The notes below the pieces were generated by a model that saw nothing but the letters and a program-made list of their open reading frames with translations, was not told where the DNA came from and did no database searches. A program made the position numbers and the translations under genes. 64,000 nt of DNA from Octopus bimaculoides. Taxonomy: Eukaryota. Below, piece after piece: positions 1 to 64,000 of this stretch; positions within the stretch are counted from its first letter, which is position 1, and each line of letters starts with the position of its first letter. The stretch lies in NCBI RefSeq assembly GCF_001194135.2, contig NC_069004.1, positions 12,511,799-12,575,798 on the forward strand, written 5' to 3'.

Positions 1-129
1 TTATGAGGAAATACAGTCACTCACTCTCTCTCTCTCATGCACATGAACACATACTAAAAAGATGAGACAGTACAGTTTGAATGTGGGAGTATTGAGAAAA
101 TATGTTTCAAAGACCTCATTCTTGCCTGG

Positions 130-460
130 AGTGAACAAATCTTAAACACAATGAAATTCCATTTATCTCCATGAAGTTCAACATCCTGAGGTTGGTCTTC
201 ACTACTTCATCCTATGTCTTCCTGGGTCTTCCTCTTCCTCAAGTCCCATCCACATTTAGCAACTGACACTTTCCATGGCTGTTCTCACCCATATGCATCA
301 AAGACTCATACCCTTGTAGTCTTCTCTCTTACATACTACATTTGATGCCTCTTAAGCTCAGTTTTTCTCTCAATGCATTTGCACTTTTTGTATGCACACT
401 GATATTGCACATCCAGCAGAGCATGTTTAGCTTCATTCCTTTTTAGTTTCTCCATACCTT
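130..460 (-). mobile_element. RTE-clade LINE ORF 3' fragment (degenerate)
   Basis: Minus strand reads GRGRPRKTWDEVVKTNLRML, the same motif as the other RTE fragments in the window; boundaries approximate. Confidence 0.65.
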
Positions 461-1217
461 CTGCGTGTTTCACTGCCATATAGTGTCATTGTTTGTATTA
501 TATATATTATACACACACACACACACATATATATANNNNNNNNNNNNNNNNNNNNNNNNNNNNNNNNNNNNNNNNNNNNNNNNNNNNNNNNNNNNNNNNN
601 NNNNNNNNNNNNNNNNNNNNNNNNNNNNNNNNNNNNNNNNNNNNNNNNNNNNNNNNNNNNNNNNNNNNNNNNNNNNNNNNNNNNNNNNNNNNNNNNNNNN
701 NNNNNNNNNNNNNNNNNNNNNNNNNNNNNNNNNNNNNNNNNNNNNNNNNNNNNNNNNNNNNNNNNNNNNNNNNNNNNNNNNNNNNNNNNNNNNNNNNNNN
801 NNNNNNNNNNNNNNNNNNNNNNNNNNNNNNNNNNNNNNNNNNNNNNNNNNNNNNNNNNNNNNNNNNNNNNNNNNNNNNNNNNNNNNNNNNNNNNNNNNNN
901 NNNNNNNNNNNNNNNNNNNNNNNNNNNNNNNNNNNNNNNNNNNNNNNNNNNNNNNNNNNNNNNNNNNNNNNNNNNNNNNNNNNNNNNNNNNNNNNNNNNN
1001 NNNNNNNNNNNNNNNNNNNNNNNNNNNNNNNNNNNNNNNNNNNNNNNNNNNNNNNNNNNNNNNNNNNNNNNNNNNNNNNNNNNNNNNNNNNNNNNNNNNN
1101 NNNNNNNNNNNNNNNNNNNNNNNNNNNNNNNGCAGTTTTAATAAAAGCATATTACTCTACCTTAGGTATTCAAGTACTTTTTTTCTACCTCGTTTTGCAT
1201 TTATGTGCTTATTTGTA

Positions 1218-1267
<50 letters not shown>

Positions 1268-1320
1268 CTAAACTGGCAATATGACCATCCCCAAGTACAA
1301 CAACATATATATATATATAT

Positions 1321-1995
1321 ATATTTGCCAACTAAGCATGGTGTCCTATACAAGACAGTGCTACTGATGTTTATAGCCCCAGGAAGACATCTCCTCTAGC
1401 TGGCTAACGACACACATTCTGTGCCCGATTATTATTTGTGGGTGGAAGTCATTGCTCCCATCTCTAGCCTTACATGATACACACGGACTCGAATTTCTGG
1501 GCAGTTACCTGTCCTCAGCATGTGTTAATCACCAGCTAATGACGGAAGCTCATTCCACTCGCAAATTACTATATGTTTTTCTAACGACTCACTGTCGCTG
1601 ATCTCATAGAAGAGAGAGAATGTTATATTAAATCTCTGAGCGAGATGTAAACAGTAGCAGTGTACAGAACCGTAACATATATTTGCCAACTAAGTGTGGC
1701 ATCCTATATAGGACAGTGCTACTGATGTTTATAGCCCCAGGAAGACATCTCCAGTTGGCTAATGACACACATTCTGTGTCCGATTAGTATTTGCCAGGGG
1801 AGGTCCGTGATACACATGGACTTGAGTTTCTGAGTGGTTACCCATCTTCAGCATGTGTTCATTACCAGCTAGTGATGGAAGCTCATTCTACTCGCAAATT
1901 GCTGTATATTTTCTAGCGACTCCCTGTTGTTGATCTCATAGAAGAGAGAGAATGTTATATTAAATCTCTGAGCGAGATAGAAGAAGCAGCAGTAC
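1321..1995. repeat. Two head-to-tail copies (~1321-1670 and ~1679-1995) of an unclassified ~330-bp repeat
   Basis: Both copies start atatttgccaactaag, share gacagtgctactgatgtttatagccccaggaagacatctcc and end gaatgttatattaaatctctgagcgagat. Confidence 0.85.
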
Positions 1996-2124
1996 ATACA
2001 TATAGTCATTAATGACTGAGCAAAATTTAGATGAATCTTTATTCAATGATGAAAAATCCAAATATCATGACAAATTTGTTTCATGACTCAAAAAGCTTGT
2101 AAATAACTTATGTTATCATATTTG

Positions 2125-2273
2125 TGGTAGGTAGCTTGCTTACCAACCACATGGTTCTGGGTTCAGTCCCACTGTGTGGCACCTTGGGCAAGTGTCTTCT
2201 ACTATAGCCTCAGGCCAACCAAAGCCTTGTGAGTGGATTTGGTAGACGGAAACTGAAAGAAGCCCGTCGTAAA

Positions 2274-2311
<38 letters not shown>

Positions 2312-2530
2312 TGTGTGCGTATATGTTTGCGTGTCTATGTTTGTCCCCCCAACATCGCTTGACAACCGATGCTGGTGTGTTTACGTCCCCGTAACTTAGC
2401 GGTTCGGCTAAAGAGACCGATAGAATAAGTACTAGGCTTACAAAGAATAAGTCCTGGGGTCGATTAGCTCGACTAAAACAGGCGGTGCTTCAGCATGGCC
2501 ACAGTCAAATGACTGAAACAAGTAAAAGTG
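2125..2530 (+). mobile_element. tRNA-derived SINE family B (internal (TA)n/(TG)n, tail ...gactgaaacaagtaaaag)
   Basis: Pol III B-box-like gggttcagtccc. Further copies at ~10417-10680(+), 11172-11567(+), 32455-32997(-), 34545-34740(-), 50822-51072(-), 52174-52545(+), 62003-62385(-). Confidence 0.85.
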
Positions 2531-2970
2531 TAATAGATAAATTACTTAAATGTCTTCACTAATAGAAAATGTAAAAAACTCTTTCATAATTTGAGCTACG
2601 TCATCAGGTGAAATAGATTTTAGAAGGATGTATTCAAGAAACAGAAGTTTTTATCTGAGATTGCATAAAGGACACAGATACAGATAATGCACCCCAATAT
2701 CAGCAGCATATATTCAGAAAAAAAGTGACCATCAAAGACGTTTATGGGAGACACAACTTCACATAAGGGACCTTCCATGATTTTTCTGAGACATTTTTTC
2801 CCAAGGAAAAAATGTGCTTCATCCGTGCCATCTAAATAGGGTAATATCATAGTATTTTGTTTGTTTCTGTAAAAATACAACCAAATCTGTTTGCTGTTAA
2901 ACCACAAATTCTTTTACCTGAATCGTTTTTCATTAACTTTGATGCTTCCTTGATGTTTTTTTTTTTTCAG

Positions 2971-3055
2971 ATTGGTCATGAACCTATGAAATTGTACCAA
3001 ACACGGACATTTACTGGGAAACCAATGTTAGCCTACCCCAGTGTGTTCCGATATA
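2971..3055 (+). CDS. MTCH2: MTCH2-like mitochondrial carrier homolog, first visible coding exon
   Basis: ttttcag/…/gtaag; IGHEPMKLYQTRTFTGKPMLAYPSVFRY aligns to recalled human VGYEPLPPTIGRNIFGRQVCQLPGLFSY. The start exon is not visible (gap 536-1131 or upstream of the window). Confidence 0.9.
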
Positions 3056-3150
3056 GTAAGAAACTTTGCTTTTCAATTCTTGGCTTAAAATTTTAAAATA
3101 ATAAGACGTCTTGCATATGAGCTCTTCAGTTTGTTTTGTGTGCTTGAATG

Positions 3151-3190
<40 letters not shown>

Positions 3191-5231
3191 ATTAAGAAAA
3201 ATAATATTCTTAAGATTATGAACCTGGAAAAGTACAGGACAAATTATTACACTTGGAAAAGTCCAGGACAAGTTACTACATCTAGTAAAGTACACAAAAC
3301 TGTGAAATTCCTCATGTTTTCTTCCATCATTGAAGCTGAGATATATTTTGTTTTTAAAATAAAAAAGCTATTTAGATCTAAACTTGATTGGAGGCGTTAC
3401 TTCCTCTCCTATAATGTTGCTACAAATTTCAATGTAAACTTTTTTTCTACTGGACCAAATCTCAGTTTTTTTTTAATGCCAAAATGTAGCTAGGGACCAG
3501 TCCTCTTCAAAAATGTTTTCAATTTGGTTAAGAACTGAATTAGTGACAAAGCTCTGAAGATGCTGCATGTGAGTAAATTGCAGCCTAAAGAATATTATTC
3601 AACTACTCCCGTAGTTGAATGATATATATAATATAAATATATATCTATAACAGATTAGTCATTGCTGGGGCATTACCTTTTCATTATTTGCGGCCATACA
3701 GCAATAGCCACTTTCTAATATTGCACCATTGTCATGGTGAGAACTAAATATATTAACTGTGGAAGATTCTAGATGGAAGAAAGAGAATTCCTGGAGAGGT
3801 TGGTCATAGAAAATGTGCTATCTGTGTTTATAGAATTGTGGTTTATGAAGTGAGCAGAAGGGCTAAAGGGGTATTTTTTAGCCCAGGTCAACTCAGATGG
3901 ACCTGTGATCAGAGGCACACCCCCCCCCCATGCACACACGCATACTTTTTTTTTATTTGTGGATTTACAAGGAACATTTATCCACAAAGTATGGTGTTGA
4001 GCATTCTTTCTCATTGTTCTATACTATTGTAGCATGTGTGTGGTAGTGTGGTATGAGGAGAGCTGCATGAAGAAGTGCTGAATTCTAGTTAGGGGTAGAC
4101 CCAGGAAGAGATGGGATTTTAAGTGGTGTGAAAGGACCTTCAGACTTTGGGCCTCACAGAGGAGATGACAAGGGAGGGAGACTTCTGGCAGTTTGCTGTG
4201 CTTGAGAAGACATGTCAAGCTAAGTAAAATCATGGCCATCCATACATACAGTATTGTGTCCTCTATAAGGTGGTGAGCTGGCAAAAACATTAACATATAA
4301 AGCGGCAAGCTAGCAGAAACGTTAGCACACCAGGCAAAATGCTTAGCGGTATTTCGTCTGCCGCTACGTTCTGAGTTCAAATTCTGCCAAGGTAACTTTA
4401 CCTTTCATTCTTTTAGGGTCGATTAAATAAGTACCAGCTATGCACTGGGTCGATATAATCGACTTAATCTGTTTGTCTGTCCTTGTTTGTCCCCTCTGGG
4501 TGTAGCCCCTTGCGGGCAGTAAAGAAATAAGAAACATTCAAGTGCAGGAGTGGATGTGTGGTAAGAAGCTTGCTTCTCAACCACATGGTTCCATGTTCAG
4601 TCCCACTGCATAGCAACTTGGGTAAGTGTCTTCTATTATAACTAAGGCAGTGAGCTGGCAGAAATGTTAGCACACCGGGCGAAGGGTACAGCAGGCACAT
4701 GCATCACAACCATATGTGCGCGACATGGTGATCTCATATCAAGATAAACAGTGTATGACCTTGCAGGTGGGACCCAGTTAGAGTTTTTCTTCAGGTTGAG
4801 TTGCCCATCTTGCTCAAAAGGTCCCTGTGATATTAAGTAGAATTGCTGTAGCCCATCTTTTATACCAAAATCAAACATGTACAATGATAATAACACCTGA
4901 GTCAGTTTAGATCAGAAACCATGAGAGCTAGTGCCTGGTACTGCACCAGGGTATTTTATTATTATTATTATTATTATTAATTTCGTTCATCATGTGCAAG
5001 TGTGTGTGTATTCATAATTACATTTTGTTTTATACAATTTAAGAAAAATTGAAACGTTTTTTTAACAATTCTTGAGTGTATTGAATTTACTTTGTGCATG
5101 ACTTTTGGCCCACCCTGTACAGGAGGAGTTATCTCCCATTACATTTGCTGACAATAACAAAACTATTGATTTCCTTTGATTCTAACTTTCTCTTATTTAA
5201 CTGTTGAAATTGTATCCAATTTATTTCCCAG

Positions 5232-5338
5232 TTGGACATATCTACCATGTAGATGGCTTCTTTGGGCTTTACAAAGGATTGGTTCCAAAGGTGTTGGCTG
5301 GAGCTGCTGGAAGTATTATCCAAAATAAAATCCTTTTG
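5232..5338 (+). CDS. MTCH2: MTCH2-like exon
   Basis: (I)GHIYHVDGFFGLYKGLVPKVLAGAAGSIIQNKILL; DG..GL.KGL.P carrier motif; phase 1 to 0; AG/GT. Confidence 0.92.
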
Positions 5339-6571
5339 GTAAGTTTTTATCAGTGTTTTATTATTATCATTATTATTATTATAAGATACAGAAATAAATT
5401 TATTTCTCAAACGTGTGACAATGCTATAAATAGCGTGATCAGGATAAATAATCCATATAATGCAGAAAAATACGTTGCCGGCCATGTTATTAAATTGACA
5501 AGCTGGCAGAATCGTTAGCACGCTGTGCAAAGTGCTTAGCGGTATTTCGCACGTTGCTACGGTCGATTTTGCCTTTCATCCTTTCAGGAGTCGATAAATT
5601 AAGTACCAGTTGAACACTGGGGTCTATGTAATTGACTCATCCCCACCCCCAAAACTGCTGTCCTTGTAGCAAAATTTGAAACTATTATAATCAGTATTAT
5701 TATTAAGGTGGTAAGCTGGCAGAATCATTAGCACACTGGGCAAAATGCTTAGTGGTATTTTGTCTGTCCTTATGTTTTGCGTTCAAATTCCACCAGAAAA
5801 ATTGCATTTCTCCTGGTTTTTTGTGTCCTGAGTTCAAATTTTACCAAGACTGAATTTGCCATCGATCCTTTCAGGGTTGATGAAACCAGCACCAATTGAA
5901 CGCTGGCAGTCGATATAATTGATTAGACGCCCTCCCTCCCAAATTTCAGAATTTGTGCCTAAAGCAGAAATATTGTTGTTGTTTTGTTTTTTTTTCTAAC
6001 TATTATTTATTTTTTCAAAGTTTGCTATGAAAACTATATTCCATTTTCATTANNNNNNNNNNNNNNNNNNNNNNNNNNNNNNNNNNNNNNNNNNNNNNNN
6101 NNNNNNNNNNNNNNNNNNNNNNNNNNNNNNNNNNNNNNNNNNNNNNNNNGTAGTCTCATATTGTTCACAGACTTTATGATAAATTATAAAAACAACCTAA
6201 ACCATCTAAGGCAGTACTCCAGCATGGTACAGTCAAATGACTGAAACACGTAAAAAAGCAACAGAATATCATTCACCCACTGAGAAAACATTGACTTTTG
6301 GAAACACCTTTTCATACTCTGAATTACTGAAGCATGGAATAAACTACCTGTGTCAGTTGTTAGCTATCAAGACACTACATTCTTCAAAACTTCCATGCTT
6401 CCTGAAATTTGCCAATAGTACACCTGATACCCCCAACCCTGTTTTTTTTTTTTTTTAAGACTTATTCACTATTCGCTTGCTGTGCATATTCTATGTATTG
6501 CTCCTACTGTTTTGGTTACTCTTTCTGATGAGTTGTAGCACACCTGAGCGCTGTATACTATAAGGTGATTA

Positions 6572-6607
<36 letters not shown>

Positions 6608-7048
6608 GGTGGCAAGCTGGCAGAATCATTAGCACACAATATGCTTAGTGGTATTTTGTCTGCTGCTGTGTTCTGAGTTCAATTTCCGCCAAGGTCAGCT
6701 TTGCCTTTCATCCTTACGGGGTCGATAAATTAAGTACTTGTGAAACACTGGGGTTGATGTGATCAACTAGTCCTCTCTCCACAAATTTCAGGCCTTGTGC
6801 CTATAGTAGAAAGGATTATTTTTATTATTAAAGTGGAGAGCTGACAGAATTGTTAACATGCCAGGCAAAATGCTTAGTGGCATTTTGTCCATCTTTACAT
6901 TCTGAGTTCAAATTCTGCTGAGGTCAACTTTACCTTGCATCCTTTTGGGGTTGATAGAAGTAAGTACCAGTTGAACACTGGAGTCAGTGTAATCAACTTA
7001 GCCCTTCCCCCAAGCTCGCTGGCCTTGTGTCAAAATTTGAAAAATCAC

Positions 7049-7107
<59 letters not shown>

Positions 7108-7344
7108 TACCTATTTCCACAACTACATTCACACATGACACCACTAACTGGGTGCTACTTCTCCACATTATATGTCTTACCATTTCTCTCTGTTCTGTTT
7201 TTATTTACAGCCATTATATAAACTTCTCAACAAAGTCACCTTTTAAACATTAAACTACCATATCAACCCTGGAACTTCAATGACATTGCCAATATGCTCG
7301 AAATAGCAGCTAAATTACACTCCTCCTCCTTTTCTCTCTCTCTG

Positions 7345-7376
<32 letters not shown>

Positions 7377-7426
7377 TCTCAGTACTAACCCCTAGCTATG
7401 TACCTCTATCTCTTTGTGTTACACAG

Positions 7427-7549
7427 TCCCTAAAGTCCAATGAGGATACTGATGTGAATGGGGATGAGTCTGATGAAGAGACTTTGGCAGACTCAAACCA
7501 AGATGATGATGCTGATGTTGTTATTGCATTGAAGAAATTATCAAAAATT
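7427..7549 (+). CDS. MTCH2: MTCH2-like exon (acidic loop)
   Basis: acacag/SLKSNEDTDVNGDESDEETLADSNQDDDADVVIALKKLSKI/gtaag; phase 0 to 0, fits its neighbours. Confidence 0.8.
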
Positions 7550-7607
7550 GTAAGTTGTCCCCGACTGTTTTATATTGAAGCTGGCATGACTAGCAGGTGT
7601 GATCCAC

Positions 7608-7992
7608 TTAAACCTTTAGCATTCAGAGTCCTCTGTCAGATGTAATGCCAGATATGGTTCAAATGCTAGAGTCAAATCATTTTTACAGACTGGATCTGGC
7701 CAGTTTGATGATAAAACAGGAAGAATATTTGGGCCGGATATGGCCCCTTTTAAATGCTTAACCCTTTCATTACTGTATTTATTTTGAGATGTTCTATGTT
7801 TCTTTCAGTTACTTTAAATATAACAAAGAATTTAATAAAATAACTTAGTTATTACTCAGCTAGTGTTAGGAACATAAATTGTGACTAAAGCTTGGTGGAA
7901 GATTCTAATTCAAAACTTATGAAAACAAGAAATTTGTACTCATTGCCAGAGCCGGTTTCAGCCAGGTTGGTTATGAAAGGGTTAAGAGTTAA
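7608..7992. mobile_element. piggyBac-like MITE with a second TTAA-CCCTTT MITE (7758-7985) nested in its right end
   Basis: Outer ttaaacctttagcatt…aaatgc[inner]gagttaa; inner ttaaccctttcattac…gttatgaaagggttaa. Related elements at 9751-9968, 36577-36804, 55906-56127. Confidence 0.7.
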
Positions 7993-8525
7993 AAACACAC
8001 ACACACACACACTCTTTTACATAAATATATACATTCAGGTACACATTTCAACACACCTACACTTACATCTAAGTACAGATGTGCCTAAACATACACACAT
8101 GTAAGTAGTGGTGCACACACACACACACACACAGAAATGATGCTAAATCGCTCACCACCGTCTTATAAACAGACACATTGGTCAGTATAGTCTCTGATAT
8201 ACAAATAGATGGAATGACCATTTCTGGAGCATCTTTGATCATGCAGTGGAATTCAACCCAGAACCATGTGGTTTGTGTTTCAATCCTACAGAAACATGCT
8301 TTCAAAATTTGTTTTTACATTGTTTGTTGACCAATTACCTCACCCCCACACTATGACCACTGCCAACTAAATATTGCCTATTTTGACCAATTCTTTTTTA
8401 CTAGTCTCTCTCTAAATTCTTCATCTCTAGTCTTTCACCTGTTTGTTTGCTCATATTCAACACAGAACTATGTCTTTTTGGATGTCAATGTGTTATATTT
8501 CCTTTTCTTCTCTCTCCCTCCTCAG

Positions 8526-8583
8526 ATCTCCAAGCAGTTAGTGGCCAGGTCTGTTGCTATAATAGCTACACACCCACTTCAAG
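8526..8583 (+). CDS. MTCH2: MTCH2-like exon
   Basis: ISKQLVARSVAIIATHPLQ vs human TTREMIARSAATLITHPFH; ctcag/gtaaac. Confidence 0.92.
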
Positions 8584-8985
8584 GTAAACGTTCTCTTACT
8601 TTCATCACAAAACGGTTTGTCTGTGCAGATCTTCATTTCAAGAAACTCTGCAAAATTTGGAATCAAATATTGATTTCAACATCATCATCATCACCATCAT
8701 CACAACCACCACCACCACCATTACTACCACCGCCATAATCATTTAATGTCCATTTTTCCATTCTTGCATGGGTCAGATGGAATTCATTGTGGCGGATTTC
8801 TCTATGGCCAGAAGCCCTTCCTGTTGCCAATCACTAATTTAATAATTACTAAAAGTAACTTGTACTATTCCTTATTATCTAATATTTGTAAACTTCCAAG
8901 AATTGATCATTTGGTTCCATCCCCTTCAAAGCTTACATAGCACCCTCATTGGAATATTGTCTACATATCTACGGTGGTTCTGTTG

Positions 8986-9035
<50 letters not shown>

Positions 9036-10170
9036 GTAAACAAACAAAGTTTGTTTTAGAAGCGTTGAGATGTATTGAAAGGTAGAGAAATAAATTTATT
9101 TATTCTCAAACGCGTAATAATGCTTATAAATAGCGTGATCAGGATAAATTATCCATACATTGCAGAAAAATACGTTACTGGCCAGCCATGAGACTGCCAT
9201 AACTATACAAGAATGCCTCATGTTAACTACCGTAATAAACACATTTTTACCGAATGCAAGGAAATGCAAGCCTCAAAGAAGCTTGGGAAAAACGATAGAT
9301 TCTTCTCTATGAATTTCTTTCACGCTAGCTACTTGATAAATTCTTATATAAGAGTTTATCCTATCATTTAATTAATATATATATATACAAACATCTGAAA
9401 CCATAACCAAAAGAAGTTTATTCATTTTATTGATAAATATTTAGTCACCAACACACATGCTACAACTTGTAACTTGCTCATGTTTGTTTTTGATTTTGTA
9501 AGCATGTTCACGAGTGTTAAATATATGAAATTCAAAAAGGTGTCCAAGATTGTTTGTTGTAGTGTCAAACAATGGTTTCATATGACAGTGTACCTTTACT
9601 TTCTCATGTGCTGTCCACATCCTAACCTCATTCCCAAGTGCCTTTATCAGTCTAATCCATGTTGATATCAACTTCAACTTGTGTGTAGGATATGGGTGTG
9701 ACAAACCATGGAATGCATCGATGATCACATGGCAGTGTTTGTTATGTAGCTTAACCCTTTAGCATTTAAACTGACTGTATCTGGCACAAATATTCTATTT
9801 GATTTTTTGTTCAAACTATCAAGATTTGGCCTCTTACACCTACCCTACAATGCCATTCTAAAATTAAACAATCACATCATCAAAATCTCAAAGCTATGAT
9901 TAATTCAAAACAGTGTGAATAAATAAGCTTTAAATTTGACAGGATAATCTGAATGCTAAAGGGTTTAAAAGAATATTCAGGACCCTTGAAGAAATCACAC
10001 TAAATGTAATCCATTGATAGAAGGAACCGGCACCTGCTGCGATGACTAATCCAATACTCAAAGAACTTTGTCATTCTGGTGATTAATTCCCCTCCCAAAA
10101 TCTTGTTTGTTTTTACAAAAAACAACATGAAAATATTTTAACTCTTTTTTTTTTTTTTTTCTAATTCTAG

Positions 10171-10222
10171 TGATAATGGCTAGAAACATGGCTCAGTTTG
10201 TTGGTAGAGAAAAAGAATACAG
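10171..10222 (+). CDS. MTCH2: MTCH2-like exon
   Basis: VIMARNMAQFVGREKEY vs human VITLRSMVQFIGRESKY; ttctag/gtaag. Confidence 0.92.
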
Positions 10223-10577
10223 GTAAGAGATGTTAATGGTAAATGTTTGTTATTATTGTTGTTGATGGTGGCAGTGCTTCTGCTTCTGTATCTAGATCAC
10301 TGCCTCTTTGTTCTGAGTTCAAATCCAGTTGTTGTTGTTATCATTGTTATTCACCTTTACACACTCAATAAAATAAATACCATTAAAAAACTGAATACTC
10401 AATACTCAATATCTGCAGGCATGGCTGTGTGATAAGAAACTTGCTTCCCAACCACATATTTCCAAGTTCAGTCCCAGTGCATAGCATCTTGGGCAAGTGT
10501 CTTTTACTATAGCCTTGGGCCAACCAAAGCCTTGTCAGTGGATTTGGTAGATGGAAACTGAAAGAAGACCATCATAT

Positions 10578-10608
<31 letters not shown>

Positions 10609-10698
10609 ATGTATGTGTGTGTCTGTGTATGTGTGTTTGTTCCCTACCACTGCTTGACAACCGGTTGCTGTTTACACTGTACCTGTTTGATTTTTCAG

Positions 10699-10758
10699 TG
10701 GTATAATATCTGCTGCAATGGAGATCCTAAAAGTGGATGGCCCTTCGGGTTTCTTTGG
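10699..10758 (+). CDS. MTCH2: MTCH2-like exon
   Basis: SGIISAAMEILKVDGPSGFFG; tttcag/gtaag; phase 2 to 2. Confidence 0.9.
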
Positions 10759-10863
10759 GTAAGTAATTATTACTCTTTACTCTGTCATTTCCTGTAAAAT
10801 CTATTCCAGAATTGAACCTATAAATTCCACTAATTGAATTTGTTTCTACTCCACATTTTTCAG

Positions 10864-10957
10864 TGGCCTTGTACCACGACTGCTAGGAGATTCAATCAAT
10901 CTGGCATCAACTAGTATCCTCACATACATCCTCAACAAATATATCATCCAAGACAAG
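10864..10957 (+). CDS. MTCH2: MTCH2-like exon
   Basis: GLVPRLLGDSINLASTSILTYILNKYIIQDK vs human GLVPRLLGDILSLWLCNSLAYLVNTY. Confidence 0.95.
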
Positions 10958-12325
10958 GTGAGTATCATTGGTTAATTAAAATGCTTGAATGATCTTAACA
11001 AGTTTTATTATGGGTATATTTGTTGTTGTTTTTTAAACCATCTGATTTCAGGGGTGAGGAGGGGTTTTTGTAATTATTTGACTACCAGTTCCAGTCAATG
11101 CACCATGGCCATGCTGCAACATCACTATCGTATTCTACACATTTTTATTATTTTCATTAATTTTTTTATAGGCATAGGAGTGGCTGTGTGGTAAGTAGCT
11201 TCCTTACAAACCACATGGTTCCGGGTTCAGTCCCACTGCGTGGCACCTTGGGCAAGTGTCTTCTACTATAGCCTCGGGCCGACCAAAGCCTTGTGAATGG
11301 ATTTGGTAGACGGAAACTGAAAGAAGCCCGTCATATATTTGTGTGTATATATATATGTGTGTGTGTGTGTCTGTGTTTGTCCCCCCAGTATCGCTTGACA
11401 ACCGATGCTGGTGTGTTAACGTCCCCGTAACTTAGCGGTTCAGCAAAATAAACCGATAGAATAAGTACTAGGCTTACAAAGAATAAGTCCTGGGGTCGAT
11501 TTGCTCAACTAAAAGTGGTGCTCTAGCATGGCCGCAGTCAAATGACTGAAACAAGTAAAAGAGTAAACATAATAATTAAAATTTAATGACGTAACTAATG
11601 GGAATTTTATATTCAGAATCTCACTTCAAAAATATTGTATCTTAAAAACCAGGTTTAAATTTTTCTAACTGAGATAATCAGTAGATCTTCTGACAAACAG
11701 CATCATCATCATCATCATCATTTTAACATCCATTGTCCATGCTGGCATGGATTGGACAGTTTGACCAGGGCTGGCCAGCTGGGGAGCTGCACCAGGTGAT
11801 GAGCTGGTAGAATCGTTAGCATGCCGGGCAAAATGCTTAGCATTATTTTGTCTGTCTTGACGTTATGAGTTCAAATTCCATCGACGTTGCCTTTCATCCT
11901 TTCGAAGTTGATAAATTAAGTACCAGTTGCGTACTGGGGGTCAATCTAATCGACTGGTCCCCTCCCCCAAAATTTCAGGCCTTGTGCCTATCATAGAAAA
12001 GATTATTATTATTAAGGTGGTGAGCTGCTTAGTAGCATTTCATCCATCTTTATGTTCTGAGTCCAAGTTCCGCCAGGTTTGACTTTGCCTTTCATCCTTT
12101 CGGGGGGGGCCAATTGACTGCTGGAGTTGATGTGATTGATTATTCCTTTCTCCCAAATTTCAGGCCTTGTGCCTATAATGGAAAGAATTGTTGATCCTAC
12201 TACGCTAGGTAATGTCTAACAGAAAATATTCTACTAAATATTCAGCTGTTATTATATCATTAAATGTTATGCCTGATCTCAGGAAGACTTCATTGTTAAC
12301 TTCAATATTTTTTGTCTTTTTCTAG

Positions 12326-12358
12326 AAAGTGTCTGTATATACTGCTGCTTTTGTTGGT
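12326..12358 (+). CDS. MTCH2: MTCH2-like micro-exon
   Basis: ttctag/KVSVYTAAFVG/gtaagt vs human EMKSYSQAVTG. Confidence 0.8.
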
Positions 12359-12463
12359 GTAAGTACCATTTCCCTTTTTTCATTCTACCCCTCTCTTTAT
12401 CTCTTTACTTCTTTCTTGCTTATGATCTCATTCTTTTATGCATAAATACTCCCTTACATAACC

Positions 12464-12957
12464 AATTACACTGTGTAATAAAATTTTGATTTTTTTTTTT
12501 TCTTTTGTCTTTGGTCAGTAAGTGTTATTTCCTATTTGCTTCTAACTAGAAATCAAAGGAAATCACTAATATTCCCTTCAAATTTTTTTTTTACTGATTC
12601 GGACATCAATGTTTTGAAACTGACCTATTTTTCCATTACGTTTCAGACAGATTCAGCACTGAGTTGCTGAAGCAGAAATATCATTATAGCAAATATTCCA
12701 TCCAATACCAGAGATTTGCTTGTTAGTTGCTTGATCTTAACCACTTGAGTATGTCCCTTAATGGCTGGCAACTCTGATGATGAGCAGGAGTAGTGGGGGG
12801 AGCATCATAATCATGTGTTGAGAGGGATTCTTTGGGGTTTGAATAAATGTAGCAAAAGCAAAGCTTGAAGGAAATATTAGCCATTTTTCACAGGTTCTAG
12901 GGGTAAGCAAATAAGAAATAATAGTTGCTACCCAAGGACAAAAGTCATGTTAGACAG
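12464..12957 (+). mobile_element. ~500-bp MITE with long imperfect TIRs (family M1)
   Basis: Ends attacactgtgtaa…/…ttacacagtgtaat with ~100-130 bp imperfect inverted arms. Copies at 16698-17192, ~31159-31630, ~49568-49942 (5' truncated), 61568-62432 (reverse, split by a SINE). Confidence 0.8.
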
Positions 12958-13269
12958 GATTATAGGAGTGCAGTCATTGATGTATGTTTTCTTCACAACT
13001 TCAACTGCATGGTACCTTGTACAAATGTCTTCTATAACAATCAACCAAAGCATGTTTATCATATTCAATAAATAGAAACTATGTGGAAGCCTGTCAAAGG
13101 TATCATTCTTGCTTTTAGGTGGTGCACCTAATGTTTCACTTTGTTTAACACCACCATCACCTTGTTCTTTGGTGCCTTCAGCAGGTTCCACTCTTGTTGA
13201 TTCAACTCAGGTGTAAGGATTATTTACTGACTCCAGACTCAGAAGTTGTGGAATCATGGATACTGCCCT

Positions 13270-13630
13270 TCAACTTGATAAAAGCCCCCTCCGACTTATC
13301 ATCCTCCAGGCCATAGCAGAGGAATTCAAGACTTGAGGACCATGGGGGGAACTACTATATGCTGATGATCTTGTCCCCATAGCAGAATTAGGAAGGAAAT
13401 TCCAGTTGTGGAAAGAGAACCTGGAATCAAAGGGTCTTAAAGTAAACTTAGCAAACACTAAGGTCTTAGTAAGCAAGAAATCAGACAGGACCCTTCACCC
13501 TTCAAGGAAATGGCCCTGCTTGATATGTAGGAAGGGTGTAAGCAGAGATTCTATTCGGTGTCCCCAGTGCAAGCCACGGACTCAATAGTTGGAAGGTTAA
13601 CAGAGAAAGTAGTGTTTGTATGTGAGAAAT
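13270..13630 (+). mobile_element. RTE-clade LINE reverse transcriptase fragment
   Basis: LLYADDLV…WKENLESKGLKVNLANTKVLVS…WPCLICRKGV…IRCPQC, with frameshifts. Confidence 0.85.
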
Positions 13631-13830
13631 GTTAAAAAAAAAAAAAGAAAAAAACCTTGTGATGTCCCTTTCAATAATAATGTTCTTATAAATGAATAAA
13701 AAGCAGTAACTAACATTATGTCTCCTTTCAATAATGGCGTTTTTATAAATGTATAAGAAAGATGAATTTAATCAAATGTCTTTCCATTTTGACTTTCACT
13801 GTCACAAGAGAAATTCTTTTGCTATTGCAG

Positions 13831-13898
13831 CTCCTGGTCAACCAGTTGACGTATCCTTTTGGTCTTGTGTCTGTTGTAATGATGGTTAATGGAAGTGG
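13831..13898 (+). CDS. MTCH2: MTCH2-like exon
   Basis: LLVNQLTYPFGLVSVVMMVNGSG vs human FFASMLTYPFVLVSNLMAVNNCG. Confidence 0.93.
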
Positions 13899-14880
13899 GT
13901 AAGTAAATTGTTGTTTACTAATGATTTTAGGAATCGTGAAGAAATGTTTCATTCATAAATGAACACAAAACAAAATCCAATATCAATGACCTTATAGAAG
14001 CTTTTCCCCACCTCTCACCATTAACATGAAAGGATGGAAATATTACTGAGAATTTGAGTTTTGTAGTTTAGGAAACTTTAACCCCAGCTCTGGTCAAACC
14101 ATCCAACCCTTGCCAGTATGGAAAACAGACATTAAAGGATGATGATGATGATTTCTCTCCTGCTTCCACCGAGAGCAAAAATGAAATCAAAAGTTGAATT
14201 GTTAAGGAACCGGTTGATTGTCATAACCATTGACCAAATTATATGGAAAGGCATCAGTGTCACCTATCTAAGAGGACCTATAAAGGCCATACCCTTCTTA
14301 TTGTAACTAATTACTATAAAGTAACACAGGAGAGATACAACTCTGCTGTTTATGAATGATCAAGTGAATCTTGGTTTGATAGTATTAGGTGGAGATACCC
14401 AAGTTAGGGGGTAAACCAAAGAATCAAATATGCTTTGTGCTGGTAGGTCTAATATGCTATCACCTGGTCATTGAGAACCTTTAGCAGAATCCATTCCCTA
14501 TTGCAAGTGTTCCCTCCTCTGGTTCAGCTGCCTCCACACTTTTTCCTCTAATCATTGACTGAAATATGCTTAGAGTACACATCAGCTACAATAGTCATAT
14601 CCAACCTGAAGCAGGGCCTGCATGCATCATAGCCACTACATCACTCCTTCCTTAATTATATTTCAACCAGCTTGTTTATGTCAGCATAGAAAATTGATGG
14701 AAAGATGATTTTGAGGGCAATGTACAGTAAAGTTTATTACAAATTTTTAAATAATGAATTTAAAATCAACTCTATTTTCGACCCTCTGTCAATAATTTTT
14801 ATCATTTTCTCTCTTTATTGAATGACTTATTCCAAAGAAATAAACGAAAATAATCCATTTGTAAATATTTCCTTTTGTAG

Positions 14881-14956
14881 ATTAATTGCTGCAATGCCTC
14901 CCAATATGCCATTTTACCGTTCTTGGGTTGATTGCTGGAACCATTTGAGTTCAATT
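14881..14956 (+). CDS. MTCH2: MTCH2-like exon (last confidently assigned)
   Basis: LIAAMPPNMPFYRSWVDCWNHLSSI vs human LAGGCPPYSPIYTSWIDCWCMLQKE; ttgtag/gtaag. Confidence 0.93.
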
Positions 14957-15237
14957 GTAAGTAGCTGCATACATTTCATCTACAAGAGAAATTCTTCAAA
15001 CTTTTTATCTTTTATTTCTGTAAACATTTTATTTTTCTTTTATTTTTGTTTCACTTCCAACAAGTTATTACAAAGATTTCTTGCCTGCTTCCATTGAAAG
15101 CAAAATATTGTTAAAGCCTTCACAACAATTTTAAAACAATCTAAAGAGTTCTATTTTCTTTGAAATTTATCCCAAATGTATTTTTACTCAGTTGATTTAC
15201 TTGGTTCTGCCAATATCAGATTGTTTCTCTGACAGTA

Positions 15238-15523
15238 TTAACCCATTACCTCCCATAATTCTATTAACTGGAATCTTTTTTATGAAACTTTGATTTCTAG
15301 CATAAAACAGCCTTAGAAACACGCTGGAGTGATCAAAATAACATTTTAAATAGAAATAAGCGAGATATTGGGTGAAAAATTAGCAAACCACATTTGAATA
15401 TCAGAGAAATATACCTAGTAGATATAGCAAAAAAGTTAGATATGTGTAAATATTGACAGATAATTACGAAATTTGTAATTTTTAAGTGATCTCATATGAG
15501 ATCACTGGTAGGTAATGGGTTAA
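15238..15523. mobile_element. piggyBac-like MITE (TTAA-CCCATTACCT TIR)
   Basis: ttaacccattacct … aggtaatgggttaa; perfect 22-bp subterminal palindrome at 15485-15506. Confidence 0.7.
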
Positions 15524-18104
15524 TGCCTTACATTTCAAGTTCTCTCTCTCTCTTTTTTTTAATTTGGCACTTTAATATTATCCTACAAACTTTTCACAAC
15601 CATTTCCCCTGGTTTTAAAATTTTCCTAGTCCCTATTGAAAACCAGGACTAATATTCGAATTAATAATAAAAACAACTCCTGCCATCCTTCATCGAATTT
15701 CTCTCCCCTTAGTATCTCAATCTTTACCCAAACTCTTCTTTTCAGTCTACACTGTCATTGGTGTTACCTGTGACTGAATAGAATCCAATCTGCTTTCTGT
15801 GTCTCTCACCTGGATATCAACAATAAAGACCAATGTCTCTCTCTTCCTTCATCTTTAGCCACTAATGGATATTCTATTATTTCTCCTCCTTTTCCCATAC
15901 CCCTTCCTCCCTCACATGTGAAGGTGCATGGCTTGAGCTTACAATTGTGAGGTTGTGAGATTCCCAGACTGGGCAGTGTGTTGTGTTCTTGAGCAAGACA
16001 CTTTATTTCATGTTGCTCCAGTTCACTCAGTTGTAGAAATGAGTTGCAACATCACTGGTGCTAAGCTGTATCATCCTTTGCCTTTTCCCTTGGACAACAT
16101 TGGTGGCATGGAGATGAAAGATTGGTACACCTGGGCTACTGCTGGTCATTCACAAACAACCTTACTCAGACTTGTGCCTCAGATATGAGCTAAGTGCAGT
16201 CCCTTGGTCACTCATGACTAAAGAGGATCTTTACCCTCTCACTATCTTAAACTGTCTTCCTAAGTATCTTTATCTTTCATTTCGCATAGATTCTTCAAAT
16301 ATTGTTGTTCTCCTTTCCACCTCCAATTTGAACCTCTACCTTTATCATCACTGTCTCTAACCACTGATTTATCAAGGTGACACACTTCATGTCTTCCTAC
16401 TTTGCAACAGCCATTAGAGCCTTACCCCCAATCACTTTGGTTTTGCACATCAATTAACTGCTGGAATTTTGCTAATTCTTTACCAGTGAGTGTGTTAAAT
16501 TATAAGGCACCAAAAGAGAGTGACTCTCCCCAGACACAACAGAATTTACTGAATAACTTTGGCAACAAATGTTTCCTGTCTAATTCTATCTCCAAGACAG
16601 GGTACTGATACCAGCAACATAAATGCTTCCTCGTTCATCACACAACAAAAGCACTTTACAAACTTACAACCCAAGTTCAATCAGATAATTCAATACCAAT
16701 TACACTGTGTAACAACATTCTTATTTTTTAGTCTTTGGTTAGTAAGGTGTTATTTCCTATTTGCTTCTATCCAGAAATCAAAGGAAATCACTACTATTCC
16801 CTTCAAAATTTGCTTTTCTGACCTGGATGTCAATGTTTTGAAATTGACCAATTTTCCATTACATTTCAGACAGATTCAGCACTGAGTTGCTGAAGCAGAA
16901 ATATCATTATAGCAAATAATAGCTCAGTACTACAGATTTGCTTGTCAGTTGCTTGGCCATAACCACTTGAGTATGTCCCTTGGTGATTAACAATATGTGC
17001 ATCTCTGAGCAAGAGTAGCGGGAGAGCATCATAGTCATATGTTGAGAGGGATTCTTTGGGGTTTGAATCAATGTAACAAAAGCAAAGTTTGAAGGAAACA
17101 TTAACCATTTTTCATACTTTCTAGGGGTAAGCAAACAGGAAATAACAATTGCTATCCAAGGACAAAAGTCATGTTAAATAGTGTTATCAAATTACTNNNN
17201 NNNNNNNNNNNNNNNNNNNNNNNNNNNNNNNNNNNNNNNNNNNNNNNNNNNNNNNNNNNNNNNNNNNNNNNNNNNNNNNNNNNNNNNNNNNNNNNNNNNN
17301 NNNNNNNNNNNNNNNNNNNNNNNNNNNNNNNNNNNNNNNNNNNNNNNNNNNNNNNNNNNNNNNNNNNNNNNNNNNNNNNNNNNNNNNNNNNNNNNNNNNN
17401 NNNNNNNNNNNNNNNNNNNNNNNNNNNNNNNNNNNNNNNNNNNNNNNNNNNNNNNNNNNNNNNNNNNNNNNNNNNNNNNNNNNNNNNNNNNNNNNNNNNN
17501 NNNNNNNNNNNNNNNNNNNNNNNNNNNNNNNNNNNNNNNNNNNNNNNNNNNNNNNNNNNNNNNNNNNNNNNNNNNNNNNNNNNNNNNNNNNNNNNNNNNN
17601 NNNNNNNNNNNNNNNNNNNNNNNNNNNNNNNNNNNNNNNNNNNNNNNNNNNNNNNNNNNNNNNNNNNNNNNNNNNNNNNNNNNNNNNNNNNNNNNNNNNN
17701 CCCCAACCCCACCCCACCCCGTCTTCCGACAAGTTTCTCTACTTGAACATGTTAACAGATTTTGTTTTACCTTTTCTTACTTCATCAAATTTCCCTAAAA
17801 AAATGAATTAATTAATTAAAGGAGGATCTGAAATAATAGAGTGGTTAAGAGGTTAAAGTTCTGAAGTCCTGGACCCAGTAATCCAAACTTCACTGCTTGT
17901 TTTCCTTTGTTGTGAGTAAACATTATTCTTGTAACAACACTATACAAATTTCGAAATGAATAACTTCTTGTTAAAGTTCAGCAATTGTTCATACAATGTA
18001 ACACTTCACCTGTTTGATATCCAAATGGCAGAAATATTTCAGTGTTGGAAAAGATAACCAATATTATTATTATTATTATTATTATCATCATTATTATTAT
18101 TATT

Positions 18105-20770
18105 ATCAAGGTGGTGAGCTGATAGATTCGTTAGTATGCCAGGTAAAAATGCTTAGCAGCATTTCATCATTTGTTACATTCTGTGTTCAAATTTTACCAA
18201 GGTTAACTTTGCCTTTCATCCTTTCAGGGTCGATAAATCAAGTACCAGTGAAACACTGGGGTTGATGTAATTGACTAGTCCCCTCCCCCAAAATTTCAGG
18301 TCTTGTGTCTTTAGTAGAAAGGATTATTATTATTATTATTAAGGCAGTAAGCTGGCAGAATCATTAACATGCCAGGCAAAAGTGCTTAGCAGAATATTGT
18401 CTATCTGTACATTCTGGGTTCAAATTCCACTGAGGTCAACTTTGCTTTTCATCCTCTTGGTGGGGTCAATAAAATAAGTACCAGTTGAGCACTGGGGGTC
18501 AATGTAATTCGTTTAGCCCCTCCCCCCAAATTACTGGCCTTGTGCCGAAATTTGAAATAATTATTATTTGTATTATTTTGTTAATAAGGCAGCAATCTGG
18601 CAGTATTGTTAGCATGCCTGGCAAAAATGCTTAGTGGCAGAATCCATCTGTACATTCTGAGTTCAAATTCCACCAAGGTTAACTTTGCCTTTCATCCGCT
18701 CAGGGTGTCAGTAAAATAAGTACCAGTTGAGCACTGGTGTTAATATATTTTAGCTCCTTTCACAAAACTACTGGCCTTGTGCAAAAATTTGAAACCATAA
18801 TTATTACTATTTTGTTTGTCTTTCTACTCCATAGTTAGTTTAGAGATATCTCTTCATTTTGTACCTTTTCTATAAACATCATCAACTGATATTTCATTAA
18901 ACTTCAGATTGCTTTTTTTTTATGTTAAACTCGTCTTCTTTGATTTTTTTTTTTTTTTAATGTATCTCAATTAAATTATCCTAAAAATAAACAGTTTCTG
19001 GCAAAATGCAAAACTATAAATTGGTCGTAAAATTCTACTGAAGCAACTTTCTCAGATGTTCTTAAAATCTCAGAAAATTTTCAGTTCTGTATTTTGAAGA
19101 ATTACTTTGACTAAGATCATAACTTTTAGTCCTAGAAATCATAACATCAACCATTTCTGTGAAATGTTGTATATTGTCTAACCATATATAACTACAAACA
19201 TTTTAAAATTAGGAAACGTTTAAAATTCAGTAAATTCATTATTTTTCCGGGGTTTTTTGAGTTTTTCTTTATGTTAAATGAGAAAAAAAATGCATGTTTT
19301 ATAGATATTCTTCTATTTTCCTTTTGTTTCATAGAAATTTATTATTATTATTATCATCATCATTAAAGTGTAAGGTGGTGAGCTGGCAGAATCGTTAGCA
19401 TGCTAGATGAAATGCATGGCAGTATTTTATCTGCTGCTACATTCTGAGTTCAAATTCCACTGAGATTGCCTTTGCTATTCATCTTTTCGGGGTTAAGATA
19501 ACTACCAGTGAAACAGTGGGGTTGATGTAATTGACTATCCACTTCTCCCAAATTTCAGGCTTTGTGCCTTATAGTAGAAAGAATTATTATCATTAAGGTG
19601 GCAAACTGGCAGAATCGGCGGCGGCATTTCTTCCGATTGTACATTCTGAGTTCAAATTCTGCTGAGGTTGATCTTGACTTTCATCCTTCCAGGGTCGATA
19701 AAATAAGTACCAGTTCGGTGCAGAGATCGATTTAATCAACTAGTTTCCTTCCCTGCAAAATTTCAGGCCCTGTGTCTATAGTAGAAAGGATTATTATTAT
19801 TATTTCTTCAGATGATGAGTTTCACATTTTTAAAAGAGAATATAGGTTGGCATTCAGAAATTTGTATTGATGTGAAAAATCTATCAATATTCAGATATGC
19901 ATCTTATATATTCTGTTTCTGCTATGATGTAGTATTAATCTTACTGCCAACTACCATCCTTTCATTTCTTCATGTGACAACCGTTTCCAACATTCTTCTA
20001 AACAACAATAATTTTAAGACCTTCCCCACCTTTTTTTTTTTTTTTTGTAATTTCAGAAACTAATTAAAGATCAAAACTGGCTAATAAAATTCAAACTTTT
20101 TTTTAATATATATTTATTTATCTATTCATCTCAAGAATATTTCAGTCTCAACAAAAACCCTAAAAGCATTTCTTGAAAAATCTTCTTACCTTTATGCTAG
20201 TGCTGATATCCACTTCATGAGAAGATGGAAAAACTAATTGACCCTGGTCTGACCTGAATCCAAAACTATAAGCACCAAGTTAAGTATTAACAAGAATCAA
20301 ACATCTTTTCATACATTTTCTTTTACTCTAGAGAAGAAGACTGTTCTCTGTGCATCGTAAACCCATCTTCAACATCACAACACTCAATTTTTTCAAGATG
20401 TAGGAAACCAGTATTATATTTAGAACACTAAACATGAGCTATGTCCCCCTTTGAGGGCAACTGTATGTGTACCAGAAAAAAAACTGGGTTCACTTTGACA
20501 ACAATGCTTTAAATCAGTCACTCTCTACTAACGCTTGAAATTATTGTTGTTGTTGCTGTTAAGGTGGCAAGCAGGCAGAATAATGTGTTGGACAAAATGC
20601 TTAGTGGCATGTCTTCTGAGTTCAGATACTTACTACCAAATACCACCAAGGTCAACTTTTGCCTTTCATCCTTTTGGGGTCAATAAATTAAGCACCAGTG
20701 AAACACTAAGGTTGATGTAATTGACTAGTCCCCTCACCCAAAATTTCAGGCCTTGTAGCTTTAGTAGAAA
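18105..20770 (+). mobile_element. Cluster of about six same-orientation tRNA-derived SINE family A copies
   Basis: Each starts aaggYggYgagctggcagaa, carries ctgagttcaaattc (B-box) and ends ggccttgtgcc…attattatt. Other copies at ~4265, 5495, 5705, 6605, 6830, 11798, 12015, 32630(-), 43770(-), 54296, 56290(-), 56515(-). Confidence 0.85.
20332..20403 (+). CDS. Candidate terminal exon of the MTCH2-like gene
   Basis: Strong polypyrimidine acceptor (cattttcttttactctag); RRRLFSVHRKPIFNITTLNFFKM* only loosely resembles the human C-terminus. Confidence 0.25.
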   Translation, partial: RRRLFSVHRKPIFNITTLNFFKM

Positions 20771-23700
20771 GGATTATTATTATTATTATTATTATTATGT
20801 TTGTGGTATTCAGTTATGGCTCTCTGCATCTTGAGCTCAGCCCCAGCTTTGCCCCCACATAATTTTTACCCTTCTGAGATCAATAAAATGATGGGCCAGT
20901 CAAGTCCTGGGATCAATGATATTAACTGATCCCTTCCCTCTAAAATTGCTGACCTTCTGCCTAAATTAGAAGTTGTTATTATTGCCATGTCCATCAGTGG
21001 GTCCTGCAGATGACATGTTATGATTGCCTAAATATCTGACAGGGTTGACAGTGAGTTGGTTAAGAAATACATCTGTTCCTGTATTTTTGTTTGAATTTTG
21101 TTGAACTCTACCTTCATAACGATCAAATGGTGACTTTTTGTCTCATAAGCTGACTGCTTTATAGCTTCTCAGTCTTAATAATGTTCATCTCTTTTATTGT
21201 TGACGTTCACACTAATTATGATATGATATTTAAGCTTTTCTAAGGAATTATCATTCAAATATTTTCATGTTTTTGTCCTTAATACTTCAATGTGTGTGTG
21301 TGTGTGTGTGTTGATGTTTTATTATTATTATCAAGACATTTTATACCGCAAACTTTCAACTATTGAAGTTGGTTGTAGTTAGAGAAATGATAGAGATTTT
21401 ACATTCCATTTTCTCCGTGACATTAAGGAAATTCATGGTAATTCCCCCACTTGGCCATAGCCTATAAGTACTGGAGGGGTCAATGTAATCGACCAAATCC
21501 ATTCCCCTAAAATTACTGGCCTTGTACCAAAATTCGATGCATAGAACAGAATAAACTTCATCACTTCAATATTTCCATGACTCTTAGATCTGCCTTCTTT
21601 GCATCCAATACTTGGATTAATATTGGCCACCAGGTCTTTAGCTGCCTCTAACAGAGTCCACTCTGTTGCAATTGTTTGGCTGAAGTCTCCCTCTGGTAAA
21701 AGGATAACCAATAAGTTGTGGTTTGTTCCTCTCTTTCCCTTACAACCAACAGTCTCAGAGACCTTGTAATATGGTCACAGAGACTGTCCTTTCTTCTCTG
21801 GCTAAAACAATTGAAATAATTGAAGAAACTACCCCCCCCCCCCCGTTTGTTGACATTTGTAGTTATGACAAAGTAAATAGTTGAAATGAAATTTTGAAGA
21901 AGGTTTCTATAACTATGATACAAACTTGATGTTTACTACATTCAAACATTTCATTTTTATAAAGTAGAGAAAGAAATAACATTCAGAATAAACCAATGGT
22001 TTTTATACTGATTAGTTTTATTTCCTTTAGCGGATTAGCAAATAATTCAAATAAAATGCTAGGCAACAACTTATTTCATTAAAACACTCTTCAATCAAAT
22101 AAAACTGATGATACATGTAGTAAGTAAAATTTATTCAAATATTTTGCTATCTCACAATCTATTGGCATAGATTTTTTTGTTGTTTTTTTTCACGTCATGT
22201 TGATTTAAATAACAGACACCATTAAATCTCATTTCTTGTCCTAAAAAGAAAAGAAATAAAACAATTACTGTTTTATTTTCAAAACTGATTATAAAAATAT
22301 TTCTGATATTTTTAATTGTTATATAGAATTAGTTTGTTTCTTGAAGAATATTTTTTATTTTTTTAAAGTTTCAAGATCTTACCTTTGTGTTTCAAAAACA
22401 GAAGATATAGGATCACTTATTATTTACTTCTAATTACTGATTGTACAAACTTCAAATTTGTCTTAGATTCCAGCAAAAAATTGTTGTAAAAACATTTGTT
22501 ATTAGAATAAAGTTTACTCAGTTTTTCAAATAACTTAATATGATTATTTTTCTATTTTCTATGGGAAGTGTTTGGGAATCGTCGTTGGAGCCATTGGTAA
22601 GGTGTGTTGACAGACATGAGGACCACTGAGACACTTGGAAACCTGCTGGTGGGATGATGAATTTGGAAAGAGAGATTGATGAGAAGCGGAAGAGGGTCTG
22701 AGAATGGTATAAGATTTGGAGTATGGTAGCAAAAGAGGGTTACAAGGTTGCAAAGAAAAGCAGCAGCAAAGGCAAAGCAGTTACATAGACAATGTTTGGA
22801 GAACATAAGCATTTGGGGTTAAGGGGTCAGTGAGAAAGATTGTAAAGTAGTGATGTATTTGAAGTGAACTGCTTGAAAGGTGAAATAAGACAAATTGTTG
22901 TGAAATCGCAAGAAATTAAAGGAAGGTGGAAGGGATATCATCATCATTTAGTGTCCACTTTCCATGCTGGCATAGATTAGGTAGTTTGACTGGAACTGGT
23001 AAGCTGGAGAGCTGCACCAAATTCCAGTCTGATTTGGCATGGTTTCTACGGCTGGATGCCCTTCCTAATGCCAACTACTCCAAGAGTGTAGTAGATGCCT
23101 TTTGAATGTCACCAGAAAATAAATACAATGGCAACATCAAGAGGGGTCCAGTTTTAGCATTGATAGAGGAGGTAATAAGAATAATGAGGATGGGAAAAGT
23201 AGGAGAGACAATTCGATTTGTTGGGAAATATGGTGAAGGTAGCAGAAAGTTGGGTGGGGTGAAGAGGAGGAAGACTGTATCAGAGATCTGTATGTTGGCG
23301 GAAGAAGAGAGCTTTTCAGTAGATTGAGAATTGGAGGTGTTTTAACAATTAATGAAATTTCTTTGACTTTCAGGCATTTTCTTTCTCCATTCAGCAACTG
23401 ATGAAGAATACAACGACACATTCAACACCTCAGCTGTTTACAGAACAAATATTTGATGTTTAGTAAAATCAAATGGAAAAGAAAATAACATTTTTGAAAT
23501 TCCCCTTCCAAGCTTTGATGATAAAGATTTCAGTGTAAACTACCAGTCTGTATGACATTATATATACTCAAACATGGAATGGCACTAACTTTAATAGTTT
23601 GTCTCAGAGAAACTAGTCTGTAGATGCCAGACCAGCAAGGGGAGGCGGCTGACCTCCCCTGTTCGAAGGTTATAATGGACACAGGTTCGTGTGTCACATA

Positions 23701-25135
23701 GCTAGCTAGAGGCGATGGCCTCTTGGAGCTAATCAACGGCAGAATTCGTCCTATTTTGGGGACTGCCATATTGGCTTGGCGATAACTATTAATATCCAGT
23801 ACCGCTGCTGTAATCTCCTTTAGAGAGACTTAGAAATATATATATATATCAGTTAAGGTTGAAAATGTATATAAACTCTAATTGATATCAAACTATTTCT
23901 GAAAATAAAAATGTAATGATGGCTGAACAATTGACATCTGTCTATGTTTTAAGTTCATATCACCACAAAGTTGACTTTTTCTTTTATTCATTCAGGTTCT
24001 GTAAAATAAGTCATACCAATCAAATCCTGGGGGGTCAAGTGAATGTACCATATCACCCCACCCTGCCTTTAAGCATGTGTGACCTTGTGTCTGTATAGCA
24101 TGAAAGTCGACAGAAATATGAAATAGGAGATTTAGTTCCTTGTAATATTTACTGTTCAAAAATTGTATTGCTTGACCTGCAAAAGAGAAAGAAATCTCTT
24201 TCTCACTCTTTTCTATTCCTCTCTTTAGTTGTTTAAACCTGAATGAGCTGATATCTTAGGATAATAATGAGTAGCCGTTACTGTTACAGTGTTCACTAGC
24301 CACCATATGGGGGTGGTCAGTATACAAACAGGGAGAGAATCAGGTCTAAAAAATCCTCGTCTTGTGTTGGCAAAGACCTGATAATCTCTCCAAAGCTGGT
24401 ACCACAATAAAATGCATCCAATTCCTATTATATTCTTTACAGTTTATCGTAATTTTGTAGTTGAAATAAATGAAAGAGAACTAAACAATTTTTTTACTTC
24501 TCCATAAAACACCATTTCCTTGTGTAAACTTGGAATGGTTCAAGAAGGAAGAAAAATAATTTTAAATATCATTGAAATAGGAGACCCAGCAATGTCTCCT
24601 ATAATTTATTTGGTACAGAATTCACTTCTTTAAATGTACACAATTTCGTTACAGATTGTAATTGTTAACATTCATTATTATTTAAAAAATACTGTTTTCT
24701 AAACAAGCTAAGATCATTATGGATCTGCTAACTTTGTATGAGTCTGAACCCTTGTACGTCGAGTATCTTCATCGGAGTCTAATCTGTTGCTACCACCCGG
24801 ACCGGTTTGACGGTACCTCCCTCCTTACCACTTATATCAGAGACTCTAAAACACAGGTACAGTCTTCTCTTCTAATTAAAACACATCTAATACGTTAAAA
24901 GGTGCACGAATAAAGCTTAAAGTGAATGCGAAAATAATTCCGTTTAATTATTTACGGATATCTATCATATTATATTTAAATAATAACTTAAAAACAAATA
25001 ATTCAAAACGATTCAATCGACATCAACTCTTTTTCTATAATCAACTAAACTATTTGAAACATCTTTATCAATAGATACTCTGTTACCCCCCTAATTTAAA
25101 GTAAACTCTCCCAACGTTGTCCCTTTAATGGAATA

Positions 25136-25332
25136 AACCGGAAGTAACTCTCTATAAAACCAAATATCTTCTGTTATTGTTATTTCTAATAAAATTCATT
25201 AAGTTTTGAGCGTATTTCTGGATATAGATTTTTAAAAAGTTTTTTTTGATGTTTTCACAGGAAATGTTTTATGCTTTGTACCGCTAAATTCCTATAAATT
25301 ATCGGTTAATATTTGGTATATTACTTCCGGTT
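25136..25332. promoter_or_regulatory. Putative promoter with two inverted ETS (CCGGAAGT) sites
   Basis: aaccggaagtaa (25136-25147) and ttacttccggtt (25321-25332), a perfect 12-bp inverted pair ~110 bp upstream of the THAP gene ATG. Confidence 0.6.
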
Positions 25333-25438
25333 CGATGCACTCTCCTCTTCACATCAGTCTCTGTTTATTTGTTTTATTTATATTTCTTGTATAAATAATT
25401 AACTGACGAATAAATATTTACATCTAGATGCAATAAAT

Positions 25439-25506
25439 ATGTCTCAGTGTGCAGCATTGAATTGCAAGAGTGTAACGTCAGAAGGTAGCGGCAAAACCTT
25501 TCATTT
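25439..25506 (+). CDS. THAP-C2H2-BTB protein exon 1 (THAP N-half)
   Basis: MSQCAALNCKSVTSEGSGKTFH(L)/gtgagt; M-x2-C-x4-C…FH THAP start. Confidence 0.9.
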
Positions 25507-26620
25507 GTGAGTATAAATCTATTATACTTGACAAAAAACCCCGTAAATATAAAATATTTGATAAAATAATAAGTCGATTTATTGGAATTATTGCAACCGG
25601 ATTATTTCTTTTACAAATATTGTATTTAACGTTTAAAACATTTTTTTGAAGGAATATTTTCGACGAAAAGTAGTAAAATATTTTTCATTCATTTTCTAAC
25701 ACGTGGTTTTATTTATTTATTTTATTTTTAATGATTTAATGGAAGCAATACGTGACGGCAATGCCCTTAACATTTAGTGGGGGTCCCTTTATGATATTAG
25801 GATTGGTATGGTTGATTTTCCAACTGGAACAGCTGTCAATGTATTACAGAAAAAATATGGACAGAATTCCGGTTTAAGCACCCCATGTAACCCTTCATAA
25901 CTCTTATATTTTTTGGGAATTTCCAGAAGATTTTTGAGAACGGGTATTCATACGATTATGGAAAAAAATTTTTTTCGTTTTTTTTAAAACCCTACCCACC
26001 ATTTCATAAATCCCAAAAGTTCCACTCTTTATCGGATTTTTTTTTTGCATAAATCCCAGCACTGGACCACTTTTGGGTGCGTCATCATTCCATTAAATGT
26101 GTTTATGGGGAGAAAAATATTGGGAAACATAAATATATGTCAGAGTGGCAAACAAACGAGGACAGTATCAGGGAGCCATGGGATGTGCTAGAAACAACAG
26201 CTAAATCGTCCTTAAATCACAATTTTTTTTTATACATGCGTATGAATTCTCGAATGTAGAACACAAATTCGCAAAAATTTTCTGAAAATTCCAGAAAAAA
26301 AAAAGAAAAAACGTTATGGGGGATTATCTGGATTTTGATAGAATTTCAGAGAAGACTAACATGCCGATGCATGCCAGCCTCATCCTCCCATGTCACCAAG
26401 GGGAAGGTTATTCATTTGCAGCAGTTCAGCTTCACACTGCATGTTGCTACAGGTGTTGCAATTAGAAGTCAAAAAGCCAGGACCAAATACCACAAGGCAT
26501 CTTATCTGAACATCTAACACTGGTCACTTCACCATCCTGAATTGACCCTTTCCTCACCTCTCCAAAAGGGTGCAAAGGGAAAGTTGACTTCGGCTGGATT
26601 TGAACTCAGTGGGTAGAGTG

Positions 26621-26720
26621 TTCTCACCTGTGTTCAGCTCTGGTTATTTCTCACCTGTATTCAGCTCTGGTTATAATTCTCACTTGTGTTCAATTCTGGT
26701 CATTTCTCACCTGTGTTCAC
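26621..26720. repeat. ~27-bp minisatellite, about 4 units
   Basis: ttctcacctgtgttcagctctggttat repeated with variants. Confidence 0.85.
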
Positions 26721-27553
26721 ATCCCCCCTCCCCAGTACTTTATAAGTCACCTAATTTGTCATCAGCACAATTTGTATTGAGTTTGCAGACTAACACCTAC
26801 AAGAAAAAACGTGAGCTGGAATAATTCTCTCTTTCAAGTTCTTTCATTATTCTATCCCCACTTGTACTTCACCCGACTTAATTCCCTTCCCCCAATTTCC
26901 GTACCTCACTGTACTAAATTCCCGCCTCCTGTACCTTATCCTATCAAATCCCTACTGTGACTCTCTAAACCTGTGGTTCTCAACCTTTTTAATATCCAGC
27001 CAGACCCAAAACCTGGTTTTTGTTTTGGAGGCTGCACCAAAAAAGGTAAAACTAAGAAAAATTTACTTTTATAGAAGAAAGACCATTGGGTGGGGCCACC
27101 AAAAGGATACTTGGTGGGTGCTTGCAGCCTTAAGAGCCACAGTCAAGAACTGCTACTCTAAACATTCTTCTCTTTAGGACTGCAATCCTCTAGAATTTCT
27201 TTGCTCATATTTTCCCCTTCAAACATTATAACACCATCATCATCCTTTAATGTCTGTTTTCCATGCAAGCAATGGGCTGGGCAGTTTGACCAGAGCTGAC
27301 AAGCAATAGAGCTATACTAGGTTCCAGTCTGATTTAGCTTGGTTTCTACAGCTGGATGCCCTTCCAACTACTTTACAATGTGTGCTGGGTGAATCCTGGC
27401 TGAATAGAAACCCTATTGCCTTCACTTATGTAAGAGGGCCCAGTGTTCCTTTTTTTTTTTTTTTTTGTACTAAAATATTAAAATAAAATCAATACAGAAT
27501 CGCTGTGCACTTTTTCATGTTTGTAACAAAACAACTTCTTTTGGAATTTCCAG

Positions 27554-27746
27554 ATTCCCCAAAGATGCCATTCAACGACAATGTTGGCTGCTCCAAATGA
27601 AACGAGAGAATTACTGGCCTTCAGAGACATCTGTGTTATGTTCCAACCACTTTGAACCTGACTGCTTTGACCAAATTGGTCAAACGACTCAGCTAAGAAA
27701 GGATGCAGTCCCCACCATATTTAAAACTACAAATAATCTTAAAAAG
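27554..27746 (+). CDS. THAP-C2H2-BTB protein exon 2 (THAP C-half)
   Basis: FPKDAIQRQCWLLQMKRENYWPSETSVLCSNHFEPDCF…LRKDAVPTIF; conserved P, W, CxxH, F and AVPTIF box. Confidence 0.95.
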
Positions 27747-27894
27747 GTAATGTTATTTCATCTTATCACTCTACATCGGTTTTCCCATCAGCACCATCAA
27801 AGCCATCATTGTTTTAACGTCTATTTTTACATCCTGACATGGGTCTGCTGTGCAGGTTACTGTTACTCATCTTCATTTTTTTAATTTTTATCAT

Positions 27895-28122
27895 CTCAAT
27901 CGTGGCCGTTGCCAGTATCGCCTGACTGGCCTTCGTGCCAGTGACACATAAAAGCACCTACTACACTCTCGGAGTGGTTGGCGTTAGGAAGGGCATCCAG
28001 CTGTAGAAACTCTGCCAAATCAGATTGGAGCCTGGTGTAGCCTTCGAGTTCCACCAGTCCTCAGTCAAATCGTCCAACCCATGCTAGCATGGAAAGCGGA
28101 TGTTAAACGATGATGATGATGA
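27895..28122 (+). mobile_element. RTE LINE 3' UTR remnant ending in (GAT)n
   Basis: …ggaagggcatccagctgtagaaac…ccatgctagcatggaaagcgg…gatgatgat. Copies at ~22940(-), 27236(-), 30700-31125(+), 34768(-), 36150(+), 42794(-), 54030(-), 55355(-), 57440-57890(+), 60717(+). Confidence 0.8.
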
Positions 28123-29466
28123 TTTCAACTCTGGAGTTCTCTAGCCTGAGATCTGATCACATGCAGTGTCCTCTTTCTTCATGCCACATGTGGCACTATT
28201 AAGTGTCTACTTAATCCTTTCCTACATGTTAAACAAGGTCACTTCTCAGATGATGCTGGGTTTTTGTCGTGCACTTTAAAGAAGATCCGAGGAAACTATG
28301 AATAACGACAATGTAACTTCAGCTTCACTAATAATAATAATAATAATAAACCTTAGAAATACTCTACAATCTAGATGTATTGTAAAAGTCAGCATTATTT
28401 GTAACTGCATGCACATTGCATAAAGTACTGTCTGTCTGGGGTCCTTGTTGTGACTTGACAAACAGTACAAACCCCCTGTAGACACAATATCTTCAATCAA
28501 CAACCTCACGATATTGTATACTGTGTGATGTCTATAATAATAATAATAATGGTGATGATGATGATGATGATGATTTCAAATTTGTCACAAGGGCAGCGAT
28601 TTGGGGGCAGGGGGGGATAAGTCAATTACATTGATCCCCAGTGTTCAACTGGTATTTATTTTATCAACTCCGAAAGGACGAAAGGCAATGACAATGCTTC
28701 CATGGTGCCACGATAAAATTCTTGCAGTGTATTCTGTAAAGTGGCAGGTTATAGGAACCATGCCAAAATTGGAATGTGAGAGTAAAACAACAGAGCAGTA
28801 ACACCAAATAAGAACCGATTTGAATGATGGTGGTTGTCCAACCCATGCCAGCATGGAAAAGTGGACATAAAACAATGACGATGATGATGATTTATTATTA
28901 TTATTAATGAAGGCAGAAAGCTGACAGAATCATTAGCACGCCAGGCGTTCTTGAGTACAGTAATGTGCCACATATTTCTGTCCCCTGTCATCTCCTTCGT
29001 AACACTCAGCCTTTTGTGATCGGCCTTCAAAACTTTTTTTAAGTTAGGAAGGTGTGATACAAGGCAGATTTTGCTGCTATTTCTAGCAGACACTTAATAG
29101 TGCCACATAGAAATAGCAGCAAAATTTGTCATATAAGTTTCCTCTTTGCAGTTATTCATGCATTGACTGGCCTTCAAACCTTTGTCCTGGTGAGGTGGGG
29201 CTTCTATACATTTCTGTCTACCAAATCCAATCCCAAGGCTTTGGTCAGCCAGGGCTACAGTAGAAGATGCTTGTCCAAGGGTGTCACGCAGTGGGACTGA
29301 ACCCAGAACCATGTGGTTGGGAAGTAAACTTCTTACCACACAGCCACTCCTGCACCTAAGGAAAGGCTGTGAGTCTTTTATGCTATCAAAAACAGTCCAT
29401 AATTTTAATGTTGTGCAATTAAATTTCATAGTGTATTATTCATTGTTTTATATTTTTGTGTTGCAG

Positions 29467-29578
29467 CTTTCCACATCCATCCAGCCAATGTTGAAAGGAG
29501 GACTTTACAAATGCAACAAGTGTAAATACTCAACAGACAAAAAACCAAACTGGTACAAACATAGGAACAAACATTTAG
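29467..29578 (+). CDS. THAP-C2H2-BTB protein exon 3 (C2H2 finger 1)
   Basis: LSTSIQPMLKGGLYKCNKCKYSTDKKPNWYKHRNKHL; C-x2-C-x12-H-x3-H; ttgcag/gtagg. Confidence 0.88.
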
Positions 29579-31756
29579 GTAGGTGAACAGATTTCTATTT
29601 AATAGCTTAATGCCATTGCTTGTCTCACACACACACACACACACAGAGACACACTCACACAAACACACACTCCAAACTATACACATGCATGCATACTATT
29701 GAAGACATCGCAGGATGTGTTGAATGACTGCAAAGAGTAAACCTATATGACAGATTTTGCTGCTATTTCTATGCGGCATTATTAAGTGTCTGCTAGAAAT
29801 AGCAGCAAAATCTGCCTTGTATCACACCTTCCTAACTTTAAAAAAAATCACTTCAGGATAATGTATTCTAAGATACAGTCATCATCATCATCATCGTCAT
29901 CATCATTTAACGTCCGTTTTTCATGCTGGCATGGGTTGGACCATTAAACCCAGAAGAAAATGGGATTATTACAGCTGGAATATCTTTGATTACCTGAACA
30001 GGTGCGTGGTGTGCAACGTGAAACGAAGTGTGTCTAGGAATTGAAATGTGATCGCGAGTGTAACACCTTCACCATTGAACCACTCACCTTCATATGTGTG
30101 TGTGTGTGTGCATGTATACATGTATGTATGTAGTTGTCTGGTCTGTGTGATTACAAAGTCCAATTTGCAACCTTGTTGTTTGGGGTTTGGACCCAGTGCA
30201 CTGCTCCTTTGTATATCTTCTGTTGTCCCAGGCTGATTAATGCCATGTAGAGGAATTTGGTAGGCATTTCAACTGTGTGGTCTCAAGTTCAATCCCACTA
30301 CATGACACTTTGGGCAAGTTCCTTCTACCATGGCCTCAGGCAAAAGGAACTGGTAGAGTAAGTACCAAACTTAAAAATAATAAATACTGAGGTTGACTCA
30401 TTAAACTAAAACTCTTCAAGGTGGTACCCCAGCATGGCCGCAGTCTGAAACAAATGAAAGATAAAATATCATAAGGAATCTGGTCCACAAGTCCATGGCC
30501 TGGGATTGGTATTTCATTATTGACCCTAGGAGGATGAAAGGTAAAAGTTGGCCTTGATGGGATTTGAACACAGAGCTGAGACAATTGGAGCAAATACTGC
30601 AAGGCTTTCGCAGTCCAATACTCTACTGACTGTTCCAAATCATCTCAAATTGTGTCCACTTCCACAATACTGCTTACATCTGTCCTAACAGTGTCAATCT
30701 CTAATTGTAGAGGAACATGTGGAAGGGACAGACCTAGGACAACATGGGATGAAGTGGTGAGAAAGGATCTTCAGATGTTGGACCCCACAGAGGGGATGAC
30801 AAAGGAACCAAAACTCCTAGAAGTTTCCTGTGCTTGAGAAGATATGTCAAACTAAGTAAAATTGTGGTTGTCCTTGTATCCCTCTTCAGCTGAACATTCC
30901 TAATTTTGCAGGCTCATGGGTGTTGGCGCTGCACAAAAAGCACTCATACTGGTACCATGTAGAAGCACCCAGTACACTCTGTAAAGTGGTTGGCATTAGG
31001 AAGGGCATCCAGCCGTAGAAATCATGCCAAAGCAGACATGGAGCCCAGGCAGCTCTTCAGCTGGCCAGCTCCTGTCAAACCGTCCAACCCATGCCAGCAT
31101 GGAAAATGGATGCTAAATGATGCTGAAGAGGGGGAGGGTGAAGAATACCCTGTTCCATGACTGTGTAACCAAATTTTAATTCTTTTTTTTTTGTCTTTGG
31201 TCAGTAAGTGTTATTTCGTATTTGCTTCTATCTAGAAATCAAATTATTCTCTTCAAACTTTGCTTTTGCCACCTGGACATCAATGTTTTGAAAACTGGCC
31301 TATTTTCCATTACATTTCAGACAGATTCAGCACTGAGTTGCTGAAGCAGAAATATCATTATAACAAATATTCTACTCAATATCACAGATTTGCTTGTCAG
31401 TTGCTTGATTGTAACCACTTGAGGATGCCCCTTAGTGGCTGACAATATGTGCATCTGATATGAGCAGGAGTAGTTGGGGAGTACCATAGCCATGAGTTGA
31501 GAGGAATTCTTTGGGGTTTGAATAAATGTAACAAAAGTAAAGTTTGAAGGCATTATTAGCCATTTTACATAGTTTTTAGGGGCAAGCAAATAGAAAATTA
31601 CAGTTGCTACCCAAGGATAAAAATTGTTTTAATGATGTGACTTATTGAAAATATTGATTTAAGTTGATATTTCTGACTTAATAAGCTTTTTTAACGAGGA
31701 GTTTCAAACTGCAGTGTTTTCTGAAATGCTGCTAATATATTTGGTTTATCATTCAG

Positions 31757-31926
31757 GTTTACGACGCCACTGTTGTACAGAATGTAACTACAAAGCAACG
31801 ACAAGCAGCAACCTCAAGCGCCACCTGGCAATCCATGCAGATCTTAGGGAGTTCAAATGTCCCTTTTGTTTAAATTTCTTTCGCCAAAAGATTCACCTGG
31901 ACAAACATATACTCTATAAACATGAG
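31757..31926 (+). CDS. THAP-C2H2-BTB protein exon 4 (C2H2 fingers 2-3)
   Basis: GLRRHCCTECNYKATTSSNLKRHLAIHADLREFKCPFCLNFFRQKIHLDKHILYKHE; attcag/gtaact. Confidence 0.93.
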
Positions 31927-33061
31927 GTAACTAAAAATATTGTTTCAAAGAATTTTATTTCCTGGCACAAAGCCACCTCCTTCATCAAATGTCTATTTTC
32001 CATGCTGGCATGGGTTGGACAGTTTGACAGGAGTTAAACAGCCAGAGAGCTGCCCAAGCTCTGTTTGTCTATTTTGGCTTAGTATCTAAAGTAGGATGCA
32101 CTTCATAATACCAACCACTTTGCAGAGTGTGCTGGGTGCCTTTTACGTAAGTGCTTTTTATGTGAAACTGGCATGAATACTTTTTACATGACATCGGCAT
32201 GAATGTTTCTTACATGGCGCCAGCAAGACAGCCTTTATGTGGTGCTAGCACAAGTTCTTTTTACATGGTGCCAACACAAGTGCTCTTTACATGGCACCAA
32301 CACAAGTGCTTTGTACATGGTACCACTTTTTATGTGGCGTCAGCACGAGTGCCTTATGTATACCACCAGCACACGTGCTTTTTATATGACATCATGGAGG
32401 TTTTCTCCTGTAAGTTGAGGCTACATTCTGGAGCACCACCTTGAGGGGTTTTAGTCAAAGAAATTGATCCCAAGACTTGTCTCTTTTGCCAAACTGCTAA
32501 GTTACAGGGATGTAAACACACCAACACTGGTTGTCAAGCGGTGATGGAGGGACAAATAAAGACACAAGACATGCATACATACATATGCATACATATATCA
32601 CAGGCTTCTTTCAGTTTCCTATTTCTTTACTGCCCACAAGGGGCTACACACAGAGGGGACAAACAAGGACAGACAAACGGATTAAGTCGATTATATTGAC
32701 CCCAGTGCGTAACTGTTACTTATTTAATCGACCTCGAAAGGATGAAAGGCAAAGTCGACCTCGGCGGAATTTGAACTCAGAATGTAGCGGCAGACGAAAT
32801 ACCGCTAAGCATTTCACCTGGCATGCTAACGATTCTGCCAGCTCGCCGCCTTTCAGTTTCTGTCTACCAAATCCACTGACAAGGCTTTGGTCAGCCTGAG
32901 GCTATAGTAAAAGACACCTGCCCAAAGTGCCACACAGCAGGGCTGGACCCAGAACCATGTGATTGGAAAGCAAGCTTCTTACCACACAGCCATGCCTGTA
33001 ATGATTTTTATAAATTACACTATCACTAATTAACATGTTTACATATTCTTTTCTTTCTCAG

Positions 33062-33207
33062 CGCAAAAGACCAAAGTTGGACCTGACCAGAGTATTAAGC
33101 CGTGAAGCACTGAAAAAGGTTTCCTCTCCTAAAGTTAACACAAAAGATTCTCAGCTAAATACTGACCTTTACAATCAAGACAGAATCCTTAAACCAATTC
33201 AGATCTG
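33062..33207 (+). CDS. THAP-C2H2-BTB protein exon 5 (NLS-like linker)
   Basis: tttctcag/RKRPKLDLTRVLSREALKK…KPIQI/gtaact; phase 0 to 2, closes the frame to exon 6. Confidence 0.78.
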
Positions 33208-33267
33208 GTAACTTTATATTTCTTTAACCCCTTTAGCATAAAGGTTACTTTATCAAATGTAGTGTAT

Positions 33268-33590
33268 TTGATGGCCTATAAGACACACGAATGCATAGGA
33301 CACACCCTAGCCTAGGCTATACTTTCGTAAAATAAATTACCACTAAAATAATGTTTTAATTCTTCCACTTTCCTGTATAACTTTATGTTATTACCGGTAA
33401 TTATAAGCAATTTATTGCATCTACATTCAATATAAACATACTGTAGGCGATTGTTCACCTATAGATGGCAGCACATGTTTTGTAAACATACATACCGTTT
33501 TGAGCCTACATTAAGTGCATTGGATGCAGGGAGATTTTTTAAGCCATTTTGGGGTAAAAAAAGGTGTGTCTTATAGGCCATCGAATATGG
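33268..33590. mobile_element. pogo/Tc2-like MITE
   Basis: Inverted repeats gatggcctataagacac / gtgtcttataggccatc; boundaries approximate. Confidence 0.5.
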
Positions 33591-33620
33591 TAATTCTTAC
33601 TGATTGACATTGTTTTGAAT

Positions 33621-33981
33621 TGTTGGCACTCTGTCGAGGATTCCAGTTGATTCGATCAACGGAACAGCCTGCTCGTGAAATTAACGTGCAAGTGGCTGAG
33701 CACTCCACAGACACGTGTACCCTTAACGTAGTTCTCGGGGATATTCAGCGTGACACAGTGTGACCCTTTGAATTACAGGCACAACAGAAACAGGAAGTAA
33801 GAGTGAGAGAAAGTTGTGGTGAAAGAGTACAGCAGGGTTCGCCACCATCCCCTGCTGGAGCCTCATGGAGCTTTAGGTGTTTTCACTCAATAAACACTCA
33901 CAATGCCCGGTCTGGGAATCGAAACCGCGATCCTATGACCGTGAATCCGCTGCCCTAACCACTGGGCCATTGCGCCTCCAC
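33621..33981 (-). mobile_element. tRNA-derived SINE family C
   Basis: Head gtggaggcgcaatggcccagtggttagggcagcg…ggtttcgattccc. Further copies at 42063-42447(-) and 62858-63241(+, 13-bp TSD agttgtttgagca at 62845-62857 and 63242-63254). Confidence 0.88.
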
Positions 33982-34189
33982 ATTGTCAGATGGTAAACAT
34001 AAACAAAAGTGCTCTCTCCAGGACAACTGGATGTAGTTTGGAGGAGATTTGGCTGTTATGTTTAGCAAGTCAAAATGACCACAATCAACTTGTTGGTTCA
34101 TAATTATTTTGTTGCTTATTTTTCTCTTTATTTCAACTTAGTTGTCTTTTATGGAAAATAGGAACATTAATTTTGTGATTTATTTGAAG

Positions 34190-34496
34190 GGAGATTCCTG
34201 AAAATCCAGTTCCATTATCCGATGGTAAAGACGATCAGCAATGTTCCCAACAGGAACTTGAGTTTTCCGAACCAAAACCACAATACTCACAAAATAATCA
34301 GCAATATCCCCAGCAGGAACTTCGATATTCTCAACAAGATGATGCTGTTCCTACAATGGTCTATGTTCCACCACGCTCCAAGAAAGTCCATATTGTCTCT
34401 GAGCATCAGTACCATGTCATGGAAAGTTTGGCACAGCTCTGGAAGAAAGGCAAATTGTGTGATGCTGCCATCGGAAATGGAAGTTCTGTGTTGATG
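34190..34496 (+). CDS. THAP-C2H2-BTB protein exon 6 (Q-rich linker + BTB N-terminus)
   Basis: …HQYHVMESLAQLWKKGKLCDAAIGNGSSVLM/gtgagt matches the BTB start H…L..L…G.LCD. Confidence 0.9.
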
Positions 34497-37088
34497 GTGA
34501 GTCTCGACTGTTTTCAATTTTTTTTTTTTTCTCTTTTACTTGTTTTTGTCATTGGACTGTGGCCATGCTGGGGCACCACCATGAAGAATTTTTAGTCAAA
34601 TGTATCGACCTCAGGGCTTATTATATCTGCTTTATGGTACTTATTCTATTGGCCTCTTTTGCCCTACTGCTAAGTTATGGGGATGTAAACAAACCAACAT
34701 TGGTGGTAGGGGACAAATACAGACACAAAGACACACACTCACATATATATATATATATATATATATATCATCATCGTTTAACGTCCGTTTTCCATGCTAG
34801 CATGGGTTGGACGATTTGACTGAGGACTGGCAAGCCAGAAGGCTACACCAGGCTCCAATCTTATCTGGCAGAGTTTCTACAGCTGGATGCCCTTCCTAAT
34901 GCCAACCACTCCGAGAATGTAATGGGTGCTTTTACGTGCCACCGGCACGAGGGCCAGTCACACAGTACTGGCAACGGCTACACTCATACAAGAGACTTCT
35001 TTCAGTTTCCATCTGCCAAATCCACTCACAAGGCTTTGGTCAGCCAGGAGCTATAATAGAAGTCACCCAAGGTGCCATGGACTGAGCCCAGAACCATATG
35101 GTTAGGAAGCAAACTTCTTGCTACACCTCTGGTACAAATTGAAACAGTTTAACCAAACTGTCAAAATTTAGGATATGTTTGCATTTTTTAACATTTCATT
35201 AATTTGTAGTGGTCATTTCATGATGAATTTAAATGTTTGTGGGCAATATTCAGTGATCTACATGCTTCTTGGTCAGCTTGACCATGTTATATGGTGTGAC
35301 AAACTGGGTTACATCATGTTTCAGTAGCTCCATATTTCACTGGGCAGGTGAAATTAACGACTGTCTCTAATTAATTGACTAAAACAAATTGCACCTGTCC
35401 AGGATTAAGCCCAGATAGTGACAGCTAAAGAACAAATATATTAGTATTTTAAACTATTAGTAGAGTGACTGACATATGTAGCTTTCCGTGTATTGTCTGC
35501 AAATATTAATCATTTAGCATTCAGATTTCTTTGTCAAATGTATTGCTTGTTTATTCACATTGTTTTGAATTAATCATGTATTGTAGCTTCATGATTTCAA
35601 TGGTGTGTTTGTATATTTTTAGAATGACATTGTAGGGCAGTTAGCTGCCTCTAGCGGTCAAGTGTCCATCATTGACAAAACCAAACAAGGTTGAAATCAA
35701 TGTGATCTGGTGGTCTTGGCGCTGGAGGTAGCAGGGATTCATCTCCCCATTAGTGATACAAACAAAAGTGCATTTTGCCCCAAAAGCCAATATGAGAGTT
35801 TCTCTCATGGTATCTACCACAGTATAGTTTGTTCTAACAGAACATCGACATTTAAGTGGGGATTACTTCTCGGTATTAATACTGCCTCTGTTGCTAATAT
35901 ATATTGTAAGGTAGGTGTGACAGGTTGGATCTGCTCGGTTTTAATATGATAGAATATTTGGGCTGGATATGGGGTTAAAGGTCACTTTAACCCTTTATCA
36001 CCACTCTTAAATATTAACACTCACATACATGCACACACACACACACACACACACTCTATTTAGCCAAGGAAGCTTTTTCTTTCTTCCTGTTGGGCCTCAC
36101 GGAGGCAGTGATAAGTGACTGAGACCTTTGGCAATATACCATGCTAGAGAAGACCTGTCAAGCCAAGTGAGAACATAGTCATGGCCGATGCCTGTGTCGC
36201 GTAACTGGCGCCCGTGCTGGTGGCATGTAAAAAGCACCCACTTCACTCTTGGAGTGGTTGGTGTTAGGAAGGGCATCCAGCTGTAGAAACCATGCCAAAT
36301 CAGAACGGAACCTGGTGCAGCTCCCAGCTTACCAATTTTCCGTCAAACTATCCAACCCATGCCAGCATGGAAAGCAGATGTTAAACGATGATTATGATGT
36401 TCTTTTCTTTTGTCATGTGACCTCACTAGTGCTGATGGCACAAAAGAAAAAAACAAAAACACCCACTGGTTGGTGTTAGGAAGAGCGTCCGACTAGAAAC
36501 TATGTCAAACCTGACATTGAAGCTTGATGCAGCCCTGCAGCTCATTTGATCCTGCCAAAACATCCACCCCATGTGTTTAACCCTTTAATATTCAGATTTT
36601 TCTGTCAGATCTAAAACTTCTTCATTCATATTATTTTAAACTAATTATGCATTATGTTGTAGCTTTGAGATTTTGATGATGTGATTGTTTGTCTTTAGAA
36701 GGACATTCTTTGGTCAGTGTGAGAAGCCAGATTTGGCTGGTTTGAGCATAAAACTATAAGAATATCTTGGCCGGATATAACCAGTTTAAATGCTAAAGGG
36801 TTAAATTTATTTTGAGAATTATCAAGAAATTTTCAGGATTTAGTAAAAAAAAAAACCTTTCATTATTGAACATGTGTTTGGAACATGATACAAAATTATA
36901 CTGGAAAGTTTTAATTTAAATATAACCCATCTTAACAGTGGCATTTTTCTATCACAGAACCAGAGAAAAGATCAAACAGTTTGGTATCAAACAAAAGGTT
37001 AGCATGAGATAAATATTACAACATTTTCATCTTTCACGTCTATTTTAATTATTTTAAACCTATTTAACTCTACAATCTTCATTTGCAG

Positions 37089-38249
37089 GTTCACAAGATC
37101 GTCTTACTTGCTGTCTGTCCGAAGCTACTTTCAACCGTTGACACGTACTACAACCAGTTCCTTATGGTCAACCTACCCCAAACTGTGAGCAATGAAGCTC
37201 TCAATGCTTTTGCAGAATACATTTACAAGGGTCACTTAAACCTGGACCCAGATTTGCTGAATCAGTTAAGGACAATAGCATTATGTTTAGAAATTGATGA
37301 TTTGAAGCAATTATGTGATTCAGAAAGTGATTCGTCTTCCTCTCAGGTCCAGCTCCCTAACAGTAAGAAACCCTCTGATCCAGCACCTGACACAATAACT
37401 CTTACATTTTATCCGCCACAAACGCAACAGTCAACAGAGAATGAAGTTAATTTATCAAATTCCTTTTTTGTTTCCAGCCATAATCTTCAATCAGTTACGA
37501 AATCGCAAGCCAATGTTACAATTAAGAAAGAAATGACCCCAGGCAGAGCACAATTGACTCGTTTCCCATCTCAAAAAGACCTGGTTGAACGAAAAAGTAG
37601 CGCAAATCATCTGGTCAGTGTAGGAAGATCGGAGGTAAGAGATATTTACGAACATTTTCAGAATAACGATTTAGTTAGCACATCGATTGCTGTCTGTGAT
37701 GAACAGGACTTGACGTCTCACACCAAATCGACACCTCTCGATGTCAATCTACAACAGTATAGTTATATCCCTTTAAACGATCGCTCTCAAGTCCCAACAG
37801 AACCCACTTCATCCCTTCGTGATGCAGCAGGTAATAATTTTCCTCAAGTAAATCAACAGGAACTACCTTTAGAATCTGTAGTTAAAATGGAACCGGTTAT
37901 CATTGAAGACGATTCAGACGATGATTCTCTCTTACCGTCGCCATCTTCTACTTTCATGGATTCGTCTCATATCTCTTCTTCCAGACCCATGGATGACAGC
38001 TTATCAGAAATAATCACCACCAACTGTTCAACTAACCTGAGTGACTCAATAGCAAACAATCATTGCCAAGAGGGCAATAATTCCCCGAGTGTTCATTTAT
38101 CTCATATTGCTGTTAACAGTCGGCATAAAGGAGATTCCTTTTTGAATCCTGAAATATTTCGGTATAACCATCAAATTGAAAGACATTTTACATCGAAAGA
38201 GATTAATTCAACACTGAATGAAGAAATCTACACTAAAGATTTTAGATAA
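37089..38249 (+). CDS. THAP-C2H2-BTB protein terminal exon 7 (BTB remainder + S/D-rich tail)
   Basis: tttgcag/VHKIVLLAVCPKLL…VSNEALNAFAEYIYKGHLNL…LEIDDLKQLC. Summed exons give 2157 nt = 718 aa + stop. Confidence 0.93.
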   Translation, partial: VHKIVLLAVCPKLLSTVDTYYNQFLMVNLPQTVSNEALNAFAEYIYKGHLNLDPDLLNQLRTIALCLEIDDLKQLCDSESDSSSSQVQLPNSKKPSDPAPDTITLTFYPPQTQQSTENEVNLSNSFFVSSHNLQSVTKSQANVTIKKEMTPGRAQLTRFPSQKDLVERKSSANHLVSVGRSEVRDIYEHFQNNDLVSTSIAVCDEQDLTSHTKSTPLDVNLQQYSYIPLNDRSQVPTEPTSSLRDAAGNNFPQVNQQELPLESVVKMEPVIIEDDSDDDSLLPSPSSTFMDSSHISSSRPMDDSLSEIITTNCSTNLSDSIANNHCQEGNNSPSVHLSHIAVNSRHKGDSFLNPEIFRYNHQIERHFTSKEINSTLNEEIYTKDFR

Positions 38250-38379
38250 CATTTACGTAAGCATAATCAGATTTAATACTTCTGATAATCATTTAATCAT
38301 CATTACCATCATGATTTAAACCATTTACAACACCTGATTGTGTTTCTGGTCATTTCAGTATGTGTTTCAAGATCTCTCC

Positions 38380-38740
38380 AAATACATTCAAACCATTTTT
38401 TTCTCGAACCTGCCATCACCTACCTCTCTTGTTAGCCACTATTTTGTTACTTCAGTACATATTGAAAGCATTGTATTACTTTCGTCGTTTCTCAGACTCA
38501 CATGTTCTACAAGGAATGACTTCAGCTTCAATGTCAGCACAAAGAAAACTGAAATTATGAACCAGCCAGCCCTTACATGTGTGGTGCCTGCATACATGGT
38601 CAAAGACTACATTCTGTAGACTGTTGATAATTCTACATAATTTGGCAGCAAAATCAAGCATCATTCACTTTGCTGATGAAGACAGCATTGCTTTTAGTAG
38701 AAAATCTGGAAGAGAAAATGTCTGTCTCCAAACCACTTTA
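38380..38740 (+). mobile_element. Degenerate RTE-like LINE ORF fragment
   Basis: …FSFNVSTKKTEIMNQPA… resembles the post-YADD RT segment; frameshifted, runs into a gap. Confidence 0.5.
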
Positions 38741-39749
38741 NNNNNNNNNNNNNNNNNNNNNNNNNNNNNNNNNNNNNNNNNNNNNNNNNNNNNNNNNNNN
38801 NNNNNNNNNNNNNNNNNNNNNNNNNNNNNNNNNNNNNNNNNNNNNNNNNNNNNNNNNNNNNNNNNNNNNNNNNNNNNNNNNNNNNNNNNNNNNNNNNNNN
38901 NNNNNNNNNNNNNNNNNNNNNNNNNNNNNNNNNNNNNNNNNNNNNNNNNNNNNNNNNNNNNNNNNNNNNNNNNNNNNNNNNNNNNNNNNNNNNNNNNNNN
39001 NNNNNNNNNNNNNNNNNNNNNNNNNNNNNNNNNNNNNNNNNNNNNNNNNNNNNNNNNNNNNNNNNNNNNNNNNNNNNATGTAGCAGAAATAGGTTTGCTA
39101 TACTTTTCAACATAACAAAAGGTTCTTTAATTTCAATAGTCCAAAACAGGTACTTCTCAAACAATTAACTGTATAAAAGAAATGGAAATTCAAGGAACAA
39201 GATGATAAATTTTCCATATATTTTGGTGAGAAATTTATTTCAAATTTGGACATCTGCATATTTTTGATCGATCACTTCTCCAAACTGACCCTAATTTTTT
39301 TATTATTCTCAAATGATGCTCAATTTGCTCGACTAAAGACGGTGCTCCAGCATGGCCGCAGTCAAATGACTGAAACAAGCAAAAGAATTACTTATTAATT
39401 TAATCACAGATCTTAGTGGAAAACTTTTGTTATACTCCTGCTTGATATTTGGTGGCAGCACACCCAATACAAGCACCACCATACGCCACTGAAAGTCAGC
39501 CTTGGAACTTGAACCATGAAGACAGACGAAATGGCGCTAAGCATTTTGTCTGAAGTGCTAAAGCTTCTGCCTGCTCCATGCCTTAACTTATGGGATTATT
39601 GTCAAGAGTTGATTGCTTGGTTTGTAGATCTTTAAAGAGCATATGACCCTGTGTTGTGGAGGGTTTTGCAGCAGTCTGGAATTAATGGGCAATTTCTGCA
39701 TGCTGTGAAAGTCCCTATACAAGCCTTTCAACTCACCTTTTCATAACTC

Positions 39750-39900
39750 TTATGCACTGGATTGACATGCACAGCCGTTATAGAAGTGATACCACAATCG
39801 ATGGGTGCAGGATTGATCAGCTGATATTCGCAGATGACATGGTGTTACTTGGCTCATCAGAAGGGAATCTCCAGCATGCACTGGACGGAGTCACTGCCAA
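39750..39900 (+). mobile_element. LINE reverse transcriptase fragment
   Basis: IDQLIFADDMVLLGSSEGNLQHALD (FADD catalytic motif). Confidence 0.75.
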
Positions 39901-39907
39901 GAGCTGC

Positions 39908-39961
<54 letters not shown>

Positions 39962-40139
39962 ATGCGTACATCCATAGAATACAGTCAGAAATCTTGTAAT
40001 GTGCTACAAACTGTAATTTCTTTGGATGTGCATATTTTAAGCATCATGGGCATTCTTATGTGCTTTTTACATGACACCAGCACAGGACTCTTGAAGACTA
40101 ATCCTCTTCACCAGAGGTAGTCACCTTAACACTTCTTGA

Positions 40140-40490
40140 GTACAACAAAGTTCCAGGCATCTCAGCCCTTTATCATCTCGTCTGAAAGGTTCAGCATCCA
40201 GAGGTTGTCCTTCAGTACTTAATTCCATAACTTCCTGGATCTCCCACTTCCATGCGTTCCATCTACTTTCAGAGATCAGTACTTCTTTATGGAGCTGTCA
40301 GCATCCATCTGCATCACATAACCAAACCAGCACAGTCTTCTCTCTTGCACACTGCATCTAATTCCTCTTATGCCTAACTTCTCTCTAAGTACACTGGCAT
40401 GCCGTGAAACATGTACACTTACATTACACAGCCAGTGGAGCATACTAGCCTCATTTCTCTCTAGCCTTTGCATATATGTATGTAAAAAGG
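40140..40490 (-). mobile_element. RTE LINE ORF C-terminal fragment
   Basis: RLERNEASMLHWLCNVSV…LREKLGIRGIRCSVQERRLCWFGYV. Confidence 0.8.
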
Positions 40491-40876
40491 TAAAGGGTGA
40501 AGATCCCATTCGGTCATGGACGACCATGGGATTGCTCCTAGAAAGTTATGCTCCAGGGCACAAGTCCAGGCAAGGTTGTTTGTGGAAGGCCAGCAGTCAC
40601 CCATGCATACCAGCCTTCCCTCTCCACACCACTGATGTTATCCAAGGGAAAGACGAAGGCTGATCCAGCTTGGCACCAGTGACGTGACAACTCATTTTGC
40701 TCAAGAAAACACCAAGCAGCCTAGTCTGGGAACTGAACTCACTACCTCATGATTGTGAGCCTGAATATAGATCCCACATTATTAGATTCATTCAAAATCA
40801 GTTGTTTTCTTACTGACTGTTGGCAGCATAGATCTGTGCAGACCCCCAACAAATGGTGGCCATTTTTGTGATTGGG

Positions 40877-42510
40877 CAACATTTTCACCGTCACAAATTA
40901 TTAAGCAAGTATAATAAAAATGATAATTGTGTCAGAACAAACATTTATTTAATTCAACAGTAAAGGTTTAATAAAAATATTATTCATAAAGGACTTAATA
41001 TAATAATACGTTCGAATGAAAATAATCATGGCATTATGATGTCATACAGTTCCTAATGTTTGATGTATGATCCTCCACATGCAACAACCTTCCTTGCACG
41101 CTGAGCCATTGAATTTGTCAAGGTGATGATATCCTCGTGTCATGCTTTGAGCAGCATCTACAATAGCATCCCAGAGGGCAACTTTACTTGAAAACTGCTG
41201 TCCATCTTGATAAACCTGCCTCTTCAGGACACTCCGCAGGTTCTCGATCAGGTTTAAGTCAGGAGAACAAGGTGGCCACTCCATCAAAACGACCTGCAGA
41301 GAAGCTTATTTGGTGCAGGTATTCCTTAGAATTCTTCACTGAATGAGAATGGGGCATTATCTTGCATGAAGACCAGCTTTCTCATGAATGAAAGATTTTG
41401 CTTTTTGAACCACGGTTGGAAATTGTCCTTTAAGAAAGTAATATATGTTTTCGATGTCTTCTTAATGCCATCTGAGACTTTCCATGGTCCGACCATCATA
41501 CCACCAACGATGCCAGCCCAAAACTTAACCTCACCTCTCACCTCTTGGTGTCTCAATGAGGATGGTTCCTGCTGACTGATACCCAACCTTTACTCCAGCC
41601 ATCTGGTCCGTCAAGGATGGCAAGGCATTGGTCAGTGAACAGAGCTGTTGAAAAATCTATTTTCATGTAGTCTTTTGCCTATTTCAGTCTCTTCTGCTTA
41701 TGAACATCCTTCAGAGGGGGCCTTATAACAGGTTTAACATTCCTGGTTACCTGCTCCAAGAAGCAACACCTGGTAGTTTCCGATATATCTTCCCTGCCAC
41801 ACCATTTGAAGACTTCTTTAGTTGTCAGACATGGGTTCTGCACAACTCCCCTTTCCACATGTGACAAAGTATGATTTGAAGCAACCCTTGACTTACCCTT
41901 ATCAGCCCTCAACCAGACAGAAATAGGAGACTTCACAAATTTCCTCACTGTTCGGGGATCTCTTCACAGTATTTTTGATATTTCTATGGTTGTTTTTCCT
42001 TTTCCAAGCTCTGATACAATGGTAGACTTCTCATTCGAGGTAAGATCACATTTCTGATCCATTGTTCTTGGCACTCCGTCGCTTACGACGTCGAGGGTTC
42101 CAGTTGATCTGATCAACGGAACAGCCTGCTCGTGAAATTAACGTGCAAGTGGCTGAGCACTCCACAGACACATGTACCCTTAACGTAGTTCTCGGGGATA
42201 TTCAGCGTGACACAGTGTGACAAGGCTGACCCTTTGAATTACAGGCACAACAGAAACAGGAGGTAAGAGTGAGAGATAGTTGTGGTGAAAGAGTACAGCA
42301 GGGTTCGCCACCATCCCCTGCCGGAGCCTCGTGGAGCTTTAGGTGTTTTCGCTCAATAAACACTCACAACGCCCGGTCTGGGAATCGAAACTGCGATCCT
42401 ATGACCGCGAGTCTGCTGCCATAACCACTGGGCCATTGTGCCTCCACTCTGATCTATAATGACACTTAAATAGGACACCTGCCTAATAATTTGGGACAGC
42501 AGAAATGTTG
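40877..42510 (-). mobile_element. Decayed Tc1-family DNA transposon, interrupted by a SINE
   Basis: MDQKCDLT… HTH start, FTDQC…LDGPDGW, FMQDNAP and MEWPPCSPDLNLIEN motifs with stops and frameshifts; imperfect ~34-bp TIRs (…gtcacaaattattaagcaagt / acctgcctaataatttgggacag…). Confidence 0.9.
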
Positions 42511-43408
42511 TTGCTATACGATAATGGCTGTCGTTTGTTTTTGTCTGTACAGATCTGATTTATTTTAACAGAATGTACACAGATAGGTGTTGCTTTCAAA
42601 AGCAGAAGCACACTCTAAGATACAGAGCAGTATATTTTTAAAATGAGGATGTTTATGGGATTATCTTAGGTATCACATCCATAAATCATTTAGCTTTATG
42701 GCATCTCATCAGATCCCAAAACCTATTGGCCCTTTATGGACATGAACCCTAAAGTAATTGCATAAACCGGCCTTCCCCATTTTTAATATATATCATCATC
42801 ATCATCATCGTTTAACGTCCGCTTTCCATGCTAGCATGGGTTGGACGATTTGACTGAGGACTGGTGAAACCGGATGGCAACACCAGGCTCCAGTCTAATT
42901 TGGCAGAGTTTCTACAGCTGGATGCCCTTCCTAACGCCAACCACTCAGAGAGTGTAGTGGGTGCTTTTATGTGTCACCCGCACGAAAACAGCCACGCTCG
43001 AAATGGTGTCTTTTATGTGCCNNNNNNNNNNNNNNNNNNNNNNNNNNNNNNNNNNNNNNNNNNNNNNNNNNNNNNNNNNNNNNNNNNNNNNNNNNNNNNN
43101 NNNNNNNNNNNNNNNNNNNNNNNNNNNNNNNNNNNNNNNNNNNNNNNNNNNTGGGCCTACCTCTTCCAGCAGGACAGAATTTTGTCAGTGAACAGGTCGT
43201 GGTCTCAAAGCGCCGAAATTATTTTGGCAAATTAAATTTAGATGTTGAAGTGAATCTAACGGGTTTTATGTGTTTCTTAAATGGCTTATAAACACCTTCC
43301 ATGCTGCAATTGTTTTCATTCCAGTACACGATCTCAGATCAGGTCGCTTGCTATGCAAGTACATCTCCATAATATATATATATATATATATATATTGATT
43401 CTAGAACG

Positions 43409-43478
43409 GCTGTGCTGACGAGAACACGGATGTCATTACGTAAGTAAAATGTTAATGTTCGAAGCTGCAGTACACAGC
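43409..43478 (+). ncRNA. Type I hammerhead ribozyme-like motif (one core substitution)
   Basis: Stem I GCUGUG/CACAGC; core CUGACGA; stem II GAACA/UGUUC; GAA; stem III GC-UGCA-GU; GUA cleavage triplet. Position 15.1 is G rather than A. Confidence 0.7.
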
Positions 43479-44146
43479 TAATTCTTTACTTTATATTTCT
43501 CATTTTGTCCTGTTATGGTGTTTTGCGAAATTTTTCTTTGTGGTTGGGTCGTTGGTAACCTCTTTCTAGCATATTAGATGTCCACCTAGTGGTCATCCCT
43601 TATACACGTGTAATATATATATATAGTAAGAAGTAAAAAAGATTAGCAAATCCAGGTATACATCTAGAAAGCCCTCAGTGTTAAAAGAATTTGGTTGACT
43701 ATATGAAACAATCAGATACCAATAAATTCAAGTGGAATTGACATCCAAGATCGTTTTCAAATTTTGGCACAAGGCCAGCAATTTCGTGGGTGGGGATATA
43801 TCGATTACATAGATCCCACTACTCAATTGGTACTTATTTCATCGACACCGAAACCCTCGGTGGGATTCGAACTTGGGACGTGAAGACGGACGAAGTCCCG
43901 CTAAGCATTTTTGCCCGGCGTGCATATGATTCTGTCAGCTCGCCGCACTTTTTTTTTAAAGTGGCCTGCAAAAGATGCTACGGTGAATTGAACTCTGTAC
44001 CTCTTAAATTCCAGCTGAGCGCTCTGTACTACTGAGCTAAACGATCACTGACAGTAAATTTACATATCGCTTAGAAAGAATTGCTAGGAATTCGGAGCAC
44101 ACACATACGCACGCAGTGTAGAGAGCGGAAGAGAGACGAAAGTAAG

Positions 44147-44205
44147 ATGGCTTGTAGCAGCACCAGAAGAAGATATCGGGGTGTACCTTCAAGTTTATTG
44201 TCTAG
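44147..44205 (+). CDS. AMN1: AMN1 homolog exon 1
   Basis: MACSSTRRRYRGVPSSLLS+AG/gttcgt; phase 2 joins exon 2 in frame; resembles human RRVSQLLDL. Confidence 0.7.
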
Positions 44206-47202
44206 GTTCGTTCAGCAAAATATTTTTTTACGTTATTATCTTTTAATGTTTGTTATTGCAAGGAATATTGTGTTTTGTATCATGACACTACATGCACGTG
44301 TGTATATATATTTGGATACGTATATTTAACTGTAACCATGTCCCAGTGTACGACTGTAATACATATGACATCTCCCTTCAGGAGCCGTCGTAGCGGCATT
44401 TTAGGCCCCTCCCCGGGTAAAACAATGCATTGGGCCCTATAATATTTATTTCTTGATAGTAAGTCACAACGTATATAGAACGTAATTGACCCCTAGACTC
44501 GTAAACCTCTCAAGAAACTACTCTGTGTACTCATACATTAAGACGGTAATGGCCACCCCATATCTAGTGAATGGGGAATAAAGTCTTGGTCAGTTAGGGG
44601 TCTGGACCTTTATCTTTTTGTCTCTAAAACAGGACAAGCGTCCGAAGCTTTTAAAACTTCTGTTCTTACTTCACGAATAAAACCATTTCCCACTGAAATC
44701 AGTTGAAACGGTGACCATCCCGTATAAAAAGATATTTTTGTTTATCTGTGACCAACTTCTTCTGGGTACACTAGTCTCTTTACTAATTTGAGGGTAGATA
44801 TAGCTGTTATTTCTAGTAGTTTGAACTCACTTCTTGACTGATGAAGAATTGTGATAAATCTGTTGACATTACCTATTTTAACGTAAAATTATAGTAAATT
44901 ATTTATGTCTTACTATTAATACTAATATTTGGGAATATATTTGTTATGATATAAAATTGGGATACTAAAATTATTTAATATTTGGGTTTCTATTTGCGAC
45001 ACCATCTTTGTTTACATGTTTCTATCTTGAAAGTACTTCCGTTTCCGTTCACCACAAAATTATTTTTTGGCCGATTGATTTGACAGAACAAGTGTAAAGA
45101 CTTGAAGTTAACACCGGGTGACTTGAAATCGATTTCTAATTACCCATAGTAATTAGAAATTCGATTTCATCGTTTCCTTTCGATAATCTAAATACGATTT
45201 CAAGTTACTGGAAGTTAGGCTGAATGAAGGAAATCGCTACACTAGTCTCTACAAGTTTCAACCCTTTATATTCTAAGTTCAAATCCTACCCACAGCTACT
45301 TTCTTTCATCCTTCTGTGGATCGATAAAAGAAAGATCTAGAATTTAAGATCTTTTCTGTATGGCTCCACTTTTCGAAATTTTAGAATTAAGTGAACATTT
45401 TCAAATTTAGTATATACATATAATATACAAGTAATGTATATTACAATGTTACAGAAAGAGAAAAAATTAGAAAAATGTTATAGAGATTTAAAGTTTGATA
45501 ATTTTAACCCAGTCAGAAAAAAGAATTTAGAAGCTGGCAATTACCCAAAATTTTAAAAGCTATAACATTCTATTTATTAATTTAAGGACAAAATGAATTT
45601 CATTTCCATAATTAGCATACAAAACTGAAGGAATTGAAAATTGAAAGCCAAACAGAAAAGATCCAGAATTTATTCTGATCGACCATTCTTAACCCATAAA
45701 GCGCCGGGGTTTGCACTTACATAGCATGGACTGCTGAGCACATTTTATGAAAATGAGACTACCATGCACACATAAAAAACAAAAAATAGTTAAAATATCT
45801 TCTTAGTATATAATGGTGGCAAGTTTTACATCATTTGAAAAGTCATTAGTATAACTTATTAGTCCTCTTATATTCTTGCGGGTATCGGAACGTTTGAGTG
45901 ACATTAGACCCCAACAAACGCCCAAATGCATCTATCTGGACCACGGTCGTAGCCTGTGGACCTGTTCCTGACGGCCACGTCCGTGGCCCGTCGCGCTTTG
46001 TGTTAAATGACAAATTAGTAATCGTCAGAACGAGACGGCCCCATACATCCGTCTTCGGGTCTCAGCCTGTGGACATCACTGCACACCTAGGTAACAGTGA
46101 TTGATGCGTGGGAAGCAAAGTAACAGTCTGGACATATTGTACCTTCTCTCCATTGGTCTGTTCTTGCATTCTAGTAGATTCTGGTTGTGGTAGTCCTATT
46201 TGAGACGGTATAAAATTTTCCCTTTCAAAATTTGACAAAAGGCCAGCAATTTGAGGATGGAGATGCTAGTCGATTACATCGATACCATCATTTGACGTGC
46301 ACTTTATTTTATCAACTACGTAAAGAAGAAAAGCAAAATCAACCTCCACACCATTTGAATTCAGAAAGTTAACAGTCGGAAGTATTGCGACTAAGCATTT
46401 TGTTTGACGTACAAACGATGCTGTAGGTCACCCACCCACCTTAGGAGACAGCATAATATACCAGACGGACCCAGAGCACGACAATTGCTGTTTCTTGGCA
46501 TTTATTGTTTTACTCTCTATTGACCGAATTCAAATTCGAGGTTGATTTAATATTCTTATAAAGAATTTTAGATGCGAATAGAATTTTAATAAAAAACTAA
46601 GACTTATGTTCCCCCCCCCCCCAGAAACAGTTTTAAAAAGATGATTTCATCATAGCCATCCTGTCTTTGTTTGAGGCTGCGTTATTCAATGTGTATCTAT
46701 GACTTCCTTGTCCGTTATATTATTCCCATTTTTAAGGCAGTTGGGTTTGATTTAAAGGAGATTTAGCAAGTGTTTTTTACTGCTTGCATGACTTCGTTGT
46801 ATTCCCCAGTCCGATACGAACTACAAGATATTTAAGGGAAGTAACCTCGCTCGTCCTACAAACTTGGACAATCATAGACAGAAAGAGCAACTGAATGAGA
46901 CCCAATTGTGCTGTGTAATCGTTTGTATTGCAACATATGTTCTTTATAGTTTGGTTGGGAACAAATTGGTGAGCACAGTTCATGGTGGACACTATATGTT
47001 TTGTACACATTTACCTTTCAGTTGTTTATTCCCACGTCAACCCTGCGTTTCAACCGTGACCATACCATCTTTTTAAAGGTATTAGACTACTGGGTTGTTT
47101 ACTGTTATCAGACGTATGTTAAATTTAAGGAAGATACAGCCAGAAACCCAGCTACACCACAAGTAACACTACATTATCCAATACAAACTTTATTTGGTTA
47201 TC

Positions 47203-47791
47203 GGATCTATTTTAAAACGGGGGCGCCAGTTTTCATTTATGTTTTATGTAGTATTTTTGGTACCGAAAGACTTTCAAACTTCGTATACTTATCTATTTTG
47301 TGTTATAGAACAGAAAAATATTTTTGTATTCGAATTTATTTCATGTAAAAAATTGTCTTATTTCGATAATTTCTACTAATCACTGACGTCTATTCAGTTG
47401 AAAACAGTTAGCGCTGTAACGGTGTATATCGTATTAATCCCCTAACCCTAACTAGACTGTTAACCCTAACCCTAACCCTAACTCTAGAATNNNNNNNNNN
47501 TATGCGTATAAATTACGATTAAACCGGATGAAATATGTCACAGGGAATAACATTTTTATGACCGCCCAGCAGTAACTCTATTGAGCTGAATAGACGTCAG
47601 TGATTGGTTGAAATTACAGAAATACGACAACTTTAACATGGAATAACTTGCGAATTCCTTTTTTTTTTTGTTAAGAAGACTAAGAGTAAAAGATGTTTTA
47701 TATGACACATTCTACCAGTGTCCCAAGTTTCAAAGTGTTTCGTTAGTGTTTCGTTAAGAAAATACTGGCGCCCCCGTTTTAAAATAGATCC
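47203..47791. mobile_element. MITE with 28-bp TIRs starting GG and an 8-bp TSD (Merlin-like), containing (CCCTAA)n
   Basis: ggatctattttaaaacgggggcgccagt / actggcgcccccgttttaaaatagatcc; TSD tggttatc at 47195-47202 and 47792-47799. Confidence 0.8.
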
Positions 47792-47984
47792 TGGTTATCA
47801 TTTTTGCTATGGTGAACAAAATGGTCTTCTTAAATTCATTTATTAAACAAGCGGAAACGCAACCATTTACTCGGTGAAATAATTACACAGTATTTGGTCG
47901 TGTTAGCATTTTATGTCGTCCAAAGCATGACAAAATGGAAAGTGGACATAGAATAATGATACTTATATATTTATATGTTTGTTT

Positions 47985-48688
47985 CTATGCATAGTGCTCT
48001 TCCTTGCCGTCATGTTTTGCAAACGAACCTTATTGGACCGAATAGTGACTAGTGACGAGAAATGGGTTCTCTATAAAAATATCAAGTGCCAAAGAGAAAG
48101 GAGAAACACCAGCACCCCAGGTTAAAGAAGATCTTCACCCACATAAGATGATGTTATCTGTTTGGTGGGATATGAAAGGTTTAGTCCATTTTGAACTTTT
48201 AAACCCAAACCAAACAATAACAAGGGAGTTCCACTGCAAGCAGCTTGAGTGGCTTAAGTCAGCGCTAGAAGAAAATTGACCATCTTTGGTTTCAAGACGA
48301 AAGATGTTCTTCCATCAGGATAATTGCTTGGCCACATACAGTGAGGATGACATTCCAAAGGCTGGAGCAGTTTGAATGGGAAGCGATGACCCACCCATCA
48401 TATTCGCTCCATCTGGTTATCATTTATTATGCAGTCTTCAAAATCATTTGGACGGAAAAAATATGAATTCTGTAGACGAGGTCAGAAGAGTACTGGAGGA
48501 GTATTTTTCGCCACACACGAGTGAATTTTGGAAGAGGGGCCTTGCAAGTCTACCAATAGATGGGGAAGGGTATTGTAGAAAATGAAGGAAAGTATATTTT
48601 AGATTAAAAAAGAACTTTGTTTATCTTAATTTTGAAAAATACAAGTAGTATAAAAAAAAAACCATTATTTATTGGATGACCCAATATA
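47985..48688 (+). mobile_element. mariner transposase fragment (catalytic region, inactive)
   Basis: LLDRIVTSDEKWVLYKN, KMMLSVWWDMKG, HQDN, APSGYHL…SLQNHLDG; ends in a mariner-like TIR …ttattggatgacccaata-TA. Confidence 0.88.
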
Positions 48689-48770
48689 TTGAATGTTATA
48701 TATGCATTTTGGTTTTATTGTTTTGGCCTGTACAATAAAAAAAAACTCTTTTCCTCTACTACTCTACTAG

Positions 48771-48903
48771 TTCTATGCAGATATTCTTAACCAACTTAGA
48801 AAATGATGGCAGATCTCTACAGTTGTTACCAGTTGACTTACGTGAAAAATGTCTGAACTATATGTCTTTGAGAGGTTTGCTCTCAGATCAGAACTTGAAG
48901 AAT
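48771..48903 (+). CDS. AMN1: AMN1 homolog exon 2
   Basis: SMQIFLTNLENDGRSLQLLPVDLREKCLNYMSLRGLLSDQNLKN vs human [27 protein letters not shown]; ctag/gtaagt. Confidence 0.88.
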
Positions 48904-50298
48904 GTAAGTTGATGTTTGTTTAATGTTTTCTTTTTTTTTGTGTGTTTATTATTTAATTCTCTCTCATCTTTTACATTTTTTGTAATCATTTACCAAATTT
49001 ACCCATCTGTACTCTGAATGATTTTACATATTTCTCCAATTTGAGTCAATAAGTACACCTTTATGCAGTTGCTTGATCTGCTGGAAATGGCAGCCAACTC
49101 TCCCTCAGATCACACCCCATAGCTTCTTTTTATAAGAGCACTACATTAAATAATGTAGTGTTAAATAAATTAATTAAAAAACTTGGGTGTGAGGAAGATA
49201 TTGAAACTGGAGCAGTTTTGGTCATAGGTCTACTTGATCAAGTCTAACTGGGGCTAAATGACAATACCATAATTCTCTAATGAGTTTGGAGCAGTGATTT
49301 CGAACCAGATCACTGGGTATGTGGTCAGACATTACAATCAAACCACCATAGTTTTACATGATTGGTCTATTAACCAACCAATCAGCATAAGGTGATGGCA
49401 TAGACTGGGTTTTCTTGAACATTCTAGAATTTGACTTCCAGTCCCCTATAAAAATTGTTTGGTATGTAGTTTAGATAGCTAGCAGCCAACACAGACTGCC
49501 TAGGACAGAGGACTCAAGGACCTCTGTTACCAAAAAAATTTGCACACTTGATTTCAGATATATTAAGCTAACCTGGACATCAATGTTTTAAAACTTACCT
49601 ATTTTCCATTACATTTCAGACTGATTCAGCGCTGAGTTGCTGAAGCAGAAATATCATTAGAGCAAATATTCTGCTCAGTACCACAGATTTGCTTGTCAGT
49701 TGCTTGACCTTAACCGCTTGAGCATGTCCCTTAATGACTGACAATATATGCAACTCTGATCATGAGCTGGAGTAGTGAAGAATCAGCATAACCATGTTGA
49801 GAAGGATTCTTTGGGGTTTGAATAAACGTAAGGAAAGCAAAGTTTGAAGGAAATATTAACCATTTTTCATACTTTGTAGGGGTAAGCAAATAGGAAATAA
49901 CAGTTGATACCCAGGGACAAAAATCATGTTACACAGTGTAATCTGACTGCTAAAGAGTTGAATATATTTGTTCAGTGCAAACGATATGGCTTTGGGGAAA
50001 TAGGTGTTTTCATATTAAATAAAAATACTGCGTATTTTTACATATTCTAAACCATTGCAATTTCGCAATCAAAAGAAGGGCTTTTTCCATGAAATATAAA
50101 TTTATTAAAATTTCATTATATGGAAATACCTGTCATTCAACTTGATCTGTTTCATCTCTTATCTTAGTACACAGAAAAGATTAAATATTTAAAAGATTTT
50201 ATTTCATTTTCCAAAATTTCCTATAATTTGAAGTTAGAAGCTTTTCCAGATAAACATATCAGATACATTTTATTTTTGTAAATATTCTTTATTTTCAG

Positions 50299-50440
50299 GT
50301 AATCCACAACAATCTCAAAAAACTAGATCTGTCCACATCTTCAGTTACAGAAGCTGGCTTAGTCAACTTAGATCATTGTTCTAAACTTCTAAATCTCAAC
50401 CTTAATTCTTACCATCAAGAAATTCGGTTTTCATCACTAT
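50299..50440 (+). CDS. AMN1: AMN1 homolog exon 3 (LRR)
   Basis: VIHNNLKKLDLSTSSVTEAGLVNLDHCSKLLNLNLNSYHQEIRFSSL vs human [36 protein letters not shown]. Confidence 0.9.
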
Positions 50441-50936
50441 GTAAGTTTTTGAATGTCTGCTGTTTTAAATCCTATTGTAATTTTCTAGANNNNNNNNNNN
50501 NNNNNNNNNNNNNNNNNNNNNNNNNNNNNNNNNNNNNNNNNNNNNNNNNNNNNNNNNNNNNNNNNNNNNNNNNNNNNNNNNNNNNNNNNNNNNNNNNNNN
50601 NNNNNNNNNNNNNNNNNNNNNNNNNNNNNNNNNNNNNNNNNNNNNNNNNNNNNNNNNNNNNNNNNNNNNNNNNNNNNNNNNNNNNNNNNNNNNNNNNNNN
50701 NNNNNNNNNNNNNNNNNNNNNNNNNNNNNNNNNNNNNNNNNNNNNNNNNNNNNNNNNNNNNNNNNNNNNNNNNNNNNNNNNNNNNNNNNNNNNNNNNNNN
50801 NNNNNNNNNNNNNNNNNNNNNAAGCCTAGTACTTATTCTGTCGGTCTCTTTTTGCCGAACCACTAAGTTACGGGGACGTAAACACACCAGCATCGGTTGT
50901 CAAGCGAAGATGGGGGGGGACAAACACAGACACACA

Positions 50937-50968
<32 letters not shown>

Positions 50969-51594
50969 CGACGGGCTTCTTTCAGTTTCCATCTACCAAA
51001 TCCACTCACAAGGCTTTGGTCAGCCCGAGGCTATAGTAGAAGACACTTGCCCAAGGTGCCACGCAGTGGGGCTGATATTTCTTCTCTCCTTGTTTCTTTC
51101 CTTGTTCCTTTCTGTAGAAGAGCGTAGGCTCGAAACATTAAAGACTTTCTCAATTCCTGAACGTTATACTAATACATCTATTTATTTTCAACAACACCAC
51201 CTGTCTTTATCTGTTGTTTTTTTTGTGAATTCTCCTTATATATATATATATATATATATATACATACCTACATACACACACATATATATGCAACTATAAA
51301 CAAACTGTGTTAATCAATTAGGCATTAAAACCGAATGACTCTCCCTAGGCACAATAAAATATGCTTCAACACACAAATTTACTAAAGAATCTTGCAAACC
51401 AAATACAAAAACTTTTATTTGTTTTTAGAAGTATTGAAAGTGTATTATATTATATCCAATTCTTTCTGGTGTTTTCATGGCAATACTGCATTCAAAATAT
51501 TACTGTCTTATCTGTATAATATGTTACACATTCAACACTTCTAAAAAAACAAATGTAGGTTTGTTTTAAATTTGATGGAGATTGTTGTCAGCAG

Positions 51595-51662
51595 GCAGTT
51601 TAGCTTAATGGTAAATTACTCAGCCAGTCTCTCAGAGATGTGGGTTCGAGTCCGGTAGCTGT
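51595..51662 (+). pseudogene. Degenerate tRNA-like sequence (tRNA pseudogene or SINE head)
   Basis: A-box-like tagcttaatggt, B-box ggttcgagtcc, and gcagtt/agctgt acceptor-like pairing; D and anticodon arms do not fold. Confidence 0.35.
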
Positions 51663-51767
51663 TTGTTGACAACTTTTCTGGTCTTGCAAGGGTAATAACA
51701 CCCAATTTTTCCTGCTGTTTTTATAGTGATACTGCATTCGAAATATTACTTTCTGGTCTATATAATA

Positions 51768-51804
<37 letters not shown>

Positions 51805-52732
51805 TATATTCCTTTGTCAGTCCCCTCTGTGTTTAGCCCCTTGTGGGCAATAAAGAAATAAGAAACGTTAGTACACCAGGCAAAATGCTTAGTGGAATTT
51901 CATCTGTCTTTATGTTGAGTTCAAATGCTTTTCGTCCTCTGAAGGTTGATAAAATAAGTACCAGTTGAATACTGGAGTCGATGTAATCGACTTATTCCCG
52001 CCCCTGAACTTGCTGGCCTTGTGCCAAAATTTGAAACCAATATTAAATAAAATGGACATACACATTGAAACTGATAATATTTTATAAAAGTCACTGAATG
52101 TAACAAATATAAAAATACTTATCCTGTCTAGCTAAAGGGGAAAATAGTTTTAAAAATCTTTAAACATGCAGCCATTCATGTGTGGCTGTGTGGTAAGAAG
52201 CTTACATCTCGACCACATGGTTCCAAGTTCAGTCCCACTATGTTGCATCTTGGGCAAGTGTCTTCTACTATAACCTTGGGTCAACCAAAGCCTTGTGAGT
52301 GGGTTTGGTAGACGGAAACTGAAAGAAGCCTGTCGTGTGTGTGTGTGTATGTATGTATACATATATATATGTATCTATTTATGTGTGTGTATGTCTGTGT
52401 TTTCCCCCTTGCCTTCACTTGACAACCAATGCTGGTGTGTTTATGTCCCCATAACTTAGTACTTATTGTATCAGTATCTTTTGCCAAACCACTAAGCTTA
52501 CAAAGAATAAGTCCTTTGGTCAATTTCTTCAACTGAAACCAGTAAAAGAATACTCCTGTGCTGTTTCTATTTTTAATTTTTACCTATATGTGTACATGCA
52601 CACACACATATAGTTAATATATGTATGTATTGTAGTAAATATATGTGCATATAGGCTATTTGTGTGTGTGTGTGTGTGTATGTAGTAATAATGAAGTCAA
52701 ACCAAATAGTGATATTTTGAAATCATTTAGTA

Positions 52733-53029
52733 CAGGGGTTTTCAAACTTTTTGACTTGCGGACCCCTTTATATTTCAGGCTTTACCTTAGGGACCCCCTT
52801 ATAAACGCTTATGAAATTTATACATAAATATTTGCTTAAAATAACATATATTTTTACACTTATTTATTTAACAGTATTTAACAAAATAGGTTTATTGTCA
52901 ATTAAAAGATTTCGATTAAAAAACATATATGAAATCAAATTGCCCATAAAATGTATTTGCTGTCCACGACCCCCTGTCTTGTCCTTGTGGTCCCCCTGTG
53001 GTCTGCGGACCACAGTTTGAAAACCCCTG
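52733..53029. mobile_element. hAT MITE, intact ends
   Basis: Perfect 16-bp TIR caggggttttcaaact / agtttgaaaacccctg; perfect 8-bp TSD atttagta (52725-52732, 53030-53037). Confidence 0.9.
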
Positions 53030-53129
53030 ATTTAGTATGTATGTTTCAAGTTTGTGTAATATATAATAGGAAATTCATCAAGTGCATAAACTTGCCGCAT
53101 TATTATTACTATTATTATGGCCGGGTTCC

Positions 53130-53400
53130 AACCTGGGCCACAGCAACAAATTCCACCTCCCACACCTCTCAGTCCAACATCACTGCCTCAAGGCCCCGGG
53201 TACATTTCAGTTGTCAATGTAAGTGTGATGATGTTTTCCCCTTCTTACATCACCATGAGGTGGGTTCCGCAAGACTAATTTGGATGCCTCCATCTCAGGG
53301 TGGTGCATGCAATGACCAGATAGTCGCAACCATCTTTGCCTGATCTTCTCTGTACCTTTCAGCAGGTCTCCACATGTTATATGTTGCTGCCATTTCATAT
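53130..53400 (-). mobile_element. RTE-type LINE ORF C-terminal fragment
   Basis: IRQRWLRLSGHCMHHPEMEASKLVLRNPPHG…RGKHHHTYID. Confidence 0.7.
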
Positions 53401-53615
53401 TTAGACCTATTCATAGCATCCATTTAGCCCGTTTGATAATTTCTTTGTCAGTGTACATGTTTCACTAACATATGATAGCACTGATTTGACAGTTGCAATG
53501 AACCCTCCTCGTGTTTAGTATTTGTCTGTATTATAGTTAACAGCATGTATAATTAAGACATTTTCCCCCTGGTACAGTCATTTATTCCATGTCTTTATTG
53601 CAAATTTCATTTTAG

Positions 53616-53672
53616 ATCACTGACGCTGGGATTGCTTCTCTGGTTGAAGGTTGTTGTCATAACACACTTGAG
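53616..53672 (+). CDS. AMN1: AMN1 homolog exon
   Basis: ttttag/ITDAGIASLVEGCCHNTLE/gtgagt vs human VSDSGVIALVSGPCAKKLE. Confidence 0.88.
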
Positions 53673-55027
53673 GTGAGTTCAAATTTTTATATCTCAATTC
53701 ATGTTACTATTTACACAAGTAATCTTTAAATTATTATTTAACAACAGCTTGAAGACTTATCAATGGCTAAGATTTTAACTACTGAAAATAAAATGTGCAA
53801 CAGTAAAATATTTTTAAAATTTGCTTCCTTTAATTTTAGTATTTCATGTCCACAACATAAATAAAGATGGCCATTTATTTTTCTTGTGAACTTAAATTAA
53901 TATAATATATGTATGTTGTGTGTGTGTGTGTCATGTGCCACAAAGATAAGCTCATTTGTCATCAATGTAATCTGCAAAAGGGCCTCATTAAATCAGTCCT
54001 TTTGTTCATCTGCTTGTCTTGATTGAGGAGCATCATCATCATCATCCTTAACATCTGTTCTCCATGCTGGCATGGGTGGATGGTATGACATGAGCTGGTA
54101 AGCCAGAGGACTGCACCATGCTTTACTGTCAGTTTGGGCATGGTTTTTATGGCTGGATGCTCTTGCTAATGCCAACCACTTTACAGGATGTGCTTTTCCT
54201 TATCGTTTGCACTGAACAAATATATTCAACTCTTTAGCATTCAGATTACATTGTGTAACATGGTTTTTGTTCTTGAGTAGCAACTGTTATTTCTTAAGGC
54301 GGCGAGCTGGCAGAAACGGTTAACACGCCGGGTGAAACGCTTAGCAGTATTTCATCTGCCGCTGAGGTCGACTTTGCCTTTCATCCTTTCGGGCTCGATA
54401 AATTAAGTACCAGTGGAGTACTGGGGATCGATGTAATCGACTTAATCCGTTTGTCTGTCCTTGTTTGTCCCTTCTGTGTGTAGCCCCTTGTGGGCAATAA
54501 AGAAATAAGAATGTGCTTTTTCTTTTTATGTGGCTCTGGAATAGGTGCTTTTTACATGGTGTTACATAAAATGGATTTGTGCCATCACCATGTATAAAAG
54601 TACTCATGCTTGTGCCGCATAAAAAGCACTTGTGCCAGCGCCATGTTAAAAGCCACTGCCACATTAAGAGCACATGGCACACTCTGTAAAGTGGTTGGTG
54701 TTAGGAAGGCCATCCAGCTGTCGAAACTATGCTGCAGCAGACAATTAGTTCCTGGGCAACTCTCTGGCTGGCCAGCTCCATGTCAAATCATCCAAACTAT
54801 ACCAGTATGAGTTGGACAGTTTGACAGCATTGGCAGAGTTAAATGTTGAAGTTGTATTTTTGAAAACTGGTCTAAGCTTAACTATCCTATCACACACTCC
54901 TACTATCTTCATGTACCTACATTCTTTGGTGATGTTCTAACACTGTGAGTGAGTGAGAGAGAAAGACGTTGGAACAGTCACAAACCAATTCTGCAACCTT
55001 CAAACAACTATAGATTTTTTATTTCAG

Positions 55028-55139
55028 GAGATGGTCCTTCGGAATATTGAAAAGATATCTAACAAATCAGTAGAACTCGTACTAAAATTCTGCCCCAAGC
55101 TAACAATTGTTAACTTCAGTGGCTGCCCCAACATTCAAG
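55028..55139 (+). CDS. AMN1: AMN1 homolog exon
   Basis: EMVLRNIEKISNKSVELVLKFCPKLTIVNFSGCPNIQ vs human [37 protein letters not shown]. Confidence 0.9.
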
Positions 55140-58100
55140 GTAAGTGCGTCTCCATTTGCTACTGTTTTTTTTCTCCAATATATTTATTTGTAGGTTGTTA
55201 AGAAGCCAACAATTTGTAGTTGTTTAGCCCCAGGTAAATTGAGTTGACCTATGATTAAAATACATTCCTGCCATGACCAGCTTGTCTTTTTTTTAGAATC
55301 TATATCTAGATCTACATTATCCAGTGTATCTTTCCCCTTTTTAAGATCATCATCATCATCATTTAGTGCCTACTTTCCATACTGGCATGGGTTAAATGGT
55401 TTGACTGAAACTGGTAAGCTGGAGAGCTGCACCGGTTCCAGTCTGATTTGGCATGGTTTCTACAGCTGGATGCCCCACCTAACACCAACCATTCCAAGAG
55501 TCTAATGAGTGCTTTTTACATGTCACTGGCACTGGTACCAGTTATGTGACACTGGCATCAGCCACAACTATGATTTCACTTTGCTTGACGAGTTTTCTCA
55601 AGCACAGCATATTGCCAAAGGTCTCAGTTACTTGTTTAATTTCAGGGAGGGCTGCTATTTTTTGCAAGTGAGGCTACTGTGTAGAGATCACCTTGTTTCT
55701 TCTTGGGGGTCATAGTTTTTCTTGTGTTTAAAGGTATAATTCAAACGATTTTATTAACACCATTCCTTCTGTTTTCAATTTCTAATCTCTCCATTTTCCC
55801 TGCATTTAACTCACTCAGCTTTGAAAGGGTGTTCGTATTTGAAATTTCTCAGAATTTATTGAAACAAAAGTTAATTAGGAAGAATTTGACAATTGTCCAT
55901 CCATATTAACCCTTTTGTTACCATATTTCTGTTGAGATACTCCGTCTTTTCTTCAATTAATTTTGAAAATAATGAAGAATTTAGTAAATGACCTTGTCAT
56001 TATTAATTGGTATTTGGATCTTAAATTACATTCTGATGGAAGATTTTAATTCAGGACTCTTGAAAACTAGATGTTTGTACCTCAGAGGCAGGGGTGGTCT
56101 CAGGTGGGTTGAATTCAAAAGGGTTAAAACTGATTAATCCAGCTGTTAAATGAATTAACATAGTAAAATTTATTCGATTCATGTAATGGGGCCAGAGGCT
56201 AGTTTTGATATTTTGGAAAATGGCTCAAGCATAAAATTTCTTTCTTATACTAACAACCCAAGAACTATAAATATTGGTTTTAAATTTTGGTACAAGGCCA
56301 GCACTTTTGGGTGAGGGGCCAAGTCAATTAAATCGACCCCAGTGCATAACTGGTACTTAATTTATCAGCTCCAAAAGGATGAAAGGCAAAGTTGACCTCA
56401 GCAGAATTTGAACTCAGAATATAAAGATGGATGAAATACCACTAGTTACTTTGCCTGGTGTACTAATGATTCTGTCAGCTCACCACCTTAAGAATTACAA
56501 ATATAGATTTCAAATTTTGGCACAAGGCCAGCAATTTCAGGGGAGTGAGTAAGTCAATTACATCAACCCTAGTGCTCAACTGGTATTCGTTTTATTGACG
56601 TTGAAAGGATGAAAGGCAAAGTCAACCTTGGCAGAATTTGAACTCAGAACATAGAGATGGACAAAATGCTGCTAAGCATTTTGCTCAATGTGCTAACAAT
56701 TCTGCCAGCTCACCATCTTAAGAACTATAAATATTATTAACTGTTTTATTGGGGAGGGAGTCAGAGGGCTGACACAAACCTTCATTAGTTTTCTATCTTT
56801 TAGCTCTTAAACAAGTTAATTTCTTTTCAATTAACCCATTAGAGTGGCAAAGACAAACAAAACAAAACAAAGCAGGACAATTTGAAAATTATAGAATAAA
56901 ATCTACAAATAAAAACTATATGCATTAATGGGAAAGGTAGGTTCAGAAAGACAATGTACTTCGTTTCATGTTACTGAAGTTCAGTGGTTGTCAACCAGGG
57001 TCCATATAAGATTTCTGGAGGTCCATATAAGATTTCTGGAGGTCCATGCTAACAACATAGTAAACTGGGGATTCACAGTAGTATTCTAAATGTCCATATA
57101 AAGTTTTGCAAGAAACAACTCAGTTTCTTTCTCTTATATATTATGTAATTCAACCTACACAAGGTAATGGGTGAAAAACAAAATAGGAATTTCAAAAGAA
57201 GTATGTATAAAACTAGTTTTTAAACATTGAATGGCTATGGGGGGTCCACCAGAATAAAATAGTAATCAAAGGGGGGTGCACAGATGGAAACAAAATGATT
57301 ATGCAAGAGTGTAAACAATTTAAGAGGAAAATTGGGTATAAGAGGCATCAGATGTTGTAAGAGAGAAGGCTGTGTTGAATTGGTCATGTGATGTGTATAG
57401 ACTAGGACAGCTGCATAAAAAAGTGCCGAGCTCTAACTGTGAAGGGTACTTGTGGAAGGGGTAGACCCAGGAAGACGGTGTCTGAAGATCCTTTCTCACT
57501 TCATCGGTGAGAAAGTATCTTTGGACACTGGGCTTCACTAAGGAAATAACAAGGGATCAGGAGATGTGGCGATTTGCTATACAAGCTAAGTGAAATCGCT
57601 GTATTCCATACATACATGTTTGTCCTTTCAGGTGCTGGTACCACATAAAAAGCACTTGTGTTGGTGTTGCTTATACACACCTGTGCTGATGCTGCATAAA
57701 TACACCTGTGCCGGTGGCACGTAAAAAGCACCCAGCGCACTCTGCTAAGTGGCTGGCATTAGGAAGGACATCCAGCCATAGAAACCATGCCACAACAGAC
57801 AATTGGAGTCTGGCAGCTCCCAGCTGGCCAACTCCATGTCAAACTGTCCAACCCATGCCAGCATGGGAAGCAGATGTTAAAAGATGATGAATCACTGCTC
57901 TAGTTGAAATGAGTATCTACAGAGTACTATTGCTACCCTCTCTCATTTCCTGGATGCCCTGTTGGGTCGGAGGGCTGAGAGGGTGCCTGTAACTAGTAAA
58001 TCCATGGTACATGCTACCAACTGATACACACCATTTACTAGTAACGGCTGTAGTTGTTAGGGTCATGCAAGATATGTTGTTTTTCTGAATATTTAAAGAC

Positions 58101-58258
58101 ATCAATATACTTATGACCATCATATGGTATGCAATAGTAACGGTAACTTTAAACTGTAGACTTTTGTAAATGGAAGAAATGCGAACAGAGTTCAGAAGTG
58201 TAACTTTCTATTTCATTGTGTACCCTGATCTGATGTATTTCATTTTTCAATTCTTCAG

Positions 58259-58323
58259 ATGTTAATTACAGTAGGTATTCTAACAACACATTAAAACAGA
58301 TTGGTTGGACCATTCCTATTTGA
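58259..58323 (+). CDS. AMN1: AMN1 homolog terminal exon
   Basis: ttcttcag/(D)VNYSRYSNNTLKQIGWTIPI* vs human LKQVTWTVY*. Confidence 0.85.
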
Positions 58324-60260
58324 AGCAGAACAATCACCCAACAAAAGTGTCTCTGATAGCAATTCATTTACTTTGGCCTTCACAGTTCAGGTATTTCATA
58401 TTTTCATGTTGAACTACATTTTTCAATAACATCAACACACACACACACACACACACAAATATGTCATTTGCACACCTATACAAAAACTTGATCATGCAAA
58501 CACAAATGTGTTTTAAACAAGAACACAAATATGTCCTTATGTGCATATGCATATATAAATATGTTTGCTCACACATAGTTCTCATTTTTTTTAATAATAA
58601 AACTGATTTTGTTTAAAGTATTTTAACAGAATGTATCAAATATTCAATTTTTTTGAAATTGTTGTTTTTATTATCTTCTCTAAAACTTGAGTGTAAACTT
58701 CAGTTTTTGTCAAACTAAGATCTGGTTCCCATTCCTACTCAAAACTATTCTATCAATCTTATGTTAAAACTGACCAGATCCATCCTCTCATTTAGTTTAT
58801 ATTTCTGATGTATTTAATTATCTATTATCATCTCTACATTCTTTGTTCATTTACTGAGGATATTGGGAGTGAAGGCGAATGGCTCAGTGGTTAAAGTGTT
58901 GGGGCTCACAATCATAAGGTAGTGAGTTCAATTCCTGGACCGGGTTGTGTTTTGTGTTCATGAGCAAGACACTCATGTTGAAATGAGTTGCAATGTCACT
59001 GGTGTCAAGCTGTATCAGCATTTGCCTTTCCCTTGGATACCTACATTAGAGACTGCTCTGTCCCCTGGTAAAACTAAACAGTCTGCTTTTGTCTACATTG
59101 TTGTTGTTCAAGGTAATGTGGCCAAAGATGGCAAATAGAAGAGAGAATCAGAGTGTGATGTGAGAAAAGGGTGATAGAAAATGATAGGAAGCTACAGGTT
59201 AGCTGTGGGAAAGATAAACAAGAAGGTAGTCTATGAATCTGGAGAGATAAAAAAAAAACAATAAACAATTCAGTGAACCCATCACTGTATCCAGTAATCA
59301 TTTTTATTTACAAAACTAACAAAGCTTTTGATATGGTGTTCGGTGGGGTGAGAGCAATAACTTGGGTCTGGATAAGTTGGTTAAATTGTTTTTCTTTTTT
59401 TTTTTTATGACGAGTAAAATTTAAAAAAAAAAAAAAATTATAAAAAGAAAAGAAATAAACATTTCCCATGGTCCTTCATTGAACTATTAATATAAAAAGA
59501 GAAAACTTAAGTGACAGTAGTTGATGAAATGCATTCACTTAACCTTGTTTAACTGATATGAAGGACTCTTGCAGCCATGTAAAGTATTGCCAATATATGT
59601 TCGTTGTATTTCATTAATGTTTTCAAGTGACCTTAAATTCAAGCTTTCATAGAAATTCTCACAATACCCGAGTGAAATGCAGAAAGACATTTTAGTTGCG
59701 TTTCACATGGTTCTGAAGCTCAGATATGGTTATTTGTTTGAAATTCTTGTTTTATACTAAATATATCTCAAACTGGAGTGAAGTCTTGCTCTGAAAGAAT
59801 TGGTTTTGTGTATGTTGTCAAATCAATACTTTCTGCTACAATATTTTTAAACACATATATTTTAGATTTAGACGATTCGTTAACATTTAATTCCAAGCTC
59901 ATAAAATGTGTGTTTAAAATGAAGTTTATAATTGTTTTTTAAAAATCTATAAAAGATGTATTGATAAAATATATATAAGCTCTGGCACATACACAGTCCA
60001 TGCTAGAATAAGTAATCTGTCCATTAAACGATTACGATATAACAACAAATTCTTACAAAAATATTATAAAAAAAAATTTTCTTTCAAATTAAAGAGAAAA
60101 AAAAAAAACCTTTAAAATTCAATTTCTTCTTCTCAAGGATTTTTTATTCTGCTGCGAACATTTTCAGGCTTGACTTCAACTAAACATTTCTGAGCTGGGA
60201 ATTTTCTCTCTAATTTGGAACAGTCACAATTCAAATTCTGATTGGCCTTTCTTTAAATTT

Positions 60261-60407
60261 CTAATTTCTTAAGTTAATAAGTGGTTTGTTGCTACCATAC
60301 ACTCTATTCATTCGTTTTTGCAGCAGTTTGTTATTGGAATCTTTTGGGTTCTTCACATGATAATGGTAGTCTACTCGCATACTCTGGAGGGCGTTAGTCA
60401 TCTCTTC
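60261..60407 (-). CDS. MAPKAPK2: MAPKAPK2/3 terminal exon (NES / NLS-docking region)
   Basis: EEMTNALQSMRVDYHYHVKNPKDSNNKLLQKRMNRVYGSNKPLINLRN* vs human EEMTSALATMRVDYEQIKIKKIEDASNPLLLKRRKK. Confidence 0.88.
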   Translation of the reverse strand, partial: EEMTNALQSMRVDYHYHVKNPKDSNNKLLQKRMNRVYGSNKPLINLRN

Positions 60408-60466
60408 CTGTAATTACACAAAACAATCATCTTAATTTTTTCATTTATAAAGACAAAATTTGCATA

Positions 60467-61101
60467 TACCGTAAATCCTCAAGTATAACCTGCACTTTTT
60501 CCCCAAAATTTAAAGGTCAAAATTTCTAGTGCGTACTATATACGAAGTTAAAAATGAAAAATATTTTCTAAACAAAATTTTCTAAGTGATAAATATGTAA
60601 AGGCAATTTACTTAATATTTATTTTTCACTGACTTTATTACTGTTATTTCTTTATTTTCTGCAAAGCAAAGTGCACAAAAAAGCTACACGTTTGCATTAA
60701 GTTATATATACAATTTGCCAGTACCGCCTGACTGGCCTTTGTGCTGGTGGCATATAAAAGCACCCACTACACTCTCGGAGTGATTGGCGTTAGGAAGGGC
60801 ATCCAGCTGTAGAAACTCTGCCAAATCAGATTGGAGCCTGGTATAGCCATCTGGTTTCACCAGTCCTCAGTCAAATCGTCCAACCCATGCTAGCATGGAA
60901 AGCGAACGTTAAACGACGATGATGATGATGACGTTACCGTATATACGTTTACAAACCAAGGACGTTATATAGACCTCATTGACTCAAGTTAGAGAAGGGG
61001 CGTGTATTATACACAAGGTTTAGGTTTTTCAGAGGTACAGCCCCCTAAAAATCCCCTGCGTATTATACTCAAGAGCGGATTATACTCGAGGATTTACGGT
61101 A
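60467..61101. mobile_element. pogo/Tc2-like MITE carrying an RTE 3' remnant (60717-60930)
   Basis: TIR taccgtaaatcctcaagtataa / ttatactcgaggatttacggta. Confidence 0.7.
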
Positions 61102-62575
61102 TATTTCAGCTGAATGACATGAATTCATCCATCACATTTTTAAAGAAGAGAAATGGTAAATTCTGTTACTTAAGTCATGTGATGGGAACAGAAAAAAAAT
61201 ACCAACTAAATTATTCTTTCTGAGGCTGGGAGGGGGGTGAGTCGATTACATCCACCCCCTACTTTATTTTATCAACCCCAAGACGATGAGAGGCTAAGTC
61301 AGAACATAATGAGATAGAAAAAATACTGCTAAATCAAGATGATACATAATATAAAATTATTAATCTCAGAAATATAGAAAAGATAGCTACTTGGAGACAG
61401 AGTCCATTCTGTTAAAAAACTTCTGACCAAAGCCCTGGGGGCCAGGGCTTTGGTCAGAAGATGACATCCTCCCTTCCTATTCCCAGTTTCAGAGGTCCTG
61501 AAAAAGGGGTCAAAATCCCTGCATCATTTTCATATCTTTGACGAATAAAAATTAACCTGATTGATTTAATAACACTGTAACACAATCTTTGTCCTTGGGT
61601 AGCAACTGTTATTTCTTGTTTACTTACTCCTAGAAAGTATGAAAAATGGTTAATATTTCCTTCAAACTTAGCTTTTCTTACAAACCCCAAAGAATTCCTC
61701 TCAGCACATGGCTATGATGCTCCACCATTACTCATGATCTGAGATGCACATTGTCAACCACTAAGAGACCTGCTCAAGTGGTTAAGGCCAAGCAACTGAC
61801 AAGCAAATCTGTAGTACTGAGCTATTATTTGCTATAATGATATTTCTGCTTCAGCAACTCAGTGCTGAATCTGTCTGAAATGTAATGGAAAATAGGCAAG
61901 TTTCAAAACATTGATGTCCAGGTCAGAAAAGCAAAGTTTGAAGGGAAGAGTAGTGGTTTCCTTTGATTTTTTTAGATAGAAGCACATATGGAATAACACT
62001 TACTCTTTTACTTGTTTCAGTCATTTGACTGTGGCCATGCTGGAGCACCGCCTTTAGTCGAGCAAATCGACCCCAGAACTTATTCTTTGGAAGCCTAGTA
62101 CTTATTCTATCGGTCTCTTTTGCCGAACCGCTACATTACGGGGACGTAAACACCAGCATCGGTTGTCGAATGATGTTGGGGGACAAACACAGACACGCAA
62201 ACACATACACACACATACATATATATACAATGGGCTTCTTTCAGTTTCCGTCTACCAAATCCACTCACAAGGCTTTGGTCGGCCCGAGGCTATAGTAGAA
62301 GACACTTGCCCAAGGTGCCACGCAGTGGGACTGAACCCGGAACCATGTGGTTGGTAAGCAAGCTACCACACAGCCACTCCTACGTTTTACTGAGCAAAGA
62401 CAAAAATAAAAATTTTGTTACACAGAGTAATTAACAAGAATGGTCTTAGAAGTGTGTCGCAAAGAATTTATGCTTCTTAAATTCTACAACTGAACAGTAA
62501 GCAACAAAATATGTCAGTTTGACATCAAAATCCGAAATTGGAATCTGTATGGTATTTATAGTAAAAAATCCTTAC

Positions 62576-62656
62576 CTGAACATCGTACCATTCTGAGGCA
62601 TCATCTTGGAGGTTCATTATAGAAAAAAGAGGAGTTGGCGGAACATCAACAACATT
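62576..62656 (-). CDS. MAPKAPK2: MAPKAPK2/3 exon (hinge with the T334-equivalent phosphosite)
   Basis: NVVDVPPTPLFSIMNLQDDASEWYDVQ vs human [27 protein letters not shown]; tttcag/gtaagg on the minus strand. Confidence 0.92.
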
Positions 62657-63693
62657 CTGAAAATAAACAAAGATTTAAAATATTAACCATTCTACGAGAT
62701 TCTCACATTGAAAGAATTTTTCAAACATGATATCTTTTCCCCCATAATTTTTCCAATGTTCACAAATTGGAGAATGAATTTACAGATATTTCACAAGGAA
62801 AAATTGTCTATATTGTTGTTGCTGTTGAGGTTTAACCCCAGGTTAGTTGTTTGAGCAGTGGATGCGCAATGGCCCAGTGGTTAGGGCAGCAGACTCCCGG
62901 TCATAGGATCATGGTTTCGATTCCCAGACTGGGCGTTGTGAGTGTTTATTGAGCGAAAACACCTAAAGCTCCACAAGGCTCCAGCAGGGGATGGTGGCGA
63001 ACCCTGCTGTACTCTTCTACAACTTTCTCTCACTCTTTCTTCCTGTTTCTGTTGTACCTGTATTTCAAAAGGTCAGCCTTGTCACACTGTGTCACGCTGA
63101 ATATCCCCGAGAACTACGTTAAGGGTACACGTGTCTGTGGAGTGCTCAGCCACTTGCACGTTAATTTCATGAGCAGGCTGTTCCGTTGATCGGATCGACC
63201 GGAACCCTTGACGCCGTAAGCGACAGAGTGCCAACACACACAGTTGTTTGAGCAGGACTATGATCAGAGACATTCCAATTTTGACCATCCTATCTTTTTC
63301 ATTTTGTTTTCAACTATTACACTATGTAAAATGTTTTGTCATGGAATTAGGGTGGGTAAAGTTAGTGTCTTGTCTGATGAATTCTTCACTGAAATGGCTA
63401 ACATCTTAAACATTTGATCATTCAAACACCTCATTAATATTATGTTGCCAGAAACTACCAATAAACTACCTCAAGTGAATGTGAAAGTAATTCATATTTT
63501 TGGTAATAGATGTAAATTTAAACACTGTATATGTCCCAGTTTTTACAATACATACACTGTATCTCTGTCTGTCTAAAGGGCAAATAAACACAGATATAAA
63601 CACATTGACAATAATGCTGCTGATGATGATGGATCAGCAGAATCTCTGAAATTTTATTAAGAGTTAGGAAGAGATTTTAAAAAAGTTACTTAC

Positions 63694-63779
63694 TCCAACC
63701 CAAGGATTAGACATCACATCACGGATCGTTAGTCTTTCATCTGGATCAGTTTTTAACAAACCCTTTATCAAGTCTTTTG
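63694..63779 (-). CDS. MAPKAPK2: MAPKAPK2/3 exon (kinase subdomain XI)
   Basis: AKDLIKGLLKTDPDERLTIRDVMSNPWVG vs human [28 protein letters not shown]; the gene continues past the window end. Confidence 0.93.
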
Positions 63780-64000
63780 CTAAAATTAAAGTTTGAAAAA
63801 GTTTTATTATTATTATTATATATATATATATTTTCATCGATGAGTTCATGAACCTTGGTTCTTATCCCTAAAACTATATATTTATATATATTTTATACTG
63901 TGAAGCTTCATTTAATTTTAATTTTTATTAAATTGATTTAAATTGAGTTTTCACCAGTAATTTTGGATTTTATCCCAAATAATATATATATATATATATA

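Follow-up and report, generated by a model that had tools for sequence, protein, structure and literature searches.

A single octopus gene combining THAP, C2H2-finger and internal BTB domains, and the probable source of its finger exons

Introduction

Does a stretch of Octopus bimaculoides DNA that holds coding sequence for a THAP domain, C2H2 fingers and a BTB/POZ domain contain one gene or several, and where did the parts come from? In vertebrate ZBTB/POK proteins an N-terminal BTB domain is followed by C-terminal C2H2 fingers, and THAP domains ultimately derive from P-element transposases. A sequence-only reading of the locus had proposed that seven exons form one gene with a reversed domain order, built by exon shuffling and by the domestication of a transposase domain. 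Here, we follow up these proposals in a 64-kb window, i.e. the whole stretch of DNA that was analysed. The gene, LOC106875595, is annotated already (XP_014779299.1), yet unstudied; it is present as 'THAP BTB' in the supplement of a 2023 paper that records Octopus 'THAP BTB' and 'CENPB BTB' proteins (PMC10027918).

Results

An independently rebuilt model of LOC106875595 is a single gene with seven exons and one continuous 718-aa frame (Table 1). All six introns are GT..AG, the coding sequence comprises 2157 nt, and an in-frame stop lies 12 codons before the ATG. The product is identical to RefSeq XP_014779299.1 (UniProt A0A0L8IBV0), orthologs of 718 aa built from the same exons are present in O. 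sinensis and O. vulgaris, and the O. sinensis ortholog has seven exons of identical lengths, with an identical exon 1. Thus, the proposed joining of the seven exons into one frame is borne out. That all seven are part of one mRNA is suggested by the prediction pipelines, the consistency of frame and phase, and selection.

Table 1. Features of LOC106875595 (positions in the window) and the matching exons of the multi-finger donor gene (donor loci L008 and L003)
Feature	Position	Strand	Length (nt)	Phase	Content
LOC106875595	25439..38249	+			Seven-exon gene
Exon 1	25439..25506	+	68	end 2	Start codon and beginning of THAP (MSQCAALNC...KTFH), zinc-binding C4 and C9
Exon 2	27554..27746	+	193	end 0	Remaining THAP: FP, W34, CSNH (aa 52-55), AVPTIF (aa 74-79)
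Exon 3	29467..29578	+	112	0 to 1	C2H2 finger 1 (aa 101-123); first cassette exon
Exon 4	31757..31926	+	170	1 to 0	C2H2 fingers 2 and 3 (aa 129-151, 157-180); second cassette exon
Exon 5	33062..33207	+	146	end 2	Basic RKRPKL (aa 182-187) and linker
Exon 6	34190..34496	+	307	end 0	Gln-rich linker, then BTB start (beta1 VHIV, alpha1, to ...GNGSSVLM)
Exon 7	37089..38249	+	1161		Remaining BTB (to ~aa 418), tail, stop
BTB/POZ domain, ZBTB type by model	34386..37346	+			aa 296-418, split by intron 6
SUMO-consensus VKME	37881-37892	+			Exon 7
SIM-like VIIEDDSDDDS	37896-37928	+			Exon 7; the one strong acidic cluster of the tail
Stop codon	38247-38249	+			TAA
Donor exon, O. sinensis L008	10662-10770		109		
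Donor exon, O. sinensis L008	12192-12361		170		
Donor exon, cuttlefish L003	11538-11646		109		
Donor exon, cuttlefish L003	12014-12183		170		

Pfam, together with direct reading of the fingers, confirms that all three kinds of domain are there and in the proposed order: an N-terminal THAP domain is followed by three C2H2 fingers, a basic motif, a linker, an internal BTB domain of the predicted ZBTB type and a Ser/Thr-rich acidic tail. THAP domains lie at the protein N-terminus and bind zinc through C-x2-4-C-x35-53-C-x2-H; they retain P, W and F at conserved positions and have an AVPTIF box at their C-terminal end. Here, the zinc site reads C4-x4-C9-x42-C52-x2-H55, with FP at aa 24-25 besides the W and the AVPTIF box, and the Pfam match (PF05485, aa 4-79) covers the full profile (1-87/87) at 58.5 bits (cutoff 23.9). 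C2H2 fingers are tandem C-x2-4-C-x12-H-x3-5-H units with a hydrophobic core; direct reading gives three regular C-x2-C-x12-H-x3/4-H fingers, while the best Pfam zf-C2H2 score (21.7 bits) is under the cutoff of 25.2. The basic motif, RKRSKL in O. sinensis, is a possible nuclear localisation signal. The 300-aa tail contains 22% Ser/Thr and is mildly acidic (D+E 13% vs K+R 8%).

The two exons encoding the fingers (112+170 nt, phases 0-1-0) have counterparts in two neighbouring exons (109+170 nt, phases 0-1-0) of another gene. This donor is a conserved mollusc multi-finger gene with the automatic names 'claspin' in O. sinensis (1549 aa) and 'Transcriptional repressor CTCF' in O. vulgaris, and with further members in cuttlefish (CAE...) and Batillaria (BaRGS_001894); it has many more fingers than LOC106875595 and neither a THAP nor a BTB domain. 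The three shared fingers have the same exon boundaries, the intron between the two exons agrees in position and phase, and both second exons measure 170 nt. At the amino acid level, the cassette is 72% identical to the octopus donor, 66% to that of cuttlefish and 62% to that of a gastropod. In the alignment, the base-contacting positions -1/3/6 are near-identical, i.e. K/N/K in finger 1 and T/N/R in finger 2 of both proteins, and Q/H/K in finger 3 of LOC106875595 vs Q/H/R in the donor.

A THAP-BTB gene of Argonauta (locus L007) provides a candidate for the arrangement before the fingers were added. Its exon end-phases are 2,0,2,0, compared to 2,0,[1,0],2,0 in LOC106875595, and no finger-like sequence was found across its 16 kb. 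We suggest that the mollusc multi-finger gene supplied, through copying at the DNA level, a phase-symmetric two-exon cassette for three fingers, and that this cassette was inserted into the phase-0 intron after the THAP exons in a THAP-BTB backbone of five exons. Exon shuffling, as proposed in the sequence-only reading, therefore holds for the finger exons, with the donor exon lengths and phases, the 72% identity and the finger-less Argonauta backbone as evidence. The Argonauta gene is the best candidate for a relative with such a backbone; its orthology is only suggested because the THAP domain of LOC106875595 is just 40% identical to that of Argonauta vs 54-56% to the THAP domains of hagfish and Babylonia. 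In a tree of BTB domains, bootstrap values of 11-15% do not single out the true backbone relative among the family members. Because the cassette retains residues of the gastropod donor that are absent from the cephalopod donors (TD.KP, RHLAIH), the copy may predate the genus Octopus and have been lost, or be unannotated, elsewhere.

The backbone has many relatives. An internal BTB domain of the ZBTB type is present in ~35 sequence clusters from Octopus, Argonauta, Acanthosepion, Haliotis and Lymnaea, with a THAP domain at the N-terminus in clusters P0002, P0003, P0019, P0022, P0031, P0032 and P0069 and with N-terminal C2H2 fingers in some abalone isoforms. Proteins of this kind have an N-terminal DNA-binding module, a linker, a BTB domain with an intron after ...GNGSS..M and a tail in the last exon, and LOC106875595 has all of these. 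For instance, the uncharacterised members O. bimaculoides LOC106877732, O. sinensis LOC115209932, Argonauta Ahia01_000673700 and Haliotis rufescens LOC124116851 have BTB domains 53-60% identical to that of LOC106875595, an intron at the corresponding point of the BTB, a last exon encoding the remaining BTB and a Ser-rich tail, a VK(T/M)EPV...EDD motif and an (I/L)Y.(K/T)D C-terminal end, and several members share the THAP domain at the extreme N-terminus. By these sequence features, LOC106875595 is a member of a mollusc-wide, cephalopod-expanded family with the DNA-binding domain first and the BTB in the middle, from which it differs by its three extra C2H2 fingers between THAP and BTB. The domain order is thus indeed the opposite of that in vertebrate ZBTB proteins, as had been claimed, but it is not unique to this gene, being common to the ~35 cephalopod and gastropod clusters. 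THAP, C2H2 fingers and BTB in series were found in Octopus species only among the sequences searched; the triple architecture does not represent a widespread named ortholog group, whereas in spirit the THAP-then-BTB order does.

Related octopus and abalone loci make many isoforms by swapping N-terminal DNA-binding exons, with up to 18 isoforms listed for the paralog loci, and exons 3 and 4 of LOC106875595 together form a symmetric unit of 282 nt (phases 0-0), so that skipping them keeps the frame and a finger-less isoform is possible. Accordingly, THAP and fingers could be used alternatively, with the cassette often skipped or with separate THAP-type and BTB-type products, and the triple-domain protein being minor or only predicted. 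We regard this as unlikely. As far as seen, LOC106875595 is a single-product gene, with one product of 718 aa in each of three species, none labelled isoform, while its relatives have many alternative 5' DNA-binding exons. In tblastn searches, the THAP, FLYWCH, CENP-B and DUF3504 modules of the paralogs had no further match within the window, and for both reasons the gene was not classed with multi-isoform loci of the mod(mdg4)/lola kind. Moreover, exon 3 carries an acceptor site and lacks its own start codon; there is no start context in exons 5 and 6 either, whose own upstream parts are under coding constraint in this frame. Between O. bimaculoides and O. sinensis, Ka/Ks is 0.12 for THAP, 0.06 for the fingers, 0.06 for the BTB, 0.34 for the linker and 0.29 for the tail, with selection against amino acid change significant in every region (P = 0.0086 for the linker to 3.8e-15). 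All regions are, on this comparison, under purifying selection, and the value for the fingers, the joint lowest of the gene, argues that they are translated in this frame.

The BTB domain (Pfam, aa 311-413, 36.4 bits vs a cutoff of 20.5) could act in two ways. ZBTB-type domains add to the BTB core fold an N-terminal beta1/alpha1 extension that serves strand-swapped dimers, while BTB-BACK-Kelch adaptors have a 3-box/BACK after the BTB and a substrate-binding domain, and bind Cullin-3. If the domain were mainly a Cullin-3 adaptor, the protein would be a DNA-tethered substrate receptor of a ubiquitin ligase instead of a dimeric repressor; the BTB domains of KLHL/NS1-BP, gigaxonin and KEAP1 are also among the matches in fold and sequence searches, and one family member is automatically named KLHL1_4_5. 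However, the top matches are of the ZBTB type, both by sequence (a Miz-1/BCL6 BTB fusion chain in the PDB, 8.4e-10; Miz-1 (ZBTB17) alone, 3.9e-06) and by fold (BCL6, ZBTB8A, myoneurin and LRF in Foldseek, TM ~0.7), and Pfam detected no BACK or Kelch after the BTB in the 718-aa protein. Furthermore, in the AlphaFold model (pLDDT 74.7) strand E6-7 and helix H11-25 precede the core, and an N-terminal beta1 strand is typical of the dimerising subtype (PMC11426971). On this model the domain is of the ZBTB type, and a main role as Cullin-3 adaptor appears improbable.

Given the descent of THAP domains from P-element transposases, the sequence-only reading had the THAP part domesticated from a transposase. 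A recent capture of such a domain, or membership of a mobile element, would agree with that descent, with family member P0031, which combines THAP, HTH, a DDE_3 transposase and BTB, and with a Tc1/mariner remnant 3 kb downstream of the gene. Yet Pfam found no transposase or RNase-H part in the product, and its THAP domain has its nearest relatives among cellular THAP proteins from hagfish, gar and gastropods. The THAP intron, moreover, shares codon and phase with human THAP1 intron 1. In O. sinensis the gene sits at the corresponding locus between collinear flanks, the orthologs in the three species each lie on a single contig, and purifying selection extends over all regions. Recent domestication is therefore not borne out, and we consider it very improbable. 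P-element/THAP9-type transposases continue from THAP into a transposase region (RNase-H-like, GTP-binding) and have terminal inverted repeats; LOC106875595, with its introns, its orthologs across species and no Pfam transposase domain, was not assigned to them. Finally, an artefact of annotation or a pseudogene in decay is hardly a credible alternative in view of the intact frame and identical exon lengths in two species at Ks ~0.17, the whole-gene Ka/Ks of 0.22 (P = 3.8e-15), and an exon 7 retained with acceptor site and open frame in a third octopod (locus L004).

Discussion

Based on the data reported here, LOC106875595 is likely a single seven-exon gene of the internal-BTB family that carries a shuffled finger cassette and encodes a BTB-paired factor for composite DNA sites. 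The one new point is that another gene apparently supplied the three fingers, copied as a cassette of two exons, which makes for a clean case of exon shuffling. We infer from the sequence that the protein enters the nucleus and, via its BTB domain, forms pairs with itself or possibly with its paralogs. The subunits would each read a composite site consisting of a THAP site and a subsite of ~9 bp, which is probably that of the corresponding donor fingers given how little the base-contacting positions have changed. The BCL6/Miz-1-like BTB domain together with the SUMO-type motif suggests that the protein is most likely a repressor or an architectural factor.

As the copied fingers keep the base-reading residues of the donor, the protein could also be a factor specific to its lineage that partners or competes with a CTCF-like chromatin protein with many fingers and, at the same time, one fixed product of mollusc-wide module-mixing loci. 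We offer this as a speculation that is probably wrong. If true, the protein would add BTB pairing and, through THAP, a second specificity at some of the genomic sites of the donor, a functional parallel to CTCF/BORIS or to insect BTB insulator cofactors with a bearing on the unusual genome architecture of octopods. Similarly, mollusc loci would join a constant BTB to a mixture of DNA-binding exons of transposon origin, an undescribed mirror image of mod(mdg4)/lola. CTCF itself has eleven fingers, with ZF3-ZF7 highly conserved across bilaterians, and LOC106875595, with three, was not counted as a member. The donor fingers align collinearly with ZF4-ZF10 of human CTCF (85.7-99 bits), about as well as with ZNF568, an unrelated KRAB zinc-finger protein; thus, the donor was not taken as a CTCF ortholog either.

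With vertebrate ZBTB/POK proteins (BCL6, ZBTB17/Miz-1, PLZF, LRF) the LOC106875595 protein shares the BTB subtype, by sequence and by predicted fold including beta1, and the combination of BTB and C2H2 fingers. However, its order is reversed, with fingers (aa 101-180) N-terminal to a BTB at aa 296-418 of 718, which excludes it from that group; in addition, it has a THAP domain and just three fingers. With human THAP1 and THAP11 it shares the N-terminal C2CH THAP domain with AVPTIF box, and an EHQY bordering the BTB conforms to the HCF-1-binding consensus (D/E)HxY, although this may be a chance match. By contrast, these human proteins are coiled-coil dimers without BTB or C2H2 fingers. In Drosophila, mod(mdg4) and lola combine a constant BTB with interchangeable DNA-binding modules (FLYWCH, C2H2) from alternative exons (PMC11426971). 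The paralog loci of octopus and abalone likewise swap modules (THAP, FLYWCH, MADF, CENP-B/Tc5 HTH and C2H2), but as a mirror image, with variable 5' modules and a constant 3' part that encodes the BTB. Unlike in mod(mdg4) and lola, the BTB of LOC106875595 and its mollusc relatives is not of the arthropod TTK type, and LOC106875595 shows no alternative modules, its THAP domain and fingers being joined to the BTB in one frame.

Results

Seven open segments on the plus strand, separated by GT-AG introns, rebuild a frame of 2157 nt and 718 codons in AT-rich, eukaryotic DNA with assembly gaps, and these exons coincide exactly with those drawn in the sequence-only reading (table below). The proposed domains are present by Pfam and by direct reading. 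Both THAP, which is complete (aa 4-79, 58.5 bits), and the BTB (aa 311-413, 36.4 bits) exceed their curated cutoffs; the C2H2 models score slightly below theirs, and three regular fingers (aa 101-123, 129-151 and 157-180) can still be read directly. Exon 5 starts with RKRPKL. The tail is Ser/Thr-rich with a single acidic cluster, and the acidity that had been ascribed to it is mild. The 718-aa product is 100% identical to XP_014779299.1/UniProt A0A0L8IBV0 ('uncharacterized protein LOC106875595', Octopus bimaculoides), and its cluster also includes proteins of equal length from O. sinensis (XP_029650480.1, 92% identity) and O. vulgaris. BTB/POZ domains have been noted on Octopus THAP and CENP-B proteins (PMC10027918), and the supplementary table of that study enters the window gene as 'THAP BTB', with the fingers unmentioned. 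Thus, the gene is not unrecorded but is listed in RefSeq, UniProt and this supplement.

Features of the window, with the coordinates of the rebuilt gene and its surroundings
Feature	Position	Strand	Size	Remarks
Mitochondrial carrier repeat match, weak	5237-5323	+		E = 0.001, 19.2 bits, below cutoff
Tandem array	18092-18805		233-bp unit, 3.0 copies	75-77% matching
Short dispersed repeats, SINE-like	22937-23103, 27901-28123, 30963-31129, 32618-32853, 34767-34976, 36205-36399, 42792-42985		~170-240 bp	
Exon 1	25439-25506	+	68 nt	
Exon 2	27554-27746	+	193 nt	
Exon 3	29467-29578	+	112 nt	
Exon 4	31757-31926	+	170 nt	
Exon 5	33062-33207	+	146 nt	
Exon 6	34190-34496	+	307 nt	
EHQY	34401-34412			aa 301-304
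Exon 7	37089-38249	+	1161 nt	
VKME, then directly VIIEDDSDDDS	37881-37928			aa 597-612
ORF with ...LIFADDMVLLG...	39752-40120	+		Resembles reverse transcriptase YxDD box; unconfirmed by Pfam
Decayed Tc1/mariner-type transposase	41045-41963	-		Three open segments; DDE_3 match at 41045-41305, E = 7.2e-06, below Pfam cutoff
Conserved block	43626-45048	+		Matches 36337-38670 of L001, the O. sinensis locus of the window-gene ortholog
Tandem array	56260-56734		230-bp unit, 2.1 copies	75-77% matching

The conserved block downstream of the gene is the start of the downstream neighbour in O. sinensis, an LRR/FBXL15-like gene; thus, gene order is kept between the two species. The SINE-like repeats belong to at least two families and populate introns and flanks, with many copies in the O. 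sinensis locus too. The weak carrier match may mark an exon belonging to a gene upstream. Rfam and tRNA scans found no RNA genes in the window.

Comparison with other octopods argues that the predicted window gene is one coding unit. The NCBI model of O. sinensis has seven exons of 68, 193, 112, 170, 146, 307 and 1161 nt, equal in length to those of the window gene, with GT-AG introns. In a third octopod (SRR11869394), exon 7 is retained on a genomic contig at 85% identity, with the acceptor site kept and the frame open. Exon identity between O. bimaculoides and O. sinensis is 93-96%, with zero frame-breaking indels, and introns are 84-91% identical with many indels and dispersed repeats. At a Ks of ~0.17, Ka/Ks is 0.22 for the whole CDS, 0.06 for both the fingers and the BTB, 0.12 for THAP, 0.29 for the tail and 0.34 for the linker (exon 5 plus the 5' portion of exon 6), and amino-acid changes are significantly fewer than the neutral expectation in every region (P 0.0086 to 3.8e-15). 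The alternative that the BTB belongs to a separate gene is argued against by the linker exons, which have no independent start codon context and are constrained in the 718-aa frame.

The nearest THAP sequences are those of cellular proteins (hagfish, 56% identity; the gastropod Babylonia, 54%), and the Babylonia protein is itself THAP plus many C2H2 fingers. Intron 1 of the window gene (25506/27554) interrupts THAP in phase 2, within the codon that separates FH from FP, and the Argonauta hians gene at locus L007 has an intron within THAP at the same place. Intron 1 of human THAP1 follows coding nucleotide 71 (PMC4049367). With P26 as the signature proline of THAP1, this position and phase equal those of the window gene. 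Because the nearest THAPs are cellular and the intron is shared with human THAP1, the data fit an old cellular THAP gene as ancestor rather than a fresh transposase capture, and a recent transposase domestication is not supported.

By sequence, the window BTB is nearest to the transcription-factor (ZBTB) subtype (Miz-1, BCL6, ZBTB48) and also to the internal BTB of SLX4. The human SLX4 BTB is internal too, but other features of SLX4 are absent, and we discarded this relation. An AlphaFold model of the BTB, built from six family sequences with a pLDDT of 74.7, shows a strand and a helix at its N-terminus, as is typical for the ZBTB subtype, and superposes with a TM of ~0.7 on BCL6, ZBTB8A, myoneurin and LRF. 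With the window protein minus its fingers as query, a full HMMER search across 1.84 billion representatives gave ~35 clusters with an internal BTB of this type. Their sources are Octopus, Argonauta and a cuttlefish, Acanthosepion, with the gastropods Haliotis and Lymnaea contributing more distant members; in seven of the family proteins checked, THAP is N-terminal and the BTB comes after it. Thus, the reversed domain order is not unique but is the normal layout of a mollusc internal-BTB family. The lineage restriction claimed for the gene holds for the THAP-C2H2-BTB triple, which has so far been seen only in Octopus, but not for the order; a literature search found no account of the triple architecture. 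One of the seven THAP-first proteins, predicted for O. bimaculoides (P0031; LOC106872006, XP_014774298.1), combines THAP, HTH, a DDE_3 (Tc1/mariner-type) transposase and an internal BTB, and a whole transposase may have been captured here between THAP and BTB.

The best finger-less candidate relative is the Argonauta hians gene at L007. It encodes P0019, a THAP and BTB protein whose BTB carries HKIVLLA.CPKLLS and LNQLRTIA.CLE, motifs otherwise specific to the window protein. Its five exons have the end-phases 2,0,2,0, and 16 kb of its locus contain no finger-like sequence. The end-phases of the window gene, 2,0,[1,0],2,0, are the Argonauta pattern with a cassette added within the phase-0 intron downstream of the THAP exons. 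Orthology of the two genes is only likely, because a neighbour-joining tree of BTB domains aimed at the backbone ortholog has a bootstrap of 11-15% and the THAP domains are only 40% identical.

The fingers have a donor elsewhere. A long C2H2 protein conserved in molluscs (O. sinensis 'claspin' and its Argonauta counterpart) has three fingers in a row to which they are 72% identical; identity is 66% for the cuttlefish protein and 62% for a gastropod one. In both O. sinensis and cuttlefish, a pair of neighbouring exons encodes the donor fingers, the first of 109 nt (phase 0 to 1, ending ...KHLG) and the second of 170 nt (phase 1 to 0, ending ...YKHE). In the window gene, exons 3 and 4 (112 + 170 nt) equal this pair in the position of the internal intron, in phases and in the 3' boundary. 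Together with the 72% identity, these matches bear out exon shuffling for the finger exons. Because the unit is symmetric (0-0) in donor and copy alike, it can be inserted in any phase-0 intron with the frame unbroken. Some cassette residues are common to the copy and the gastropod donor, a hint that the finger duplication could predate Octopus.

We considered other sources for the cassette and its placement. Local capture would have the donor adjoin the BTB cluster; both are on O. sinensis CM016861.1, but they lie ~49.6 Mb apart, and the ortholog of the window gene is on a different chromosome from the donor. Thus, adjacency does not explain the event. Derivation from the family's own C2H2 isoforms (e.g. 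abalone X1) is rejected as well, with an identity of only 25-32% to these vs 72% to the donor. Similarity between cassette and donor introns stems only from shared dispersed repeats and is not homology.

The automatic names of the donor conflict ('claspin' for P0254 of O. sinensis, 'Transcriptional repressor CTCF' for P0257 of O. vulgaris), and both look doubtful. The donor fingers align collinearly with ZF4-ZF10 of human CTCF at 85.7 bits, about the score of an unrelated KRAB zinc-finger protein; the donor is therefore CTCF-like at most.

Discussion

We suggest that the window protein is probably nuclear and DNA-binding and dimerises through its BTB, in which case each subunit would bear a THAP module and three fingers for reading DNA. 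The base-contact residues (-1, 3, 6) are K/N/K, T/N/R and Q/H/K in the window protein and K/N/K, T/N/R and Q/H/R in the donor. Because of this likeness, the window fingers probably read the subsite of the donor. In the tail, the SUMO consensus VKME directly precedes the SIM-like VIIEDDSDDDS, and paralogs have VKTEPVGPEDD or IKTEPIGPEDE at a comparable place, which suggests VK(T/M)EPV...EDD as a family-wide sumoylation-type motif, i.e. a SUMO consensus with acidic residues after it. This putative motif and the BCL6/Miz-1-like BTB suggest a repressor or architectural role. An HCF-1-binding motif, (D/E)HxY, is present in most human THAP proteins. The EHQY of the window protein fits this consensus and is kept in O. 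sinensis but not in the paralogs, which have DHQR. A match of this type is expected by chance in ~6% of proteins of this size (a rough estimate), and with its place at the N-terminal edge of the BTB, EHQY may be such a chance match.

The window gene does not represent a new class of regulator, and it is itself already listed in RefSeq, UniProt and a published table ('THAP BTB'). The new element is the inserted finger cassette, on a catalogued but uncharacterised kind of gene, and the interest of the gene is modest. It is a clean, datable case of exon shuffling under the phase rule, in which a 0-1-0 two-exon finger unit entered a phase-0 intron, with the outcome that two DNA-binding systems lie N-terminal to a BTB in one factor. 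The gene also flags a little-noticed mollusc family and multi-isoform loci that reverse the order usual for animal BTB transcription factors, in which the BTB comes first.

These loci are arguably a more interesting lead than the window gene itself. Up to 18 isoforms are listed from LOC106877732 of O. bimaculoides and LOC115209932 of O. sinensis (octopus proteins P0002-P0011), and they join varied N-terminal modules (THAP, FLYWCH, CENP-B/Tc5 HTH, DUF3504, QRICH1-like) to one constant BTB-bearing part. At the 60-kb O. sinensis locus (L002, CM016861.1:139737681-139803928), the mapped DUF3504-like module is one 5' exon that leads into three common exons, and more DUF3504-, THAP- and CENP-B-like exon copies are spread over the locus. 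Haliotis rufescens LOC124116851 (P0069, P0196-P0208) follows the same scheme with C2H2, THAP, FLYWCH and MADF modules. Alternative DNA-binding exons of this sort are absent from the window gene within the 64-kb window, and a literature search found no paper on multi-isoform mollusc BTB loci. Compared with mod(mdg4) and lola of Drosophila (PMC11426971), the mollusc loci are a mirror image, with the variable modules N-terminal to the constant BTB part.
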